NCBI GenBank assembly: GCA_965220725.1
Contig: OZ244840.1
Location: forward strand, 1,152,548-1,216,547
Source of the DNA: Arenicellales bacterium
GTDB lineage: Bacteria; Pseudomonadota; Gammaproteobacteria; Arenicellales; JAJDZL01
DNA length: 64,000 bases
Direction: 5' to 3'
In this document: positions 1 to 64,000 of the stretch, piece by piece
Position numbering within the stretch: the first letter of the stretch is position 1
How the letters are laid out: every line of letters starts with the position of its first letter
Made by a program: the position numbers and the translations under genes
Notes under the pieces: generated by a model
The model's input: the letters and a program-made list of their open reading frames with translations, nothing else
What the model was told of the DNA's origin: nothing
Database searches by the model: none

Positions 1-1033
1 TGAGAACCAGATCAATTTCAGCGCCGGCAGCCGTTCGATAGAAGTAGGAGCGGGTTCTCCGCGGTGCGACAGAAAGTAAGTTTTCAATCACAAATCCCTC
101 CCAGCTTCGGCCGTTCATTGAATTTACCAACAATTCATCAAACTCTGATACTTCAAGTAGCGCGTGCAGCAACCCACTATCTCTGATATAGACTTTTGGA
201 CTCTTGATCATTCGCTTCTTGATATTTTGTTGGTACGGTCTTAGCTTCCTTACGATTAGTAAGTTTTCCAATAAATCGATATATCGAGACACACTCTTTG
301 CTCCAACTCTCATATTTGTTGCGAGGGCAGCGGAATTGAGCAATCCTCCTTGGCTATTTGCCAACAATTTCCAGAGCGTTTTCAAAGTAGACGAAGGAAT
401 CTGAATACCAAATGAAGGAATGTCCCGCTCAAGATAGGTTAGAATGAAGTCATCGCGAAACTCAATGCTGTCCGAATCACTAATTGCAGTAAAACTATCC
501 GGTAGTCCTCCGCGAAACCACAAGTCCCGAATTCTCTTTTCCTGTGTAACAGGCTTCACCTCTTCGTTTACTCCTTTAACTGTCTGCGTAGATTGGGTAG
601 GCTCACTAATTCGCATGACTTCCAGAACATTCAAAGGTCCCATTTCGACGAATGCTATACGCCCAGCAAGCGACTGACTTGATTTGTTCACAATATCTAT
701 TGACGCCGAACCAAGTAGAAGATACCGACCAGTTCTATTTCCAATCCACCGACCCTCATCGATCGCTGATCTCAGATGGTTGAACACGTCGGGATACAAG
801 TGAACTTCATCCAATATCAACAATCTATCTTGATAGAATCGCAATAGTTCTTTTGGACTTGAAGGACCTACAGGTATTCCGTCCTCAAAATCGACGTAGT
901 GTGAATTTACTTCACTTCCAATCTCTTTTGCCAGAGTCGTTTTACCAACCTGTCTGGCACCAAGCAATGCAACAGCGGCTTGTCTTTTCAAGGCGGCATT
1001 TACTGACTTTTGAGCAATCCGTTCAATAATCAT
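1..1033 (-). CDS. AAA+ ATPase, AAA_14/DUF4143 family (3' end runs off the window)
   Basis: Absent from the ORF track because no stop lies inside the window. My reverse-complement translation from ATG 1033 reads MIIERIAQKSVNAALKRQAAVALLGARQVGKTTLAKEIG... It has a P-loop (GARQVGKT), LLILDEVH (Walker B), and later KVYIRDSGLLHALL and GRSWEGFVIENL. It stays open to position 1. Confidence 0.7.
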   Translation of the reverse strand, partial: MIIERIAQKSVNAALKRQAAVALLGARQVGKTTLAKEIGSEVNSHYVDFEDGIPVGPSSPKELLRFYQDRLLILDEVHLYPDVFNHLRSAIDEGRWIGNRTGRYLLLGSASIDIVNKSSQSLAGRIAFVEMGPLNVLEVMRISEPTQSTQTVKGVNEEVKPVTQEKRIRDLWFRGGLPDSFTAISDSDSIEFRDDFILTYLERDIPSFGIQIPSSTLKTLWKLLANSQGGLLNSAALATNMRVGAKSVSRYIDLLENLLIVRKLRPYQQNIKKRMIKSPKVYIRDSGLLHALLEVSEFDELLVNSMNGRSWEGFVIENLLSVAPRRTRSYFYRTAAGAEIDLVL

Positions 1034-1080
1034 GAATGCAAAGTTCCAACAAAATATTCAAAAACTTGGTTTAATATTGT

Positions 1081-1150
1081 TTTTCGGACATCGTATGTCT
1101 ATTTAGCATTGTTAATCGGACATAGTATATCAGTTTTGCAAGATAATCAG
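1081..1150. repeat. Copy 1 of a ~70-nt direct repeat with two TCGGACA-centred sites 32 nt apart
   Basis: ttttcggacatcgtatgtctatttagcattgttaatcggacatagtatatcagttttgcaagataatcag aligns with 1433-1502 at roughly three-quarters identity. Confidence 0.6.
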
Positions 1151-1432
1151 TATGATTTCCTGTTCACAACGCACCAAGCTGCGTGACATCCAGCAATCCA
1201 GTTCTACTAGAAACACCACCTCGACGGCAGGGATCACAAGCGAAGAAGACAGAACTCAAAAATAGACCACGATCTTTATACGAAGCGGCCATGTTTATCG
1301 TAGATGCCAAGATTGACCACGGGCGCTAGCTGTCTTTCAGTCTAAAACGTCACAGTCTGAACCAATCTATTCGATAAATTTAAGTGCAATCAACTCTTGA
1401 CAAACATTGTTGCTAAAGGTATTTATCCTAGT

Positions 1433-1502
1433 ATTTCTGACATCGTATATCTTTTTAACATAGTTATTCGGACAATTTATGTCATTTTTGCTAGAAAGTC
1501 AG
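1433..1502. repeat. Copy 2 of the ~70-nt direct repeat
   Basis: atttctgacatcgtatatctttttaacatagttattcggacaatttatgtcatttttgctagaaagtcag; same order and spacing of sites as 1081-1150. Confidence 0.6.
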
Positions 1503-1874
1503 ACTATTTACGGTGTGTTCGTAAAATTCTCACCAGTTACATCCCACAATATTGTTTTCGAGTGATCTCCATTCCATTGGACGTAATCACAAGGAGTTTT
1601 TCAGCGACTTAACGTGGTGCAGTTAGGGGCAACAGCATCTTGCTTTCCAACCATCCAGGCTCAGATCAATACGAATTGCCCTGAGCACTTTTGCTACCAG
1701 TAACCAGTAGCTGTTAGGATAGTGAAAGCTAGACCATCTTCTTGTCGGTCGGACGATGTACATCCGAATTTGTGTCATTTGAATTATGCTCTCCACATTT
1801 GAATATTGTCGCTATCAAATTTATGGTACAACCCAAAAAGTCAAACATCAACTCATCATCATTTGGAACCAACT

Positions 1875-3953
1875 ATGGCAGTGACAACCCGCCGTGAAGA
1901 GTCCATCTTCTTCGTGGAACTGGACAACTCACCAGACAACGTGATCGATTTGTCTGTACGAAAGGGATTGAACAACGCGCTGCAACAGATTAAAAAGCAG
2001 AAAGGATTGACCCGAGTCATCCTGACAGGTCGGGGGGATGTGTTCTCCACCCGAACACGTCGAAAGGATCTGTACTCACGTCCAGCCGCACCTCATCTTC
2101 GAAGACTCATCTCGCAAATCGAGACATCCGAGATCCCCTGGATTGCAGCAATCAATGGTTCGGCAACAGGCAGTGGTTGCGAACTGATACTTGGATGCAG
2201 ATATCGAATCGCAGTGGCCGACAGCGAATTCGGATTTCCGGACATTGAGCATTATCTCATTCCTGAAGCTGGAGGCACCCAGCGGTTACCCAGACTGGTT
2301 GGGCTTGAGCGCGCGGTGAAAATGATCGCCAGCGGCAAGCCAATATCCAGTTCAGAAGCTCTATCTTGCGGATTGATCGATCAGCTGATATTGGACGGGA
2401 ATGCTGTAGAGACTGCGATTGAATTGAGTGAGTCAGCACTCGACAATGTAAGTCGCGTCGCCGACCGATCGGTAGAAAAAATACCCGATTCGCCAATTCT
2501 GCTTATGCTCGCTTCCTCCAAGAACGCCAATCTCAAACAAACTACTTGTCGAAAAATCGAGAAACTCGTGTTTGCTTCGGCCACTGTCGCATTTGATGAA
2601 GGACTCACACTGGAACGTAATGCAGCCCTTGCGGTTCGAAATTCAGCCCCGGCACGTTCACTTCAGAACCTATATTTCGCTGAGCGTACCGCCAAGGCCA
2701 CTGAATTCCAGCAGCAGTCAGTCCCCATCAATCATGTCGTCGTAGTCGGAGGAGGCACAATGGGCTCCGGTATCGCATACGCGCTGCTGAAGTCCGGAAT
2801 TCCCAAGACAACCATCATTGAATCCAATTCTGATGCTGCGAACAAGGTTATCGAAAGGTTCGAGAAAATCATCATGTCGAGTCAGAAGCGACAGTTGATC
2901 GGAAAGTCCCATGCCAAGAAAATTCGCAGCAACCTTGAACTTAGTACCGACTACTCATCAGCAAGCGATGCTTCACTGGCAATTGAAGCCGTCTTTGAGG
3001 ACATGCAGGTCAAGAAATCCGTCTTCTCGAATCTGGAAGCACATGTTCCATCATCCGCAATACTGGCTACGAACACCTCCTATCTCGATGTCAATGAAAT
3101 CGCAAGTGACCTGAAGGACCCGTCCCGACTGGTTGGACTTCACTTTTTTGCACCGGCCCACATCATGAAGCTCCTGGAGGTCGTTCGTGGAAAAGCCACT
3201 TCCGACCAAGCGCTGGCAACCGGCTACAACCTGGCAGATCGTTTACAGAAGATACCGGTTTTGGCTGGTGTGTGTGATGGTTTCATCGGAAATCGGATTC
3301 TCTCCCGCTATCGGGAGGCAGCCGATACACTGCTGATGGAAGGCATATTGCCTTCGAAGATTGATCAGGTCATGGTGAGATTCGGCTACAGGATGGGACC
3401 CTACCAGGCGCAGGACCTGTCCGGGCTTGACATCGCTTATGCCAACCGTCGACGTCAGGACGCCACTCGAGACCCACAACGCCTGTACGTATCCGTAGCT
3501 GACCAGTTGGTGGAGAGGGGCAGGCTGGGACGCAAAACCAATCGCGGGTGGTATTGCTATACCGAAACCGGCAATCCATTCCTCGACATTGAAATCAAAT
3601 CCTTACTACTTATGGAATCCGAGCGCCTTGGATTCCATCATCGCTACTTTTCGTACGACGAAATCCGCACTCGTCTGTTATTGGCAATGATCAATGAAGC
3701 CGCAGATATCCTGTATGAGGGAATCGCCCAGTCAGCACAAGACATTGATCTGGTCACTGTATACGGCTACGGATTTCCGCGTTGGCGCGGTGGATTGATG
3801 CACTATGCCGATTCGCGCGGTGTCAGCTGGATTATCAAACAGCTGGAAAGACTGCAGAGAGAAGATCCCCTGGTTTGGAATCCAAGTCCCGCATTGCGTT
3901 ACTGCGCTGAAAATAATCTCAGCCTTGCAGAATACAGGGCAAACAAAGACTGA
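1875..3953 (+). CDS. Bifunctional enoyl-CoA hydratase / 3-hydroxyacyl-CoA dehydrogenase (FadB/FadJ-like)
   Basis: The ORF opens at TTG 1806; the first ATG is at 1875 (MAVTTRREESIFFVELD). It has an N-terminal crotonase fold, then the Rossmann motif VVVVGGGTMGSGIAYALL and 3-hydroxyacyl-CoA dehydrogenase C-terminal domains. Confidence 0.85.
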   Translation: MAVTTRREESIFFVELDNSPDNVIDLSVRKGLNNALQQIKKQKGLTRVILTGRGDVFSTRTRRKDLYSRPAAPHLRRLISQIETSEIPWIAAINGSATGSGCELILGCRYRIAVADSEFGFPDIEHYLIPEAGGTQRLPRLVGLERAVKMIASGKPISSSEALSCGLIDQLILDGNAVETAIELSESALDNVSRVADRSVEKIPDSPILLMLASSKNANLKQTTCRKIEKLVFASATVAFDEGLTLERNAALAVRNSAPARSLQNLYFAERTAKATEFQQQSVPINHVVVVGGGTMGSGIAYALLKSGIPKTTIIESNSDAANKVIERFEKIIMSSQKRQLIGKSHAKKIRSNLELSTDYSSASDASLAIEAVFEDMQVKKSVFSNLEAHVPSSAILATNTSYLDVNEIASDLKDPSRLVGLHFFAPAHIMKLLEVVRGKATSDQALATGYNLADRLQKIPVLAGVCDGFIGNRILSRYREAADTLLMEGILPSKIDQVMVRFGYRMGPYQAQDLSGLDIAYANRRRQDATRDPQRLYVSVADQLVERGRLGRKTNRGWYCYTETGNPFLDIEIKSLLLMESERLGFHHRYFSYDEIRTRLLLAMINEAADILYEGIAQSAQDIDLVTVYGYGFPRWRGGLMHYADSRGVSWIIKQLERLQREDPLVWNPSPALRYCAENNLSLAEYRANKD

Positions 3954-4002
3954 AGCTGAATTTTGCGTCGAGTGAAATCCTGGCCGTGCAACCAATCGGA
4001 TT

Positions 4003-5196
4003 TTACACTTTCTCTAGTGCGATCGAAATACCCTGCCCGACGCCGACACACATCGTAGCCAAGGCGAGGTCACCGGAATTCTTTAGTTCAAGCGCCGCGG
4101 TGCCGGTAATCCGCGCACCGGACATACCCAATGGATGCCCCAGTGCAATCGCGCCGCCGTTGGGATTGACATGTTCAGCATCCTCCTCGATTCCCAGCTC
4201 GCGCAATACCGCAACCGCCTGACTCGCAAATGCCTCATTCAGTTCAATCACACTGAAGTCCCACGGTTTGATCCCCAACCGGTTACATAGCTTCCGCGTC
4301 GCGGGTACAGGCCCGATTCCCATGATCCTCGGAAGCACGCCTGCTGTAGCACCACCCAGTATCCGTGCCATCGGCCTGAATCCGCAGCGTTTCACTGCGG
4401 TTTCGCTGGCAATGATCAATGCAGCGGCACCATCATTCACACCTGAGGAGTTCCCGGCGGTAATGCAACCTCCATGACGAAACAGCGGCTGCAAAGCCCT
4501 CAACTTAACGAGTGATGTCTCTCGCGGATGCTCATCCTCACTGACACTTGTCGTCTCTCCTTTATGGTGTTTGATCTTGACGGAAACGATTTCCTGCGCC
4601 AACCGTGCCTTTGCCGATTGTGCGCGGTTTTGACTTCGCAAGGCGAAAGAATCCTGTGCCTCGCGCGATACGTCGAATTCTGCAGCAACGTTTTCGGCTG
4701 TTTCAGGCATCGAGTCAACCCCGTACTGGTCTCGCAGAACCGGATTGATAAACCGCCATCCCATTGTTGTGTCGTACATTTCAGCGACACGTGAAAAAGG
4801 CTGTGTGGCCTTTGGCATCACAAACGGTGCGCGACTCATGCTCTCAACGCCTCCGGCAATCACCAAATCGAGTTCTCCACTTCGAATCGCACGCGCTGCG
4901 GTGATGATCGCGTCCATCCCGGAGCCGCATAATCGATTGATCGTGGTACCCGGAATCGTCTTCGGATAACCTGCCAACAGCAACGCCATTCGTGCGACAT
5001 TGCGATTGTCCTCTCCGGCCTGATTGGCACAGCCAAGAATGACTTCATCAACCTCTTCGACTTCAAAGGCCTGGTTTGTCTCAGCGAATGCGCGAAGTGG
5101 AACAGACGCCAGATCGTCGGTTCGAACTGATGAGATCGCTCCGCCGAATCGACCGATCGGGGTGCGCAGGTAATCACAAATGAAAGCTTCAGGCAT
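4003..5196 (-). CDS. 3-oxoadipyl-CoA / acetyl-CoA C-acyltransferase (thiolase, PcaF/PaaJ-like)
   Basis: Internal ATG at 5196 gives MPEAFICDYLRTPIGRFGGA. Thiolase motifs are NRLCGSGMDAI, GHPLGMSGARI and CVGVGQGI. The 80 upstream ORF codons overlap the divergent promoter and the bclA start, so they are probably not translated. Confidence 0.9.
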   Translation of the reverse strand: MPEAFICDYLRTPIGRFGGAISSVRTDDLASVPLRAFAETNQAFEVEEVDEVILGCANQAGEDNRNVARMALLLAGYPKTIPGTTINRLCGSGMDAIITAARAIRSGELDLVIAGGVESMSRAPFVMPKATQPFSRVAEMYDTTMGWRFINPVLRDQYGVDSMPETAENVAAEFDVSREAQDSFALRSQNRAQSAKARLAQEIVSVKIKHHKGETTSVSEDEHPRETSLVKLRALQPLFRHGGCITAGNSSGVNDGAAALIIASETAVKRCGFRPMARILGGATAGVLPRIMGIGPVPATRKLCNRLGIKPWDFSVIELNEAFASQAVAVLRELGIEEDAEHVNPNGGAIALGHPLGMSGARITGTAALELKNSGDLALATMCVGVGQGISIALEKV

Positions 5197-5413
5197 GGGC
5201 AGTTGAATTTTGATGATGATTTGCCGAAGATATACAAAAATCAGGTATGCATATAAAATCTGATAACGGTTCTCCAGACACCAACAGAAAAGGAATCTGG
5301 GAATTCCTGAAATTTTCGCAGATAACGAACTGTCGTTCAATGGCACAAGGGCAATTACTGAACGAGCGAATTGAATGTGACAGACCGAAACGCTTGATAC
5401 ACAGAGGAAGTTA

Positions 5414-6961
5414 ATGGTGACAGAACAAAACCACAACGCTGCTGTCTGGTTTGTTGACCGACACGTCGATGAAAGACGAGCTTACAAGATTGCGTTCAGG
5501 GAAGTATCCGATCAGCAACGAACCATGACCTATGGAGAACTTGCTGAACGTTCCTGTATAGTCGCCGGTGCTTTTCACGAACTCGACATGCGACGCGAGG
5601 AGAGAGTCGCGTGCCTGCTGCTGGATCAGATCGAATATCCTGAAATCTTTTGGGGCGCACTCAAATCTGGCGTCGTTCCGGTATTGGTCAACACCTTGCT
5701 GTCCTCAGCTGTGTATGGCGCGATCCTTGACGACAGCCGGGCGGTCTGCCTGTTTGTCTCATCGCAGCTGTTGGATCGGGTACTCCCCGCAATCGATGAC
5801 AACCCATATTTGAGAAACATTGTGGTTGTCGGAGACACAGCACCGGACCACATGTCCACCTACTCAGAATTCCTATCAGGCGCCGAAGCCCTGCCAGCCA
5901 TCCACACGAGCAGTGACGAATGCGCTTTCTGGCTGTACTCGTCCGGCTCAACCGGTAATCCAAAAGGCGTTCGACATGTCCATGGCGCGTTGCGCGCAAC
6001 TGCCGACACTTACGGCTCCCAGGTTCTCGGAATCCGGGAAGATGACACCGTATTTTCCGCCGCAAAGATATTCTTTGCCTACGGACTTGGAAATTCAATG
6101 ACGTTTCCGATGTCGGTCGGTGCAACCACTTACCTGTATAACGGACGCCCCACACCGGACATCGTTTTGGAAGTCATTGAGAAATTCGAGCCGACGATCT
6201 TCTATGGTGTACCCACGCTGTATGCGGCAACAATCGCACAACTGAACAATCGCAACACACCGCCGTCGAATCTTCGACTGTGTGTTTCAGCGGGAGAGGC
6301 CTTGCCGGAAGAGATCGGAACCCGATGGCGGGAAATCTTCAACGTCGATATCCTGGATGGCGTCGGCTCAACGGAAATGCTTCACATCTTTCTCAGCAAC
6401 AGTCCGAATGATGTAGTCTACGGTACGTCGGGTACCGCAGTACCGGGTTACGACCTGCGCTGCGTCGATGAAACCGGCAACGATGTCGAGGTTGGAAAGA
6501 TCGGCGAGCTGCTCGTCCGAGGTGCATCGTCGGCTGACGGTTACTGGAACCAACGCGACAAAAGTCGGGCAACATTCGAGGGGGAGTGGACCCGTACCGG
6601 TGACAAATTCGAATATGCAGGTGATGGCCGCTACATCTACTGTGGTCGAACGGATGACATGTTCAAGGTCTCCGGAATCTGGGTATCGCCGTTTGAGGTG
6701 GAACAGGCTCTGGTCGCCCATGAATCCGTGCTTGAAGCCGCAGTCGTTGCGGCCCGTGATGAGGATGGACTTGAAAAACCAAAGGCGTTTATCGTTTTGA
6801 ACGAAAACGCAGGCAGTAAGAGTTTGGAAGACGACCTCAAGGAATACGTCAAGGAGAAGATTGGACTCTGGAAATATCCACGTTGGATTGAATTCGTATC
6901 TGAACTGCCAAAAACCGCAACCGGAAAAATCCAGCGATTCAAGCTGCGAGACAACCAATGA
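5414..6961 (+). CDS. bclA: Benzoate-CoA ligase family (AMP-forming aryl-CoA ligase)
   Basis: The SD gaggaag precedes the ATG. AMP-binding motifs are WLYSSGSTGNPKGV, YRTGD-like TRTGDKF, GRTDDMFKVSG and LPKTATGKIQRF. The N-terminus NAAVWFVDRHVDE is typical of benzoate-CoA ligases, and the gene sits in a box-gene context. Confidence 0.75.
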   Translation: MVTEQNHNAAVWFVDRHVDERRAYKIAFREVSDQQRTMTYGELAERSCIVAGAFHELDMRREERVACLLLDQIEYPEIFWGALKSGVVPVLVNTLLSSAVYGAILDDSRAVCLFVSSQLLDRVLPAIDDNPYLRNIVVVGDTAPDHMSTYSEFLSGAEALPAIHTSSDECAFWLYSSGSTGNPKGVRHVHGALRATADTYGSQVLGIREDDTVFSAAKIFFAYGLGNSMTFPMSVGATTYLYNGRPTPDIVLEVIEKFEPTIFYGVPTLYAATIAQLNNRNTPPSNLRLCVSAGEALPEEIGTRWREIFNVDILDGVGSTEMLHIFLSNSPNDVVYGTSGTAVPGYDLRCVDETGNDVEVGKIGELLVRGASSADGYWNQRDKSRATFEGEWTRTGDKFEYAGDGRYIYCGRTDDMFKVSGIWVSPFEVEQALVAHESVLEAAVVAARDEDGLEKPKAFIVLNENAGSKSLEDDLKEYVKEKIGLWKYPRWIEFVSELPKTATGKIQRFKLRDNQ

Positions 6962-7785
6962 CCCAGTTCAACTGGGTTGACGGTGCAACCGGCTACATCA
7001 ATGCCGGCGGCAAATCCCTGGAGTACGCCTGTTACGGACCCAGTCCAAACCAGTCCTCAACGATCATCATGCTGCACGAGGGGCTTGGCTGCGTAAGCCT
7101 TTGGCGGGACATTCCCCGTGCCATCGCAGACAAGACCAGTCTTGGTGTATTTGTGTATTCCCGCGCCGGCTATGGACAGTCTGATCTGGCGGACCTGCCG
7201 CGCCCGCTGGATTACATGACTCGCGAGGCACATGATGTCCTACCGGTATTGCTGGATGAAATGGGTTTGGTTCGCGGTATTCTGCTTGGGCACTCCGACG
7301 GCGCCACCATTGCGGCAATTTATGCGGGTTCGGTTGCAGATTCTCGAATTCGTGGACTGATCCTGATGGCACCGCACTTCTTCGCCGAGGAATTCAGTCT
7401 GATTGAAATCGCCCGGGCCAAGGAGGTGTTCGAATCAAGCGATCTCAAAACACGGATGGCGAAATTCCATCGTGACCCTGAAAACACGTTTCGCGGATGG
7501 AACGATGCCTGGCTGCATCCTGACTTCAGACAGTGGAATGTCGCCGTTGTCATTGATCATTTCCGCGTGCCGGTACTCGCCATTCAGGGCGAAGACGATC
7601 AATATGGAACGCTCGCCCAAATTCGGGAGATCGAAGATCGCATCTATTCACCACTTGAGACGGCAATCCTGCCGGATTGCAGGCACGCGCCTCATCTGGA
7701 TCAACGCGACCTGACTCTGGCAGCAATTGTTGATTTCACGCGTCGTCTGGAAAAATTCGAACACGAAGCAATTGACGTTCCATAA
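6958..7785 (+). CDS. Alpha/beta-fold hydrolase
   Basis: ATGA overlap with the bclA stop. It has the nucleophile elbow LLGHSDGATIA (G-x-S-x-G) and a C-terminal D...H (LPDCRHAPH). Confidence 0.8.
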   Translation: MTQFNWVDGATGYINAGGKSLEYACYGPSPNQSSTIIMLHEGLGCVSLWRDIPRAIADKTSLGVFVYSRAGYGQSDLADLPRPLDYMTREAHDVLPVLLDEMGLVRGILLGHSDGATIAAIYAGSVADSRIRGLILMAPHFFAEEFSLIEIARAKEVFESSDLKTRMAKFHRDPENTFRGWNDAWLHPDFRQWNVAVVIDHFRVPVLAIQGEDDQYGTLAQIREIEDRIYSPLETAILPDCRHAPHLDQRDLTLAAIVDFTRRLEKFEHEAIDVP

Positions 7786-7885
7786 TGTAAATGCCGGCAA
7801 ACTCAAAGGCGAACGAAGATAGTGATCACCTGTTCGAAAATGCACCTTCACGTCGGACAGTTATAATGCTGATTTGACCTGTCCC

Positions 7886-9580
7886 ATGCAACTCGAATCA
7901 TTTGGAACTGGAGAAAAGCAATTGACCGCATTCATCGACTTTCAAGTTGATCCTTCAAGATACCGTCATTGGCGCGTTGAATTTGATGGTCCTGTCGCCA
8001 ATATCTTCATGGACGTCGACGACAGCGGCTCACTGTTTGATGGCTATGACCTGAAACTGAATTCCTATGATCTTGGCGTTGATATCGAACTCGCAGACAT
8101 CGTCGAGAGAATGCGATTCGAACATCCCGAGATCAAGGTGGTTGTGATGCAGTCTGGCAAGGAACGTGTATTCTGCGCCGGAGCGAATATTCGGATGCTG
8201 GGTGGTGCAACACACAGCCACAAAGTCAACTTCTGCAAGTTCACAAACGAAACACGAAATGCACTTGAAGCAGCAGAATCCGACAGCGGACAGAAATACA
8301 TTGCTGCCGTCAAGGGCGCATGCGCGGGCGGGGGCTATGAGTTGGCCCTGGCGTGCAACCACATCATGCTCACTGATGACAGCAACTCATCGGTGTCTCT
8401 TCCGGAAGTCCCCCTGCTTGCAGTTCTGCCAGGAACAGGTGGGCTGACCCGAGTAACCGACAAGCGCAAGGTTCGGCGCGACCTCGCTGATGTTTTCTGT
8501 TCCACCGAGGAAGGTGTCAAAGGCAAACGTGCAGTGGAGTGGGGATTGGTTGATGAGGTCATCGCCAACTCCGTGTTTGAGCAGACAGTCCAGGAACGTG
8601 CAGGGGAATTTGCTGCGGCCTCAGCCAAGCCGGACGTTTCGGAAGGAATTGCATTGACACCGTTGAACCGTGTGTTTGAACGAGATGGGTCGATCACCTA
8701 TTCCACACTCAGGGTGGACACCGATCGAAATTCCCATAAGGCGACAATTACAATCCTTGGTCCGGAACAAGAACCGTCAGATATTCAAACCTTTCTGACT
8801 GAAGGCGCTGATGCCTACATGCTGCGTTTGGCCCGCGAGTTGGACAACGCCATCCTCCATCTTCGATTCAATGAATTGGAACTGGGACTCTTGGTGTTTC
8901 GCTCGCAGGGGGATACCAACAAACTTCTGGCACATGAGGCCTTGCTGCTTGCCAACAGCGACCACTGGCTAGTCAACGAAGTATTGCAACTGTGGAAACG
9001 TGTTCTGAAGCGCATTGACATCACTTCGCGTTCCATGATCGCCCTGGTTGAGCACGGTTCCTGTTTCAGCGGCATCCTGGCTGAGATCTTGTTCGCGGTC
9101 GACCGCACCTATATGATGCTCGATGAGTTTGAAGATGACGACCGGACACTGGCCAGCATCACCTTGACGGATGTCAACTTCGGCCAATTTCCGATGGCGA
9201 ACAATCTATCGCGTCTTGAGACGCGCTTTCTGGGCGATCCCGACGCATTGCAGGCAGCCTCGAGTCGCAAAGGTGAAACCCTTGAAGCCGAAGATGCCCA
9301 GACGCTGGGACTGGTTACAATGGCATTGGATGACATCGACTGGGATGATGAGCTGCGAATCTTCATGGAGGAACGCGTATCGTTCAGCCCGGATGCGATG
9401 ACCGCGATGGAGGCCAATCTCAGGTTTGCCGGACCCGAGACGATGGAAACCCGGATTTTCGGGCGGCTGACAGCCTGGCAGAATTGGATATTCAACCGCC
9501 CCAACGCGGTTGGAGAACAAGGTGCCCTGCAGCGCTATGGCAGCGGCATGCGAGGCAAGTTTGACATGGAGCGTGTCTGA
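7886..9580 (+). CDS. boxC: 2,3-epoxybenzoyl-CoA dihydrolase (benzoyl-CoA-dihydrodiol lyase) BoxC
   Basis: About 565 aa, a double-size crotonase-superfamily protein. The N-terminus FQVDPSRYRHWRVEFDGPVA and FCAGANIRMLG...GACAGGGYELALACNH match my memory of BoxC. It lies next to boxB. The ORF opens at TTG 7874; the ATG is at 7886. Confidence 0.8.
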   Translation: MQLESFGTGEKQLTAFIDFQVDPSRYRHWRVEFDGPVANIFMDVDDSGSLFDGYDLKLNSYDLGVDIELADIVERMRFEHPEIKVVVMQSGKERVFCAGANIRMLGGATHSHKVNFCKFTNETRNALEAAESDSGQKYIAAVKGACAGGGYELALACNHIMLTDDSNSSVSLPEVPLLAVLPGTGGLTRVTDKRKVRRDLADVFCSTEEGVKGKRAVEWGLVDEVIANSVFEQTVQERAGEFAAASAKPDVSEGIALTPLNRVFERDGSITYSTLRVDTDRNSHKATITILGPEQEPSDIQTFLTEGADAYMLRLARELDNAILHLRFNELELGLLVFRSQGDTNKLLAHEALLLANSDHWLVNEVLQLWKRVLKRIDITSRSMIALVEHGSCFSGILAEILFAVDRTYMMLDEFEDDDRTLASITLTDVNFGQFPMANNLSRLETRFLGDPDALQAASSRKGETLEAEDAQTLGLVTMALDDIDWDDELRIFMEERVSFSPDAMTAMEANLRFAGPETMETRIFGRLTAWQNWIFNRPNAVGEQGALQRYGSGMRGKFDMERV

Positions 9581-9627
9581 AGTTCAGTACCGACACGAAT
9601 CTTTTACGAAAACATTGAGGAAAACAA

Positions 9628-11079
9628 ATGGAAGTTCATTCACAGGTTGATTACGACACCCGGATTCCGAACAACGTCGGACTGAGTTCGGATCGCAAGG
9701 TTCTAAGGGCCTTGGAAAAATGGCATCCGAATTTTCTTGGTTGGTGGGAAAACCTGATTCCACAGCAGTATCAGAAATCCAAGGTCTATCTTCGAACTGC
9801 TGTCTCAGCGGACTCCAAGGGATGGGCCAAGTTCGACTACGTCAAGATGCCCAGTTACCGTTGGGGCGTCCTGCTCGCGCCACCTCAGGAAGGGCGCACC
9901 GTTCCCTGCGGTGAACATTACAGTGAACCTGCATGGCAGGAAGTGCCTGGTGAGTACCGCAATATGCTCAAGCGGCTGATCGTCATCCAAGGTGATACCG
10001 AACCCGCGTCAGTCGAGCAACAGCATTTGCTTGCGCTGACCGCGCCATCGCTATACGACATGCGTAATCTGTTCCAGGTCAATGTGGAGGAAGGCCGGCA
10101 TCTTTGGGCAATGGTCTATCTGCTGTTCAAATACTTCGGAAGAGATGGACGCGAGGAGGGTGAGGAACTTCTTCGCCGTTCGTCCGGATCCGAAGAGACA
10201 CCGAGACTGCTGGGTGCTTTCAATGAGAAGACTCCCGACTGGCTGTCTTTTTTCATGTTCACCTTTTGCACTGACCGCGATGGGAAGATGCAGTTGGAAA
10301 GTCTGGCGCAGTCCGGATTCGACCCGCTCAGTCGAACCTGTCGCTTCATGCTGACTGAAGAGGCGCATCATATGTTTGTCGGTGAGAATGGTGTGACCAG
10401 AACCATCCAAGCCACCCTGGATGCGATGAACAATGCCGGAATCGACGATCCTTTTGATGTTAATCGAATTCGCTCACTGGGGGTCATTGATCTGCCGACA
10501 ATTCAGAAGAAACTGAATCTGCACTTTTCACTCAGCCTTGATCTGTTCGGTCAGGAAATGTCAACAAATGCTGCTAATGCCTTCAATGCCGGGATCAAGG
10601 GACGCTACATGGAATCCAAACTCGAAGATGACCATCAACTGGCTGGCGATACCTATTCCGTGAGAACAGTCAAAGATGGAAAGATCGTCGCTGAGGACGT
10701 GCCGGCACTGACTGCGATCAACATGCGATTAAGGGACGATTATGTGCAAGATGCCTCAAAAGGCGTCAAGAGGTGGAACAGCCTGATACGACGCAACCAC
10801 ATTCAATTTGAGATGAGACTGCCGAGTGAGGCGTTCCATCGCCAGATTGGTGTCTTTTCGTCAATTCAAGCTGATCTCGAAGGCAACATCATCAGTGAGG
10901 AACAGTGGGATGCAAATGTTGAACAGTGGCTACCCACCCAGGCGGACAGCGATTTCATCCAATCGTTGATGAAACCGTGTTACGAACCGGGGAAGTTTGC
11001 CAGCTGGATTGCCGCGCCGAGAGTCGGCATCAATAACATGCCTGGAGATTTTGAGTACGTCAAACTGCACATGGCTTGA
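9628..11079 (+). CDS. boxB: Benzoyl-CoA 2,3-epoxidase, di-iron oxygenase subunit BoxB
   Basis: 483 aa. It starts with DYDTRIPNNVGLSSDRKVLRALEKWHPNFLGWW and has di-iron EExH-type motifs (VEEGRHLWAM, LTEEAHHMFVG). Confidence 0.85.
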   Translation: MEVHSQVDYDTRIPNNVGLSSDRKVLRALEKWHPNFLGWWENLIPQQYQKSKVYLRTAVSADSKGWAKFDYVKMPSYRWGVLLAPPQEGRTVPCGEHYSEPAWQEVPGEYRNMLKRLIVIQGDTEPASVEQQHLLALTAPSLYDMRNLFQVNVEEGRHLWAMVYLLFKYFGRDGREEGEELLRRSSGSEETPRLLGAFNEKTPDWLSFFMFTFCTDRDGKMQLESLAQSGFDPLSRTCRFMLTEEAHHMFVGENGVTRTIQATLDAMNNAGIDDPFDVNRIRSLGVIDLPTIQKKLNLHFSLSLDLFGQEMSTNAANAFNAGIKGRYMESKLEDDHQLAGDTYSVRTVKDGKIVAEDVPALTAINMRLRDDYVQDASKGVKRWNSLIRRNHIQFEMRLPSEAFHRQIGVFSSIQADLEGNIISEEQWDANVEQWLPTQADSDFIQSLMKPCYEPGKFASWIAAPRVGINNMPGDFEYVKLHMA

Positions 11080-11162
11080 GTTGATCGGCGAATACCGGGG
11101 ATTTCACAGTGCATCATCTTCATTCATCGAATCTTCGCATCTTTTAACCAAGAAAGCTGTTG

Positions 11163-12074
11163 ATGCTTGATTTGTCTTCATTAAACGAATATCAGCGCAA
11201 AGCGGTTACAGAAATAAACCAGTCATTGCTGGTGGTCGCTGGTCCGGGAGCTGGAAAGACTCATGCATTGACTTGGCGAGTAGCGAACACGATCGAAAGC
11301 ACACCTGGCAAGCATTTCCGAATTTTAGGACTCACACTCACAGAAAAAGCAGCGACAGAAATACGAAGAAAATACTTGAGTCTGGTTGATGGTCAGCAAA
11401 ACCGGATTAATCTCACAACGTACCACGGGTTCGCTGCTGAAGTATTACGCCAACACGGCAGTCATATTGGACTGAAGCCTTCGTTTTTGGTTTTTGGGCA
11501 AGATTCTGAACGTAAGGCGTTACTCGAAGATGCAATAAGACTTGTTGACTCCAGTAATCATTTTCCAAATAGCGAACAGTTGCTTCCATTAATTTCCCGA
11601 TTGACAGAAAGTAATGTAGAACCGGAAGACGCGAAGCAAATTCTTGAACAGGGATCGTTTCAACACCCGGAAGAACTAGCACTAATTTATAAAAGCTACC
11701 GCGAGTTGATGATCAAGAACGATCAACTGGATTTCAGTGGATTAATCGCGGAAGCAACAAGTTTACTGAAGCGAAGTTCTGGAATTCGGAAACTTGTCCA
11801 TAAAATCTACACGCATATTTGTGTGGATGAAATCCAAAATATCAATTCCGCGCAGTACAACCTTCTTCTTCAGATTACAAGCACTGAATCAACTGTTCTA
11901 TTTTTTGTAGCTGATGAAGAACAGGTAGTTGACCAGTGGAATGGCGCGAATCCTTCCCGTTTAGACGATGTTCGAAATCATTTTAGGTTGCAACCATTGT
12001 ACTTTCCGGAAACATATCGTTGCCCGCCCGAGATCACTCAAATTGCGGATCGTTTGAATTCTGTTTATCACTGA
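11163..12074 (+). CDS. UvrD/Rep-type SF1 helicase, N-terminal half (motifs Q-IV), ends at an in-frame TGA
   Basis: Motifs are YQRKAV (Q), VVAGPGAGKTHAL (I), TYHGFA, VDEIQNINSAQ (II), VADEEQVVDQWNGAN (III) and YRCPPEI (IV). The stop TGA at 12072-12074 is in the same frame as the next ORF. Confidence 0.8.
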   Translation: MLDLSSLNEYQRKAVTEINQSLLVVAGPGAGKTHALTWRVANTIESTPGKHFRILGLTLTEKAATEIRRKYLSLVDGQQNRINLTTYHGFAAEVLRQHGSHIGLKPSFLVFGQDSERKALLEDAIRLVDSSNHFPNSEQLLPLISRLTESNVEPEDAKQILEQGSFQHPEELALIYKSYRELMIKNDQLDFSGLIAEATSLLKRSSGIRKLVHKIYTHICVDEIQNINSAQYNLLLQITSTESTVLFFVADEEQVVDQWNGANPSRLDDVRNHFRLQPLYFPETYRCPPEITQIADRLNSVYH

Positions 12075-12095
12075 CACCACAGGAAAGAGACTCAG

Positions 12096-15000
12096 ATGAC
12101 TACTCCAACTTCAGATTTCCACGACGAGTCAAGATTTGCGGTGCACGAGTTCGCCAACCTAGATCAAGAGTTGGACTGGGTCACGAACTGCATCGCCAAG
12201 ATTGAGCCGCATGAACGGTGGACCTGTGCTGTCCTGGCGCGTCACAGAAGACTCATTGATCAAGCTGTCAATGCTTTCGAAGAAAAGGGAGTCGCAACGT
12301 ACGATCCTACTCGACCAAATGAGTTCAATAGTTTCGAGTTTAGATGGTTGTACTTCGTCCTTAAACTGGCAAACTCGAGAAGTAATCGTCAGTATTTGCA
12401 AGAAGTGTGTGTTACCTTTCAACATCTGGAAAACACAAAAGTCGATATTGGGTACGTCATCGCGCACGCTTGCATCAACGAAGGAGACTATCTTCGAAGT
12501 TGGGTTGAACTGGTAACCGCGCAGAACAAATTACCGGAACCCACGCTTGAGTTAATCGAGAACTCTCTCAAACCTGACCTACTGGAATTAGTCGATTTCC
12601 GAAAGTTTCAAGCTGCTGCAATTGCTTGGTTTGACGCTCGTTTGAGTTCAGACTCTGATGAAAATGAAGTCCTTCGTCAATACAGAGAGGAAAAGCAGGT
12701 TTGGAATCACTTTGTCCAGACTATCATCCATGACCATAGAGTCGAATTTGCTCCACTTAACACATTCTTGCAGGAGATTGACCTTCAATCACGACCTCCG
12801 ATTAAACAGCCTGATGCAGTAACCTGCGCCACCATACACTCATCCGGAGGGATGAACTTTCGTCACGTCTACCTGATCGGAATGGTTGAAGGTGAACTAC
12901 CGAGTCAGATGGCTTTCAAAAAGGGAAGTGACAGCCGAAAAATGGAAGAAGAGAGAAGAATTTGCTTTACCGCCATCACCCGCACCCAAGATTCGCTGAC
13001 GCTCACCTACTCGAAAGAGGTATTTGGTCAACCAAGTGAACCTTCTCGCTTTCTGTCCTACATGGGACTGATTCAAGACTGTCAATGTGTTAAGTGTCCA
13101 TCAGCAGTTGGACGTCTTTTCGTTAATTCCCAAACCAAGATCGACAAAAACACAGCACTCGAATTATTGCGGAAATTAACAAACGACCCCAATGCCAATT
13201 TTCGAAGTGGTCAATGGGAAGCCATTGACAGACTTGTCAACCATCGAAAGAGTATGGTTGTTGTGCAGAGAACAGGCTGGGGAAAAAGCACTGTTTACTT
13301 TATCGCCACCCGATTCCTTAGGGATCAGGGATTTGGGCCAACTCTCATTGTCTCCCCGCTATTGGCGTTGATGCGCAACCAGATTGAGGCTGCCAGTCGA
13401 CTTGGGCTGCGTGCGGAAACCATAAATTCCTCCAATTCAGACAGATGGGAGGAGATTGGAAACCAAATTGAACAGGACCTCGTTGACGTGGTACTCATCT
13501 CTCCTGAGCGTCTTGCAAACGTCGAATTCATGGAGAATTACCTGCCACGTTTCGTGAAAGGTGTCGGTTTGCTTGTGGTCGATGAGACTCACTGCATTTC
13601 CGATTGTGGACATGACTTTCGCCCCGACTACCGCCGATTTCGGAATCTATTACGATTCATGGGTGATGGACAGTTGATTCTTGGAACAACAGCCACTGCA
13701 AACGACCGCGTCATCGCGGATGTACGCAGTCAACTCGGCAACATTCCAGTGTCTCGAGGCGAATTGCAACGTGAATCCATTTCCTTACAGAACATGTATC
13801 TTCCAACCAAAGTTCAAAGACTGGCTTGGCTTGCCGATCATATTCATGAACTGAATGGTACAGGTATCATCTACACACTGACTGTCCATGACACCGTTGA
13901 GGTATCCAATTGGCTACAGGCGAACGGTGTAGACGCACCGGCCTATTATTCCGGTGTTGTCGCTGAAGGCTTCGATGACTCCGATCAATACCGAAGTCAC
14001 CTCGAATACAAACTTCTTAAAAATGAAGTCAAGGCTTTGGTATCGACTACAGCATTGGGAATGGGATTCGACAAGCCGGACGTTGGATTTGTAGTTCACT
14101 ACCAAATGCCAGGGTCTGTCATTGCATACTATCAACAGGTCGGCAGAGCTGGGCGCGCAATCAAGTCAGCACATGGAATTCTCATGTCAGGTCAGGAAGA
14201 TGATGCGATCAACAAGTTCTTCCGTGAGAGTTCATTTCCGAACGAAATCTGGGTAGAACGAATTCTTCAAGAACTTGATAACAGTGATGGATTGACACTA
14301 TCCGAGCTTGAGTCAAAAATCAATTTGAAGTCGTCGAGAATCGCGCATGTCCTGAAATATCTATCTGTGGTGGAACCTCATTCGCCAGTAACCAAGATTG
14401 GTTACAAGTGGTCTCGTACACCTGTCCATTTCGAACTCGACCGACAGGCAATTCAACGCATCACCAACCAAAGAGAAGATGAATGGCAGGAAATGCAACA
14501 GTACATTGAGGAAAAAAACTGTCTGATGGAATTTCTGTTGAGGTCACTAAATCAACCAAATCCAACCCGTTGTGGGAAGTGCTCGAACTGCTTGGGAAGG
14601 CCGGTTATCGATGAGTCAATTTCTGACGCTACCTTCCAAAAAGCCGTCCAGTTCCTGAGTAACCCCGAAACCAAGCTGAAACCAAAAATTCAAGTTCCCT
14701 ATGGAGTGTTCCCAGAGTATGGATTCCGAGGTAAGTTTCCTGAAAACCTTATACATGAAATCGGCCGAATAATGTCACGCTGGGGTAATTCCGGAGTCGG
14801 AAAGTGGGTGTCGATAGATAAGTACCGAGAACGATATCGAAACGAAATCGTTGACGAAGTTGAACGTATGTACAAAGACAGGTGGCACCCTACACCGAAA
14901 CCAGGATGGATCACTTGCGTCGGGTCGAGAAATGAAAACTGCAACATTACTGATTTCGCCAAACGTCTTTCTGTTGTTCTACGAATACCGTTTCGTCAAG

Positions 15001-15242
15001 TTGTGTTCAGAACAAAAGCCAATGAATATCAAAAGAAACAGCACAACAAATCGCACCAGTGTCGAAATCTTGATGGCGTGTTTGAAATCAGGGGAGAAGT
15101 AGACCCGACTGCGGTGCTTCTGGTTGATGACGTGTACGATTCGGGATGGACACTTGCAATCATTTCAGCCCTGCTTCTGCAGGCAGGCAGTGGCCCGGTT
15201 TTTCCACTTGCATTGGCAAGTGCAACCTCTAAGGACTATTGA
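12096..15242 (+). CDS. Fusion protein: UvrD C-terminal half + RecQ-type SF2 helicase + ComFC-like phosphoribosyltransferase-fold domain
   Basis: - UvrD motifs V/VI: ATIHSSGGMNFRHVYLIGM and EERRICFTAITRTQDSLTLTY.
- RecQ motifs: FRSGQWEAI, VQRTGWGKS, LIVSPLLALMRNQ, VDETHCISDCGHDFRPDY, LGTTATA, STTALGMGFDKPDV and YYQQVGRAGR, plus the Zn motif CLMEF...RCGKCSNC.
- C-terminal PRTase signature: CRNLDGVFEI...VLLVDDVYDSGWTLA. Confidence 0.8.
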   Translation: MTTPTSDFHDESRFAVHEFANLDQELDWVTNCIAKIEPHERWTCAVLARHRRLIDQAVNAFEEKGVATYDPTRPNEFNSFEFRWLYFVLKLANSRSNRQYLQEVCVTFQHLENTKVDIGYVIAHACINEGDYLRSWVELVTAQNKLPEPTLELIENSLKPDLLELVDFRKFQAAAIAWFDARLSSDSDENEVLRQYREEKQVWNHFVQTIIHDHRVEFAPLNTFLQEIDLQSRPPIKQPDAVTCATIHSSGGMNFRHVYLIGMVEGELPSQMAFKKGSDSRKMEEERRICFTAITRTQDSLTLTYSKEVFGQPSEPSRFLSYMGLIQDCQCVKCPSAVGRLFVNSQTKIDKNTALELLRKLTNDPNANFRSGQWEAIDRLVNHRKSMVVVQRTGWGKSTVYFIATRFLRDQGFGPTLIVSPLLALMRNQIEAASRLGLRAETINSSNSDRWEEIGNQIEQDLVDVVLISPERLANVEFMENYLPRFVKGVGLLVVDETHCISDCGHDFRPDYRRFRNLLRFMGDGQLILGTTATANDRVIADVRSQLGNIPVSRGELQRESISLQNMYLPTKVQRLAWLADHIHELNGTGIIYTLTVHDTVEVSNWLQANGVDAPAYYSGVVAEGFDDSDQYRSHLEYKLLKNEVKALVSTTALGMGFDKPDVGFVVHYQMPGSVIAYYQQVGRAGRAIKSAHGILMSGQEDDAINKFFRESSFPNEIWVERILQELDNSDGLTLSELESKINLKSSRIAHVLKYLSVVEPHSPVTKIGYKWSRTPVHFELDRQAIQRITNQREDEWQEMQQYIEEKNCLMEFLLRSLNQPNPTRCGKCSNCLGRPVIDESISDATFQKAVQFLSNPETKLKPKIQVPYGVFPEYGFRGKFPENLIHEIGRIMSRWGNSGVGKWVSIDKYRERYRNEIVDEVERMYKDRWHPTPKPGWITCVGSRNENCNITDFAKRLSVVLRIPFRQVVFRTKANEYQKKQHNKSHQCRNLDGVFEIRGEVDPTAVLLVDDVYDSGWTLAIISALLLQAGSGPVFPLALASATSKDY

Positions 15243-15243
15243 C

Positions 15244-16824
15244 ATGGAAATCAGTCGCGAATGTAAAGTTGCAATTCACTTGACCGGACGTTTCGGGAAG
15301 TTCGAAGGTGAACAATTCGACCCACTGAAGTCAAGTGAGTGGCATGAGTTTTGCGATTGGTTGAGTCAAAACAGCGTAGCGATTGGTGATTTGAACGAAA
15401 TGACAGTAATGGAATTACCGATTGATTGGGAAGAGATCAATTTAACTCCTGAACGAATAAGAGATCTCTTGAAGCGAAGATTTGTCTCAGATGAGAAAGT
15501 TCAACGCTGGGTTAGCGCAGGCTTGTGGATGTTGACCTTATCAGACGAATCCTATCCGAAGGAACTTATGGAAAGACTACAAGATAAGTCGCCACCAGTT
15601 CTATACGGAAGTGGAAATCCCGAATTATTGAATCTTCGCGGCGTCGCGATAGTCGGATCAAGAAATGCAGATGCCAGTGATCTAGAATACTCTACGGAAC
15701 TCGCCAAAGATTTGGCTGGTTGCGATTATTCGATCATCTCGGGCGGCGCCCGAGGTGTAGACCAAGCTGCGATGCTTGGAGCGCTGGAAAATGGTGGAAA
15801 GTCTGTCGGTGTGCTAGCAGATAAATTATTGCAATCAACTACCTCATCGCTGTATCGAAAGCATTTGGTTTCTGGTGATTTGGTATTGGTTTCACCTTTT
15901 CATCCCGAAACTAGTTTCACCGCCTGGAATGCAATGGCTCGGAATCACATCATCTATGCCCTTGCTCAGTCAGCAGTTGTCATTACCTGTGATGAGAATA
16001 GCGGAGGCAGCTGGCGCGGTGCGATAGACAATTTGAACTCTGACTGGACTATTCCGTTGTGGGTCAAAAGGTCTGGAAATGCAGCACTGCATGAGTTAGG
16101 CGCATTCTGGCTGCCCGATAACGGAGCGAACTCAATCGTTGGTTACCTCGACACACCTGAGTTGAGTGATCATGAAGAAGTTTTCTTTGACTTGTTTTTA
16201 CGCGTGACGCGAAAGTTCCTGTTTGATGGGCCTAGGAAACTAAAAGAAATAACTGATCATTTTCTCCAGTACGAACTTTCGACAAGTCAAATACGTCACT
16301 GGCTCAATCAGGCTGTCGATAGCGGATTTGTGGAACAAGGAACTGTCGCTCCAGGCAAGTATTCTTTTCCCCAAACAGTCACGAATTACTTCGAATTGTT
16401 TAGATTTAGACTTGAAGATTTACTTTCTGATGGTCCAAAAAAGATTCAAAATATTTCTAAGCACTTCTCCGAAACAGGATTATCTGAAAGTCAAGTTCGG
16501 GTGTGGTTGAATCAAGCATCGTACGAAGGATTCGTGAAGAAAAAGGGGGGCAAACGTGCAGAGTACGCTCTTGTAACCTCTAATTCTATTTTTTTCGAAT
16601 TTTTCACTAGTCACATGCAAAACTTTCTATCGGAAGGTCATAAGAGTCTGCAAGAGACATTCGATCACTGTGCGCAGTTTGACTTGTCCAACCAACAAGT
16701 TCGTGTTTGGTTGGGTCAAGCAGTGGATCAAGGTTCAATCGAAAAAAAGAAAGTAAGCGGAAAAGTGGCATACGGTTCATTTGACAATCAAAAACCGAAA
16801 CAGGGTGAGCTTCCTTTGGGATAA
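15244..16824 (+). CDS. DprA/Smf-family DNA-processing protein with three tandem C-terminal winged-helix modules
   Basis: ATG 15244 lies 1 nt after the upstream stop (the ORF track start at 15124 overlaps the previous gene). The DprA signature is LSDESYPKELMERLQDKSPPVLYGSGNPELL, VAIVGSRNA, IISGGARGVDQAAMLGAL and NAMARNHIIYAL. Confidence 0.8.
   Translation: MEISRECKVAIHLTGRFGKFEGEQFDPLKSSEWHEFCDWLSQNSVAIGDLNEMTVMELPIDWEEINLTPERIRDLLKRRFVSDEKVQRWVSAGLWMLTLSDESYPKELMERLQDKSPPVLYGSGNPELLNLRGVAIVGSRNADASDLEYSTELAKDLAGCDYSIISGGARGVDQAAMLGALENGGKSVGVLADKLLQSTTSSLYRKHLVSGDLVLVSPFHPETSFTAWNAMARNHIIYALAQSAVVITCDENSGGSWRGAIDNLNSDWTIPLWVKRSGNAALHELGAFWLPDNGANSIVGYLDTPELSDHEEVFFDLFLRVTRKFLFDGPRKLKEITDHFLQYELSTSQIRHWLNQAVDSGFVEQGTVAPGKYSFPQTVTNYFELFRFRLEDLLSDGPKKIQNISKHFSETGLSESQVRVWLNQASYEGFVKKKGGKRAEYALVTSNSIFFEFFTSHMQNFLSEGHKSLQETFDHCAQFDLSNQQVRVWLGQAVDQGSIEKKKVSGKVAYGSFDNQKPKQGELPLG
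16180..16779 (+). repeat. Three tandem ~62-65-codon protein repeats (DprA_WH-like wHTH) inside the DprA gene
   Basis: The three units are:
- FFDLFLRVTRKFLFDGPRKLKEITDHF..LSTSQIRHWLNQAVDSGFVEQ
- YFELFRFRLEDLLSDGPKKIQNISKHF..LSESQVRVWLNQASYEGFVKK
- FFEFFTSHMQNFLSEGHKSLQETFDHC..LSNQQVRVWLGQAVDQGSIEK. Confidence 0.7.
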
Positions 16825-16845
16825 AGTCAATTCCTCACCGCAAAC

Positions 16846-16875
16846 AAAAAAGCCCTGCCGAAGCAGGGCTTTTTT
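16846..16875. terminator. Bidirectional rho-independent terminator between the DprA gene and groEL
   Basis: aaaaa-AGCCCTGC-cgaa-GCAGGGCT-ttttt: a perfect 8-bp GC-rich stem with a 4-nt loop, an A-run on one side and a T-run on the other. Confidence 0.8.
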
Positions 16876-16894
16876 CATCCGATCAACGGAATGA

Positions 16895-18556
<1,662 letters not shown>

Positions 18557-18565
18557 TCAATGAAA

Positions 18566-18853
18566 TTACTCAATTACCGCCATGATGTCGTCTTCACGCA
18601 TCATGAGGACTTCCTCGCCGTCCTGTCTGAACTCAGTGCCGGCGTACTTGCCGAACAGCACCTTGTCTCCAACCTTGACGTCGAGCGGACGAACACTACC
18701 GTCATCCTGAATCTTGCCGTTACCCACGGCAAGAATTTCACCCTGCATCGGCTTTTCAGCCGCGGTATCAGGAATAACGATACCGCCAGGGCTTGTACGT
18801 TCGTCTTCGACCCTGCGAACGACTACACGATCATGAAGTGGACGAATTTTCAC
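18566..18853 (-). CDS. groES: Co-chaperonin GroES
   Basis: GTG start with a GGAGG SD. The protein reads [35 protein letters not shown]. Confidence 0.97.
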
Positions 18854-18898
18854 GTATACCTCCTACTTAAGGACTCAATGACTAAAAGTTCAAAACAA

Positions 18899-18920
18899 TT
18901 GCGCAGAACAGTCTGCGCAA
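18899..18920 (-). promoter_or_regulatory. Perfect hairpin in the groES 5' leader
   Basis: ttgcgcaga-acag-tctgcgcaa: a 9-bp stem and 4-nt loop between the sigma32-type promoter and the SD. Confidence 0.5.
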
Positions 18921-18931
18921 TCCAAGTTATC

Positions 18932-18959
18932 AATTGGGGTTCAAGCGGTGAATTTCAAG
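18932..18959 (-). promoter_or_regulatory. Sigma32 (RpoH)-type heat-shock promoter of groESL
   Basis: The minus strand reads CTTGAAA-13 nt-CCCCAATT, matching the CTTGAAA / CCCCATNT consensus. Confidence 0.6.
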
Positions 18960-19018
18960 TTAATCAAGCATCTGATTGAGTCAGTCACCACCTGATTCCA
19001 ATACACTTTCGAGGTTTG

Positions 19019-19045
19019 TTAGCACTCGCCTCGATTGAGTGCTAA
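19019..19045. promoter_or_regulatory. CIRCE operator (HrcA binding site)
   Basis: TTAGCACTC-gcctcgatt-GAGTGCTAA: a perfect match to the CIRCE inverted-repeat consensus, upstream of groES. Confidence 0.9.
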
Positions 19046-19048
19046 CAA

Positions 19049-19076
19049 ATTATAAGGACGAAAAAGTCAATGTCAA
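19049..19076 (-). promoter_or_regulatory. Consensus sigma70 promoter of groESL
   Basis: The minus strand reads TTGACA (19076-19071), a 16-nt spacer, then TATAAT (19054-19049). CIRCE starts 3 nt downstream of the -10. Confidence 0.7.
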
Positions 19077-19238
19077 CTGTTAGTTTGAAAATATTGTTTG
19101 GATGGCTGTGGAGGACGAACGAATTTAGAGTGTTGCATTGTCTGCTCCCGTTTTCATTTTGATTAGGGTAATTCAACTCAGGCAAATACTACAGACTATG
19201 ACTCCAGAACTCTGCATTGGAATTTACCAGTTAAAAAT

Positions 19239-19976
19239 CCTGTGATGTGTTGAAACACGACAACATTTCGGATTCTTTGGCAGGGCGGATGCGCATCAAT
19301 CCGATCGATTTACTCAAGGTACTACTTTCCGTTGATTTGACTGCCGGCACACATGCTGAACCGGATAAACCATACATGCAACGACTCATGGCTGGAGGTT
19401 TCCCTGCGGCATTGGAGTTACCGCATGGATCTCACTGGAACAAGTAGTTTGATGACTATTCCCAGATAGTGATTGACCAATACTTACGTGCTCTTTCCTG
19501 AATTCATAGGATCGCCAGTTTTCCCCAACTCTTGGAGTCAACGGCTGCTAACACATCAAGTCTCCTTAATTCCAGTTTATTGGCATCACCGCTGAAAGAA
19601 AGTCATCCATTCGCGGAACAGTTTATCATTCTGCTAGAACAGGTTTTTCTTCTTGAACAATATACCTCCGTGGTACAAAGCCGGGAGCAAACGACTGGTG
19701 AAGAGACCGAAACTGCATCTACTACATACCGGAGTGGCAGCATCTGATTTGAAGATGAACAGTCAATCTATGAAAAACAAAGTTTCGGTAATGGGAAAAC
19801 TGCTGGAATCATTTTTAGTTCAGGCACGAAAACGGCAAGCAAGTTGAAATGACGATCGGTTAGCGTTTTCTCACTTTCGCGACAGGAGCGGTCTGGAAGT
19901 CGAACTCGTCATAGAGGATGACAATCTGTCATTCACTGGTGTTGATGTCAAGGCTGCAAGAACCGTCAATAAACGT
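19239..19976 (+). pseudogene. Decayed, 5'-truncated paralogue of the DUF4143 ATPase gene at 21989-23293
   Basis: It aligns at the nucleotide level with about 22356-23130 (cctgtgatgtgttgaaacacgacaacatttcggattctttggcagggcggatgcgcatca...). It carries stops, frameshifts and a ~40-nt internal deletion, and it lacks the P-loop region. Confidence 0.8.
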
Positions 19977-20307
19977 GAGTATTGATTTAATGACAAATGA
20001 ATAAATTATGATTCTGTATCGCAGACGCACCCATGAGTTCTCGAGAATTTTTGGCAGAATATCCATAAATTTTGCTTTAGCCTATGTGCACGAAAAAGAT
20101 GAAGGTTTCGATATTGAAATTTTCACTTGGAATACAAGTCGCATAGTCGTGAATCAAGGATTTCCTAAGTGTATTGGTTCGTGAACCAGTACATAGAGAC
20201 CGTCTACAGATAGATATAATTTACACTTGAACTGATGGTGCAGAATTAGGTTTTTAGAGAACTGGAAGTGAACTAACCGATCTCAAATTCTTGAGGGTAT
20301 ATTAAAC

Positions 20308-21117
20308 TTGAACACAAAAATAGATAAAGACTTTGATACCGCTTTTAAACTTGACAAAAATAAACTTGAGAATTTGTGCAATTTACTTCGCGATAGAGTT
20401 GGAGACATCAAATTAATCGCAAAGTGTAATGACTATGCAGTGCGGGAATTTGAGTCCTTCGAAGAAATTGAGAAATTCGATAATACAGATGATTGCAAAA
20501 TAATTGAATTAACAATTTCCTCAGTCTCGCAGAGTGACACACGTCTTTACGCAAAGATCAATTTCGAATCAGAAACAAAATCAAAATATTCAAAATTCCA
20601 TAGTTTTAGTTCGAGTAAGATTTATGTCACCGGAAGGGATGCGGACGTACGAGTCCTCTGTTCCGATATAGAAAATAAAATTAATATGCTACGCCCTTGG
20701 TACTTCCGCTATTCAAAAATTAAAGGAACCTACATTTCAACTGTGTTTCTTATTTCAATTTTCATCATCGCTTACGTTGGACATGTTTACGTTAGACAAA
20801 GTTACTTCGGACTTCCGGACTCCTTAGAAATTGACAGAACAACTACTCTACATGAGTATGTCCAAATGTTTCTAAATGTGATGTTGTTTTTCTTTATTTT
20901 TTCGGTCTCTTACTCGATTTTATCTCCCTTTCTCAATTCACTATGTTCGTGGCTCTTTGGATTGAGAATCAAGTATTTTCCTTCGGGCGTAATCTTGCTC
21001 GGCCATCAGTTGACCAATGAGAGTGATTTAGATAAAACACGCCGAGCATTTCTAATTTGGGTGAAAGGTTCTATTGCAACGGCTGTTTTAGCTTTGGTAG
21101 TTTCTGTCGTGGATTGA
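20308..21117 (+). CDS. Hypothetical membrane protein (soluble N-domain + ~3 TM helices), very AT-rich
   Basis: TTG start. There is no recognisable motif in the first ~140 aa. Hydrophobic segments are ISTVFLISIFIIAYVGHVYV, MFLNVMLFFFIFSVSYSILSPFL and FLIWVKGSIATAVLALVVSVV. One 60-nt line I counted (20341-20400) has 18 G+C. Confidence 0.5.
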   Translation: MNTKIDKDFDTAFKLDKNKLENLCNLLRDRVGDIKLIAKCNDYAVREFESFEEIEKFDNTDDCKIIELTISSVSQSDTRLYAKINFESETKSKYSKFHSFSSSKIYVTGRDADVRVLCSDIENKINMLRPWYFRYSKIKGTYISTVFLISIFIIAYVGHVYVRQSYFGLPDSLEIDRTTTLHEYVQMFLNVMLFFFIFSVSYSILSPFLNSLCSWLFGLRIKYFPSGVILLGHQLTNESDLDKTRRAFLIWVKGSIATAVLALVVSVVD

Positions 21118-21154
21118 GCAAGACAGCATTATTGGATAGCGGCAACATTACACT

Positions 21155-21480
21155 TTAGCTAGTTGTGGGAGTGTGTTTGCTCATTAGACTAGATTTAGTC
21201 ACCAGATTAATCGAGTTAGCCATCCCATGATACCGAAGACCGCCAACATTAAAACCAGATGCAACACAATGTGAAACAAAGGTGGCGTTGCGCTTGGCAG
21301 TGATGGTCGGCATGGCCGTCAGTGAGGTGCGTTCCGGCAATCCACAACGGATGCGCTCGCTGACGTTGCCGTTGGCAGCTTAGGGCATCCCGCAAATTCC
21401 CTGAACCGATCATGCCCGCAGCGCCCGGCAGGGTGGGACGCGCTTCGGATCCGGATCTGCACGACCAGCTGATGTCGAAA
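21155..21480 (-). pseudogene. Fragment of a TrpB2-like (PLP-dependent) gene
   Basis: [22 protein letters not shown] parallels [22 protein letters not shown] of the intact gene at 27709-29067. Upstream, in another frame, SEARPTLPG parallels [12 protein letters not shown]. The fragment is frameshifted and truncated, and it forms a locally GC-rich patch in AT-rich surroundings. Confidence 0.45.
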
Positions 21481-21873
21481 CCTGAAAAAACCATAGTTTC
21501 GCGCCCGCGAGAGCCTCGCTTTCGGAAAATGTCAGAGATTTTCATCAGTGAATTTTGGAACATCCCATGAAATTTGCTAATCTGCACGGACCAACGAAAC
21601 TGACTAAAAAATTGTTTGGATGGTTGTGGAGGACGAACGGATTTCGAGTGTTGCGCTTTGTGAATACAGATTGGTCTCCTCTTGCAATTGCTTGGTCGAA
21701 ACGAATTTGAAAGTCTCTGGTGTGTTCGAATATCCAAAGAAGCGACTCAGACAAATGCCGCTCACTACAGCAACAGAACTCTGAAATGGAACCTAACTAG
21801 TAAGGCATCGTCAATTTGACTGCGCTATTTCGACTAAGCCGACATAGATCGCAGGTTTCAGAGAAGTTATTAT

Positions 21874-21955
21874 TTTCATTTAGCCAACAATGATTTTTCA
21901 AAATGCCTATACTATTTTTTCATTCAGCCAATAATGAATCTTCAGTTTGCCTTAG
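21874..21955 (+). repeat. Array A: four 16-nt direct repeats at exact 22-nt phasing (consensus TTTCAnTnnGCCnAnA)
   Basis: The four repeats are 21874 tttcatttagccaaca, 21896 tttcaaaatgcctata, 21918 tttcattcagccaata and 21940 cttcagtttgccttag. The array ends 34 nt before ATG 21989. Confidence 0.75.
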
Positions 21956-21988
21956 TTTGTCTGCAAGGAGAATGTCCTAGAACTTACC

Positions 21989-23293
21989 ATGCCAAGTAAC
22001 AGCTACTACCCTCGTTACATACATCACCAAGTAGTTGAAGCACTGGAATATTCTCCAGTTGTGCTGATCCAAGGTCCGAGACAGTGTGGGAAGTCGACAC
22101 TCGCTCGAACGTTTCTTGATCCTAAGGATGGTGGCCAGGAATCGAGTACTGAGCAGAAATTCAATGCAAACCGCTACATCACTTTTGATGATCCGGAACA
22201 ACGTGAATTGGCTGATTTTGCTCCTTCAGGCTATCTCGCCTCATTGCCCGACAAAGTGATATTCGACGAAGTCCAAAAGGCTCCGCAACTGTTTGAAGCC
22301 ATCAAGATGTATGTTGACCGCAATCGCAGACCAGGAATGTTTCTGTTGACGGGTTCCTGTGATGTATTGAAACAAGACAACATTTCGGATTCTTTGGCAG
22401 GGCGGATGCGCATCATTCGGATGGACCCTCTGGCACAGTGCGAAATAGAGCAAACCCGACCGAATTTACTCGATGTACTCCTTTCCGGTGAGATAACTAT
22501 CGGCAGATATGCTGAGCCGGATAAACCATTCATACAACGACTCACAGCTGGAGGTTACCCTGATGTATTGAAGTTGCCGCGTGAATCTCTCCGGATCAAG
22601 TGGTATGACGACTATTCCCGATCAATGATTGACCGAGACCTACGGGATATTTCCCGAATTCACAGTATCGCCAGCTTGCCCCAGCTCTTGGAGTCAGCGG
22701 CGGCTAACACATCAAGCCTCCTTAATTCCAGTTCACTGGCATCGCCGCTGAAAGAGAGTCATCCAACCGTGAAAAAGTTTATCTTTCTGCTTGAGCAGAT
22801 TTTTCTTCTTGAACGTTTACGTGCGTGGTACAAAGATGGAAGCAAGCGACTGGTGAAGAGACCAAAACTGCATGTACTGGATACCGGAGTCATAGCATCT
22901 CTCCTGAACATGAACAGCGAGACTCTAGAAAACAATGTTCCAATATTGGGAAAACTGCTGGAATCATTTGTAGTTCAGGAACTAAAACGGCAAGCAAGTT
23001 GGTATGACGGTCGGTTATCGTTTTCTCACTTCCGAGACAGAAGCGGTCTGAAAGTCGACCTCGTCATAGAAGACGACAATCTGTCAGTCGCCGGTATTGA
23101 CGTCAAGGCTGCGAGAACCGTCAGTAAACATGACTTCAAGGGATTGAGAAAACTGGCACAACTGAACGGGGAGAAGTTTGTTGGTGGTATAGTGCTGTAC
23201 GATGGCGACACTTGCAGCGCCTTCGGAAAAGGACTCTTTGCTGTGCCTTTGCGAAGTTTGTGGGAACCTCTTCCGGAGTGGCCTTCCTGGTAA
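21989..23293 (+). CDS. AAA+ ATPase, AAA_14/DUF4143 family
   Basis: It has a P-loop (IQGPRQCGKSTLA) and Walker B (VIFDEVQKAP). The DUF4143-like C-terminal half shows KRPKLHVLDTGVIASLL and GKLLESFVVQELKRQ. Confidence 0.8.
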   Translation: MPSNSYYPRYIHHQVVEALEYSPVVLIQGPRQCGKSTLARTFLDPKDGGQESSTEQKFNANRYITFDDPEQRELADFAPSGYLASLPDKVIFDEVQKAPQLFEAIKMYVDRNRRPGMFLLTGSCDVLKQDNISDSLAGRMRIIRMDPLAQCEIEQTRPNLLDVLLSGEITIGRYAEPDKPFIQRLTAGGYPDVLKLPRESLRIKWYDDYSRSMIDRDLRDISRIHSIASLPQLLESAAANTSSLLNSSSLASPLKESHPTVKKFIFLLEQIFLLERLRAWYKDGSKRLVKRPKLHVLDTGVIASLLNMNSETLENNVPILGKLLESFVVQELKRQASWYDGRLSFSHFRDRSGLKVDLVIEDDNLSVAGIDVKAARTVSKHDFKGLRKLAQLNGEKFVGGIVLYDGDTCSAFGKGLFAVPLRSLWEPLPEWPSW

Positions 23294-23327
23294 ACTTTTC
23301 ACAAGGAATAGTCTATAAGGTATCCGC

Positions 23328-24356
23328 ATGAACGAAGAAGTCCGCGACAAGCATTTGAATACAACGACTCCAGGCAGTGCTAGGTTATTTGATCGGGTTG
23401 CGGAAATTCTCGACGAAACTCACAGCCATGTTGCCCAAACCATCAACAGTGAGATGGTCACAGGTTATTGGCAGATTGGGCGCGAAATTGTCGAGGATGA
23501 GCAAAGAGGACAAAATACACCTGACCACGGTAACGCGTTACTACAAAAACTCTCGCAACTACAAAGCAGTGGGGCATCCCTGTTAACACTTCAGGATTGC
23601 AGGACGTTCTACATGACTTACAGGCACAGATTGGCGTCAGACCTTCATCCAGACTTAAGCTGGTCGCATTATCGCGTCCTGATGCATGTCGAGAACGATG
23701 ATGCGAGGAGATTCTATGAGCAGGAAGTTGCTCGTAACCAATGGACCAAGCGTCAACTTGAACGACAAATAAACACCCTGCTCTTTGAACGCTTGCTCAA
23801 GAGCCACGACAAGGACGGTGTACTACAAATTGCCAATGACATGAATCCATCAGAGCGTCCAATCGACATCTTGAAGGACCCTTACGTTCTAGAGTTCCTT
23901 GATCTACCTGAGTCGGAACGTTTAGTCGAAAATGATCTGGATGCGGTCCTCGTGGCCCATTTACAGGAGTATCTGCTGAGACTGGATTCTGGATTTGCCT
24001 TTGTCGCCAGAAAGAAACGACTCACATTTGAAGGAGATCATTTTTATGCAGATCTGGTCTTCTATCACGTGCGCCTCAAGTGCTATGTAATCATCAACTT
24101 GAAAACAGAAAAACTCACTCCTGGCGACCTCAGCCAGATGCAGATGTACGTTCACTATTATGATCGGGAGATATGTACAAACGAGGACGGTCCTACGATT
24201 GGCTTGATTCTATGCACGGAAAAGAATGATGCCGTAGTTGAATACGTGCTCGGCGAAGATGATGAACATATTTTCGCTAGTCGTTACGATTCGGATCTTC
24301 CGTCCGAGGAAGAGTTGCTAAGTTTGCTTCTTGAGTGGCGCTCGGAACACGAATAA
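23328..24356 (+). CDS. YhcG/DUF1016-family PDDEXK nuclease-like protein
   Basis: The N-terminal helical DUF1016 pattern is VTGYWQIGREIVEDEQRG...LSWSHYRVLM. The C-terminal PD-(D/E)xK-like core is YADLVFYHVRLKCYVIINLKTEKLTPGDLSQMQMYV. Confidence 0.75.
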   Translation: MNEEVRDKHLNTTTPGSARLFDRVAEILDETHSHVAQTINSEMVTGYWQIGREIVEDEQRGQNTPDHGNALLQKLSQLQSSGASLLTLQDCRTFYMTYRHRLASDLHPDLSWSHYRVLMHVENDDARRFYEQEVARNQWTKRQLERQINTLLFERLLKSHDKDGVLQIANDMNPSERPIDILKDPYVLEFLDLPESERLVENDLDAVLVAHLQEYLLRLDSGFAFVARKKRLTFEGDHFYADLVFYHVRLKCYVIINLKTEKLTPGDLSQMQMYVHYYDREICTNEDGPTIGLILCTEKNDAVVEYVLGEDDEHIFASRYDSDLPSEEELLSLLLEWRSEHE

Positions 24357-24527
24357 ATCAGGGTATGAACGATACAAGTAGTCGCGAATCCAGACCTTGC
24401 TAACTCGCAAATGACTCAAAAACTACCGCTCTAATATTGATTGATTTCATATTGAACAATTTATCATCTCTGATCACTCCTCAAACTAGTCATCGGGCGG
24501 TAAACAACGTTTCAAAGATAAATTTAG

Positions 24528-24587
24528 TTTCATTCTGCCGATAAGGATCTTTCATTCTGCCGATATAGTTCTTTCAATTTGCCGATA
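24528..24587 (+). repeat. Array B: three 16-nt direct repeats at exact 22-nt phasing, same motif family as array A
   Basis: The three repeats are 24528 tttcattctgccgata, 24550 tttcattctgccgata and 24572 tttcaatttgccgata. Confidence 0.8.
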
Positions 24588-24811
24588 GATCAATTGATAC
24601 AGAGAGAACTCACAATGAACTATTGTCAAAAGATAAACAGTGCGTTAAAAATTTGTCGTACGGGTTGGATGTCATTGTCTGTATACTCTCGTTCTGCTCT
24701 GGGACTGTAAAAATGGTAGGGAGGCGTTACGTGATTTTGGATAGGCAAGGAGAAAATGTTCGACTACACGAGCCGACTAACTTGAGAGATAAACTATTTC
24801 ATACCTAATCT

Positions 24812-25615
24812 ATGCCAATTGACTTCAAAAAAGAACTTCCTGAAAACCTAATACATCTAGAATTTGGTGAATCTGATGCATCTACAACTTCTCAAGATGT
24901 ATTGAGACAGGTCATCAACCAAATCGAAGAGAACAATGAGACTTCGTTCGTAAGTCTATCGTCGTCTGGGGAAGTCAAATATAGCGAACAGATTCAGCAG
25001 GGGAGAAAACCAATTTCCGATCAAAATGAGGAAATTGTGCGTGCGCTGTTCCTTTTACACCTCACGCAAGATTTAGGGTATAACCCAAGCTGTATCGAAA
25101 TTGAATGCAGAGTCGAAGCCCAAGCTGGAAGAAGACAAAGACCCAAATGGGTTGACATTGCGATAAATAAACCAACAGGGGAGCGATGGGCACTGATTGA
25201 ACTGAAGACTCCGAATGTATATGAAAATGAAAGGAAAGACGCGTGGAGGGGGCAGTTATTTGGAATAGCACATTTTGTACAACCACGACCGAGTTTTCTT
25301 GTGTACGGAACTCTACATGACAACATTCAGTCTGATGAAAACTCTCTAGAAAAAGTTTTACGAGTCGAAATTGCGAATGCGACAGAATTCAAAAACTATG
25401 ACGATTTTTTCAAGAATGGTGAACCAACCGATTCGAAATTGGTGGAAAATTACTCTAATCCGCAAAATCCAATATACATCAAGAACGGTGGAAAAGGCGG
25501 CAAAGCACTTGAAGAAAATTTTTCGAAGAGACAATTTTCGACTCTACAAATGCAACTACATAATGTCCTGTGGGGGGGGGGGAGATCGCAGATACTGACG
25601 TATTTAATTTACTAA
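24812..25615 (+). CDS. N-terminal part of a nuclease-methyltransferase RM protein (HsdR_N-like PD-(D/E)xK domain), terminated by a frameshift in a G11 tract
   Basis: It shows EEIVRALFLLHLTQDLGYNPSCIEIE...PKWVDIAINKPTGERWALIELKTPN (D...ExK). The reading frame ends 30 nt after the G tract. Confidence 0.7.
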   Translation: MPIDFKKELPENLIHLEFGESDASTTSQDVLRQVINQIEENNETSFVSLSSSGEVKYSEQIQQGRKPISDQNEEIVRALFLLHLTQDLGYNPSCIEIECRVEAQAGRRQRPKWVDIAINKPTGERWALIELKTPNVYENERKDAWRGQLFGIAHFVQPRPSFLVYGTLHDNIQSDENSLEKVLRVEIANATEFKNYDDFFKNGEPTDSKLVENYSNPQNPIYIKNGGKGGKALEENFSKRQFSTLQMQLHNVLWGGGRSQILTYLIY

Positions 25616-26931
25616 CTCGATTAATACTCGCCAAGATTCATGATGAGAGAACAACAAACAATCATCAGCCGTATTCTTTTCAGATTTTGAATAACGAGAA
25701 TTTGAAGATCACACTAAATCGTATTGATGATTTGTATCAGAAAGCAATGGAGTCACGCTTGAACATACTCACCTCACAATCAGTTCAAGAACCGGGGAAA
25801 GGTACCGATGCACAAATTAAGTTCGCTATCGAAAAAATCTCCCCGCTAAATCTATCAAAAATTGCAATGTCCGAGGGTGGGCAAGATCTCATCGGTGATT
25901 TTTTTGAACGAATAATACGTACTGGATTCAAGCAAACTAAAGGACAGTTTTTCACCCACTTAAATATCGTAGATTTTATGGTAAGGGTAGTGGGACTGAA
26001 AGAATGGGCAGCTCAAAACGTCGAAACTGGTTCACGACCTCCACGGGTAATCGATCCTTCTGCGGGTTCAGGTTCTTTTGTCATCCGATCTATGTTAGAA
26101 ATGTCGAGAGGGCTAGAGGAATTGAAACTTAGTGACAGTGACTATAGTGATGAAATTGAATCGATATTGTCTGAACTTTCAAATACTAAGGCGGGAAATA
26201 GATGGTTCTCTAGCTACGGAGTCGGATTGGAGATAAATCAAGATTTAGGACTGGCTGCACAGGTAAACATGCTGCTACATGGTGACGGCGCTTCTGCGGT
26301 TTTTGCTGGTCCAAAACACGGCGATGGACTCGCACCGTTCGCAGAATACCCTAGTACTTGTAGCTTATTGGCAAATGAAGGTGTCGCTCCAGATTCATAC
26401 GATGTCGCTGTTTGCGAATCATTTGATGCGGTACTTACAAATCCACCTTTTGCATCAGAAATTCCCGAAGATGATCTAGCTCGGTATGAAAAGTCCTTAA
26501 GAATTATCGAGCACTCAAAGAAAAGTGAGGACCTGTTTTGTGACAGATGGTTTCAACTGTTGAAACCAGGGGGTAGATTAGCCGCCGTCATTCCCAATAG
26601 TGTATTGGATAGCAAGAAAGAAAATTGGAGTCGAACTTGGTTGCTCCGCTATTTTTGGTTAAGAGCGGTCGTGTCACTCCCTGCAGATGCGTTCTATCCA
26701 CATACCTCGACAAAAACTTCAATAATTTTCGCTAAGAAAAAAACACTAGAAGAGTCCGAGCATTCCTCCAACCTTGAAAACATCAAAAACCTAGAATCAC
26801 AATCTGACATCTATATGTCAGTGGCAACATATCTTGGGTATAAGCGTACCGCTAAACACGAGCAATCAATCTTGAGAAACGACCTTGAAGCCATTGCGAA
26901 AGAGTTGGAAGAAAGATGTTTATGGCACTAA
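25570..26931 (+). CDS. Gamma-class N6-adenine DNA methyltransferase part of the same RM protein
   Basis: Motifs are DVFNLLTRLILAKIHDE, GQFFTHLNIVDFMV, motif I VIDPSAGSGSFV and motif IV LTNPPFASE. Confidence 0.8.
   Translation: MGGGEIADTDVFNLLTRLILAKIHDERTTNNHQPYSFQILNNENLKITLNRIDDLYQKAMESRLNILTSQSVQEPGKGTDAQIKFAIEKISPLNLSKIAMSEGGQDLIGDFFERIIRTGFKQTKGQFFTHLNIVDFMVRVVGLKEWAAQNVETGSRPPRVIDPSAGSGSFVIRSMLEMSRGLEELKLSDSDYSDEIESILSELSNTKAGNRWFSSYGVGLEINQDLGLAAQVNMLLHGDGASAVFAGPKHGDGLAPFAEYPSTCSLLANEGVAPDSYDVAVCESFDAVLTNPPFASEIPEDDLARYEKSLRIIEHSKKSEDLFCDRWFQLLKPGGRLAAVIPNSVLDSKKENWSRTWLLRYFWLRAVVSLPADAFYPHTSTKTSIIFAKKKTLEESEHSSNLENIKNLESQSDIYMSVATYLGYKRTAKHEQSILRNDLEAIAKELEERCLWH
25572..25582 (+). 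repeat. Homopolymeric G11 tract at the junction of the two RM ORFs
   Basis: ctgtGGGGGGGGGGGagatc. The upstream frame reads W G G G R S Q..stop and the downstream frame reads (GTG)M G G G E I A D T D. Confidence 0.95.
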
Positions 26932-27662
26932 CAACAAAAGTTCAACCGCAAATTTTTCTTACGCCAAACCGTAAGATTAGATTAGACGCTGATTATGCGA
27001 TCTATATGTCTTCACAGGCATCATTTGAATCTGCGTTTGAAATCGAAAACATCTTTACCGCATATTGGATGCCGAAAGACGATACGAAAGTTACGGATCC
27101 AATCAATTGCTATTACTGTGAGATTGCCGACATTGATCACTATGGGAGAATTACGCCGAAGTTCGTAGATTCAAACTACACCAATGTCGATCCAGATACA
27201 AAAAAGCAACTCGACAGAAAAATAAAAAAAATATCAGAGGGAAAAATTGGTAGTGTAAATTCATGGGCGGTACTTGTGCCAAAGACGAGAGTCTACCAGA
27301 AGAAGTTCGGGTTAGTTTCGGGGAATGAAGACTGCAATTACACAACCGATTTGATCGTCCTTCAAGCTGGATCATATCTGTTGAATCTTTGTGGCGACAA
27401 GATTGCAACTGCCACGTGTTTATTGTGGATATTACTGAAGATTTGGCAGATTGGCGATATTCTGGCAGCAGTTTCTAGATGGGGTAAGTCTTATCCTACA
27501 TTAGATATTGAGGACCTGAAAGAAGTCAAAGTAGACCGTGATGAATTAGAGCGCTGGATAAATCACAATAACGGAATCAAGCGAGCTGAGGAATTGGTGG
27601 GAATTGCCACGGAAATCTGTAACCTCGATGAATCTATCAAGAAATTGATTCGCCTAAAATAG
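26916..27662 (+). CDS. Putative single-TRD specificity (HsdS-like) subunit
   Basis: It overlaps the methyltransferase stop by 16 nt. The TRD-like pattern is EIADIDHYGRI...WAVLVPKTRVYQKKFGLV...YTTDLIVLQ...GKSYPTLDIEDLKEVKV, followed by a C-terminal helix. The assignment is by pattern only. Confidence 0.5.
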   Translation: MFMALTTKVQPQIFLTPNRKIRLDADYAIYMSSQASFESAFEIENIFTAYWMPKDDTKVTDPINCYYCEIADIDHYGRITPKFVDSNYTNVDPDTKKQLDRKIKKISEGKIGSVNSWAVLVPKTRVYQKKFGLVSGNEDCNYTTDLIVLQAGSYLLNLCGDKIATATCLLWILLKIWQIGDILAAVSRWGKSYPTLDIEDLKEVKVDRDELERWINHNNGIKRAEELVGIATEICNLDESIKKLIRLK

Positions 27663-27708
27663 GTCGATAGAGTTTCTACAAAATCGCAAGTCCTTCCGAT
27701 CAAATCAG

Positions 27709-29067
27709 TCAAGCCACAGATGGAATCCCTGCAAGAGCCATCGCGACCTCTTCTTCAGAATACGGCTGATCATGCAGATTACCTGAGAAGTAGTCAGTGT
27801 ATGCCTGCATGTCAAAATACCCGTGCCCACAAAGATTGAACAAAATGGACTTGGCCACTCCCTCCTCCTTGCATCGTATAGCCTCATCAATGGCTGCGGC
27901 AACTGCATGGTTGGCTTCGGGTGCCGGAATGATTCCCTCGCTACGTGCAAACTGAATTCCGGCATCGAAACACTTCAGCTGGGTATACGAGCGCGGCCGC
28001 ACAAAGCCCAGATCCGTCACCAGGCTCACCAGCGGTGCCATGCCGTGATACCGAAGCCCGCCGGCATGAAAGCCAGGCGGAACAAACTTTGATCCGAGTG
28101 TATGCATCTTGACCAAAGGCGTGAGATTGCTTGTATCCCCGAAGTCATAGGCGTACTTCCCTTTCGTCAATGTAGGGCAGTTGGCCGGCTCGACAGCAAT
28201 AACATCAACCCGCTCACCACCGCGGAACTGCTCGCCCAGAAATGGAAACGTCAGCCCAGCGAAATTGCTGCCGCCACCGGTGCAACCGATTACCACATCG
28301 GGATAGTCATCCGCCAACTCAAACTGCTTCATGGCTTCCAATCCAACAACGGTCTGGTGCATCAGTACATGATTCAGAACACTGCCGAGCGCATACTTGG
28401 TGTCGTCGCGCTGGGCGGCTGCCTCAACCGCCTCGCTGATGGCAATACCCAGACTACCGGTGCTGTCAGGATTCTCCGCCAGGATCGCCCGCCCGGAATT
28501 GGTTTTGTTGCTGGGACTCGCAACACAGGTTGCCCCGAAACTCTCCATGAATGCGCGTCGGTACGGTTTCTGGTCATAACTGACCCGGACCATGTAGACC
28601 TCAATCTCCAGTCCGAAGAAAGAACCTGCCAACGACAGGGCGGAACCCCACTGTCCGGCTCCGGTTTCGGTGGAGATGCGTTTGACCCCCTCATCTTTGG
28701 AGTAAAACGCCTGTGCGACAGCGGTGTTTGGTTTGTGGGAGCCCGCAGGACTGACGCCTTCGTACTTGTAGTAGATTCGTGCGGGCGTATCGAGTGCTTT
28801 TTCCAATCGGCGGGCACGATACAGCGGACTCGGCCGCCACTGTGTCAGAATCTCACGCACCGGTTGGGGTATTTCGATGTAGCGTTCCGTCGCGACTTCC
28901 TGCATGATGATGCCCATCGGAAACAATGGAGCAAGATCATCCGGTCCGACCGGTTGTCCTGTGCCTGGATGAAGTACCGGCGGGGGCGGCTCCGGAAGAT
29001 CGGCAGCGATGTTGTACCAGAATTTCGGAACATCAGATTCAGTCAATTGGTATTTAATGGTTTCCAT
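27709..29067 (-). CDS. trpB2: TrpB-like PLP-dependent enzyme (tryptophan synthase beta, type 2)
   Basis: ATG 29067 is preceded by GGAGG (the ORF opens at 29097). Motifs are [26 protein letters not shown] and [12 protein letters not shown]. Confidence 0.85.
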
Positions 29068-29220
29068 GCAGTCCTCCGCATTTGATGTCGGCCTCAACGG
29101 CCGACTCCGCTTGTACTCTAATCAGCATATTCGTCAAGGTCAGTCTCGATTTTGCTCGTTACATTATGTTTTAATCCGATCGAATATGACAATCAATTTG
29201 ACTGCGAGATGGCAGTGTGA

Positions 29221-29904
<684 letters not shown>

Positions 29905-29919
29905 TCTCAGCGTCGCGAA

Positions 29920-30999
29920 ATGTCTACACGAAAATCCGAAACGGTTGTCGTCGGAATGTCAGGGGGAGTCGATTCCTCTGTGTCCGCCGCGCTGTTGCTG
30001 CAGCAGGGTTATCAGGTGATTGGCCTTTTCATGAAGAACTGGGAAGAGGATGATGACGATGAATGCAGTGCCGAGGAGGATCTGGCAGATGCTCAGGCGA
30101 TTTGTGATTCCCTGGATATTCCCCTCAAAACCGTCAATTTTTCCTACGAGTACTGGGAGAAAGTATTCACGGGATTTCTCAACGACCTCAAAGCGGGACG
30201 AACACCGAATCCCGACATCATCTGCAATGTCGAGATCAAGTTTCGTGAATTTCCCTCATGGGCGAAGAAGTTGGGGGCGGACTACATTGCAACAGGCCAT
30301 TACGCTCGCGTCAGCAAGGACAACGGTCAATTGAATCTGCTCAAGGGTGTGGACACAGACAAGGATCAGACTTATTTCCTGTACGGATTGAATAAGCTTT
30401 CACTGCAAGACGCCATATTTCCAATCGGCTCATTGACCAAGCAACAGGTACGCGAGCGAGCGCGTGAGTTCGGCTTCGAGAACCATGACAAGAAAGGCAG
30501 TACCGGAATCTGTTTCATTGGCCGAAGAAACTTCCGTTCGTTCGTCGGTCGATACCTGGACTCTACTGAGGGGCCGATCACCAACCCTGAAGGAACTGTA
30601 CTCGGCAGGCATGAAGGAGCTTTTTTGTACACGATCGGACAGCGCACCGGACTCGGCATTGGCGGACCTGGAGACGCCTGGTATGTTGCCGATAAAGACG
30701 TCGCTGCCAATACCCTGACAGCCGTACAAGGACATGATCACCCTCTTCTTTACAGTCGAAGTGCCAAGGTTTCCAATCTGAATTGGATTTCAAGTCAGTA
30801 CGATTTGCCGCGACAGGCGGTCGCCAAAGTCCGCTATCGCGGAGAGGATCAAAAATGTACGATCGTTCGCTCGGATGATCTGGGATTCCTGGTGGAATTC
30901 GAGAACCCCGTGCGCGCCGTGACACCCGGTCAGTCCATCGTGTTCTACGATGATGAGGTCTGTCTGGGCGGCGCAGTCATCGACAGTACGTCGCGCTGA
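29920..30999 (+). CDS. mnmA: tRNA 2-thiouridine(34) synthase MnmA
   Basis: It has the PP-loop VVVGMSGGVDSSVSA, plus FMKNWEEDDD, NPDIICN and DQTYFL. Confidence 0.95.
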   Translation: MSTRKSETVVVGMSGGVDSSVSAALLLQQGYQVIGLFMKNWEEDDDDECSAEEDLADAQAICDSLDIPLKTVNFSYEYWEKVFTGFLNDLKAGRTPNPDIICNVEIKFREFPSWAKKLGADYIATGHYARVSKDNGQLNLLKGVDTDKDQTYFLYGLNKLSLQDAIFPIGSLTKQQVRERAREFGFENHDKKGSTGICFIGRRNFRSFVGRYLDSTEGPITNPEGTVLGRHEGAFLYTIGQRTGLGIGGPGDAWYVADKDVAANTLTAVQGHDHPLLYSRSAKVSNLNWISSQYDLPRQAVAKVRYRGEDQKCTIVRSDDLGFLVEFENPVRAVTPGQSIVFYDDEVCLGGAVIDSTSR

Positions 31000-31000
31000 T

Positions 31001-31618
31001 ATGCTGGTTGTCGGCATCACAGGTGGAATCGGTAGCGGCAAGTCCACCGCTGCGGATCGATTCAGTAAACTGGGGGTGCCGGTCATTGATGCCGACGTGG
31101 TGGCGCGCGAGGTTGTGAAGCCCGGTCAGCCTGCCTGCAATAAGGTGATCGAAACATTTGGCGAGGAAGTCGCCAACGAGGACGGCGGATTGAATCGCGC
31201 CAAGCTCAGACAGATTGTCTTCGCAGACGCGGTAAAGAAAGCCGAACTGGAAAATATTCTTCATCCCATCATCCACGCGGAAATCCTGCAACAACTTTCG
31301 CATTTGACGGCAACTTATGCCATCGTCGTCATTCCACTTTTGGCTGAAAGCAAGCGGGAGTATCCACTCGACCGCATCCTGGTAGTCGATATTCCTCCAG
31401 AACTGCAGCTCGACAGGGTATCAGTGCGCGACCAACAATCCGCTGAACAGATTCAGCGCATCATCGATCTTCAGGCATCTCGGCAGGAGCGGCTTGCAAT
31501 AGCCGATGATGTGATCTCCAATGCGGGTACGACTGAGGACCTACTGATATCAGTCGACGAGTTACACAAGAAATATCTGAAGATTGCTCAAAGTTCAGAT
31601 AGGTCAGAGCATGCCTGA
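31001..31618 (+). CDS. coaE: Dephospho-CoA kinase
   Basis: The ATG lies 1 nt after the mnmA stop. The protein reads MLVVGITGGIGSGKSTAADRFSKLGVPVIDADVVAREVV. Confidence 0.9.
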   Translation: MLVVGITGGIGSGKSTAADRFSKLGVPVIDADVVAREVVKPGQPACNKVIETFGEEVANEDGGLNRAKLRQIVFADAVKKAELENILHPIIHAEILQQLSHLTATYAIVVIPLLAESKREYPLDRILVVDIPPELQLDRVSVRDQQSAEQIQRIIDLQASRQERLAIADDVISNAGTTEDLLISVDELHKKYLKIAQSSDRSEHA

Positions 31619-32429
31619 TTATTCGGAAAGCAAGGAATACCCCGATGTTGAGGCTGACGGTCATGATGAATTCTTATGGGTTTTTGAAGACCCTGCCAGA
31701 GAACTGGGACAGCGACTGGAATTTCTCGAGCATCAACCCGATCTGGTTGTTGACCTGGGATGCAGGGAAGGCGCACTCGGCGAATATCTGACATCGCTTT
31801 ATCCAAACGCTCATTTGATTGCGCTTGACGGGTCGCACGAGCTGTGCATTGGCGCCAAACAGCGACTTCACCGAACCAACTCTTTTCCGGTCGTCTCCAA
31901 CCTGTTGAATCTCCCCATCAAGTCGAATTCGGTTGATCTCGTCGTATCGAATATCGCAGCGTCATTTTGTCCGCGTCGAGGATTCCTGACTGAGTGTTAT
32001 CGAGTACTGCGCAACGATGGTGTTTTGATGTTTTCGGTGCTGGGTGCAAGAACCGCGCAGAGGTTCAGAGAGTTACTCACCAATCATGGAGGAATATCAG
32101 TTGACTTCGATTTTCCGGAGCTCCATGATCTTGGCGACCTGCTCGTAGCTTCTGGATTCTCAAATCCTGTTGTCGATGTCGAGTCTGCAGACTGTCATCA
32201 CGGAAGTATTGATGATCTGATCCATGACCTGAAGAATTCCGAAGCATTTTCAGCGTACGTAACCAATACCAAGCCGACCACAACAAAAGAAGTAAAATCC
32301 TCACCAACAGATGATTCTGGGAATCCCGGTCGCTTGGATATTCCCTACACCGTCGATACCATATTTGGAATAGCGTGGAAAAAACAAATTGATACCACAA
32401 CGGCTCATGTATCGTTCAATCCAAACTGA
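31611..32429 (+). CDS. Class I SAM-dependent methyltransferase (BioC-like pattern)
   Basis: ATG 31611 overlaps the coaE stop. It shows VVDLGCREGALG, DLVVSNIAASFC, VLRNDGVLMFSVLG and HDLGDLLVASGFSNPVVD. The BioC identity is uncertain. Confidence 0.65.
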   Translation: MPDYSESKEYPDVEADGHDEFLWVFEDPARELGQRLEFLEHQPDLVVDLGCREGALGEYLTSLYPNAHLIALDGSHELCIGAKQRLHRTNSFPVVSNLLNLPIKSNSVDLVVSNIAASFCPRRGFLTECYRVLRNDGVLMFSVLGARTAQRFRELLTNHGGISVDFDFPELHDLGDLLVASGFSNPVVDVESADCHHGSIDDLIHDLKNSEAFSAYVTNTKPTTTKEVKSSPTDDSGNPGRLDIPYTVDTIFGIAWKKQIDTTTAHVSFNPN

Positions 32430-32453
32430 TTTTGGCAACCTGAAATATTTGAA

Positions 32454-34016
32454 ATGCCTTCGGGGTATCCGTTCATGAATCTGATGACATCCCAAGACTA
32501 CTGCGAGTCACTGCAGGAATACAGTCCAAACATCTACGTTCGCGGCTCGAAGGTTGACAATGTAACCAGCGAACCGATGCTGGTGCCCGGTGTCAATGCC
32601 ATTGGCATGACCTACGACTTCGCCCGGATGTCCGAACACCGTCACTTCGCGCTGGCTGAACAGCATACTTCCGGCAAGACCGTCAACCGATTCGTACACA
32701 TCAATCGAAACGCGGAAGATCTGCTTTCAAAACTTGAGTATGTGCGGGCGCTTTGCCAGCTCACCGGCTGTGCCATGCGCTACCTGACCATGGACGGTTT
32801 GAATGCCCTGTTCCAGGCAACCTTCCGAATGGATGCGGAACTGGGTACCGAATACAGTGACCGGCTCGTGGAGCAGATGCATCGAATCCAAGACCTGGAC
32901 CTGACGGTTGGCATCGCGATGACCGATGCAAAGGGTGACCGGTCACTGCGACCGAGCGAACAGCCAAAACCCGACAGTCATCTGCACATTGTGAATCGGA
33001 GGCCGGACGGCATCGAGATATCCGGTGTCAAGGCCATTGTGACTGCTGCCCCCTATGTCCACGAACTGTTCGTGCTGCCGGGTCGCAACATGGCTCGCGA
33101 GGACAAGGATTTTGCGGTTGCCTGCCAGGTTCCGATTGATGCAAAGGGACTGACAATCATCGCCCGCCCGGCAGGGCGTCCCGGTGACCGGTCCGCTGAA
33201 TTTTCCAGTCGGTTCGGGCAGTCAACCGGTGTGTGCGTGTTTGAGAATGTGTTCGTACCCTATGACCGGGTCTACATGTGCGGGGAGTGGGAGCATGCCG
33301 AGCATCTCACCAAGACCTATGCCAACCATCACCGTCATACCTGTATCGGTGCGCGGGCCGGCTTTGGCGATCTGCTGATCGGCGCTTCCGGCATGATGAT
33401 CGAAACCAATGGCCTCGATGTGAACGCAGAGCCGCATCTTCGCGACTCCATGGTGGACCTGATCAAAACCGTGGAGAGTTTCTATGCGTGCGGTGTGTCA
33501 GCCTCGGTGTACTGCAAGACGACCGAAGCAGGCAACTGTGAACCAGATGCCGTGTATTCGAATATCGGAAAACTGATGCTGGCCAACTCGATTTACGACA
33601 TGCATCGGATCGCCAATACGGTTTCAGGTGGGTTGATTGTCACCCTGCCACATCCGGACGACGACCACAATCCCGACACCATGGACAAGCTGGATACCCT
33701 GATGTCGGCCAGTCCCGACATTCCTCCTCATCGGCGCGCAACCGTCGCCCGACTGATTGAGGATCTCACCGCATCACATTCTGGAGCCTGGTATTCGGTG
33801 ATCAGCGTGCATGGCGGTGGCTCACCGGAGGCGATGAAACGGGAGATATTCAGAAAATATCCGGTCGCTGAGAAATCTGAATTTGTGCAGCGTCTGATAG
33901 AACGGGGCGTTCACACCAGTTCAGAAAATCTCACAGCTCAGCCTGGACAGTGCTGCGACACCGGTTGTGAACCACCGGAAAAAGTCACGATCCCTAGACG
34001 AAAAAACTCGAACTGA
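32454..34016 (+). CDS. HpaB / 4-hydroxybutyryl-CoA dehydratase (AbfD) family protein
   Basis: The N-terminus MTSQDYCESLQEYSPNIYVRGSKVDNVTSEPMLVPGVNAIGMTYDFA is AbfD-like. Cys/His candidates are LCQLTGC and HHRHTC. The extra C-terminal tail contains CCDTGC. Confidence 0.7.
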   Translation: MPSGYPFMNLMTSQDYCESLQEYSPNIYVRGSKVDNVTSEPMLVPGVNAIGMTYDFARMSEHRHFALAEQHTSGKTVNRFVHINRNAEDLLSKLEYVRALCQLTGCAMRYLTMDGLNALFQATFRMDAELGTEYSDRLVEQMHRIQDLDLTVGIAMTDAKGDRSLRPSEQPKPDSHLHIVNRRPDGIEISGVKAIVTAAPYVHELFVLPGRNMAREDKDFAVACQVPIDAKGLTIIARPAGRPGDRSAEFSSRFGQSTGVCVFENVFVPYDRVYMCGEWEHAEHLTKTYANHHRHTCIGARAGFGDLLIGASGMMIETNGLDVNAEPHLRDSMVDLIKTVESFYACGVSASVYCKTTEAGNCEPDAVYSNIGKLMLANSIYDMHRIANTVSGGLIVTLPHPDDDHNPDTMDKLDTLMSASPDIPPHRRATVARLIEDLTASHSGAWYSVISVHGGGSPEAMKREIFRKYPVAEKSEFVQRLIERGVHTSSENLTAQPGQCCDTGCEPPEKVTIPRRKNSN

Positions 34017-34119
34017 ATTTCGGTTTCTCCAATGGTCGATGAGTTTATCAGGAAATTGTCTCCTCTCGATCGTCTGAAGCAAATGAAGTTGTCTGACCCG
34101 GCGGCAGATCGACTTTCCC

Positions 34120-34965
34120 TTAATTTGCCTGTTGATTGAATCTGACTTTGTTCTCTGAAAGAAAGTCAACGATCGTTTCCACATGAGTTCCGACACCGCA
34201 ATTGAGAAATTGATCCTTGTTCTTATCAAAGCCCAGTGGATAGTGGTTCGTGTGTGATTGCAAAGCCCAAATTCTTCCATCGGTATCAAATATAGGCCCT
34301 CCACTTTGGCCGCTTAAGCCTGGAGATGAGGTTTCGATGAATTTGATTGAATCGTCCTCTTCGAGAATGACTGTCCGCGTATAGATGCCATCAATTGGGA
34401 AAAATGGAATCGGTAGGGCGTTGGGTGGCAACATGAATCCTTTTTCCTCGTCGTACGTCGGCTTGATTTTATGAAACGGAAAACCCAATCTGCAAAGATT
34501 CTTTCCGATTTCCAACCCGTCGCTCGGACCTCTGAATTCAGGATAGACTGAAATGCTGTCCTTGGAGAAATTCTGAATCTGTCCGATGGCAAGGTCTTTT
34601 TTGACTGAACACGTGAATCCACTAACCTGCCAATCGTCCCTACCCAGCCACATGGAGCAATTTGTGATTGGATTGTCAGGTAATGATTCCGCTATCTTGT
34701 TTATTTCCCTGATCTTGTCGGCATTTGAAAACCGGTGATTGTTCTTGATATCTGACTCTTGTCGCACATAGTCGGCATAAGCGTTCTGCTCGACCATCAT
34801 CTCCATGACAGTTTGCATGATGTGGTTGGCAGTCAGAATCCAGCCATCATCATTCAATACGATGAATGTGCCAATATCACTGGCGGTTTCTCCATCTGCC
34901 TTGCGATGTGAGACCACAATCGGTTTTGTATATTGACTCGCATCCCTTATGGCTTTTTCGAACAT
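34120..34965 (-). CDS. Trypsin-like (S1, Trypsin_2-type) serine protease without signal peptide
   Basis: The catalytic-triad context is WILTANHIM (His), KKDLAIGQI (Asp) and GLSGQSGGPIF (Ser). The N-terminus is not hydrophobic. Confidence 0.75.
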   Translation of the reverse strand: MFEKAIRDASQYTKPIVVSHRKADGETASDIGTFIVLNDDGWILTANHIMQTVMEMMVEQNAYADYVRQESDIKNNHRFSNADKIREINKIAESLPDNPITNCSMWLGRDDWQVSGFTCSVKKDLAIGQIQNFSKDSISVYPEFRGPSDGLEIGKNLCRLGFPFHKIKPTYDEEKGFMLPPNALPIPFFPIDGIYTRTVILEEDDSIKFIETSSPGLSGQSGGPIFDTDGRIWALQSHTNHYPLGFDKNKDQFLNCGVGTHVETIVDFLSENKVRFNQQAN

Positions 34966-35276
34966 CTGAATTTCCGGAGGTTGTGAATTTTTTGCTGGTT
35001 CTCTTGATTTGGTCCGAATTCAATTTCGATTGAACGATTACCCGTGTCTTTCAATTGGTCGTGTCTTTGCATTACATTTACAACTGATTTGGGCACGCTG
35101 TTTTTATTTTATTCCGATGTAGCACGCTTACTTTACAAAAACTCAACTCGGTCTTCTAACCGTCACAAATACAACACATAGTCTTTCGCTAATGAACTAC
35201 GATAAACTAGACATAGATTTAACTCATAGAAACTATCGGAAAATTTTATAAATGGCAATAGATAACGAGCATACTC

Positions 35277-36335
35277 ATGACGCAACTGACAACAGCTTGT
35301 ATCCTAATGTCGTATATAAGAAATCCACATCAAAGGACACATGATTTGGCTAATATCAACATTAATGTAAGAGTTCCGGCTCTTGAAAAACTCCTTGACG
35401 TTGTTTATTCTGGAATTGGCGCAGTAGCAAGGCCGATGCTAGCTCCGTGGAGAGCTCAGAAAGAGGCAGATGCGAGGGCAATAGAAGAAAAGAGTAAGGC
35501 CAATAGTCTTGTAATAATCGCTGATGCTCAAAGACAGGCAAGGAATGCGCTTACAGATAGTTTGGAAACCAGTGCCGGAACACTCAATATCGGCAAAGAG
35601 AGCATTTTTCAGCGCGTCGAATTTCAAGAACAAAAAAGGCAAGCGAATATTCAATCCGTTGTCGAAGGCGCTGCAAACGAACTGCACGGTAAGGAAGTAG
35701 AAGACCATGACCCTGACCTAGATTGGACAGCACGCTTCTTCACAGATGTTCAAGATGTATCCTCAATAGACTTGCAGAAGATTTGGTCCCGTGTGCTAGC
35801 AAGAGAAGTTGAGAGTCCCGGGGCAACAACAATGCGGACACTTTCGATACTGAAAAATATGTCAAGATCGGATGCAGAGATTTTTACACAATTTGCGGAT
35901 ATGTAATTGATAGTGTAATTCATAAAGAGAGTCATGATAGGCTGAATAACACCGTTGACTTGTCACTATTTGTGCACATGGAAGAACTAGGGTTGTTGCA
36001 CCGAGGCCTTAGTGCAGAATATCTATTCGAAAGTGATGGTAGTTGCATTTTATGATGGTAGTTGCATTTTAAAGTACTGTAACCATATACTCTTGGTAGA
36101 AGGAGGTTCTAGAAAAAAAAGGTTGACGATCGCGGGCCCTATGTTGACTCAATCTGGCTGTGAAATAGCGAGGTTGTGTAATAGTGAACCAGATGTAGAG
36201 TTCCTTCACACTTTCGCAGGTTTTCTTGCTAAGGAAAACTACACGTTAAAAATAGCCTCATGCTCTCGAGTTGACGAATCTGGACGCGTGTCGATCAACA
36301 GCAATACTTTACGGGTTGTTGATCCTACAACGTAA
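35277..36335 (+). pseudogene. DUF2806-family gene disrupted by two frameshifts
   Basis: It shows LEKLLDVVYSGIGAVARPMLAPWRAQKEADA..., WSRVLAREVESPGATTMRTLSILKNMSRSDAEIFTQFA, and after a frame change GYVIDSVIHKESHDRLNNTVDLSLFVHMEELGLLHRG...DGSCIL. It then resumes as KYCNHILLVEGG...LTQSGCEIARL once the 19-nt duplicate is removed. Confidence 0.6.
36034..36071 (+). repeat. Perfect 19-bp tandem duplication (tgatggtagttgcatttta x2)
   Basis: Read directly: 36034-36052 is identical to 36053-36071. Confidence 0.95.
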
Positions 36336-36486
36336 CGATTGCAACGATTTTTCTAAATCGAATGATGGCAAAGATGCACAGTAACTCACATCGCAGAATT
36401 CATCAATATGCGCTTCTGATGTCGGGATTAACCACATTCCTCCTACATGATCAATGAAGTTCAATGATCTAACCTCAACTGTCTCT

Positions 36487-37404
36487 CTAGTTTCCGTCTC
36501 CTTGCTTTTCAGCACTTGCAAAAATTTCGGCCAGGCTGGGTTCAATATCGCTGCGAAGCAGCTCGGATATCATCAATTCGCCATGCCCCACTGAACAGGC
36601 CTGGTCAAACAATTCCAATGCCGATGTATTCAATATCGACTGCAGGTCGCTGTCTTCGCTCATTTCCTGAATGTAGTTCAGGTCCTTCAGTGCATTCTCA
36701 ACGCTGAATACGTAGCCAGAGTAGTTGCCTCGGTCAACAATCTCCCCGATTATCCTACCCAGTGCCCCGGAGTTTCCGGAACCTTGACAGATGATCCGGT
36801 AGAACATCTCCCAATCGACACTCAGGTGTTTCGCTGCATGAAAGGTTTCGATGATCGAGCGTACCATGCTCAGCACAAGATAGTTGCTGATCAGCTTGGC
36901 GCGACCGCCAGATCCAACGGATCCGAAATGTTGTATAGAGGTACAGAACGCCTCAAGCACCGGCATGACCCTGGTGAATGCCCCGTCGCTGCCACCAACA
37001 AAAGCACCGAGTTCTCCGGCTTCGGCCTGTGCCTTGCCGCCTGCCACCGGGGATTCCACAAACATGACCGACTTTGATTGGAGCCGTTCCGCCAGACGCG
37101 TGGTTGCCGGCACTGACGAAGTTCCCGTGTCGAGAACGAGATGGCGACTGCTTAAAGCCTGCCAGACTTCATCCAGCACACTTTGCACCACGTTGGAATT
37201 CGGCAGGCAAAGCACAATCGTATCGCTGGATTCGACTGCCTCTATCTTGGATTTGCACTCAATTGCCCCTGCGAATACCAGTCTCCCGACATTGACTGCA
37301 TTGCTGTGCGTAGTCACAGAAACCTGGTGACCGGTCTTGATCAGATTGGACGCCATGCCAAACCCCATGGCACCCAGGCCGAAAAATGCTATCCTGTCAT
37401 TCAT
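36487..37404 (-). CDS. NAD(P)-dependent beta-hydroxyacid dehydrogenase (3-hydroxyisobutyrate/6PGDH NAD-binding family)
   Basis: It has MNDRIAFFGLGAMGFGMASNL (Rossmann), VESPVAGG and a C-terminal all-helical domain. Confidence 0.85.
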   Translation of the reverse strand: MNDRIAFFGLGAMGFGMASNLIKTGHQVSVTTHSNAVNVGRLVFAGAIECKSKIEAVESSDTIVLCLPNSNVVQSVLDEVWQALSSRHLVLDTGTSSVPATTRLAERLQSKSVMFVESPVAGGKAQAEAGELGAFVGGSDGAFTRVMPVLEAFCTSIQHFGSVGSGGRAKLISNYLVLSMVRSIIETFHAAKHLSVDWEMFYRIICQGSGNSGALGRIIGEIVDRGNYSGYVFSVENALKDLNYIQEMSEDSDLQSILNTSALELFDQACSVGHGELMISELLRSDIEPSLAEIFASAEKQGDGN

Positions 37405-37434
37405 TGCTTACTCTCCATAGTATTAAAGCTGGAT

Positions 37435-37941
37435 TTAATTCAAATAGTCCGCTCGACACTCACCCAACACGCGACTCACTGCGCGTTCGAGGCCGTCAAG
37501 AGCAAATATTACAGCATCAATCTGTTTGAGCTGTCCCTCAATCACGACGACATGGGCACGCACAGCATCCTGTACAAACTGTACAGCGATCTCGCCGTGA
37601 AGAACAGTATGTCCTATATCCGTGAAGACAATCCATGGTAACTGTTTCGGGTCACCAGAGTCGAACTGGTGGACGAACGGAAAAGACCCTGCAAAATACA
37701 GGTCTTCGGTATCCCAGACGACGCGCACGTGCATCTCGCTTTCTGTACTGTTCCCGCTGCTGCAGAAAATATCGAGATGGGTCTTGAAGTCGACTGCATA
37801 GGTTCGTGCGATCAGGATGTTTTCACTCACAATCACCCAGTTACCGAACCTCTGCGTATTGTTCTGTGCATCAACGACAGAAAAGAGTGATATAGTCAGC
37901 GTTACCAGTTTCAAAGGGATGAGGCGTTTGAATGACATCAT
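37435..37941 (-). CDS. Hypothetical secreted protein
   Basis: The signal-peptide-like N-terminus is MMSFKRLIPLKLVTLTISLFSVVDAQ. No family was recognised. Confidence 0.45.
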   Translation of the reverse strand: MMSFKRLIPLKLVTLTISLFSVVDAQNNTQRFGNWVIVSENILIARTYAVDFKTHLDIFCSSGNSTESEMHVRVVWDTEDLYFAGSFPFVHQFDSGDPKQLPWIVFTDIGHTVLHGEIAVQFVQDAVRAHVVVIEGQLKQIDAVIFALDGLERAVSRVLGECRADYLN

Positions 37942-38109
37942 TTCAATCCGAAAATATAAATCTCGATAGGGCTCGTCAATTTTCCCCTAAACTCCAGCGA
38001 CTTTAAGTGTTGAAAATTAATTTTCGAAAGACAATATCTCACCTAACTTCGAATCATTCCGAAACTTCCGATCTCTGAGGCCGAATTTTGTGGATTATCA
38101 TCGGAAAAA

Positions 38110-38690
38110 AGTATCTGCAATTCTTTTGAAGTTGATTACTGCCATTCAGACGCAACTTTCTTCAAGGCGCCAACGAATTCTGAGACAGACTGCACGGCCG
38201 ATCCATGCCGAGGTGAAGATTGCGCAGACCGATCTAGGTCTCAGTTATCACCTTGTCAGCGCAGCGTTTCTGCCACTACTGCATCTCGTCCGCCATCAAA
38301 CCCAGCACATGCTCCTCCCGACTTCACATTCTCAAAAATTCCCAGTTAAGTGCCTCATGCCGGACGCTCAATAGTGTACAGCGTTTCGCACTTTGATTGT
38401 GACGCGAGCAAAACAAACATTTGCCTAACGCCGAGGCCGCCGCCATTGAACGATCAATGCTGTCCGGACGACCGCACATCTCCATCAGTATGCTTCGACA
38501 GAGACTCCTCCCACTGTTGACGTGTCTGGATAGACTATTCTGTCTGGTTCTCCTCGCGCGTGTTGCACTGACGGGATACCTTGATTAGGATCAAGTCAAC
38601 AATCTGCCCGCTGGAGAACTTAAAACCGTGCTCAAGCCATTGAGCCTTAAACCGATCGAACAATGCGTGAATACGACATCACCAGTACAC
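38110..38690 (-). pseudogene. Remnant of an IS5-family transposase (multiple stops/frameshifts)
   Basis: The minus-strand translation gives IHALFDRFKAQWLEHGFKFSSGQIVDLILIKVSRQCNTREENQTE(stop). This resembles the IS5-family pattern GQIIDATIV..PKQRNSREEN. Downstream are weaker out-of-frame pieces (QQWEESLSKHTDGDVR; AGFDGGRDAVVAETLR). Confidence 0.4.
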
Positions 38691-39216
38691 TCCAAGCCGG
38701 ACAATTAAGCTTGCCACCGGTTGACGAAACGCCAAATGTCTCCTACAGATGCGGCATAAATGCAACCTAATCCATCCTTTCCTTCATCCGCAACAGATGA
38801 TCAATTTCATCCAGTGGTTTTTACTGCGACTGTCGCTCAAATGGTTTCATCCTTCCGCCTTGAATATCACCATTAAATCAATAAATTTTGCCGATTTGCA
38901 TTATTTCAAATTGCCACTGAAATCGCGAATCTAATCTCAACTCTAGCGTTGTTCCCGAGGGTAGTTCATTTACGGACAATAAATTGACGCATTCTTAATG
39001 CAATCTTCGAACGTCAACTCCGTTCCAACTTGGCTAAGGGATCGGGTCGATTAAACAACAACGAATTCGCTGGTGCTATACTAGAACTCGTAAGTAAATA
39101 TATTTGAGAAGTGTCCTTGAGAAGCCATTTTGTGTAAGCAAGTACAAAATCAGCCAATTTCTTCGGATTAATGCAAGACTCCGTCACAGCGAAAATTAGA
39201 AAAGAGGACTGAAAGA

Positions 39217-42200
39217 ATGGACAATTCGAATATCAGACGCCGAATCCGCAACAGCAATCAAACCAATCACCCTGAAACCAACTCTAGCGCATTTTCGGAG
39301 TTGTTGCAAAAAATCAGCGGTAATATTCCTGATCCTCACACCTACAACATGGCAGTTCATCTCAGCTCATTGGACCGGGTGTTGCCCGACGATGTCGGTC
39401 ACGGCCTGCCGGTGGTTGTGGACATGGATGGCGATGGCATCGAGCTGGCCGGTCTGGATGAGAGTCTCACCACCTTTGACTTTGACGATGACGGTTATCT
39501 GGAGCGTACTGCGTGGACGACGGGTGATGACGCCCTGCTGGTGTTCGATGTCGGCGGCGACGGTGAGGTGACGCAGGCAAAGGAAATCGCGTTCGCGCAG
39601 TGGACCGATGCGGATGACACCGATCTTGAGGCGCTGGCTGCGCAGTTCGACAGCAACAGCGACGGCGTGCTGGATGACAACGACACGCAATGGAACGGAT
39701 TCCGGCTGTGGCAGGATCTTGACCGCGACGGTGCGGTGGATGCCGGTGAGATGGTGACGCTTGACGCGGCGGGGATTGAGTCGATCGGCCTGAACGTGCG
39801 CGCGGGCAGCGGCCAGGTGATGTCAGATGGTACGGTGATACACGGCCTGGTGGATGTGCATCACACGGACGGCACGGTCACGGACGGAGCGGACGCGTCG
39901 CTTGCCTACGACACGGCGGGTTACCGTTCTTATGAGGATGATGACGGCAACATCGTCCATGAGTTCGAGGACGCTGATGTGCAGACGATCCGCAGGCTCG
40001 GTGAGACCGAAGTGGATTTCGACTTGGGGGGTGATACGGGCAACTGGGCCGGCGCACAGGGCAATGCCCTGGCCAACCATCTTGATGGTTCCGGTCGGAC
40101 CGGGACGGTGGTGCTGAGCGGCGGTGGTGGCGATGACACGCTGAGCGGCGGTTCGGGCGATGATTATCTGATCGGCGGCGAGGGCGCCGACCGTCTCGAG
40201 GGTGGCGACGGCAGTGATGTCCTCTATGTGGACGCGGCTGACCTGGGTGTTGCCGATGGAGTCGACGCTGGCGGCGGCTATGACCTGCTGATCATGACCG
40301 ACAGCACAGCCCTCGATCTGGATGTGGATGATCTGGATGTCGAGGCGGTGCTTGCATCGGCTGGCGATGATGTGATCAGTGGCTCGCGGGATGATGTGGG
40401 CTATTTTCTTTTCGGTGGTGCGGGTAATGACACGCTGACGGGCGGCGGCGGCAACGACAGTCTGCACGGAGGCGATGGTGTTGACACACTGGCCGGCGGT
40501 GACGGCGATGACCTGCTGATTGGCGGCGCTGGAAACGACGTTCTTCAGGGCGGTGCCGGCAATGACACTTACGTGTATGTCCGGGGCGACGGGCAGGACC
40601 GGATCCTGGATGATGCGGCAGATGGTGACGGTGGTAGCGACACACTGCAGTTCGGTGGCGGCATCACGCTGTCTGACATCGTGCTCAGTCACAGTATTAC
40701 AAATGATCCTTCCTCCATCGAGGACATGGTGGTTTATCTTCGCGATGCGGATAATCCGGATGCATTGGGTGAGAAGGTCATCACGATAGTCGGCGGCTGG
40801 GGCTGGAGTGGTTCGGGCAACCGGATTGAGTCTCTGGCATTTGCCGATGGCAGCTGGCTGGATATCAGCACCTTGAAGTTCGGTCTGCGCGTGACAGATG
40901 GCAGCAATTCGTTGCTCGGTACGGGGGACGGAGATTTCATTTCAGGCAGCGGTGGAGCCGACACCCTGAACGGAGGTGGCGGCGATGATGTGATCCTCGG
41001 CGGTGAGGGTGATGATCTTTTGATCAGCGGCGGTGCCGGCAATGACCGGCTGTACGGTGAAGGCGGCAACGACACAATTCAAGGCGGACAGGGAAATGAC
41101 ATCCTGATTGGCGGCAAAGACAACGATACGCTTGCCGGCGGTGCCGAAGGCGATACCTACGTATTCAACCGTGGCGACGGACAGGATACCATTGAGGAAA
41201 ACGCGGGTCAGGGCGGAGGTACCGATACGCTTCAGTTTGGTGCTGGGATTTCATTGTCTGACATCGTGCTCAGCCACTCGGAACCCGGCCTGGTGATCAC
41301 GCTGCGTGATGCGGATGATGAGGATGCATTGAGTGCAGATGCCATCACAGTCTCCGAGTGGTCGGACTCGGACAGCCGCATTGAAATCCTTTCCTTTGCC
41401 GATGGCAGCCGGTTGGATATCAGCGGTCTGAAGAGCGTGTGGCATGGAACAGATCTTGCCAATACGCCAAGCGCTACTGAAGAGGGCGACTTTCTTTCAG
41501 GTGGCGGTGGTGACGACACCCTGAACGGCCTTGGCGGCGATGACGTGCTCATCGGCGGTTCCGGTGATGATGATCTTCACGGCGGCAGCGGCAATGACAC
41601 CCTGGTGGGTGACAGCGGTGATGATGATCTTCTGGGTGGGGCCGGCGATGACACCTACGTTTATGTCTGGGGTGACGGACAGGATACGATTGTGGATCAT
41701 GCGCCAGGGGGCGGCGGCACCGACACACTGCGCTTCGGTACCGGAATCACCCTGTCAGACATCGTGCTCGGTCAGGGATTCTCCCTGCGCAACGGTGCCT
41801 TCCTGGTGGACATGACGATTCATCTTCGGGGTCTGGATGATGCGGACACCCTGGAAAAGGCTGTGACGATTGCTGGGGGCTGGGGCCGGTTCGCGACGGG
41901 CTACCGGATTGAGACACTGGCCTTTGCTGATGGCTCCACGCTTGACATCAGCGCGCTCAATCGCGCAATGCATGGACTGGAAGGAGTCAACACCCTGGAA
42001 GGTGAGTCCGGGAATGACTTTCTTTCCGGTGGTGGCGGCAACGACACTCTGGACGGTGGTGGTGGCGATGACGTGCTGCTTGGCGGTGGCGGCGATGACA
42101 CCTACCGGTATGCCCGGGGTGACGGACAGGACATGATCGTGGACCGGGCGCCGCGGGGCGATCGGAACGGCGGTATCGACACACTTGAGTTCGGTACCGA

Positions 42201-45200
42201 TATCGCACTGTCCGACATCGTGCTCAGCCGCTCGGGTGATGACCTGGTGATCAGCCTGCGTGACCGGACTGACCCGGATGCATTGAGTGGGGATTCCATC
42301 ACGGTCAGCGGCTGGTCGGACCTGGGGAACCGGATTGAGTCTCTTGTCCTTGACGATGGCGGCATACTGGATATCAGCGGTGTGGACAACGGGTTGCACA
42401 GTTTGGGTGGAGGCGATGATCTAACCGGCTCGGACGGGAATGATTTCCTGTCAGGCGGTGGCGGCAACGACACTCTCGAAGGTGGTGCGGGTGATGACTT
42501 TCTAGTCGGCGGTACCGGCAATGATGTTCTCACCGGTGGTGGCGGTGATGATGTCTACCTCTTCAATCGCGGCGATGGACATGACACGATTGCCGAGCAG
42601 CCGGCAGGAGATGCCGGTACCGATACGCTACGCTTCGGTGCCGGGATCGCGGTGTCCGACATCGTGCTTGCCCGTTCGGGGGATGACATGGTGATCTCCC
42701 TGCGAGACGCGACTGATTCGACCAAGTTGAGCGGGGATTCAATCACGGTTACTGACTGGTTGGACGCAAACAACCGGATCAGCTATCTTTCCTTCGCCGA
42801 TGGCACCAGACTCGACGTCGGCGGCATCCTGAGGGGACTCCATGGTCTGGCGGGTGACGACACGGTGTCCGGCCCGGCCGGCTCAACCGACGGGTATTTT
42901 TTGTCCGGCGGTGAGGGTGACGACACCCTAACCGGACAGGGTGGTGATGACCTGATCATCAGCGGTGAGGACAATGACACCCTGGCGGGCGGTGAGGGTG
43001 CGGATGTGCTGTATGGCGGAGCCGGCAATGACAGCTATGAGTTTGCCCGTGGCGACGGACAGGACATGATCGTTGACCGGGCGGAACAGGAAGACATAGA
43101 GGGTGGAGCCGATGAGGTGAGGTTCAAAACCGGGATTGCGGTGTCCGACATCGTGCTCGGCCGCTCGGGCGATGACCTGGTGATCACCCTGCGCGACGGG
43201 ACTGATGCGGGTGCGCTGAGTGCGGATGCCGTCACGGTCTCCGGCTGGTCGGATGCGGACAACAGGATTGAGACGCTTTTCTTTGCCGACAACAGGCGAC
43301 TGGACATCAGCGGTGTGGAGTACGGCCGGCACGGACTGGATGGCGACGATCAGGTGACCGGCTCGGCTGGGAACGATTTTCTCTCAGGCGGCGACGGCGA
43401 TGACATCCTGCGAGGCGGTGCGGGCGATGATGTCCTCGTCGGTGGTCTGGGCGATGACGTCTACATCTTCAACCGCGGCGACGGACGGGACACGGTTGCG
43501 GCGCAGTCGGCACAGGATACCGGCACCGATACCCTGCGCTTCGGAGCCGGGATTGCGGTGTCCGACATCGTGCTCGCCCGCTCGGGCGATGACCTGGTGA
43601 TCTCCGTGCGCGACGCGCAGGATGCGGACGCACTGAGCGGGGATTCGGTCACGGTCATCGGCTGGTCGGACGCGGCGAACCGGATCGGATATCTCGCCTT
43701 TGACGATGGCACCAGAATTGATATCAGCAACATATCGAAAGCCCAGCATGGATTGGCGGATGACAACACACTGACGGGCACCACCGAGGTTGAATTTCTT
43801 TCCGGCGGTGCTGGAAATGACACGCTGGAAGGCGATGGCGGCGGTGATGTGATCATCGGCGGTGCCGGTGATGACACCCTGGATGGCGGCGGCGGTGATG
43901 ACGACCTGCACGGCGGTGCCGGTGATGACACCTACGTCTATGCCCGGGGCAGTGGACACGACAGGATTCTGGATCATGCGGTACAGGGTGATGGCGGCAC
44001 CGATATGATTAAGTTCGGCACCGGCATTGCCCTGTCTGACATCGTACTCGCGCACAGTCCATCAACCAGTATCCACAGTTCCGGTTACGAAGACATGACG
44101 ATCCACCTGCGCGATGCGAACAGTGCGGATACGGTGGACGCCAAGTCCATCACGATTGTTGGCGGCTGGAGCGGTTCGGGTAACCGGATCGAGGTTCTCG
44201 CCTTTGCCGATGGCACCCGGGTGGACATCAGCAACCTGAGATATGGCTGGCACGGAACAGGTGGTGTCGATGTCAGAGACGGTATCGACGATGGGGGTGA
44301 TTTTCTCTCAGGCGGTGGCGGCGTCGACACCCTCAACGGTCTTGGCGGCGATGACCTGATCCTCGGCGGTGCGGGTGATGATGTGATCGGCGGCGGTGCC
44401 GGCGGTGACCGTCTGTACGGCGAGGGCGGTGCCGACGATCTTGCCGGCGGACTGGGGGCTGATTATCTATATGGTGGCGATGGCAAGGACAGACTTGCCG
44501 GCGGCGGCGGTGACGACCTGCTCACCGGTGGCGGTGGTGACGATGACCTTCGCGGCGGTGAGGGTGATGACACCTATATCCATGCCCGGGGCGATGGACA
44601 CGACACAATTGAGGACCATACGGCACACGCTGACGGCGGCAGCGACACGCTCGAGTTCGGGACCGGCATAGACCTGTCTGACATTGTGCTAGTTCACGGC
44701 CAGGCGCAGGAGGACATGGTGATTCATCTGCGCGCAGCGGATGATCCGGACGTATTGAGCGCAAAGGCCATCACGATTGTCGGAGGCTGGGGCGGATTCG
44801 GTTCGGGCAACCGGATCGAGTATCTCGCCTTTGCCGATGGCAGCCGGCTGGACATCAGCCGCCTGGAGCGGGGCTGGCATGGAACAGGCGGTGTAGATGC
44901 GAAGGACGGCACCGCTCTGGGTGATTTTCTATCAGGCGGTGGCGGCAAAGACACTCTGGATGGAAAGGGCGGCGATGACGTGATCCTCGGCGGTGAAGGT
45001 GACGATACGATGATCAGCGGCGGTGCCGGCAATGATCGACTGTACGGCGAAAGCGGCAATGACAAACTGTTCGGTGGTGCCAGCGATGACATCCTGACCG
45101 GTGGCAGCGGCAACGATGAGCTCTACGGCGGTGGCGGTGATGACACCTACGTCTATTCGCGAGGCGACGGCCAGGACACGATCGAGGATCATGCGCCACA

Positions 45201-48200
45201 CGGCGGCGGTCAGGACGATGGCACCGACACGCTTGAGTTCGGTGTGGGGATCTCACTGTCGGACATCGTGCTCGGTCACGGCATCGCCATGGAGGACATG
45301 ACGGTGCGACTTCGCGGTGCGGATGATTTGGATGCGCTGAGTGACACAGTCATCACGATTGTCGGAGGCTGGGGGTTGACGGATTCGGCAAGGCGGATTG
45401 AGTATCTCGCCTTTGCCGATGGTACCAGGGTAGACATCAGTGGCCTGAAGCACGGCTGGCACGGAGATGGTGGAAACAATGTGAGCAACGGTGACGACGA
45501 TGAGGGTGATTTTCTATCAGGTGGTGGTGGAAACGACATCCTGAACGGCCGCGGAGGCAGGGACGTGATACTTGGCGGTGAGGGAAATGACACCCTGTCG
45601 GGCGGCTGGGGTGCGGATCTGTTGCTCGGCGGTGCCGGAAATGACACCCTGACGGGTGGCCAGGGTGCGGATCTACTGCTCGGCGATGCCGGAAGTGACA
45701 CCTACGTCTACAACCGTGGAGACGGACAGGACACGATTGTGGATCAGGCGGCACAGGCTGGCGGCACCGACAAACTGAAGTTCGGGACCGGGATTGCGCT
45801 GTCAGACATTGTGCTCAGCCACTCGGGCGATGACTTGGTGATCGCACTGCGTGACGGAACTGATGCGAATACATTGAGCGGGGATGCCATCACAGTCACC
45901 GGCTGGTCGGACACGACGAATCGGATAGAGACGCTTTCCTTTGACGGTGGCAGCGAGCTGGATGTCAGCGGCGTAGAGAACGGCTGGTATGGATTAGATG
46001 GTGACAATCTGCTTGAGGGCTCGGATGGGAATGACTTTCTGTCCGGCGGCGGTGGCGATGACACCCTGGACGGCGGTGCGGGTGATGACTATCTCATGGG
46101 CAGTGCCGGCGATGATGTATACATCTTCAACCGCGGCGACGGACAGGATGTAATTCTGGAGCATTCAGAACGGGATATCGGTACTGATACTCTCGAATTC
46201 GGTACTGAGATTGCGTTGTCTGACATTGTGCTCAGCCGCTCGGGCAATGACATGGTGATTGCCCTGCGCGATGAGGATGATGCGGATGCACTGAGCGGGG
46301 ATTCGGTCACGGTCATCGGCTGGTCGGACCCGGCGAACCGGATCGGCTATCTTTCCTTTGCCGATGGCAGCATATTGGATATCAGCGGCTTAGTGAACGG
46401 TTGGTTTGGACTGAGTGGTAGCGATACCCTGATCGGATCCGATGCACGTGATTTTTTCTCTGGCGGTGAGGGTGATGACACCTACGTTTACAACCGAGGC
46501 GACGGACAGGATACGATTGTAGATCAGGCGACACAGGATGCCGGGCTGGATGGAGGCATTGATGCACTCGAGTTCGGTGCTGGAATTGCTGTGTCCGATA
46601 TCGTAATCAGCCACTCGGGCGATGACATGATAATTACCCTGCGTGACGGAACTGATGCGGATGTGTTGAGCGGGGATTCCATAACGATCAAGGGCTGGAA
46701 GAACCCGGAGAACCGGATAGAGACGCTTTCATTTGACGATGGCAGTAAGCTGGACATCAGCGACGTGGAGAACGGCTGGCATGGATTGGGCGGTGACAAT
46801 CTGCTTGCGGGCTCGGATGGCAATGATTTTCTCTCCGGCGGCGGTGGCAGCGACACACTCGACGGTGGTGAGGGTGATGATTTTCTCATGGGTGGTCCAG
46901 GCGACGATTTCTACATTTTCAATCGCGGCGACGGAAAGGACACCATCTTGAAACATTCGGCACAGGATATTGGCACCGACACGATCGAGTTCGGTGCCGG
47001 GATTGCGTTGTCCGACATCGTGCTCAGTCGATCTGGGGAAGACATGGTGATCGCCCTGCGGGATGTGGATGATGCGGATGCTCTGAGTGAGGATTCTATC
47101 ACGATCAAGGGCTGGAAGGACTTGGAGAACCGGATCAGGTATCTTTTCTTTAACGATGGCAGCAGTTTGGATGTCAGCAGTTTGGTGAACGGTTGGTATG
47201 GACTGGGTGGTGACGATGAAATTGTCGGTTCGAATGAACGTGATTTTCTCTCTGGCGGTGAGGGTGATGACACCTACGTTTACAACCGAAGCGACGGACA
47301 GGACACGATTGTGGATCAGGCAACACAGGATACCGGGCTGGATGGAGGCATTGATACGCTGAAGTTCGGTGTCGGAATTGCGTTGTCCGACATCGTACTC
47401 GACCGCTCGGGCGATGACATGATTATCACGCTGCGGAATGATGTTGACGCGGATGCTTTGAGTGGGGATTCCATAACGATCAAGGGCTGGAAGAACCCGG
47501 AGAATCGGATAGAGACGCTTTCCTTTGATGATGGCAGTAATCTGGACATCAGCGACGTAGAAAACGGCTGGCATGGATTGGGTGGTGACAATCTGCTTGC
47601 GGGCTCGGATGGCAATGATTTTCTCTCCGGCGGTGGTGGCAGCGACACACTCGACGGTGGTGAGGGTGATGACTTTCTCATGGGTGGTCCAGGCGACGAT
47701 TTCTACATTTTCAATCGCGGCGACGGAAAGGACACCATCTTGAAACATTCGGCACAGGATATTGGCACCGACACGATCGAGTTCGGTGCCGGGATTACGC
47801 TGTCCGACATCGTGCTCAGCCGCTCGGGCGATGACATGGTAATTGCCCTGCGAGATGCGGATGATGCGGATGCACTGAGTGAGGATTCAATCACGATCAA
47901 GGGCTGGAAGGACTCGGGTAACCGGATCGGGTATCTTTCCTTTGACGATGGTGTCCGAATTGATGTTGGACATATTTTACTCGCTCAGCATGGACTGGAT
48001 GAAGATGATCTGCTTAATGGTTCGAGTGTGGGTGACTATCTATCGGGTGGTGGTGGTCACGACACACTGAATGGGGGTGCCGGCGACGATGTGCTAGTTG
48101 GCGGTGAAGGCAACGACACATACGTGTATTTTCGGGGCGACGGACAGGATGTTATTCTCGATCAAGCGGACGAATGGAAAGATACGCTGAAATTTGGTGA

Positions 48201-51200
48201 CGGAATATCGATATCTGATATCGTGCTCAGTCGTTCTGGGAATGACATGAAGATTATTTTACGTGAAAAGGATGATTCAGATGCATTGAGTGAAGATGTC
48301 ATCACGGTAATTGGCTGGTCCGAGTCAGAAAACCGGATTGAGTTTCTTTCCTTTGCCAGTGGTTATCAGTTACGTGTCAGCTATCTGTTGCACGGTCAGT
48401 ATGGACTGGGTGGTGGCAAGGAACTGAACGGGTCGGACGAAAACGACTTTCTTTCGGGCGGAAGTGGCAACGATACGCTTAACGGCGGTACCGGTAGCGA
48501 CTTTCTTTCGGGTGGAAGTGGCAACGATACGCTTAACGGTGGTACCGGTAGCGACGAAATTGTTGGCGGCGAAGGTGATGATACGATTGATGGAGGTGCC
48601 GGCAACGACTATTACACCTATTATCGAGGAGACGGACAGGACACGATTCTGGATCAGGCGGGTGAATTTGATTCACTGCGATTCGGTGCCGGAATTGAGT
48701 TGGTTGACATAGTGCTCAGTCGCTCTGGGAATGACATGGTAATTGCTCTGAGAGACGAGGATGATACGGATGCATTGAGTGGGGAGAGCATTACGGTATT
48801 CGGCTGGTCGCACTCAGCGAACCGAATTGAGGCACTAGTATTTGCTGACGGTACTCGCCTTGGTGTCGCCAACATTTCAAAAGGTCAGTATGGTTTTAGT
48901 GGCGTCGACACGCTGAACGGATCTGCTACAGATGACTTTCTTTCAGGTGGCGGCGGCAACGACACCCTTTACGGTAGTGGCGGCAACGATGTAGTGATGG
49001 GCGGTGAAGGTAATGATGAGATCTACGGTGGTGACGGCAACGATGAGTTGATTGGTAGTGAAGGTGATGATGAGATCTACGGTGGTGACGGTAATGACAG
49101 GCTTTTCGGCGGCAGTGGGAATGACTTACTGCACGGCGGTGCTGATTATGACATCTACTACTACTATCGAGGTGACGGTCAGGATACGATTGTGGAACAG
49201 GCGGGCAACGATAAACTTATGTTTGGTACCGGGATTACGTTAAACGACATCGTACTCAGCAGATCTGGACTTGACATGGTGATTGCTCTGCGAAGTGAGG
49301 ATGATGCGGATGTATTAAGTGGGGATACAATCACAGTTACAGGCTGGTCGAACTCTAACCACCGGATTGGTATCCTTGATTTTGAATCCTACGAACATCC
49401 ATTTCAAAATATTAGGTCGCTCACCTCCCAAATTAAACATCGTTTATATGTTCGCGAGAATTTTCAAATTAGCCAAATAACAGAAGGTCAGTATGGTTTG
49501 GGCGGTGACGACACTCTGAACGGTTCGGGTGAGGGCGATTTTCTTTCGGGCGGAGGTGGTATAGACACTCTGAACGGTGGCGGCGGTGACGATATGGTTT
49601 TCGGCGGTGGTGGTGATGATATTCTGAATGGCGGCGCTGGTGGCGATTTGATATTGGGCGGTGAAGGTATTGATACGGTCTACGGTGGAGAAGGAAATGA
49701 CCGTCTGGCCGGAGACGGTGGGAATGACAGGCTATACGGCGGTGCTGGAAACGACGAGATTATCGGCGGAGAGGGTAACGATACAGTCTACGGTGGAGAA
49801 GGAAATGACCGTATGACTGGAGGCGATGGGAACGATTACCTGAACGGCGGTGACGGACACGACGGGATACATGGCGGAGAAGGAAATGACCGTCTAATCG
49901 GAGGTGGCGGGAACGACTACCTGCACGGACATTCCGGTAATGACATCCTAGATGGCGGCGACGGCAACGATACACTTTTCGGAGGTGGCGGTGGCGGTAA
50001 TGACCGAATTGACGGGGGTGCGGGTGATGACAAACTTTACGGAAGTGGCACCTTAAACGGTGGTTCTGGCGACGATTATTTGTCGGGTGGCGGCCGTCTC
50101 AATGGCGGACCGGGTGATGATGTCATTAGTAGTGGTTCCGGCAACGATATATACATCTTCAACCGCGGCGACGGGCACGATACACTCTGGGACAGCGGCA
50201 GTGAGACTGTCGGTACAAATCTCACTGAACCGGAAGGAGACAAGTTACTTTTCGGTGCTGACATTAAGATCGAGGATTTGATCTTGCAACGCGTCGGTGA
50301 TGATCTGATGATCTATCTGTGCGATCGGAATGATCCAAACAAGATGCTGAATCAGCTCGATGACAGTATCCGTGTCGTCAATTGGGTGAATTCCAATTAC
50401 CGCATCGAGAATTTGCAGTTTCTCGATGAGAAGGTCTTTTCTATTGCAGATGTCGTCAACACTCGGTTGGGACAGGACGTTCTGGGTGAAGATTCTGCTA
50501 CTCCAGTCGATGATCTCCTGATCGGTTCGGCCTTCGGCGACTGGCTGGATGGTCAGGGTGGAGTCGATCATCTCTACGGTGGCGGGGAACGTGATTTTCT
50601 GTTCGGACGTTCGGGCAACGATCGGCTTTACGGTGAGGGTGGTGATGACTATCTGTCTGGTGGCCTGGGCAATGACGAGCTCTTCGGCGGCAGCGGTAAT
50701 GATGAGCTGACCGGCGGAGGCGGTGCCGATCAGTTCGATGGCGGCGATGGTGATGACGTGATTGTCGGCGACGCAGGCAATGACACTTATACTGCTAGTG
50801 CTGGTGAAGACATCTACCAATTCGGCTACGGTGACGGTAATGACACTTATAAAGGTTCGGCATCGACTGGAATCAAGGGCACAGATACTTTTGTGATGGA
50901 GGACGATGTCGCGAAAGAGGCGCTGTGGTTCGAACGCAATGGCGATGATCTGGTGATGCGGCTTCTGAGTACAGAGGACAGCGTGACATTCGAGAACTGG
51001 TACAACGGTACGCAGTTGAACAGCCACATCAAGGCGTTTCAGGTGGGTGATGAAGTTCTGAATTTTAACGCTGTTGACAGTTTGATATCAGCAATGGCGG
51101 CGTTTGTTCCAAATGATGGAGTCACAGACGTTGGTGTGACAGCGGATGATTTGCCTGAGAGCGTGCAGCTTGCGGTGAATTCTGCGTGGCAGACTGGATA

Positions 51201-51201
51201 A
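39217..51201 (+). CDS. Giant (3994 aa) RTX / beta-roll modular calcium-binding protein, probable T1SS substrate (adhesin-like)
   Basis: It carries hundreds of GGxGxD nonapeptides. About 20 tandem modules each combine a nonapeptide run with an HCBP_related-like unit: Y(V/I)(Y/F)xRGDGQDTI...GTDTLxFGxGIxLSDIVLSRSGDDLVIxLRD...DALSGDSITVxGWSDxxNRIExLxFADGxxLDIS. The C-terminus is acidic and Cys-free. Confidence 0.9.
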   Translation: MDNSNIRRRIRNSNQTNHPETNSSAFSELLQKISGNIPDPHTYNMAVHLSSLDRVLPDDVGHGLPVVVDMDGDGIELAGLDESLTTFDFDDDGYLERTAWTTGDDALLVFDVGGDGEVTQAKEIAFAQWTDADDTDLEALAAQFDSNSDGVLDDNDTQWNGFRLWQDLDRDGAVDAGEMVTLDAAGIESIGLNVRAGSGQVMSDGTVIHGLVDVHHTDGTVTDGADASLAYDTAGYRSYEDDDGNIVHEFEDADVQTIRRLGETEVDFDLGGDTGNWAGAQGNALANHLDGSGRTGTVVLSGGGGDDTLSGGSGDDYLIGGEGADRLEGGDGSDVLYVDAADLGVADGVDAGGGYDLLIMTDSTALDLDVDDLDVEAVLASAGDDVISGSRDDVGYFLFGGAGNDTLTGGGGNDSLHGGDGVDTLAGGDGDDLLIGGAGNDVLQGGAGNDTYVYVRGDGQDRILDDAADGDGGSDTLQFGGGITLSDIVLSHSITNDPSSIEDMVVYLRDADNPDALGEKVITIVGGWGWSGSGNRIESLAFADGSWLDISTLKFGLRVTDGSNSLLGTGDGDFISGSGGADTLNGGGGDDVILGGEGDDLLISGGAGNDRLYGEGGNDTIQGGQGNDILIGGKDNDTLAGGAEGDTYVFNRGDGQDTIEENAGQGGGTDTLQFGAGISLSDIVLSHSEPGLVITLRDADDEDALSADAITVSEWSDSDSRIEILSFADGSRLDISGLKSVWHGTDLANTPSATEEGDFLSGGGGDDTLNGLGGDDVLIGGSGDDDLHGGSGNDTLVGDSGDDDLLGGAGDDTYVYVWGDGQDTIVDHAPGGGGTDTLRFGTGITLSDIVLGQGFSLRNGAFLVDMTIHLRGLDDADTLEKAVTIAGGWGRFATGYRIETLAFADGSTLDISALNRAMHGLEGVNTLEGESGNDFLSGGGGNDTLDGGGGDDVLLGGGGDDTYRYARGDGQDMIVDRAPRGDRNGGIDTLEFGTDIALSDIVLSRSGDDLVISLRDRTDPDALSGDSITVSGWSDLGNRIESLVLDDGGILDISGVDNGLHSLGGGDDLTGSDGNDFLSGGGGNDTLEGGAGDDFLVGGTGNDVLTGGGGDDVYLFNRGDGHDTIAEQPAGDAGTDTLRFGAGIAVSDIVLARSGDDMVISLRDATDSTKLSGDSITVTDWLDANNRISYLSFADGTRLDVGGILRGLHGLAGDDTVSGPAGSTDGYFLSGGEGDDTLTGQGGDDLIISGEDNDTLAGGEGADVLYGGAGNDSYEFARGDGQDMIVDRAEQEDIEGGADEVRFKTGIAVSDIVLGRSGDDLVITLRDGTDAGALSADAVTVSGWSDADNRIETLFFADNRRLDISGVEYGRHGLDGDDQVTGSAGNDFLSGGDGDDILRGGAGDDVLVGGLGDDVYIFNRGDGRDTVAAQSAQDTGTDTLRFGAGIAVSDIVLARSGDDLVISVRDAQDADALSGDSVTVIGWSDAANRIGYLAFDDGTRIDISNISKAQHGLADDNTLTGTTEVEFLSGGAGNDTLEGDGGGDVIIGGAGDDTLDGGGGDDDLHGGAGDDTYVYARGSGHDRILDHAVQGDGGTDMIKFGTGIALSDIVLAHSPSTSIHSSGYEDMTIHLRDANSADTVDAKSITIVGGWSGSGNRIEVLAFADGTRVDISNLRYGWHGTGGVDVRDGIDDGGDFLSGGGGVDTLNGLGGDDLILGGAGDDVIGGGAGGDRLYGEGGADDLAGGLGADYLYGGDGKDRLAGGGGDDLLTGGGGDDDLRGGEGDDTYIHARGDGHDTIEDHTAHADGGSDTLEFGTGIDLSDIVLVHGQAQEDMVIHLRAADDPDVLSAKAITIVGGWGGFGSGNRIEYLAFADGSRLDISRLERGWHGTGGVDAKDGTALGDFLSGGGGKDTLDGKGGDDVILGGEGDDTMISGGAGNDRLYGESGNDKLFGGASDDILTGGSGNDELYGGGGDDTYVYSRGDGQDTIEDHAPHGGGQDDGTDTLEFGVGISLSDIVLGHGIAMEDMTVRLRGADDLDALSDTVITIVGGWGLTDSARRIEYLAFADGTRVDISGLKHGWHGDGGNNVSNGDDDEGDFLSGGGGNDILNGRGGRDVILGGEGNDTLSGGWGADLLLGGAGNDTLTGGQGADLLLGDAGSDTYVYNRGDGQDTIVDQAAQAGGTDKLKFGTGIALSDIVLSHSGDDLVIALRDGTDANTLSGDAITVTGWSDTTNRIETLSFDGGSELDVSGVENGWYGLDGDNLLEGSDGNDFLSGGGGDDTLDGGAGDDYLMGSAGDDVYIFNRGDGQDVILEHSERDIGTDTLEFGTEIALSDIVLSRSGNDMVIALRDEDDADALSGDSVTVIGWSDPANRIGYLSFADGSILDISGLVNGWFGLSGSDTLIGSDARDFFSGGEGDDTYVYNRGDGQDTIVDQATQDAGLDGGIDALEFGAGIAVSDIVISHSGDDMIITLRDGTDADVLSGDSITIKGWKNPENRIETLSFDDGSKLDISDVENGWHGLGGDNLLAGSDGNDFLSGGGGSDTLDGGEGDDFLMGGPGDDFYIFNRGDGKDTILKHSAQDIGTDTIEFGAGIALSDIVLSRSGEDMVIALRDVDDADALSEDSITIKGWKDLENRIRYLFFNDGSSLDVSSLVNGWYGLGGDDEIVGSNERDFLSGGEGDDTYVYNRSDGQDTIVDQATQDTGLDGGIDTLKFGVGIALSDIVLDRSGDDMIITLRNDVDADALSGDSITIKGWKNPENRIETLSFDDGSNLDISDVENGWHGLGGDNLLAGSDGNDFLSGGGGSDTLDGGEGDDFLMGGPGDDFYIFNRGDGKDTILKHSAQDIGTDTIEFGAGITLSDIVLSRSGDDMVIALRDADDADALSEDSITIKGWKDSGNRIGYLSFDDGVRIDVGHILLAQHGLDEDDLLNGSSVGDYLSGGGGHDTLNGGAGDDVLVGGEGNDTYVYFRGDGQDVILDQADEWKDTLKFGDGISISDIVLSRSGNDMKIILREKDDSDALSEDVITVIGWSESENRIEFLSFASGYQLRVSYLLHGQYGLGGGKELNGSDENDFLSGGSGNDTLNGGTGSDFLSGGSGNDTLNGGTGSDEIVGGEGDDTIDGGAGNDYYTYYRGDGQDTILDQAGEFDSLRFGAGIELVDIVLSRSGNDMVIALRDEDDTDALSGESITVFGWSHSANRIEALVFADGTRLGVANISKGQYGFSGVDTLNGSATDDFLSGGGGNDTLYGSGGNDVVMGGEGNDEIYGGDGNDELIGSEGDDEIYGGDGNDRLFGGSGNDLLHGGADYDIYYYYRGDGQDTIVEQAGNDKLMFGTGITLNDIVLSRSGLDMVIALRSEDDADVLSGDTITVTGWSNSNHRIGILDFESYEHPFQNIRSLTSQIKHRLYVRENFQISQITEGQYGLGGDDTLNGSGEGDFLSGGGGIDTLNGGGGDDMVFGGGGDDILNGGAGGDLILGGEGIDTVYGGEGNDRLAGDGGNDRLYGGAGNDEIIGGEGNDTVYGGEGNDRMTGGDGNDYLNGGDGHDGIHGGEGNDRLIGGGGNDYLHGHSGNDILDGGDGNDTLFGGGGGGNDRIDGGAGDDKLYGSGTLNGGSGDDYLSGGGRLNGGPGDDVISSGSGNDIYIFNRGDGHDTLWDSGSETVGTNLTEPEGDKLLFGADIKIEDLILQRVGDDLMIYLCDRNDPNKMLNQLDDSIRVVNWVNSNYRIENLQFLDEKVFSIADVVNTRLGQDVLGEDSATPVDDLLIGSAFGDWLDGQGGVDHLYGGGERDFLFGRSGNDRLYGEGGDDYLSGGLGNDELFGGSGNDELTGGGGADQFDGGDGDDVIVGDAGNDTYTASAGEDIYQFGYGDGNDTYKGSASTGIKGTDTFVMEDDVAKEALWFERNGDDLVMRLLSTEDSVTFENWYNGTQLNSHIKAFQVGDEVLNFNAVDSLISAMAAFVPNDGVTDVGVTADDLPESVQLAVNSAWQTG
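46450..47925 (+). repeat. Tandem duplication of a 792-bp two-module unit inside the giant gene
   Basis: gatttt(t/c)tctctggcggtgagggtgatgacacctacgtttacaaccg begins at 46450 and again at 47242. About 46690-47010 and 47482-47802 are almost identical. Copy 2 diverges after ~47925. Confidence 0.85.
48445..48552 (+). repeat. 54-bp tandem duplication (DFLSGGSGNDTLNGGTGS x2)
   Basis: 48445-48498 versus 48499-48552 differ at 2 positions. Confidence 0.9.
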
Positions 51202-51487
51202 AGTCCGGTAGTCAGTGTCGCAAGATGTCAGTGAACATTAAGGCTCCTCAAAATTACAAGCAAAAGATTCCTCATGTTTCTAAGTCTGAAATCAGCACTG
51301 GAATTGTGCCCGGTTTTCGACCAAACACCGAAGCTAGTTGAGAGTAATCTATCTAGTTAACTCTGAGTAATACTATATTTCCGTACAATATATTGATATT
51401 ATTGTGAATATCGTATGGTAAATGTGTTCTGAAATTGCAAGGTTTGCTATAGTGCAACTCAGATTGCTTGCATTTTCGGATAGAAAA

Positions 51488-52758
51488 ATGAAGCCTCAAC
51501 ATCCAGATTTCAGCCACGAACATGATCTTTTCCGCCACCGCGTTGAGAACATCATCAACCTGCGTCACCAATTGTGCCGTCTGGGCTCGGTCATTGATTG
51601 GTCGGTGTTCGGTGAGCACTTCGGTGCACTGTACAGCCCCGACAAGGGCTGTCCGGGCAAGCCCACCCGGCTGATGGTGGGTTTGTTGATGCTCAAGCAG
51701 ATATATAAACTGTCTGACGAGGCGGTGGTGGCGCGCTGGATGGAGAATCCATACTGGCAGCATTTTTGCGGTGAAGAACATTTCTGTCACGATCGGATGG
51801 TTGATCCGAGCAGCCTGACGCGGTTTCGCAAACGCATCGGCGAGTCGGGCTGTGAGTTGATATTTCAATAGACGATTGAGGTCCGCATAGCCACCGGAAC
51901 TGTGCGCAAGGCGCATCTGAAGCGGACAACCGTGGACACCACGGTACAGGATCAGGCGGTGAGTTACCCGACCGACAGCGAGTTGCTGATCAGATCGCGC
52001 AAGAGACTGGTCAAACTGTGCCGACAGCATAAGGTTGGGTTGCGCCAGTGTTATGCGAAAACGGGCCCGAAGGCGGTGATCAAATCGAACCGTTGTGCGC
52101 ATGCCAGGCAGTTCAGGCAAATGCATCGCGAAATCCGGAGACTGAACACGATTCTGGGTCGGTTGGTGCGCGACATCGAGCGGCGGAACGCTTCGGATGT
52201 GGAGCTTCGCAAAGTACTCGAATCGGAACTGACGATGACGAAGCGTCTTCTGGCGCAGAAACGACACGACAGCAACAAGCTGTACAGCCTACATGCGCCC
52301 GAAGTGGAGTGCATTACCAAGGGCAATGTTATGAGTTCGGCGTGAAGGTGAGAATCACGGTGATCAACCTCAGCACTTTCGTGATGGGTGCGATGGCCCT
52401 GCCGGACAATCCGTTTAACGGCCATACGCTGAAGCCGGCGCTGGAACAGGTGCGACGGCTCACTAGCAGCGGAATAGTCGAGGTGTTTGTGGATCGCGGA
52501 TACCGCAGACACTAGGAGACCGAAAGTGCAGTCCTCATCGCCGGCCAGAGGCGGTGGATGACGGATCGTCTCAAACATTATCTGAAACGCCGCCATGCGA
52601 TCGAACCAGTAATCGGGCACCACAAGAGTGACGGGTTGCTGGATCGCAGCTACCTCAAAGGCGAAGTGGGCGATAAGATGAATGTGGTGCTCAGCGCTGT
52701 TAGACAAAACCTGCGATTGATCCTGACGCGCTTGCGCTTTATTGTCTCGAACTATTGA
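51488..52758 (+). mobile_element. IS5-family insertion sequence, transposase gene inactivated (2 in-frame TAG + 1 frameshift); element ends not defined
   Basis: The fragments read, in order:
- MKPQHPDFSHEHDLFRHRVENIINLRHQL...GKPTRLMVGLLMLKQIYKLSDEAVVARWMENPYWQHFCGEE
- TTVDTTVQDQAVSYPTDSELL
- KLYSLHAPEVECITKG / YEFGVKV
- VDRGYRRH
- KRRHAIEPVIGHHKSDG. Confidence 0.85.
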
Positions 52759-53137
52759 ATCGTTTTCAGGCCTCAATGGCGCAATCTGAAGGGTACATAC
52801 CTAGTCGGAATTCAATCCGAATGGACGGCTTCTCGTGCCGACATCGGCGTCAAAGCTACCGCTTGCGGCGTCCCCGACAGCATCAGAAAGGGATTTTTTC
52901 GGGCCTGATTAATTCGTTACTGTAAAAAGCTGGTGTTGAACTCTGAAAAGTGTTGCTGTAAAGACTTTCACTGTGAATCCGCTCGTTTCCTCCGAATTCG
53001 GTTCATCTGTGCAAGATCTCCCTATCCGGTACATGGTCTTCAATTTCCACATCAGGATCAACGATGCAGGCTTTAAGTGACGAATAGCACCTAGACGAGG
53101 GAATCACTGCAAGGCGCGTGACGAGAAAACCGAATCT

Positions 53138-55192
53138 TCAGAACGCAAAGCTTAACGCCGCGGCAACACCGACATCAGTGTCAGCAGAGCGGATGTGTCC
53201 GGGATGACGGGTGGTGTAAATCCCAAACCCGGATGACAGGTTGTTGGCATGCCTGACCCGAACAAGGGCGGAGGCTGTAATCTCGCGACCACTGGGTTTC
53301 AAGTCAGCAGTCAGTGCACTGTACAACACCCGGCGGTCCGGAGTACGGGCGCTTGGATACCGAAGAGACACCTTTCCGCTCTCGACACGAAGCGGCTGGG
53401 ACAGGCTGAATTCCATGTCGAAATCTGCCAGCTGCCGGGATGCCTTGATGTTGAATCCGGTCGAGACCAGCGGCGAGGAGTATCGAACCAGCGTGCCTGA
53501 ATTGTCAGGGTCTGTTATGCCCAGCGTTGCGGTAGCGGAGAGGTCCCAGCCACGGAATTGCTGGTCGGCGTTGATGTCAAGATAAACCGTCTTGGAATCG
53601 GTGTCGCCAAATGCACCGGAGGTCTTCATACCCAGTGTTGACTCCTGCTCCAGGATCAACCCGGGTGAAAGTTGCAGCCTTGCCTTGCCAGGAAGTCTGA
53701 ATGGTGTAGCCGCAGCGAGGCCGAACGCGGTCTCGGACCCAAACGTACGCAGGCTGTCTGTCCCAAGCGGAGTCGGTTGGAGTCCAACCCAGTAAGCGTG
53801 TCCATCAGGCGGTTCCTGGCGGACATGTGTCATGCCCCCCAACAAGTTTCTTAAGAAGTGTCCAGCCTGGTTTTGACGGGAAGGTTCGAGTACAAATGTG
53901 TCGAGCGAACTATAAAATGGTGCTCCCAGCTCATCAAGAATCATCAGGTGATGACCGGAAAACCCGCGAGCGAGCGAATCGCCGAAATACCCAGGCGGAC
54001 GGATTGAGGAGACAGCGACAGGATACGAGCTGCCGACCACTGAATCCCTGCCTGGAATACTGCCTGGGCCGACAGGACTCGTAGCTGCTTCAAGGTCGAG
54101 GAGCCCATTTCCGTACGTCTCTTTGTCAGTGTAGTCGATAACTATTTTATTCACTTCCTTGCTCTGAGCCGCTGTGGTCTTGATTCTAGTTACCAACTCG
54201 TCGTTACCGAGGTCCGGAAATGCCTGTTTCATAACAGCAAAGGCTGCGCTGGCGATGGCTGCTCCCATTGATGTACCCGATTCGAGATCATCAATGGTGC
54301 CTGGAATTACATATGCGGAGCTTGGCACCGCAATACAGTAATCCTTTGCGGCACCGCATCTTGCTGACCTATCTAAGATCGTACCTACAGAGTTGACCGC
54401 CACGACAGTAAGGAAATGTGAATTCAGATCAGGCCAACGAACGCCCATATAGGCTTTGCCTACAGGATCGCTGGTGCTCTCATTTCCTGCGGCAAATATC
54501 CAAATGGTACGGTTCGCTGCATCAGTACCGGATTGCCGGAGTGCCGGCAGAATACCATCTTCTGTCAATGCAGTTTCGAGTGTCGAAGTTTGCTTGGAAG
54601 TATCCGGTATATCCTTGTATGTGCTGACCCTGAATGCAACGTAGGCTACCGGAACCTTGCCATTCAGGAAATTTATGGCCTGGGCAAATCTGCTCTTGCC
54701 AGTTTTAAAATTTTCATTGTCAAGAATCTCGGCATTCCAAGCAGACACGAACATCAGGTTTGCATCGTACGCGATGCCGTGTATACCGCTGCCGTCGCGT
54801 CTTGCAACTGCAGCGAGGGCTGTTGACCGCGCATGATCTGCCCAATCGTCTTCGTCGATTTTTTCATCTTTTATCCGGGTGGAATCACCCACAGCGTATT
54901 TATTATCGACCAATTTGCCTGTCAGTTCGGAGTCTGTGGCAATGGCAACCTCATAGGAGCCGATGGTCACCCCTGCACCGGTATAGCCGCGGCTGTAGGC
55001 TTGTGGTGCTTCGAGCAACGACAGTGTCAGCGTTCTATTGCGTTCATCGGCAAGTGCAGCGGAACTGGGCCCCGTGTTGGTTGGGCCACCACCACTTCCA
55101 CCACTGCTGCTGCCACCACCGCCGCCGCCGCCGCCACACCCAGCGATTGCGAACGCCAGGCAGACGCAGAACAACGCCGTAATCGGCTTCAT
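53138..55192 (-). CDS. Lipoprotein subtilisin-like (S8) serine protease with C-terminal autotransporter beta-barrel (NalP/SphB1-like)
   Basis: ATG 55192 gives MKPITALFCVCLAFAIAGC (lipobox), followed by a Gly/Ser linker. S8 motifs are DHARSTA (His), FAAGNEST (Asn) and SGTSMGAAIASAAF (Ser). The last ~270 aa have an alternating beta-strand pattern ending ...AALSFAF. Confidence 0.8.
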   Translation of the reverse strand: MKPITALFCVCLAFAIAGCGGGGGGGGSSSGGSGGGPTNTGPSSAALADERNRTLTLSLLEAPQAYSRGYTGAGVTIGSYEVAIATDSELTGKLVDNKYAVGDSTRIKDEKIDEDDWADHARSTALAAVARRDGSGIHGIAYDANLMFVSAWNAEILDNENFKTGKSRFAQAINFLNGKVPVAYVAFRVSTYKDIPDTSKQTSTLETALTEDGILPALRQSGTDAANRTIWIFAAGNESTSDPVGKAYMGVRWPDLNSHFLTVVAVNSVGTILDRSARCGAAKDYCIAVPSSAYVIPGTIDDLESGTSMGAAIASAAFAVMKQAFPDLGNDELVTRIKTTAAQSKEVNKIVIDYTDKETYGNGLLDLEAATSPVGPGSIPGRDSVVGSSYPVAVSSIRPPGYFGDSLARGFSGHHLMILDELGAPFYSSLDTFVLEPSRQNQAGHFLRNLLGGMTHVRQEPPDGHAYWVGLQPTPLGTDSLRTFGSETAFGLAAATPFRLPGKARLQLSPGLILEQESTLGMKTSGAFGDTDSKTVYLDINADQQFRGWDLSATATLGITDPDNSGTLVRYSSPLVSTGFNIKASRQLADFDMEFSLSQPLRVESGKVSLRYPSARTPDRRVLYSALTADLKPSGREITASALVRVRHANNLSSGFGIYTTRHPGHIRSADTDVGVAAALSFAF

Positions 55193-55837
55193 TCCCGAAC
55201 TGAAACAACTCGAAAAAATACCGATCGCGAGATAACTTCGGCAACGGGTTTCACGACGATCTGAACAGATCACGCATCCTTTATTCACTGTGCAACCTCC
55301 AAATGTAATGCCTTCAATTCAACCACTTTGTCGACTTGCACAACGCAAGCCATACCGCTCTTGTGATGATTCCATCCGGCAAAATACCATAAATACCATA
55401 CTCTTATTTTAATTGTTGAAAACCAGTCACTGATTTTTCGAAACGGCTATTGTAAACCAGCACATTCGGATTTACGGCACACCTGATCCACGAACCAAAC
55501 AAAATCATCCGAACAAGAGAGTGTCAATCCAGTTCGAGCACACATGCCGGGGCAGACTGTCGAACCGACCACACCGACCTGCTTGGCAAAGCAACAGCGG
55601 TCCACACCTGACGCGCGCCAGATTCTGATTCGCACGCCCATCCGATTTCGGAACAGCAAAGACAGTTTTGTCGTTGTCCCTGCACCGCCAATATCGGAAA
55701 ATAACCAGATGTCCCATCAACTTTGCGATCTATTGCAATCCATCTGCAGAGGAGATGCGTGTCATAGCGCGTTCATTCGACACAGAAATTTGTACAATTG
55801 CAGTTTCATTTTCGAAAACAAGTCAAGTACATGAATC

Positions 55838-57091
55838 ATGGGAGAAGCGATGAGCGGATCAATGATCAAAATAAACGCCTCAGATGGCGGCGAGTTCGAT
55901 GCCTACCTGGCAACGCCGGCACAAGGCTCTGGACCCGGCCTGATTCTGTTGCAGGAGATATTCGGTATCAACCAATTTCTCCAGGACATGGCGGATAACT
56001 TTGCCGAGGAAGGATATGTGGTTTTGGTGCCGGACCTGTTCTGGCGCATGCAACCCGGTGTGAATCTCAGTTACAGCGAAGAGGATTTCGGCAAGGCGTT
56101 CGGATTCTATCAGCAGTTTGATGTCGACCAGGGCATCAAGGACGTCGGTGATACCGTAGCGGCACTCCGGTCCATGGATCGATGTGTCGGCGGAGTCGGC
56201 GCCTTGGGCTACTGCCTGGGCGGAAATCTCGCCTATCTGACTGCTGCACGGACCGATGTGGATTGCGCAATCTCCTATTACGGGGTTGCGATCGAAGCAT
56301 CGCTCGGTGAAGCGGCCAACATCACCTGCCCGATGGTCATGCATTTCGCTTCCGACGATCAGTTTGTTCCGCCGGAGGCGGTCGATACCATCCGAAGCAC
56401 ATTTGAGGACCGGTCGGACGTGGAGATCTATTACTACCAGGGTGTCAACCATGCATTCGCCACCCCGGGACGCGACAGTTACCACAAGCCATCGACCATG
56501 ATGGCCTATACGCGAAGCATCGCGCTGTTGCGCAGCACCATCGGACCGATCTACGATCTCAGCCAGCTGTGGGACAAGCACTGTGAGTACGAGTTTGCGG
56601 CACGCGACGTTCCCGCCACCATGAACACCATGGTGGATCATCCCTACGTCAATCACATTCCGACCATGACCGGTGGTGTCGGCAGTCAGCAGCTCAGCCG
56701 CTTTTACAAACACCATTTCGTCGATGCCAATCCCGAGGACACCAAACTGATTCCGATCTCCCGTACAGTCGGCGCGGACCGGCTGGTTGACGAGATGCTG
56801 TTTTGCTTCACGCATGATTGTGAGATCGACTGGATGTTGCCGGGTATCGCACCGACCGGAAAATACGTCGAGATTCCGCTGGTGGCGATCGTCAATTTCC
56901 GCGGTGACAAACTCTGTCACGAGCACATTTACTGGGATCAGGCTTCGGTACTGGTGCAGATCGGTGTGTTGGACCCGGATGGGTTGCCTGTCGCCGGGCA
57001 GGATACCGCTCGCAAACTGATAGATGAGACACTGCCTTCAAACACGCTGATGGCGAATTGGGCCACAAGCGAAGGCAAACCAATTGATTGA
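55838..57091 (+). CDS. Dienelactone hydrolase-family domain fused to a C-terminal NTF2/SnoaL-like domain
   Basis: DLH motifs are GPGLILLQEIFGIN, ALGYCLGG (nucleophile Cys), and DD...H (FASDDQFV, GVNHAF). The C-terminal ~170 aa (WDKHCEYEF...HEHIYWDQASVL) resemble an NTF2-like fold. An alternative start exists at 55850. Confidence 0.65.
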   Translation: MGEAMSGSMIKINASDGGEFDAYLATPAQGSGPGLILLQEIFGINQFLQDMADNFAEEGYVVLVPDLFWRMQPGVNLSYSEEDFGKAFGFYQQFDVDQGIKDVGDTVAALRSMDRCVGGVGALGYCLGGNLAYLTAARTDVDCAISYYGVAIEASLGEAANITCPMVMHFASDDQFVPPEAVDTIRSTFEDRSDVEIYYYQGVNHAFATPGRDSYHKPSTMMAYTRSIALLRSTIGPIYDLSQLWDKHCEYEFAARDVPATMNTMVDHPYVNHIPTMTGGVGSQQLSRFYKHHFVDANPEDTKLIPISRTVGADRLVDEMLFCFTHDCEIDWMLPGIAPTGKYVEIPLVAIVNFRGDKLCHEHIYWDQASVLVQIGVLDPDGLPVAGQDTARKLIDETLPSNTLMANWATSEGKPID

Positions 57092-57114
57092 AAACGAGGA
57101 GGAGTAAGTCAAAA

Positions 57115-58629
57115 ATGCGATTCAAAACCCTAACCGCTGCGCTGGCATTGTGTCTGGCCGCAGCCACCCAAGTACAGGCCGCCGATGACGATGTCCTGAC
57201 CATTGCCTACAATGTCAATCTGCCGTCGTGGGATCCGACTGTCGGTGTGTCCGCGGTCAATCCCACCATCCAGTCCATCTACAAGTCGGTATTCGATCAA
57301 TATGTCGATCAGAATCCGGACCTGAGCTTCAAGCCCGGACTGCTGACCGGCTGGGGATGGAATGACGACCGGACCCAGATCTGGCTTGAGGTGCGCGATG
57401 ATGCCTACTGGCACGATGGCAGCAAGGTCACACCGCAGGACGTGGTGTGGTCGCTTGAGCGCGCCGGACATCCGGATACCGGCAATCCGATCATGTTTGT
57501 CTGGAGCAAGGTTGCCAATTTCAGCATTGACGGTAATCGCATCACCGGCGACGTGGTGGCGTTTGAGCCGACCCTGTTCAAATGGATGGCTTTCCTGACC
57601 GCTTACGTCTTGCCTCAGAATTACTATGAAAAGGTTGGCGCCGAGGGATTCGAGAGCGCACCGGTCGGATCTGGACCCTATATGGTCGATCAGTTCGAGC
57701 GCAACAGTTTTGTCAGACTGAAACGCTTCGACAAGTACTGGGGACCCAAACCCGAATTTGAGACGGTTGTCTTCAAGTTCGTCACGGATGCCAGCAGCCG
57801 TGTTGCCGAGATTGAAAGTGGCAGTTCCGACATCACCATCGAGATTCCCTATGAGCAGTTCGACCGGCTCGGCGAAAAACAGGGCCTGGTGGGACGCAGC
57901 ACACCGGTATCTGATATCGGCATGATCTTCATCAACGATGTCGGTGTAATGGAAGATGCCAATGTACGAAAAGCACTCGCACACGCCATCGACAAGAACG
58001 CGATTGTGGAACATCTGCTGCGCGGTTACGGCGTACCGATAGATACCCTGCAGGCGCCGCAGTACGCGGCGTTCGACGATTCGATCAGTGTCGCCCACGA
58101 TCCGGAAAAAGCCAAGATGCTGCTGGCTGAGTCCGGTTATTCCACCGACAATCCGGTGCGATTCAAGATCCAGACTACCCGCGGCTTCAAGCCCAAGGAT
58201 TACGAGATGATTCAGGCTATCGTCGGCATGTGGCGAAAAGTCGGTGCTGAAGCCGAAATCGAGGTCTATGAAATCGCCAAGCACTTTGAGCTTCGAGCAC
58301 AGGACACGCTTGCACCGGCTGCGTTCTACAACTGGGGCAATGCCATCGGCGATCCCTCGACCTCAACGGGATTTGCGATGTTCGGTCCGTCTCCGCACTC
58401 AACCTGGGATACCGATGATCTGGATGCGATGATCGGCCCGCTTTGGGGTGAGGCCGATGAGGCGAAACGAATTGCCGGTTACCAGGCGGTGGACCGCTAC
58501 ATTGCGGAAAACGCCTACGTCATCCCGCTTTTGCAATTCGTACAGCCGATTGTCCATCGGGAAGGCATTGAAGTGACACCGCATGTGGCGAATTTTGTGT
58601 TGCCGCAGCTGGTCAAAAAGACCAATTGA
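57115..58629 (+). CDS. ABC transporter substrate-binding protein, family 5 (peptide/nickel/opine type)
   Basis: ATG 57115 follows gaggaggag. The signal peptide is MRFKTLTAALALCLAAATQVQA. The SBP_bac_5-like body shows WHDGSKVTPQDVVWS. Confidence 0.85.
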   Translation: MRFKTLTAALALCLAAATQVQAADDDVLTIAYNVNLPSWDPTVGVSAVNPTIQSIYKSVFDQYVDQNPDLSFKPGLLTGWGWNDDRTQIWLEVRDDAYWHDGSKVTPQDVVWSLERAGHPDTGNPIMFVWSKVANFSIDGNRITGDVVAFEPTLFKWMAFLTAYVLPQNYYEKVGAEGFESAPVGSGPYMVDQFERNSFVRLKRFDKYWGPKPEFETVVFKFVTDASSRVAEIESGSSDITIEIPYEQFDRLGEKQGLVGRSTPVSDIGMIFINDVGVMEDANVRKALAHAIDKNAIVEHLLRGYGVPIDTLQAPQYAAFDDSISVAHDPEKAKMLLAESGYSTDNPVRFKIQTTRGFKPKDYEMIQAIVGMWRKVGAEAEIEVYEIAKHFELRAQDTLAPAAFYNWGNAIGDPSTSTGFAMFGPSPHSTWDTDDLDAMIGPLWGEADEAKRIAGYQAVDRYIAENAYVIPLLQFVQPIVHREGIEVTPHVANFVLPQLVKKTN

Positions 58630-58693
58630 GTGTCACCTGTATTGTTCATCTCATAGCTGATCCGCTGCCCGCAAGGGCAGCGGATTGCGTCTG

Positions 58694-59701
58694 ATGGCCT
58701 CGCATTTTCTGCTGCGGCGGCTGTTGCTGATTGTGCCGACGCTGTTCGGCGTTTCCGTCATCGTCTTTGTCTTGCTGCGGGTCATACCCGGTGATCCAAT
58801 CGTCATGATGATTCCGCCCGGCGCCAGCCAGGCGGACATTGATCACCTGCGGGCACTTTACGGCTTCGACAAGTCCCTGCTTGATCAATATCTGATCTGG
58901 GGCAAGGCGGTACTCGGTGGGGATTTCGGAACCTCCATCAGTCTGCGCCAGGATGTGGTGGATCTGATCCTGTCGCGACTGCCCGCCACCTTGGAACTCA
59001 CGGTCTCGGCGATGCTGCTGGCCGTGGCCTCGGGAATCGCACTGGCGGTCATCGGCACCTACTGGCAGAATCGCTGGCCGGAAGTGGTCGTCGATGGAAT
59101 CAGCGGATTCAATCAGGCTATTCCGGACTTCCTATGGGGACTGATTTTCATCCTTCTGCTCGGTGTGCTGTGGCCGATTCTGCCGATCTCGGGCCGGATT
59201 GATCCAAGAACCGGTGTGGAGTTCGCCACCCAGTTTTATTTGCTCGAGAGTGTTGTGCGCGGCGATCTCGCCCGACTGGCCGAAATCATCACACACATGA
59301 TCCTACCCATGGTCGCCCTGGCGCTGCCGCTGACGGCGGTGATCACGCGAACGCTCAAGGCCTCGTTGCTGGAAACCATGACACAGGACTACATCCTGCT
59401 CAGTGAGATCAAGGGATTCAGCCGCTGGCGAATCCTTGTCGTCGAGGCATTGCGTAACGCATTGATCCCCACGGTGGCGCTGTCGGGTGTGCAGTTCAAC
59501 TTCCTGCTCGGTGGCACGGTCCTGATCGAACAGATCTTCAGTTATCCCGGCATTGGCAACATGGCCATCGGCGCGGTCATTGACCGCGATCTTCCCCTGA
59601 TCCAGGGGCTGATCATCACGTTCGCGATCATCTTCATCTTCACCAATCTTCTGATTGACTTGAGTTACCGTCTGCTGAATCCGAGAGTGGCCAATGAGTG
59701 A
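58694..59701 (+). CDS. ABC transporter permease (DppB/OppB-like)
   Basis: The N-terminus MASHFLLRRLLLIVPTLFGVSVIVFVLLRVIPGDP is typical of BPD_transp_1 permeases. Confidence 0.85.
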   Translation: MASHFLLRRLLLIVPTLFGVSVIVFVLLRVIPGDPIVMMIPPGASQADIDHLRALYGFDKSLLDQYLIWGKAVLGGDFGTSISLRQDVVDLILSRLPATLELTVSAMLLAVASGIALAVIGTYWQNRWPEVVVDGISGFNQAIPDFLWGLIFILLLGVLWPILPISGRIDPRTGVEFATQFYLLESVVRGDLARLAEIITHMILPMVALALPLTAVITRTLKASLLETMTQDYILLSEIKGFSRWRILVVEALRNALIPTVALSGVQFNFLLGGTVLIEQIFSYPGIGNMAIGAVIDRDLPLIQGLIITFAIIFIFTNLLIDLSYRLLNPRVANE

Positions 59702-60554
59702 TCGTGGCCGCATCAGGCGATTCCTGACACCGAGATACCTGCGAGTCTGGTTTGGTGGCGGTGTTGTCTTTTTTCTGATCATTGCCGCAGTGTTCGCGCC
59801 CTGGCTTGCGCCTCATGATCCATTGGAGCAGGACCTGATCAGCGGTTTGCTGCCGCCATTTTGGTCAGCTGAGCATGATTCGGTGTTCTTGCTGGGCACC
59901 GACAGTCTCGGCAGGGATTTGCTGTCGCGGTTGATCTACGGTGCGCGCATCGCGTTAATCGTGGCGGTTGTTGCAGCGACTCTGGCGGCCTTGCTCGGCA
60001 CGGTACTGGGTTTGCTGGCAGGATATTTTGGCGGGTTGCTGGATACAGCCATCTCGCGCATGGTCGATATCTGGATGGCGTTCCCCCCTGTTTTGTTGTC
60101 CATCGTTCTGGTTGCGGTGATCGGTACCGGACTTCATTCAGTCATCATCGCCATTGTTGTGATTGACTGGACGAGATTTTGCCGCGTGGTGCGAGCGGAG
60201 GTTCTCGTTCAGCGGGAACAGGAGTACATCACATCGGCGATCACTATCGGCCTCGGCCGCTGGACCATTCTGTGGCGCGAGATCCTGCCGAATGTTCTTC
60301 CGCTGCTGATCACATTGCTGACACTTGAGATGGGGATTGCCATCATCGTCGAGGCAATCCTGAGTTTTGTCGGACTGAGTGTGTCATCGGATCAGGCGAC
60401 CTGGGGCGGTCTGATTCAGGAAGGGCGTCAGTATGTACATCAAGCCTGGTGGGTGATGACATTGCCGGTGGCTTGCATCATCATTTCAGTGCTGGCATTC
60501 AACGCGTTGGGGGATGGACTGAGATCCATTCTGGATCCGGTGATGAGACGATGA
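59694..60554 (+). CDS. ABC transporter permease (DppC/OppC-like)
   Basis: It overlaps the upstream stop. It shows APWLAPHDP, LGTDSLGRDLLSRLIYGARI and an EAA-like loop. Confidence 0.85.
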   Translation: MSDRGRIRRFLTPRYLRVWFGGGVVFFLIIAAVFAPWLAPHDPLEQDLISGLLPPFWSAEHDSVFLLGTDSLGRDLLSRLIYGARIALIVAVVAATLAALLGTVLGLLAGYFGGLLDTAISRMVDIWMAFPPVLLSIVLVAVIGTGLHSVIIAIVVIDWTRFCRVVRAEVLVQREQEYITSAITIGLGRWTILWREILPNVLPLLITLLTLEMGIAIIVEAILSFVGLSVSSDQATWGGLIQEGRQYVHQAWWVMTLPVACIIISVLAFNALGDGLRSILDPVMRR

Positions 60555-61390
60555 GTGTGATTCTCAAGATCGATGACCTGCACGTGGATGTTCGTCAGAA
60601 TCACGCGGCGACAAGCGTATTGAAGGGTGTTGACCTTGAGATTCAAACAGGCGAGATTCATGGCCTGGTCGGTGATTCCGGTGCTGGAAAGAGCATGCTG
60701 GCTAAAACGGTTCTCGGCATCCTGCCATCGTCGACACGAATCAAAAGTGGCTCGATTCGATTCAGTGGCAGTGACATCACATCGCTGGACCGCAAACAGC
60801 GTCGCCTTCTGGCAAGCAAGCACATCGCCATGATTCCGCAGGATCCGATGACATCACTGAACCCGGTTCGACGAATCGGCAAACAGTTGTGTGATGTATT
60901 GAGACTGCACATGGGCATGGACCGAAGCGAGACCAATCAAGAGGCTATCAGACTGTTGGACGATGTTCAGATTCGGGAGCCGGAACGGGTGATGCGCAAG
61001 TATCCGTTTGAGCTGTCCGGCGGCATGCGACAACGGGTATTGATTGCCATTGCATTTTCCTGCAAGCCGGAGTTGATTATCGCGGATGAGCCGACAACTG
61101 CGCTCGATGTCACGGTGCAGCGCCAGATCCTTCAATTGATCAAGCATCTGCAGGTGAACTCCAAAACGGCACTGCTATTCATCTCCCACGATCTGGGTGT
61201 CGTCGCCAAGATCTGTGATTGCATCAGCATCATGCAGGACGGGCGCATTGTTGAGTGCCAGCCGGCTGAGTTGCTGTTTGATTCACCGCGGCACCACTAT
61301 ACGCAGTCGCTTCTTGAATCCATCTCGGAGTATTACCGGTTCGACAGCCGGGATGAATCGACAACCGGACCCGTTCAGCATCATGTCTGA
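60551..61390 (+). CDS. ABC transporter ATP-binding protein (DppD/OppD-like)
   Basis: ATGA overlap at 60551. Motifs are Walker A GDSGAGKS, signature LSGGMRQR and Walker [12 protein letters not shown]. Confidence 0.9.
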
Positions 61391-63020
61391 GTCATCTCCC
61401 TCATCCAATGCACTGCTTGAAGTCAGCAATGTGCGTTTGCAACTCCCTGATCGGTCCAAGAAGCCGTTGTTTGGACCTTTACCAAACGTAGAGATTCTCA
61501 AAGGCATCAACCTTCGCGTCGAAAAAGGCGAATCAGTCGGAATTGTCGGTGAGTCGGGCAGCGGAAAGACGTCCCTCGGCCGCACCATCATGCGGTTGTA
61601 CAAGCCCACAGGTGGCCGTATTCGATTCAAGGACAAGGACATCACCCATTGTTCAGAAGACGAGCTTCGTCCTCTTCGGTCTGATATGCAGCTGATTTTC
61701 CAGGATCCCATGTCGGCACTGAATCCCAGACATCGGATTCGTGTGATTCTGACACAGCCCCTTTGGGCATTTGGCCAGGTTGACAGTCGAAGTGAATCCG
61801 AGCGAATTGCGCGCGTGCTTCTCGAGCGGGTCGGATTGCCCGCGGGTTTCGTCAATCGCTACCCTCATGAGCTCAGTGGTGGAGAACGTCAACGGGTCAA
61901 TATCGCCAGAGCCGTGGCGGTACGACCGGCGTTGCTGGTTGCCGATGAGATTGTTTCCGGACTGGATGTCTCGGCACGGTCACGGATACTGAAAATCCTG
62001 CAAGGCCTGAAAGACGATCTCGGTCTCGCGCTCGTTTTCATCAGTCACGACCTGGCTGTCGTCAATCATATCTGTGATAAGGTATTGGTGCTCCACAATG
62101 GCGTAGCGGTGGAAACCGGACTATGCGCGGATTTATTCAGCGCGCCCAAGGCAGCCTATACCAAACGTCTGCTGAGTGCAATTCCATTGCCGGAAGTTGA
62201 ACATGGCTGGCTGGAGAAAGACAACGATTTCGTCGACGCCGACGAATCACCAACAAAGGAGGAAAGCAAAACAATGGAAAATCAGTTCAAAGTTGCGGGC
62301 TGTGTTGCGCTGGTTACCGGCGCCAATCGGGGAATTGGAAGGGAGTTTGTCAACACACTGGTGCAACGAGGTGCCAGCAAAGTGTATGCCTGTGCCCGAA
62401 AAATCGACGGTGTGAGTGATCTGGTTGATGCACATTCAGGAGTTGTGGAAGCGATTCAACTTGATATCACCAACGCAGAGCAGGTCGCAGACGCTGCCCG
62501 CCACTGCAAAGATGTGAATCTACTGGTCAATAACGCCGGAATCAATCGTTTGAGTTCATTCATATCAAGCGACAGTGACTCATCCGCCCGAGAGGAAATG
62601 GAAACGAATTACTTCGGCACCATGGCGATGTGTCGGGCGTTTACGGGAATTCTTGGAGCCAATGGCGGTGGTGCCATCGCCAACATCCTGTCAATCCTGG
62701 CACGGGTGAATTTACCGATGATGGGATCGCTTTGCGCGTCCAAATCGGCAGGACTCAGTCTGACACAGGGTGTGCGTGCTGAATTGGCCAAGCAGGGTAC
62801 GCTGGTCCTGGCGGTCATGCCGGGTGCTGTTGACACCGATATGAGTCGGGATTTTCCACCTCCGAAAATGCCTCCATCTGAAGTTGCCGAGAAAACTCTT
62901 GACGCACTGGAGTCAGGAGCGGAGGAACTATATCCTGGAGAGATGGCTGACGGTGTCGCCCAGGGATTGGATGCAGACGCGAAGGGAGTCGAGAAAAACT
63001 TTGCTCAATATCTCCCTTGA
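61383..63020 (+). CDS. ABC ATP-binding protein (DppF/OppF-like) continuing without a stop codon into a short-chain dehydrogenase (SDR) domain
   Basis: The ATPase part has GESGSGKTS, LSGGERQR and LVADEIVSGLD. The SDR part starts at ATG 62274 with its own aaggagga SD, in the same frame with no intervening stop. It shows VALVTGANRGIGREF and NNAG. Confidence 0.75.
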   Translation: MSESSPSSNALLEVSNVRLQLPDRSKKPLFGPLPNVEILKGINLRVEKGESVGIVGESGSGKTSLGRTIMRLYKPTGGRIRFKDKDITHCSEDELRPLRSDMQLIFQDPMSALNPRHRIRVILTQPLWAFGQVDSRSESERIARVLLERVGLPAGFVNRYPHELSGGERQRVNIARAVAVRPALLVADEIVSGLDVSARSRILKILQGLKDDLGLALVFISHDLAVVNHICDKVLVLHNGVAVETGLCADLFSAPKAAYTKRLLSAIPLPEVEHGWLEKDNDFVDADESPTKEESKTMENQFKVAGCVALVTGANRGIGREFVNTLVQRGASKVYACARKIDGVSDLVDAHSGVVEAIQLDITNAEQVADAARHCKDVNLLVNNAGINRLSSFISSDSDSSAREEMETNYFGTMAMCRAFTGILGANGGGAIANILSILARVNLPMMGSLCASKSAGLSLTQGVRAELAKQGTLVLAVMPGAVDTDMSRDFPPPKMPPSEVAEKTLDALESGAEELYPGEMADGVAQGLDADAKGVEKNFAQYLP

Positions 63021-63038
63021 AGACAGATGTCGGTTTGA

Positions 63039-63779
63039 TCAGAGCGTCCAGCCGCCATCCACAACAAAGAACTGTCCGGTTGCGACTTTGGATTCGTCTG
63101 AAGCGAGATAAACAACGATTGGCGCGATGTCTTCGGGTTGCGCCATTCTTCCTGTAGGTTGGCGTTTGAGCATTTCCTGAAGGGCCTTGTCGTAGTCGCC
63201 ACGTGCCCGCATTCTCTCCTTGAATGACGGTGTGAGTACGGAGCCCGGACACACGGCATTGCAGCGAATATTCTGTGTTACGTAATCTCTCGCAATCGCC
63301 TTGGTCAAACCCATCACCGCACCTTTGGTTGCGCCATAAACGCATCGGCTTGATGCACCAGTCAGTGTCGAGACCACACTGGCCATATTGATGATTGAGC
63401 CGCCGCCGTTTTCGATCATCGCCGGGAGAAATGCTTCAATCACCCGTGCATGACTTCGAACATTGATGGCGATCGACTTCTCCCAGATCTCGTCATCTGC
63501 ATCTTGCAGCGTGCCATCATGGACGTATCCAGCACAATTGAAGATCACGTCTGGAGTAGGGACTGAATCAGGCAGTCGGGCGATCGCATCCGAGTCCGTC
63601 ACATCAAGTTCCAGACAACGGATGTTTTCGCTTTGTTGTTTCAAGCTTTCCAAGGAGGGAACATCGATGTCTGATGCATAAACCGTTGCCCCTTCGGACG
63701 CCATCGCAATTGCAGAAGCCCTGCCGATTCCCATGCCGGCGGCGGTCATGAATACAGTCTTATTTTCCAGTCTTCCCAT
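63039..63779 (-). CDS. SDR-family oxidoreductase
   Basis: Motifs are TAAGMGIGRASA, the NMAS/NxAG region and YGATKGAV (YxxxK). Confidence 0.85.
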   Translation of the reverse strand: MGRLENKTVFMTAAGMGIGRASAIAMASEGATVYASDIDVPSLESLKQQSENIRCLELDVTDSDAIARLPDSVPTPDVIFNCAGYVHDGTLQDADDEIWEKSIAINVRSHARVIEAFLPAMIENGGGSIINMASVVSTLTGASSRCVYGATKGAVMGLTKAIARDYVTQNIRCNAVCPGSVLTPSFKERMRARGDYDKALQEMLKRQPTGRMAQPEDIAPIVVYLASDESKVATGQFFVVDGGWTL

Positions 63780-63940
63780 GAAATCGTTTCTCGTTGTCTC
63801 GGTGAGGATTGAAATTGCATCAGATTTTACGAATTTTGGTACGGCCTCTGCTTGATTTTTTTCTGTTAAAATTCCACTGGTACATTCTGACAGAACTCAA
63901 CTTCTTTAACCATCCTACCGAACTGCAACAATTCCGATCA

Positions 63941-64000
63941 TGCGCTGGAAAAAATCTGTAACCATGGTGGAAGCTCACGCTGAAGGTGAGGTGGGACGCA
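63941..64000 (+). CDS. Start of a proline racemase / hydroxyproline epimerase-dehydratase family gene (partial)
   Basis: MRWKKSVTMVEAHAEGEVGR. The HAEGEVG motif matches my memory of N-termini in this superfamily, but only 20 codons are visible. Confidence 0.4.

Follow-up and report, generated by a model that had tools for sequence, protein, structure and literature searches.

A putative PsyrTA (RqlHI) locus joined to GajB-derived helicase sequence in a strain-variable defence hotspot

By comparing the three reading frames between boxB and groEL in the window (the whole stretch of 64,000 nucleotides analysed here) with models of named defence systems, we found that the block is a PsyrTA (RqlHI) module; the hotspot that it occupies, with the benzoyl-CoA (box) genes on one side and groESL on the other, varies between strains. 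Its RecQ-PRTase protein and DprA-like partner were identified by sequence as the toxin-antitoxin pair of this phage-defence system. What had been taken for a UvrD motor is a Gabija GajB-type helicase gene, without gajA and split by a TGA, and the GajB-PsyrT "double motor" is a lineage-specific join and not a recurrent architecture. We accordingly describe the locus as a known system, located in a defence hotspot that differs between strains and present as a lineage-specific chimeric variant of uncertain function. PsyrTA/RqlHI was described in 2013-2015 (Sberro 2013; Russell & Mulvey 2015, PMC4670107), and phage defence by PsyrTA homologues was reported by Millman et al. 2022 (bioRxiv 10.1101/2022.05.11.491447). 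The toxicity of RqlH resides in its PRTase domain, RqlI and RqlH interact, and the HTH is dispensable (PMC4670107). The original prediction of an unnamed new system was thereby not upheld, as its core is PsyrTA/RqlHI, while its guess that the block is an anti-phage module related to ssDNA, in island-like surroundings, is consistent with this known system.

The layout of the block was recovered as originally described, with three co-directional, tightly packed frames (Table 1). ORF1 ends shortly past helicase motif IV at an in-frame TGA (12072-12074), which is followed by 21 nt and then by the ATG of ORF2 at 12096, this junction (12074/12096) being in frame, and the ORF2 stop and the ORF3 ATG lie one base apart (15242/15244). 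A Shine-Dalgarno-like sequence, AGGAAAGAG, occurs at 12081-12089, and the ATG behind it is the likely start of a fusion protein. The upstream neighbor is BoxB (TIGR03225; 858 bits, cut-off 499); beyond ORF3 is a terminator hairpin shared with groEL, flanked by A6 and T6 (dG -27.4 kcal/mol, z -4.75), from which onward the identity to strain L086 is back at 97-100%. The block is also AT-richer than its surroundings, with a G+C of 0.43-0.48 over 11-17 kb compared to 0.51-0.54 in both flanks. The spacer between boxB and ORF1 ends in TGATG, a stop/start overlap motif that occurs at gajA-gajB junctions, and contains no recognisable gajA remnant and, on the plus strand, neither a promoter-like nor a terminator-like site.

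Table 1. Features of the block between boxB and groEL, with positions in the window.
Feature	Position	Strand	Details
Spacer, boxB stop to ORF1	11080..11162	+	83 bp; left edge of the low-G+C segment absent from L086
ORF1	11160/11163..12074	+	304/303 aa
GajB-type UvrD-like SF1 N-terminal half (putative)	11163..12074	+	Domains 1A/1B, Walker A and B
In-frame spacer, TGA to ORF2 ATG	12075..12095	+	21 nt; identical in L001 and L171
ORF2	12096..15242	+	1048 aa
GajB-type C-terminal half (putative)	12096..13109	+	ORF2 residues 1-338; domains 2A/2B
Linker, GajB end to PsyrT start	13110..13136	+	9 codons
PsyrT/RqlH toxin (putative)	13137..15242	+	ORF2 residues 348-1048; PADLOC PsyrT, Pfam
DEAD, RecQ-like SF2 core	13206-13718	+	Pfam, E 7.5e-21
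Helicase_C	13830-14159	+	Pfam, E 8.6e-12
RecQ zinc-binding motif	14463-14594	+	RecQ_Zn_bind, E 2e-6
Type I PRTase domain	about 14790-15239	+	C-terminal; PRPP loop VLLVDDVYDSGWT
ORF3	15244 (ATG)..16824	+	526 aa
PsyrA/RqlI antitoxin (putative)	15244..16824	+	526 aa; PADLOC PsyrA, E 1.6e-117
DprA/SLOG Rossmann domain	15517-16005	+	ORF3 residues 92-254; DNA_processg_A (PF02481), E 5.3e-39
Winged-helix-like repeat 1	16174-16380	+	ORF3 residues 311-379
Winged-helix-like repeat 2	16381-16587	+	ORF3 residues 380-448
Winged-helix-like repeat 3	16582-16788	+	ORF3 residues 447-515
Bidirectional intrinsic terminator	16846-16875	.	AAAAAAGCCCTGC-CGAA-GCAGGGCTTTTTT; common to the ORF3 side and convergent groEL

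In ORF2, residues 351-1047 align with positions 5-688 of the 689 in PDLC03928, the PsyrT model of PADLOC, at an E-value of 1.8e-265, and this part of the protein is 57-59% identical to many 699-aa proteins and 88% identical to P0390. It departs from its family at three of 61 conserved columns. The complete SF2 RecQ-type helicase with a Zn motif, as originally proposed, is borne out by all three Pfam domains, together with matches of ORF2 to recQ_fam (1.2e-61) and to RecQ in the PDB (2.5e-44), and the Cys cluster of the zinc motif is invariant in the alignment. HMM matches for the ComFC-like PRTase fold are weak (comF TIGR00201 2.6e-7, Pribosyltran 0.0024), but the predicted structure backs it: in a Foldseek search with the AlphaFold2 model of the domain (mean pLDDT 74), the top 50 PDB matches were all type I phosphoribosyltransferases. 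The Pribosyltran match exceeds the Pfam cut-off in the PsyrT homologue P0223. No free-standing toxin of ~700 aa with a start codon of its own is found in ORF2, whose frame runs open from 12096 onward; in the alignment, the AAG at 13137-13139 takes the place of the ATG with which the free-standing PsyrT of L086 (88% identical) begins. An in-frame ATG is present at 13062, and initiation there could yield a nearly normal free-standing PsyrT and make the fusion irrelevant. Other PsyrT relatives have N-terminal additions as well, e.g. HhH domains, pentapeptide repeats and unknown domains, and the extension of ORF2 therefore represents architecture variation rather than exclusion from the family.

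The assignment of ORF3 as a DprA Rossmann/SLOG protein agreed with the Pfam match (Table 1), and it has PDB matches to DprA and ShosA (9vzo). Of the three DprA-type wHTH copies first proposed, the triple arrangement was confirmed and the type was not. Three tandem repeats of about 69 aa each, pairwise 37-42% identical, are present; none of them matched Pfam DprA_WH, and the similarity is to general winged-helix families (TrmB, ArsR, PaaX, FaeA), at a weak level. In 61 other PsyrA proteins, of 300-500 aa, at most one such repeat was detectable in each.

The SF1 UvrD-type helicase of the original prediction was found in two pieces. ORF1 matches UvrD-helicase (PF00580, E 4.6e-53) and positions 1-298 of the 635 in the PADLOC GajB model PDLC00114 (E 4.5e-101), while the N-terminal half of ORF2 matches UvrD_C (2.1e-19) and positions 319-633 of the same model (E 6.6e-90), its residues 1-338 reaching the normal C-terminus of the GajB family (...PSRFLSYMGL). 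Taken together, the two pieces run colinear with unsplit proteins of ~638 aa, of which there are hundreds, and 116 homologues were aligned; the unsplit homologues have 637-640 aa and are 42-47% identical. To the structurally studied GajB of Bacillus cereus the similarity is only distant (E about 1e-10). Since the gajB-type gene has no stop codon of its own, its C-terminal half would be translated as an N-terminal extension of PsyrT, comprising 347 residues, i.e. 338 GajB-derived residues and the linker. A GajA nuclease gene is directly upstream in all six of the six homologue neighborhoods; none was found at this locus, where the gap between boxB and ORF1 is just 83 bp. The GajB-derived part has replacements at 41 (23%) of the 179 residues whose conservation in the clade reaches 95% or more, with motifs Ia, II, III, IV and V among those affected; in homologues, the median deviation at the same columns is 1.1% and the highest 9.9%. 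Such replacements would fit a loss of motor function.

Closely related strains, with a core about 95% identical, were compared at this site. L086 has a plain 701-aa PsyrT and PsyrA between boxB and groEL, without a UvrD part and with an unrelated 154-bp spacer in place of window positions 11078-13138. L171 and L001 have the same split and the same fusion as the window, with an identical junction. The order of toxin followed by antitoxin is found also in L086, L089 and L090, and it recurs in 71 of 73 metagenomic loci. Between the window and L086 alleles, dN/dS is 0.12 for psyrT and 0.17 for psyrA. The locus is strain-variable and adjoins other defence genes, and strains with a 100% identical GroEL have psyrA genes that are just 61% identical. 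The three genes had initially been regarded as one set, which holds for psyrT and psyrA, found together in those 71 loci, but not for the UvrD part. No close relative of the GajB-like gene was located upstream of psyrT in any of the 43 loci with enough upstream sequence, one distinct sequence having a distant UvrD-like gene there. An exhaustive search of 1.84 billion representatives gave no protein that matched the UvrD_C part of the query as well as its PsyrT part, and no second GajB-PsyrT fusion or adjacency was found beyond this lineage, the arrangement being confined to one population.

That the block constitutes a new, unnamed three-gene system for ssDNA processing or defence, defined by a UvrD motor combined with a RecQ-PRTase motor and with DprA, appears very improbable in the light of these data and is largely refuted. 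The domain combination is real, in one operon, and common to two strains, but two of the three components match a named two-gene system over their full length, the UvrD component is missing from L086 at the same locus, and neither the psyrT loci, apart from the one distant relative, nor the protein representatives provided a counterpart. Housekeeping recQ, uvrD and dprA genes, with a role in repair or in natural transformation, would account for the domain-level resemblance to these families; the chance of this is negligible, and the reading is refuted given the strain-variable content, the divergence of psyrA beside an unchanged GroEL and NCBIfam equivalog scores that all fall far under their cut-offs (recQ 252/640, uvrD 132/1144, dprA 106/191, comF 31/234), to which the low G+C across the block can be added. 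Improbable, too, is a 1359-aa GajB-PsyrT product with two ATPase modules, made by efficient read-through of the TGA at 12072 or hidden behind a base-calling error. This stop is in frame between flanks colinear with unsplit GajB, and the next base is C; TGA followed by C is a weak terminator in E. coli. The TGA is, however, also present in the separately deposited assemblies of L001 (ERZ25067264) and L171 (ERZ25072236), and as L171 differs elsewhere by 1-14% yet keeps it, an error of base calling is very unlikely. This genome moreover uses TGA as a normal stop, e.g. at the end of boxB, and homologues carry Asn instead of Cys or Trp close to the aligned position, in an alignment uncertain by one residue.

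As experiments on homologues suggest, PsyrT would be a RecQ-like helicase with a genotoxic C-terminal PRTase domain, which PsyrA, a DprA-like DNA-binding protein, would bind and restrain; infection would disturb the balance between the two, and the toxin would then arrest or kill the infected cell. We judge it somewhat more probable than an even chance that the GajB-derived parts serve such a PsyrTA module as an accessory, non-canonical addition to PsyrT. Being under purifying selection with changed constraints, they most likely contribute to sensing, regulation or expression instead of acting as a second canonical motor. Between the window and L171, dN/dS is 0.15 in ORF1 and 0.20 in the fused GajB half, with neutrality strongly rejected for both (P 2.7e-6 and 3.8e-12, respectively), and no additional stops or frameshifts were found in the GajB-derived parts. 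Over ~640 codons there is one stop and no frameshift, while a neutral simulation of the excess divergence gave about 9 stops, with at most one in 0.5% of the runs. The replacements at family-conserved positions are mostly conservative (mean BLOSUM62 +0.37 versus -0.35 for random), family-conserved columns are spared in the ORF1 half (0/106 changed, compared to 10/196 of the others, p 0.017), and the Shine-Dalgarno-like sequence and ATG right behind the stop are conserved. A more specific version, to which we give only tentative credence, at less than even probability, is that PsyrTA has captured the GajB module. ORF1 would then be the ATP-binding half, as a separate subunit, with the 2A/2B half covalently attached to PsyrT; the halves would reassemble, or be joined by low-level read-through of the TGA, and when DNA ends or nucleotides are sensed, the PRTase toxin would be released or targeted.

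All of these signs of constraint speak against the gajB-derived sequence being a non-functional leftover of a Gabija system that once lay beside PsyrTA in the hotspot, an account which seems to us a serious but rather doubtful one. Here, gajA would have been deleted, gajB hit by a nonsense mutation, and the gajB stop lost by deletion together with the promoter and start of psyrT, with PsyrTA working despite the ballast, starting at the ATG at 13062, or undergoing silencing. The account draws on the missing GajA, the in-frame stop, the loss of clade-invariant residues, helicase motifs included, the lack of the segment in the sister strain L086, and the finding of no second example. Furthermore, the half fused to PsyrT no longer has the conserved-site pattern of its family, as family-conserved columns differ between the window and L171 at 8/72 and other columns at 30/254. 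Most of the GajB divergence between these two is confined to a single tract with sharp borders (12300-13000), which was probably acquired from a third allele, and the selection behind the low dN/dS may therefore have acted in a different genomic context, possibly an intact one. Likewise, since the island is near-identical between the two fused strains (dS 0.015 for psyrT and 0.015-0.03 for psyrTA), the split and the fusion may have arisen recently and been spread through recombination.

In practical terms the outcome is negative, in that the candidate novel system is to be annotated as PsyrTA/RqlHI. The locus does offer a natural comparison at one site, between a plain PsyrTA and one whose toxin carries half of an orphan Gabija helicase, the other half having a gene of its own. 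Should the appendage be functional, the sensor-type module of one system has been grafted onto the effector of another, with the states before and after both available; if it was captured, a natural hybrid of two defence systems exists in one population beside a strain without the addition. The GajB-PsyrT fusion could also help to find the trigger of PsyrT. If the appendage is debris, it serves as a warning that longest-ORF reading of defence hotspots can produce apparent multi-motor fusions.

Among known systems, the closest likeness is to PsyrTA/RqlHI itself, with a toxin in which an SF2 core of RecQ type and a zinc motif are followed by a C-terminal PRTase with a DD motif, a DprA/SLOG antitoxin with a C-terminal HTH encoded directly downstream in the same direction, full-length PADLOC matches for both proteins, and a strain-variable location near defence genes. 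The differences are the N-terminal extension of the toxin, which has no ATG at the usual position, the separate upstream gene for the other half of GajB, and the longer antitoxin with its three repeats. Gabija (the OLD-family nuclease GajA plus GajB; PMC10681800, PMC10781630) is resembled in that ORF1 and ORF2 residues 1-338 are colinear with PDLC00114 and in that TGATG is kept at the start of the gajB-type gene, but here there is no GajA, clade-conserved residues are replaced, and the TGA-split gene lacks its own stop and is fused to PsyrT. The related system ShosTA (PMC11961720) likewise combines a PRTase toxin domain and a DprA-like antitoxin; ORF3 is matched by ShosA models (1.5e-25) and ShosT (8zvd) is among the structural matches of the PRTase domain, whereas the toxin here has a RecQ-like helicase and ShosT an N-terminal pyrophosphatase domain. 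Identity with ShosTA was rejected, as ORF2 had no ShosT match and ORF3 is fitted much better by the PsyrA model (1.6e-117) than by those of ShosA. With ComFA, ComFC and DprA the block has the SF2 helicase, ComF-like PRTase and DprA Rossmann folds in common, an analogy that PMC4670107 and PMC5512222 had made before; in contrast to those proteins, the folds are here fused, in a toxin-antitoxin and defence context instead of a competence operon, and score far below the cut-offs.

All three co-directional reading frames of the original prediction were confirmed, in the order described, between boxB on the upstream side and, downstream, a hairpin shared with the convergent groEL. ORF2 begins with an ATG located 21 nt past the TGA of ORF1 and in the same frame, with AGGAAAGAG ahead of the ATG, and a single base separates ORF2 from ORF3. 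The gene 5' of the block is BoxB (TIGR03225, 858 bits), itself preceded by BoxC and a benzoate-CoA ligase. The hairpin between ORF3 and groEL, AAAAAAGCCCTGC-CGAA-GCAGGGCTTTTTT, had a folding energy of -27.4 kcal/mol (z -4.75); this groEL-side terminator was overlooked by a simple terminator scan and recovered by folding. The block is also AT-richer than its surroundings, as had been claimed, with a G+C of 0.43-0.48 inside compared to 0.51-0.54 in both flanks.

Coordinates of features in the window, with strand where assigned
Feature	Position	Strand	Details
ORF1	11160/11163-12074	+	304/303 aa; stop TGA at 12072-12074
ORF2	12096-15242	+	1048 aa; ATG start
ORF3	15244-16824	+	526 aa; ATG start
Terminator hairpin	16846-16875
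Fragmented AAA_14/DUF4143 gene copy	19307-19974		~70% identical; only short ORFs
ORF without family match	20308-21117	+
ORF without family match	21249-21737	-
PDC-S01 (AAA_14/DUF4143)	21989-23290		PADLOC candidate defense gene
PDC-S02 (YhcG PD-(D/E)xK nuclease)	23328-24353		PADLOC candidate defense gene
HSDR_N_2 protein	24812-25612
N6 DNA methylase	25570-26928		restriction-modification-type
RTX-type protein	39217-51201		3994-aa frame

Instead of the unnamed three-gene system that had been proposed, the core of the block is PsyrTA/RqlHI, an already published pair of toxin (PsyrT/RqlH) and antitoxin (PsyrA/RqlI). With PADLOC, residues 351-1047 of ORF2 matched positions 5-688 out of 689 in the PsyrT model (E 1.8e-265), and ORF3 matched the PsyrA model (E 1.6e-117). 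Pfam identified UvrD-helicase in ORF1 (E 4.6e-53), UvrD_C, DEAD, Helicase_C and RecQ_Zn_bind in ORF2, and DNA_processg_A together with a SLOG family in ORF3. As the phosphoribosyltransferase (PRTase) domain of ORF2 was weak by sequence profile (comF 2.6e-7, Pribosyltran 0.0024), a structure was predicted for the last 238 residues using 33 homologs (mean pLDDT 74), and the best 50 Foldseek matches to this model in the PDB were all type I phosphoribosyltransferases, ShosT included. Exhaustive profile and word-index searches found hundreds of PsyrT relatives of ~699 aa with identities of up to 59%, and a single one at 88%. Within the window, the PsyrT part deviates at three out of 61 conserved columns and is an ordinary family member. 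A DprA-like gene directly follows psyrT in 71 of the 73 loci with room downstream (out of 80 metagenomic psyrT loci), and this pairing was present in every sample examined.

The C-terminus of ORF3 consists of three tandem repeats of ~69 aa each with a mutual identity of 37-42%, which match general winged-helix families weakly; their assignment to DprA_WH was supported neither by Pfam nor by a profile search against PDB sequences. No tandem repeat was found at the DNA level, which speaks against a recent duplication, and the repeats are therefore old. Such a triple repeat is unusual, the 61 other complete PsyrA proteins being 300-500 aa long with at most one detectable repeat each, and it occurs in both psyrA alleles of this population, i.e. 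that of the window and that of assembly L086.

The UvrD motor has a separate origin. Against the PADLOC model PDLC00114 (635 positions), ORF1 aligns to positions 1-298 and residues 1-338 of ORF2 to positions 319-633, and together they are colinear with uninterrupted proteins of 637-640 aa, which number in the hundreds and share 42-47% identity with them. The two segments are the halves of a single GajB-type protein, GajB being the UvrD-like partner of the nuclease GajA in Gabija, with the TGA situated shortly past helicase motif IV. The GajB-like sequence of ORF2 reaches the normal C-terminus of its family (...PSRFLSYMGL) and then runs through nine codons into PsyrT. No ATG, GTG or TTG is found in the window at the homologous position of a separate psyrT start, an AAG standing at the site of the ATG in the 88%-identical PsyrT of L086; only ATG 13062 and TTG 13167 are available, both without a Shine-Dalgarno sequence, and the L086 start likewise lacks an obvious one. 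A search for a gajA remnant in the 83 bp upstream of ORF1 detected only the TGATG overlap motif.

Three related assemblies with the locus, L001, L086 and L171, were compared with the window, to which L001 is identical. In L086, synteny extends from the benzoate-CoA ligase gene as far as the methylase gene past groESL (core ~95% identical at the DNA level); boxB is directly followed by psyrT (701 aa), which is free-standing in this assembly, and psyrA (526 aa), and an unrelated 154-bp spacer with a promoter-like site replaces positions 11078-13138 of the window. A likeness of this spacer to the hairpin in the gajB-psyrT linker of the window was rejected (local alignment 14, shuffle mean 13.6). 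The PsyrTA of L086 is a different allele from that of the window: PsyrT is 88% identical (dS 0.51) and PsyrA only 61% from ~15500 onward, compared to 100% for GroEL (dS 0.10). Purifying selection acts on both psyrT and psyrA (dN/dS 0.12 and 0.17, respectively). L171 (core dS ~0.08-0.23) has the same 303 + 1048 + 526 aa architecture as the window and an identical junction of TGA, Shine-Dalgarno-like sequence and ATG. This shows that the split and the fusion are genuine features shared within the population, but, being absent from L086, not universal. The boxB-groEL gap behaves as a recombination hotspot for defense genes.

Within psyrA, identity between window 15500-16845 and L086 12360-13710 falls sharply at ~15500, from ~85% to 57-70%, and is back to 97-100% exactly at the terminator; with boundaries this sharp, the DprA domain and the winged-helix repeats were swapped as a cassette, and the first ~85 codons travel with psyrT. 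The boxB of L086 (8396-9850, on a contig of low coverage, 2.88x) was called as three fragments of 276, 79 and 130 aa, which are probably indel errors of assembly, and small indels in L086 should therefore not be over-interpreted.

Several findings would fit a GajB-derived part that is mere debris. GajA is missing and an in-frame stop is present, and 41 of the 179 columns with a conservation of 95% or more in the clade have been replaced (homologs: median 1.1%, maximum 9.9%), including motifs such as DEFQDT (now DEIQNI), DDDQIIY (DEEQVVD) and SKGMEF (SGGMNF). Among homologs, such loss rises with overall divergence, so that the conserved-residue test cannot by itself tell lineage divergence from gene decay and was rejected as proof of decay; the replacements are, moreover, mostly conservative. 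Against decay, no further stops or frameshifts occur across ~640 codons, although neutral simulations of the excess divergence of this lineage gave ~9 stops, with at most one stop in only 0.5% of the runs.

The comparison between strains is more informative in this respect. Measured between the window and L171, the dN/dS ratio of ORF1 is 0.15 and that of the PsyrT-fused half 0.20, and neutrality was rejected for both (P 2.7e-6 and 3.8e-12, respectively). Conserved columns are still spared in ORF1 (0 of 106 changed, against 10 of 196 elsewhere; p 0.017), whereas in the fused half, as decay would have it, differences strike family-conserved columns and others equally often (8/72 and 30/254). Most of the divergence is concentrated in a tract with sharp boundaries, 12300-13000 (95 of 693 nt, i.e. 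13.6%; dS 0.48), which was probably imported by recombination from a third allele; elsewhere the island is ~99% identical (psyrT dS 0.015), and the selection signal is therefore not attributable to the split and fused state itself. The tract also implies further, unsampled alleles of the unusual gajB-like gene in the population. In our reading, the GajB-derived sequence evolved mostly under selection, though not under canonical GajB constraints, and a retained accessory role is slightly favored over debris. As GajB of B. cereus alone is reported neither to unwind nor to bind DNA (PMC10681800), a non-motor role for the module is not far-fetched.

The arrangement is rare. An exhaustive search covered 1.84 billion representatives, and its top 150 hits included no joint match to the UvrD_C and PsyrT parts; UvrD_C was absent from the best 120 PsyrT hits apart from the window's own protein. 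Querying a word index with the concatenated read-through product (1360 aa) yielded mostly generic UvrD proteins, with even the PsyrT relatives missed, and is thus not evidence of absence. Of 43 metagenomic loci offering 1.5 kb or more of sequence upstream of psyrT, none had a gene like the GajB-derived one there. A single distinct sequence, shared by two metagenomic loci (L166 and L167), carries a distantly related UvrD-like gene (579 aa) 160 bp ahead of psyrT and behind a DUF3644 gene, an arrangement that resembles ordinary defense-island juxtaposition; in this stretch (L166 3008-8984), the DUF3644 and UvrD-like genes directly precede the PsyrTA pair and may form a separate two-gene module, and the antitoxin is only 313 aa long and lacks a winged-helix domain. 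Two proteins of ~1700 aa (P0002 and P0005) were discarded as unrelated, with SF2 before UvrD, i.e. the reverse order. Other N-terminal additions appear to recur in the family: some PsyrT relatives, among them P0157, P0223, P0189, P0169, P0257 and P0161 (940-1090 aa), carry extensions of 230-400 aa without a Pfam match, HhH domains, pentapeptide repeats or domains of no known type. A BoxB scan of GTDB representative genomes, among which the source species is not included, found neither groEL nor psyrTA beside boxB in 80 loci (at most 78% identity) and is uninformative about the island.

Past groESL, a second low-G+C, strain-variable stretch spans 19120-27700, and with its candidate defense genes groESL is flanked by defense-type genes on both sides. 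Some 2.9 kb of it (19120-22004) correspond to an unrelated 227-bp spacer in L086. Farther downstream, the RTX-type protein has 33 stretches matching the HemolysinCabind calcium-binding repeat, and an HCBP_related match.

No promoter-like or terminator-like site was found on the + strand between boxB and psyrT, and transcription is therefore probably read through from the box operon. ORF2 would be translated from its ATG via reinitiation past the TGA, giving a 34-kDa GajB-N protein and a 119-kDa GajB-C/PsyrT fusion; the two GajB halves may reassemble, and the UGA-C context could allow weak read-through.

PsyrTA/RqlHI was found as a toxin-antitoxin pair: RqlI, which has a DprA-like region and a C-terminal HTH that is dispensable, neutralizes RqlH and interacts with it (PMC4670107). 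Phage defense by the pair has been shown (bioRxiv 10.1101/2022.05.11.491447). By analogy with these homologs, the PRTase domain of PsyrT would be the toxic effector, bound and restrained by PsyrA and released on infection. The parallel with ComFA, ComFC and DprA, offered as a new idea in the original prediction, has already been discussed (PMC4670107, PMC5512222). In all six homolog neighborhoods examined, gajA, an OLD/TOPRIM-ATPase gene, ends where the helicase gene starts; unlike these Gabija loci, the window has a GajB-type gene without gajA, 83 bp from boxB. Compared to both systems, what is new here is a population-specific chimeric variant, namely an orphan GajB, split in two and joined to PsyrT, that is accompanied by a triple-winged-helix antitoxin.

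Follow-up and report, generated by a model that had tools for sequence, protein, structure and literature searches.

A RecQ-like helicase carrying a ComF-like phosphoribosyltransferase (PRTase) domain at its C-terminus has been described before. Ordonez et al. (2012) found this architecture in RqlH of M. smegmatis and termed its C-domain ComF-like; the protein is an active 3'-5' helicase, and the C-domain is dispensable for unwinding (PMC3378886). Russell and Mulvey (2015) demonstrated toxicity for the E. coli homologue, with the ComF-like domain as the toxic moiety and the DprA-like protein RqlI as its neutralising partner. Binding of RqlI needs RqlH residues 510-690, the PRTase domain included, and mutation of the stretch DIVD663 abolishes the toxicity of RqlH in E. 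coli; many genomes harbour rqlH without rqlI (PMC4670107). Under the name PsyrTA the pair was listed as an anti-phage system by Millman et al. (2022; bioRxiv 10.1101/2022.05.11.491447), phage protection being shown for the homologue of that study. In the related toxin ShosT, PRPP binding is essential to toxicity (PMC12961424).

Here we analysed a 64,000-nt stretch of DNA from an Arenicellales bacterium (the window). It contains a 1048-aa ORF on the plus strand (12096..15242), whose C-terminus, approximately residues 849-1048, is the peptide quoted in a preliminary description of the region. The ORF matches the PADLOC PsyrT model PDLC03928 almost from end to end (model positions 5-688 of 689, E 1.8e-265, 880 bits), and its PsyrT part is 88% identical to the stand-alone 701-aa PsyrT P0002. 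PsyrT homologues of about 699 aa number in the thousands. A survey of RecQ-PRTase fusions and their neighbours, which the preliminary description had called for, revealed the RecQ core fused to the same C-domain in 79 of 80 genomes from many phyla, and PsyrA is encoded directly downstream in 76 of the 80 homologous loci. The novelty of the architecture implied in that description does not hold, since it was published as RqlH/PsyrT in 2012, 2015 and 2022. The RecQ-PRTase fusion is already known, and the unusual part of the locus lies upstream, in an in-frame fusion to a split GajB-like helicase (Table 1).

Table 1. Features of the psyrT-psyrA locus, in window coordinates.
Feature	Position	Strand	Basis
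N-terminal fragment (303 aa) of the GajB-like UvrD/SF1 helicase up to the in-frame TGA, with domains 1A/1B and motifs Q to IV	11163..12074	+	Pfam UvrD-helicase, E 4.6e-53
Single in-frame TGA splitting the GajB-like helicase	12072-12074	+	GajB model match co-linear across the stop
GajB-like helicase, C-terminal half with domains 2A/2B and motifs V and VI; covers residues 1-329 of the 1048-aa ORF	12096..13082	+	Pfam UvrD_C, E 2.1e-19
19-residue linker in place of the helicase stop and the psyrT promoter, RBS and start codon	13083..13139	+	Comparison with L001
PsyrT/RqlH RecQ-like SF2 motor with family-specific linker/winged-helix region	13140..14519	+	PADLOC PsyrT, Pfam DEAD and Helicase_C
RecQ-type four-cysteine zinc-binding motif (C809, C826, C829, C832)	14520..14591	+	Pfam RecQ_Zn_bind
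ComF-like PRTase C-domain	14640..15242	+	Profiles, conservation in 47 homologues, AlphaFold2 model, Foldseek
R-N-L-D-G-V-F element of the PRTase C-domain	15063-15083	+	
PRPP loop VLLVDDVYDSGWT of the PRTase C-domain	15114-15152	+	
psyrA/rqlI, DprA-like antitoxin, 526 aa, three tandem winged-helix repeats of about 65 aa at the C-terminus	15244..16824	+	PADLOC PsyrA, E 2.4e-117; Pfam DNA_processg_A, E 6.1e-39

In the RecQ part, Pfam searches located DEAD at residues 371-541 (E 7.5e-21), Helicase_C at 579-688 (E 8.6e-12) and, about 100 residues further towards the C-terminus, RecQ_Zn_bind at 790-833 (E 2e-6). The RecQ-like core contains GWGKS and VDETHC, the SF2 ATPase motifs I, II and VI are present, and the cysteines of the zinc motif are at least 90% conserved (alignment A3). 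An HRDC domain was not matched in the 1048-aa ORF by the Pfam search; as had been proposed, the protein ends in a PRTase fold instead, which the structure model confirms. The aromatic loop of RecQ deviates from the family: its Trp, which is invariant in 117 more distant reference homologues and kept in P0002, is replaced by Cys. Judged from the sequence, this exchange may weaken the RecQ motor.

The C-domain gave a weak, sub-threshold match to Pfam Pribosyltran (E 0.005), the same family being recorded for many homologues. The best PRTase-type profile was NCBIfam comF TIGR00201 (E 3.4e-8, model positions 115-189 of 190), with GntX next (E 2e-7). Since a sequence search against PDB chains returned noise only (E of at least 0.15), the fold is demonstrated by structure: residues 795-1048 were modelled with AlphaFold2 from a 47-sequence alignment (mean pLDDT 88.4), and a Foldseek search of PDB with the C-domain model yielded H. 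pylori ComF (7P0H, E 4e-5) as the top match, then the PRTases APRT, OPRT, HGPRT and PurF, and then ShosT (8ZVB). The comF profile, the model and the Foldseek result together bear out the earlier proposal of a ComFC-like PRTase domain at the C-terminus of a RecQ-like helicase, and no unrelated fold emerged. Its kinship to defence-associated PRTases is likewise upheld by the profiles and by ShosT among the matches. The two elements that had been recognised as a ComF-type pattern are conserved in the 47 homologues, in which Q979, N984, Q988 and N991 (ORF numbering) are invariant in the R-N-L-x-G-x-F element, and V1007, L1008, L1009, D1011, D1012, D1015, S1016 and W1018 in the PRPP loop. By motif, D-V-Y-D (1012-1015) corresponds to the DIVD663 stretch of RqlH.

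A single nucleotide lies between the stop of psyrT and the start of psyrA, and both genes have the same orientation. Its product matches the PADLOC PsyrA model over the full length (390 bits) and also the ShosA model (E 1.7e-25). The preliminary description of 14640-15242 had named neither the family nor the downstream antitoxin. Other neighbours of the cassette are genes of a box-type CoA pathway and groESL, and a few kb downstream lies a defence-type island with genes for a DUF4143 ATPase, a YhcG-like protein and an N6_Mtase (Pfam labels from the collinear genes of L001). In comparison to L001, dN/dS is 0.12 for psyrT and 0.17 for psyrA, and the dS of both genes is 3 to 15 times that of flanking core genes. 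At the sequence level, this elevated dS is a mark of cassette-like turnover, as expected of defence genes.

Upstream of the PsyrT part, the PADLOC GajB model PDLC00114 matches on both sides of the TGA, the N-terminal fragment at model positions 1-298 of 635 (E 4.5e-101, 337 bits) and the C-terminal half at 319-633 (E 6.6e-90, 300 bits). The nearest relatives of this helicase, with 41-45% identity, are encoded by gajB genes overlapping gajA in L011 and L012. GajA, PF20469 or OLD-TOPRIM were not matched in the whole 98%-complete, single-contig genome, while control genomes gave matches. All catalytic helicase motif residues are kept (alignment A4), and the GajB-like part carries substitutions at many sites that hardly vary within the family, such as DEFQDTN to DEIQNIN and ADDDQIIYQWNGA to ADEEQVVDQWNGA. 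The GajB-like insert is absent from L001, the closest relative, whose homology to the window ends at 11079 and resumes at 13139; in L001, an intergenic region of 154 nt precedes psyrT, which starts with an ATG of its own. In the window, the gap between the upstream core gene and the start of the helicase is as short as 80 nt. As to an internal start of PsyrT, the codons between M322 and L358 include no in-frame ATG, GTG or TTG, and M322 is not preceded by an SD. Since the helicase gene took the place of the psyrT promoter, RBS and start codon, PsyrT should be made only in fused form, joined to the 2A/2B half.

In this genome TGA functions as a regular stop, since the upstream gene ends with it at 11077-11079. 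For this reason, recoding of the TGA as Sec or Trp was rejected; in addition, the aligned residue of the homologues is Asn and not Cys or Trp, and UvrD proteins are not known to be selenoproteins. An assembly error was rejected as well, since L002 (100% identical) and L097 (approximately 95% nucleotide identity) carry this TGA too, the latter sharing also the fusion layout. Behind the TGA, an AGGA/GAG-rich stretch is followed by the ATG at 12096, 21 nt past the stop. When compared to L097, dN/dS is 0.15 for the 303-aa half (binomial p = 3e-6) and 0.20 for the C-terminal helicase half (p = 4e-12; 46 non-synonymous and 53 synonymous changes). The window and L097 differ in a mosaic manner: nucleotide divergence is approximately 13% in the block 12291-13000, and a 293-nt segment around the TGA shows no differences. 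The TGA could therefore be recent and spread by recombination, and if so, the signal of purifying selection may predate it.

Based on these observations, the ORF is very probably the PsyrT/RqlH toxin of a PsyrTA/RqlHI abortive-infection-type toxin-antitoxin module, with PsyrA/RqlI encoded by the next gene and a lineage-specific GajB-like fusion added. A housekeeping RecQ-like helicase for repair or recombination, as RqlH in actinobacteria without RqlI, with the ComF-like domain serving DNA or protein interaction instead of toxicity, would agree with the unwinding activity of M. smegmatis RqlH, for which the C-domain is not needed, and with the many genomes harbouring rqlH alone. We consider this improbable, because the antitoxin gene is present here and translationally coupled, the gene is accessory and its domain patchily distributed, occurring in 7 of 31 genomes of the genus, the flanks of the cassette have diverged far less than the cassette itself, and the defence-type island lies close by. 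A ComFC-like role in natural transformation, in which the protein would handle ssDNA during uptake together with its DprA-like neighbour, is still less credible. ComF is indeed the best structural and profile match, and both DprA and ComF are competence proteins, a parallel discussed in PMC4670107. However, the comF TIGR00201 score, 33.7 bits, lies far below the cut-off of 233.55, neither ComFA nor other competence genes are adjacent, and toxin-antitoxin and defence behaviour were shown experimentally for the family (PMC4670107; Millman 2022). A bona fide ComF was not found in the same genome, in which the best match of the comF model is the PRTase C-domain itself.

More difficult to judge is whether the GajB-like sequence still works. 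It could be the decaying remnant of a Gabija operon; the roughly 330 residues ahead of PsyrT would then be a functionless appendage, and the 303-aa ORF would be a pseudogene fragment. The in-frame TGA, the missing GajA and OLD-TOPRIM gene, the substitutions at positions near-invariant in bona fide GajB and the lack of the insert in L001 are in line with such decay, to which we assign somewhat less than an even chance. Against it speak the low dN/dS of both halves in two lineages, the absence of indels and of a second stop in either half despite the divergence from L097, the retained catalytic motif residues, the SD-like AGGAAAGAG ahead of the ATG at 12096, and the independent origin of intact SF1::PsyrT fusions elsewhere. 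On balance we lean slightly towards a functional helicase, with the 303-aa fragment and the 1048-aa fusion coming together again as a second motor or sensor. The locus would then be a candidate for a naturally split SF1 helicase under purifying selection in two lineages.

By analogy with characterised homologues, the RecQ-like motor of the PsyrT/RqlH toxin would translocate 3'-5' on ssDNA, and the ComF-like PRTase domain, the presumed genotoxic effector, would bind PRPP via its VLLVDD-x-x-DS-x-WT loop. PsyrA would bind the PRTase domain and restrain the toxin, until phage infection releases it, probably when the DprA-like antitoxin is engaged by ssDNA of the phage or by intermediates of recombination. 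The released toxin would cause DNA damage and then growth arrest. As for the added helicase, it is tempting to speculate about a working hybrid of two systems, in which a GajB-derived helicase made of two polypeptides has exchanged GajA for the attached PsyrT, giving a double-motor sensor-effector under a triple-winged-helix PsyrA; this fuller scenario is tentative, and we would put it a little below even.

Fusions of an extra SF1 motor to the N-terminus of a complete PsyrT, with PsyrA next, are found also elsewhere. P0187 is an uninterrupted UvrD-like::PsyrT protein of 1441 aa with PsyrA downstream, and P0132-P0142 are uninterrupted fusions of AAA_11/AAA_12-type helicases to PsyrT (1225-1905 aa), among them the Upf1-like::PsyrT P0134, again with PsyrA downstream. 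Their helicase modules are not orthologous to that of the window, and thus the fusions are independent. Since SF1::PsyrT proteins recur with intact frames, the second motor may be a genuine and so far undescribed accessory of PsyrTA, perhaps altering what is sensed. If the hybrid functions as proposed, the independent intact fusions would define an unrecognised 'two-motor PsyrTA' subtype. The value of the locus is modest and evolutionary, the RecQ-PRTase fusion itself being the published RqlH/PsyrT architecture: it presents a GajB-type defence helicase captured by another toxin module, a natural example of the proposed modular shuffling of defence systems.

In comparison to known systems, the locus is closest to RqlH-RqlI/PsyrT-PsyrA (Ordonez 2012; Sberro et al. 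2013; Russell and Mulvey 2015; Millman 2022), with which it shares the RecQ-like motor, the family linker, the four-Cys zinc module and the ComF-like C-domain, as well as the DprA-like partner immediately downstream, the HMM matches being full length for both proteins. It differs in that PsyrT carries at its N-terminus, joined in frame, the 2A/2B half of a GajB-like SF1 helicase and lacks a separate start codon, that the fused helicase is interrupted by a TGA, and that the aromatic-loop Trp is exchanged. The antitoxin is also longer: 526 aa with three winged-helix repeats, in contrast to 398 positions of the PADLOC PsyrA model and to the 400-aa RqlI of E. coli, for which one putative C-terminal HTH was described (PMC4670107). 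With Gabija the locus has in common a UvrD-like helicase whose two halves together cover the PADLOC GajB models in full length, but GajA is lacking, and the helicase, interrupted by a stop, is covalently linked to another effector, PsyrT. ComFC/ComF proteins (H. pylori ComF 7P0H, TIGR00201) resemble the C-domain in having a PRTase-like fold preceded by a cysteine-rich zinc element; they are, however, stand-alone proteins of approximately 200-250 aa from competence operons, while the domain in the window is part of a 1048-aa protein and its function, that of a toxin, would differ. ShosTA, finally, also pairs a PRTase-domain toxin with a DprA-like antitoxin (PDB 8ZVB/8ZVD), but ShosT has no helicase, and ShosA is reported to act via RecA and ssDNA without binding ShosT, whereas RqlI binds RqlH.

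The last approximately 200 residues of the 1048-residue ORF gave a weak Pfam Pribosyltran match (E 0.005), and a plain sequence search of this C-domain against PDB chains was uninformative. Its best PRTase-type NCBIfam matches were comF TIGR00201 (E 3.4e-8, model positions 115-189 of 190) and GntX (E 2e-7). The predicted model of residues 795-1048 (mean pLDDT 88.4, pTM 0.75) had H. pylori ComF as its top PDB match in Foldseek (7P0H, E 4e-5), followed by adenine, orotate and hypoxanthine PRTases, PurF and the defence toxin ShosT (8ZVB/8ZVD). In an alignment of 47 C-terminal pieces the PRPP loop V-L-L-x-D-D-x-x-D-S-x-W is invariant, and so is Q-K-x3-N-x3-Q-x2-N, which includes the R-N-L-x-G-x-F element. 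Thus, the ComF-led structural matches and the invariant motifs confirm the preliminary description, according to which a RecQ helicase carries a ComF-like PRTase at its C-terminus; the domain groups with ComF and the PRTases and not with an unrelated fold.

The PADLOC PsyrT model (positions 5-688 of 689) covers residues 351-1047 of this ORF with an E value of 1.8e-265. The next ORF, whose start was placed by gene callers at 15244, 1 nt past the psyrT stop, matches PADLOC PsyrA (E 2.4e-117) and Pfam DprA. The combination of RecQ helicase and ComF-like PRTase is therefore the defining, already published architecture of RqlH/PsyrT, described among others by Ordonez et al. (PMC3378886), and the antitoxin is also present here.

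The survey of such fusions and their neighbours, which had been proposed for this domain, comprised 80 loci encoding the C-domain in species-representative genomes of many phyla, including Pseudomonadota, Chloroflexota, Acidobacteriota, Gemmatimonadota, Bacteroidota, Cyanobacteriota, Bacillota and Planctomycetota. The RecQ core is co-linear with the C-domain in 79 of them, and PsyrA follows directly downstream in 76 (a contig end truncates at least one of the remaining four); a GajB-like sequence was found near none of the 80. Thousands of PsyrT homologues, nearly all of about 699 aa, are present in a collection of 5.8 billion proteins. Other architectures seen were an Hsp70/MreB-like::PsyrT fusion (P0125) and single-chain antitoxin-toxin forms with a DprA domain N-terminal to PsyrT (P0126, 995 aa; P0152, 1220 aa). 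The C-domain occurs in 7 of 31 genomes of the genus, a distribution to be expected of an accessory defence gene. The window's GroEL groups with that of a MAG labelled Acidiferrobacterales.

Features of the helicase-PsyrT locus (window nucleotides, or residues of the 1048-residue ORF)
Feature	Position	Strand	Support
GajB-like helicase N-fragment, 303 aa	11163..12074	+	PADLOC GajB model positions 1-298 of 635, E 4.5e-101
1048-residue ORF	12096..15242	+	C-terminal end is the peptide quoted in the preliminary description
GajB-like helicase C-half	residues 9-327	+	PADLOC GajB model positions 319-633 of 635, E 6.6e-90
UvrD_C domain	residues 13-307	+	Pfam
RecQ-type SF2 core	residues 371-541 (DEAD), 579-688 (Helicase_C)	+	Pfam
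RecQ zinc-binding motif	residues 790-833	+	Pfam

Upstream of the RecQ part, two helicase pieces are co-linear on one GajB model and lie in the same frame, parted by a single TGA at 12072-12074. Their closest relatives (41-45% identity, about 638 aa) are true gajB genes overlapping gajA (OLD ATPase plus TOPRIM) at two loci; at the locus of a third relative, gajA is broken by IS elements. There is no space for gajA in the window, since the gap between the upstream gene and the helicase start is only 80 nt, and no GajA/OLD-TOPRIM match was obtained across the complete 2.94-Mb genome, while control genomes gave matches. The nearest PsyrT (P0002, 88% identity) is encoded at L001, a relative's locus in the same core-gene setting, where an enoyl-CoA hydratase-family (ECH) gene and a PaaA/BoxB-like gene are followed by psyrT, psyrA, groEL and groES, and where psyrT starts with an ATG of its own and a helicase gene is absent. 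The DNA homology between L001 and the window ends precisely with the stop codon of the upstream gene and restarts at psyrT codon 3; therefore, in the window lineage a 2.06-kb segment took the place of promoter, RBS and start codon of psyrT. The ATG at 12096 is preceded by AGGAAAGAG, and no alternative in-frame PsyrT start was found up to L358. Judged from the sequence, only two routes are left for making PsyrT: translation of a fusion that starts at ATG 12096, or read-through.

Elsewhere in the window, about 2.9 kb (19120-22004) between the groES upstream region and a DUF4143 ATPase gene have no counterpart in L001 (about 230 nt there); a 269-aa ORF within this segment (20308-21117) has no Pfam match and predicted membrane-like stretches. 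At 39217-51201, a 3994-aa ORF is set in DNA of high GC (0.60-0.62) with a strongly positive GC skew.

The in-frame TGA, the loss of GajA and substitutions at near-invariant GajB positions (DEFQDTN to DEIQNIN, ADDDQIIYQWNGA to ADEEQVVDQWNGA) speak for a decaying helicase remnant, a reading which we regard as possible, if somewhat doubtful. The main argument against it is a second lineage, L097, an 813-kb ENA contig with about 95% nucleotide identity to the window over 13 kb, in which both the layout (303 + 1048 + 526 aa) and the TGA are identical. Further, over 9628-18523 the two differ by no indels and no extra stops, and the low dN/dS values of the helicase also argue against decay: 0.15 for the N-fragment (10 non-synonymous and 18 synonymous changes, binomial p versus neutrality 2.7e-6) and 0.20 for the C-half (46 and 53, p 3.6e-12). 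The TGA might, however, be younger than the substitutions bearing this signal. All catalytic residues are kept in the alignment of GajB-like helicases (Walker A GKT, motif II D-E, motif III Q, motif IV Y-R, motif VI T-R). Moreover, independent, uninterrupted SF1::PsyrT fusions exist, each followed by PsyrA, namely UvrD-like::PsyrT (P0187, 1441 aa; two loci) and AAA_11/AAA_12 helicase::PsyrT (P0132-P0142; one locus). Weighing these points, we lean slightly towards a functional split helicase.

The window and L097 diverge in a mosaic pattern: by about 13% over a block of about 700 nt (12291-13000) within the 2B-domain region of the GajB-like helicase, not at all over 11998-12290 around the TGA, and hardly in psyrT (>99% identity, dS 0.006-0.02). 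Therefore, recombination is active at this locus, and the mosaic points to exchange of alleles or to diversifying turnover of the 2B domain.

Of 233 PsyrT columns with at least 97% conservation in 117 homologues, 22 differ in the window, and P0002 shares nearly all of these differences. One private change stands out: in the RecQ aromatic-rich loop (SDCGHDFRPDY; residue 504, 13605-13607), W has become C. The Cys is present in both helicase-fusion lineages and not in L001, while the Trp is retained in P0002 and the 117 more distant homologues. In E. coli RecQ, DNA binding is coupled through this loop to ATP hydrolysis, and because the change hits it, the RecQ motor may be weakened in the fused lineage.

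Comparison with L001 shows purifying selection on both psyrT and psyrA (dN/dS 0.12 and 0.17). Their dS values (0.50 and 1.65) are far above those of the flanking genes (0.10-0.14), and PsyrA identity is just 61%, which fits cassette exchange at a fixed locus. PsyrA has 526 aa (the PADLOC model has 398 positions), and its C-terminus (residues ~313-512, 16180-16779) bears three tandem winged-helix-like repeats of about 65 aa with the motif F-F/E-x-F...GPxKxxEI...QxRxWLxQAxxxGxV.

E. coli RqlH is genotoxic via its PRTase domain, and D663A or DIVD-to-EVME abolishes the toxicity (Russell and Mulvey 2015, PMC4670107); removal of residues 510-690, which include this domain, abolishes co-precipitation of the DprA-like RqlI with RqlH (PMC4670107). 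Toxicity of the related ShosTA system needs PRPP binding (PMC12961424; PMC11961720), and PsyrTA (RqlHI) is among the phage-protective toxin-antitoxin systems listed by Millman et al. 2022. Against this background, the locus is a new variant in two respects only: PsyrT is fused to a split GajB-like helicase, and PsyrA has a triple winged helix.

Follow-up and report, generated by a model that had tools for sequence, protein, structure and literature searches.

Our analysis covered a window of 64,000 nucleotides of DNA from an uncultured bacterium of the Arenicellales. Within the window lies an RM gene that is divided into two open reading frames at a run of eleven guanines and is followed by a gene for a separate S subunit. 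The features of the locus are as follows.

24812..25615, plus strand: 5′ part of the RM gene, a 267-aa open reading frame at G11, encoding an N-terminal PD-(D/E)xK endonuclease domain (Pfam HSDR_N_2, E=1.6e-07).
25572-25582 (genome C1:1178119-1178129), plus strand: uninterrupted G11 homopolymer, slippage-prone, inside the RM reading frame.
25582..26931, plus strand: downstream (3′) part of the RM gene, in a different frame, called mechanically as a 453-aa open reading frame from GTG 25570.
26916..27662, plus strand: S subunit gene, 248 aa, a ‘half S’ with one target-recognition domain (TRD) and a conserved helix.

The two open reading frames are parts of one gene, because the joined protein aligns end to end with its homologues and with RM.BsaXI, and because the spacing at the junction is kept. 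About 160 database relatives were found for the protein that is read through at G12, many of them 650-700 aa in length with end-to-end coverage, and the two halves align without a gap to the full-length homologues, conserving the junction spacing WGGG-xx-xDxDVF. The best solved structure for the joined 706-aa protein is RM.BsaXI (PDB 8w0p_A, E=3.6e-100, residues 41-655), in which the domain order determined by cryo-EM is nuclease, helical connector, methyltransferase (MTase) and knob, plus a paddle in the long forms (PMC11997821). The nuclease residues E98, D115, E130 and K132 align with E73, D90, E105 and K107 of BsaXI, which mutagenesis has shown to be essential for cleavage (PMC11997821), and all of them are in the upstream frame. 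The 3′ part encodes a helical connector, a gamma-class N6-adenine MTase and a C-terminal region; it matches the Pfam families N6_Mtase (2.4e-22) and Eco57I (3.3e-07), and both motif I (VIDPSAGSGSF) and motif IV (NPPF) are present.

The S gene overlaps the RM stop by 16 nt. A Pfam search with the ORF at 26916-27662 returned no match, and the single-sequence comparison with S.BsaXI gave E=0.0044. When the ORF was combined with eight relatives into a family profile, the match to S.BsaXI residues 12-223 reached E=1e-31, compared to about 1e-4 for Type I HsdS. Because the profile covers only the first half of S.BsaXI, we assign one TRD, not two, to the window S subunit. The same ORF is 40% identical to residues 696-897, the C-terminal 200 residues, of the relative P0003, and in P0003-P0005, which are about 940 aa long, S is fused to the RM C-terminus.

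Since the RM protein matches RM.BsaXI and the S profile matches S.BsaXI, the locus is classified by sequence as a BsaXI-like Type IIB system, with an RM subunit and a separate single-TRD S subunit, for which cleavage on both sides of a bipartite recognition site would be expected. It shares with that class the E...D...ExK nuclease residues, the connector joined to a gamma-class MTase, and the S subunit encoded apart. The preliminary description had spoken of an RM methyltransferase; a methyltransferase is indeed encoded, but the gene is more exactly a BsaXI-like Type IIB RM subunit accompanied by its own S gene. A Type IIG single-chain RM enzyme of the MmeI, BpuSI or Cj0031 type was considered and rejected, as the TRD sits in a separate, overlapping gene.

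The tract that divides the RM gene is flanked by T on its 5′ side and AGATCGC on its 3′ side, and is the only G/C run of at least 8 nt in the window. Read from ATG 24812, the upstream frame runs ...STLQMQLHNVLWGGG (...LHNVLWGGG), continues as the 10 out-of-frame codons RSQILTYLIY and ends at TAA 25613-25615, 30 nt 3′ of the tract. The second frame, a mechanical ORF call, extends from GTG 25570 to 26931, with the sequence GGGEIADTDVFNLLTRLILAK... The coordinates of the split and the distance to the stop had been given correctly in the preliminary description.

To follow the effect of tract length, we simulated the reading frame at each state. The gene is open at G9, G12 and G15, yielding 705, 706 and 707 aa, and is closed at G8, G10, G11, G13 and G14, where translation stops at 262-269 aa. 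G11 is one G short of the in-frame G12. The simulation bears out the earlier claims that G12 or G9 would give a protein of about 706 aa and that the assembly holds the OFF length. At G12 the junction peptide is ...NVLWGGGEIADTDVF (WGGGEIA, with three glycines). The peptide proposed earlier has four glycines (WGGGGEIA) and would need G15. We take G12 to be the natural ON length, because G9 deletes one glycine of the invariant W-G-G-G motif.

This motif provides a way to ask how the tract is made. The tract encodes the W-G-G-G of LHNVLWGGG, which RM.BsaXI also carries, and an alignment of 26 sequences shows no variation at W254, G255, G256 and G257. We read the DNA of 160 homologue loci, 80 from species-representative genomes and 80 from metagenome contigs, and the motif is kept in all 160. 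Its glycines are encoded there by mixed codons (GGG in 17 of 480), and the longest G run at the motif is 3-7 nt, mostly 4, and never above 7. The window gene instead has TGG GGG GGG GGG, so the run is made wholly by synonymous codon choice. Genome-wide, GGG accounts for 11.8% of glycine codons, and all-GGG is found at 6 of the 483 Gly-Gly-Gly tripeptides (0.8 expected). The locus has three of the properties by which contingency loci are recognized: a mononucleotide tract of about 8 nt or more lies inside a reading frame, its length toggles in silico between a full-length and a truncated product, and it is over-represented relative to both composition and homologues.

Comparison of tract length in relatives had been suggested as a check, and the nearest homologues carry tracts as well. 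In the tree, the window protein forms a 100/100 clade with two Tara metagenome scaffolds, L089 and L090, and all three carry a tract. The L089 protein is 50% identical and is split at the same WGGG motif by G11 (2790-2800), which leaves it OFF; G12 would restore it. The host of L089 belongs to a different lineage, because its guaA is only 65-72% identical in DNA to that of the window genome's family. The L090 gene (52% identical) is intact at 655 aa. Its motif is spelled TGG GGT GGT GGT, and a G10 (4509-4518) lies in frame about 30 codons upstream of the motif, at an RRGGGE site. Apart from the tract, neither scaffold has a G/C run of at least 6 nt in its 8-10 kb locus. As judged from these loci, tracts are a feature of the window/L089/L090 clade and occur at two different positions, as selection for mutability with turnover of tracts would produce.

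We searched more widely for further alleles. A homologue search for further split alleles with the 267-aa N-terminal fragment recovered only the copy on a related contig, L001, and one distant match. Exact-protein look-ups with the window S and MTase ORFs gave no match in other assemblies, an exact 24-nt search with the tract flank gave none among JGI metagenome contigs, and look-ups with the S proteins of the Tara homologues returned only the same contigs. Among more distant BsaXI-like homologues, that of the closed MAG L010 has a C14 (2902-2915) at the extreme 5′ end of the RM frame. In the closed Gammaproteobacteria MAG L018, four runs of 8-11 nt (996-1006, 1120-1129, 2169-2176 and 2414-2424) are situated within 2 kb upstream of the homologue, inside or between neighboring genes.

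The L001 copy allows a close comparison. L001 is an ENA contig labelled as 2.88x coverage and shares the island containing the RM locus at about 98% DNA identity. Over the 2.9-kb operon, the only indel relative to the window is at the tract, where L001 has G7+A in place of G11, in the same OFF frame. Elsewhere on this contig (8241-9498), one additional G (+1) in a short run of G's interrupts a trpB-like gene, and other +1 homopolymer indels are present; these look like sequencing error. Because such errors break trpB in the 2.88x contig, the L001 tract length is weak evidence of variation.

The same comparison bears on whether the gene is simply dead, that is, whether the frameshift is fixed and the RM system is decaying, with the tract as the point of breakage. 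Such decay would fit the absence of an ON-length allele among those that bear a tract at this site, since the copies of the window, L001 and L089 share a single OFF frame. The L001 copy, moreover, has its tract interrupted and its NPPF motif changed to NPLF, and the gene appears dispensable, as no RM orthologue is found in the 35 other genomes of the family. The dN/dS ratio over RM+S between the window and L001 is 0.39 (19.5 synonymous and 27.5 non-synonymous changes), raised relative to the flanking housekeeping genes (0.02-0.25). However, this value is significantly below 1 (binomial p=0.001 against neutrality), and errors in L001 would raise it rather than lower it. Purifying selection has thus acted on RM+S, a sign that would be absent from a long-dead pseudogene. 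The window copy also has no second lesion, neither a stop nor a frameshift, in the 2.1 kb of the RM gene or in the S gene, and its nuclease and methyltransferase motifs are intact. Finally, an all-GGG run where 160 homologues encode the motif otherwise requires an explanation beyond decay. On this evidence we regard a dead gene as improbable.

The RM locus is in a low-GC island (40-43%, compared to 53% for the genome) and adjoins genes for a DUF4143 ATPase and a YhcG nuclease. Across 21989-27662, DNA identity to L001 is uneven: 78% for the DUF4143 ATPase (dS about 1), 94% for YhcG, 98-99% for the RM and S genes (dS 0.00-0.05), and 94-96% for the housekeeping genes to the right (dS 0.12-0.20). 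Homology between the two sequences ends to the left of the ATPase gene, where L001 goes directly into groES/groEL. This pattern of divergence suggests that the RM cassette was recently exchanged and that the ATPase allele was replaced. A 22-nt direct repeat (for example TTTCATTCTGCCGATAAGGATC) recurs with 22-nt phasing at 24528-24571, within the 455-nt gap that precedes the RM gene, and related copies at 21874-21939 lie directly ahead of the ATPase gene. A regulator common to the two promoters of the island may bind at these repeats. A promoter and terminator scan of 24300-27800 gave nothing above the shuffled expectation.

The tract is one of a set in this genome, which is a metagenome assembly of 2.94 Mb in one contig at 53% GC. 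G/C runs number 129 at length 6, one at length 7, none at length 8 and ten at lengths 9-14. The lengths are bimodal, and intermediate ones seem to be avoided while long ones are retained. The ten long tracts, with genome positions, are as follows.

G11, 1178119: BsaXI-like RM gene of the window, OFF.
C14, 527210-527223: Type IIG RM gene of roughly 1400 aa, split by the tract, OFF.
C10, 525930-525939: the Type IIG RM gene that also holds the C14, in frame.
C12, 736055-736066: hsdS, with the conserved C-terminal helix cut off, OFF.
G9, 1599177-1599185: sspC of the phosphorothioate Ssp system, split, OFF.
C9, 956425-956433: surface-protein gene (He_PIG + fn3), in the signal-peptide codons, ON.
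C10, 1274264-1274273: surface-protein gene, in the signal-peptide codons, OFF.
G10, 2569942-2569951: autotransporter gene (He_PIG + fn3 + beta-domain), in the signal-peptide codons, OFF.
C12, 961500-961511: fragment resembling the 5′ end of a surface-protein gene, state unclear.
G9, 1772564-1772572: hlyD, in frame.

By gene, the set comprises four genes of DNA modification or defence (Type IIB, Type IIG, hsdS and sspC), four surface-protein genes and hlyD. Six tracts are OFF, three are in frame and one is unclear, and random phase would predict a similar ratio of 2:1. Of the 31 genomes of the genus, 30 contain runs of at least G9; some have dozens, and one has up to about 240 overlapping matches.

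A caveat on the state read for the window tract is that a metagenome assembly can miscount a run of 11 G's by one. The majority length could actually be G12, in which case the gene would be intact and the OFF state an artefact, although the tract would still be mutable. Exactly one base is needed, long G/C homopolymers are the hardest for all platforms, the genome is a single-contig metagenome assembly, and the related low-coverage L001 does show +1 homopolymer errors. Several observations speak against such an error. None of the 59 A/T runs of at least 8 nt in the genome shows a split-gene signature, so the assembly is without a general homopolymer frameshift problem. Out-of-frame lengths are found as well at shorter tracts, where calling is easier (the G9 in sspC, for instance), and the mix of three in-frame and six out-of-frame tracts fits random phase better than a one-way error. 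The Tara scaffold L089 is likewise OFF at G11, and two contigs on record encode an identical downstream protein. We therefore think it unlikely that the OFF state is a consensus or assembly error.

We propose instead that the G11 is probably a simple-sequence contingency locus in a BsaXI-like Type IIB RM gene, a slippage-driven ON/OFF switch caught in the OFF state. The preliminary description had offered the tract as a candidate phase-variable switch, and this proposal gains support from the unity of the gene, the synonymous GGG tract, the tract sets of the genome and genus, the tracts of the nearest homologues, and purifying selection. At G12 (or G15), a single protein is encoded with the PD-(D/E)xK nuclease, the helical connector and the N6-adenine methyltransferase in order. 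At G11, translation ends 10 codons past the tract, and the predicted product is the 267-aa nuclease-domain fragment only. The downstream two-thirds of the RM gene has no start of its own except the GTG that overlaps the tract. We considered independent translation of this ORF and set it aside, in that the GTG (TTG in L089) simply falls on codons at the tract. No purine-rich ribosome-binding site is seen before the downstream GTG; this is a weak argument, on which nothing here depends, since none is seen before the true ATG at 24812 either.

In the proposed mechanism, slipped-strand mispairing at replication would add or remove G's. Because nuclease and MTase are one polypeptide, with the tract between the nuclease domain and the remainder, a slip to OFF would remove both activities. 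The OFF fragment would be without the methyltransferase and without a link to the S subunit, and because restriction and methylation would be lost together, the switch would be safe to throw. A population would then hold a mix of RM-on and RM-off cells, trading the exclusion of phage and foreign DNA against the cost of restriction or against DNA uptake. MutS and MutL are present in the genome, and slippage rates may therefore be lower than in Campylobacter. An effect of methylation on gene expression is possible in principle but hypothetical here. We do not adopt the phasevarion label for the RM locus, since that term is defined by a methylation state that changes the expression of a set of genes.

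The window, L001 and L089 alleles, which bear a tract at this site, all need the same -1 shift, and this raises a different idea: in the small marine clade of BsaXI-like RM genes, being one G short could itself have been selected, as a recoding site. G11 would then be the normal length, and a low, set output of full-length enzyme would come from a -1 shift of the ribosome on G GGG GGG or from a G added by RNA polymerase. The cell would have a constant, small supply of the complete enzyme together with large amounts of the nuclease-domain fragment, and there would be no switch at the DNA level. A -1 slip on the run yields exactly the downstream frame, G GGG GGG is a perfect slippery heptamer, and the same shift is required at G11 in two genes that are only 50% identical and come from unrelated hosts. 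However, neither gene has a stimulatory RNA structure after the tract (z-scores +0.60, -1.05, -0.23 and +0.14, with shuffled controls), the third clade member, L090, has its tract in frame and elsewhere, and the other tracts of the genome are in all phases. Three alleles would share a frame by chance with a probability of only about 0.04-0.07, and the L001 allele does not count as independent from that of the window. We thus hold recoding as the function of the tract to be very unlikely, and selection for G11 as a recoding site in this clade to be just as remote.

For a contingency switch in the RM gene, the closest known system is cj0031 of Campylobacter jejuni, and the window locus is a credible phase-variable locus of a well-known kind. 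The cj0031 gene is a fused RM gene that is ON at G9 and OFF at G10, with OFF the state of most colonies (Anjum et al. 2016, PMC4889913). The same logic has been proposed there, with one OFF slip causing the loss of both activities (PMC4889913). Like the window gene, cj0031/cj0032 is a fusion of endonuclease and N6-adenine methyltransferase with an intragenic poly-G, so placed that one slip removes both; each is annotated as two ORFs at the OFF length, and in each case the tract is in only some alleles of the gene family. The genomes are alike as well, in that surface structures dominate the poly-G/C contingency loci of both. The differences are that cj0031 is a 1243-aa single chain with its own TRD, whereas the window enzyme has a separate S subunit, and that the window tract is between the nuclease domain and the connector, at the invariant WGGG motif. 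Furthermore, switching, methylation motif and phenotypes have been measured for cj0031, whereas the window locus is a candidate whose host is an uncultured bacterium with MutS and MutL.

Comparing the window system with the BsaXI (RM)2S complex (8w0p; PMC11997821) shows the same domain order, the same four catalytic nuclease residues, the LHNVLWGGG motif and a homologous separate S subunit. RM.BsaXI is 916 aa long with a C-terminal paddle, whereas the 706-aa window protein belongs to the short class without the paddle (PMC11997821), and S.BsaXI has two TRDs (476 aa) compared to one in the window S (248 aa). BsaXI lacks a homopolymer tract and is not a known phase-variable enzyme. A further comparison is to the phasevarions of Haemophilus, Neisseria and Helicobacter, which involve phase-variable Type III mod and Type I hsdM/hsdS genes (surveyed in PMC5909438 and PMC7383803). 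There too, simple-sequence repeats within a methyltransferase or specificity gene cause stochastic ON/OFF expression. Those genes, however, are separate from the nuclease, and an effect on a regulon has been demonstrated for them, whereas the window locus is a sequence-level candidate.

Homopolymer phase variation of RM genes is textbook knowledge for the host-adapted pathogens Campylobacter, Helicobacter, Neisseria and Haemophilus, and phase-variable Type I, Type III and Type IIG systems are already well documented. A full-text literature search returned no phase-variable example of Type IIB (BsaXI-class) and none from sponge symbionts. The window locus adds a candidate phase-variable example in a BsaXI-type Type IIB enzyme. 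It also shows how such a tract arises, through synonymous codon choice at an invariant Gly-Gly-Gly, and the relatives show turnover between two sites. The tract belongs to a set of ten in an uncultured bacterium, and such tracts occur across the genus. If the switching is true, it would support the view that host-associated bacteria in general, and not the pathogens alone, hedge their bets in genes for defence and for the cell surface.
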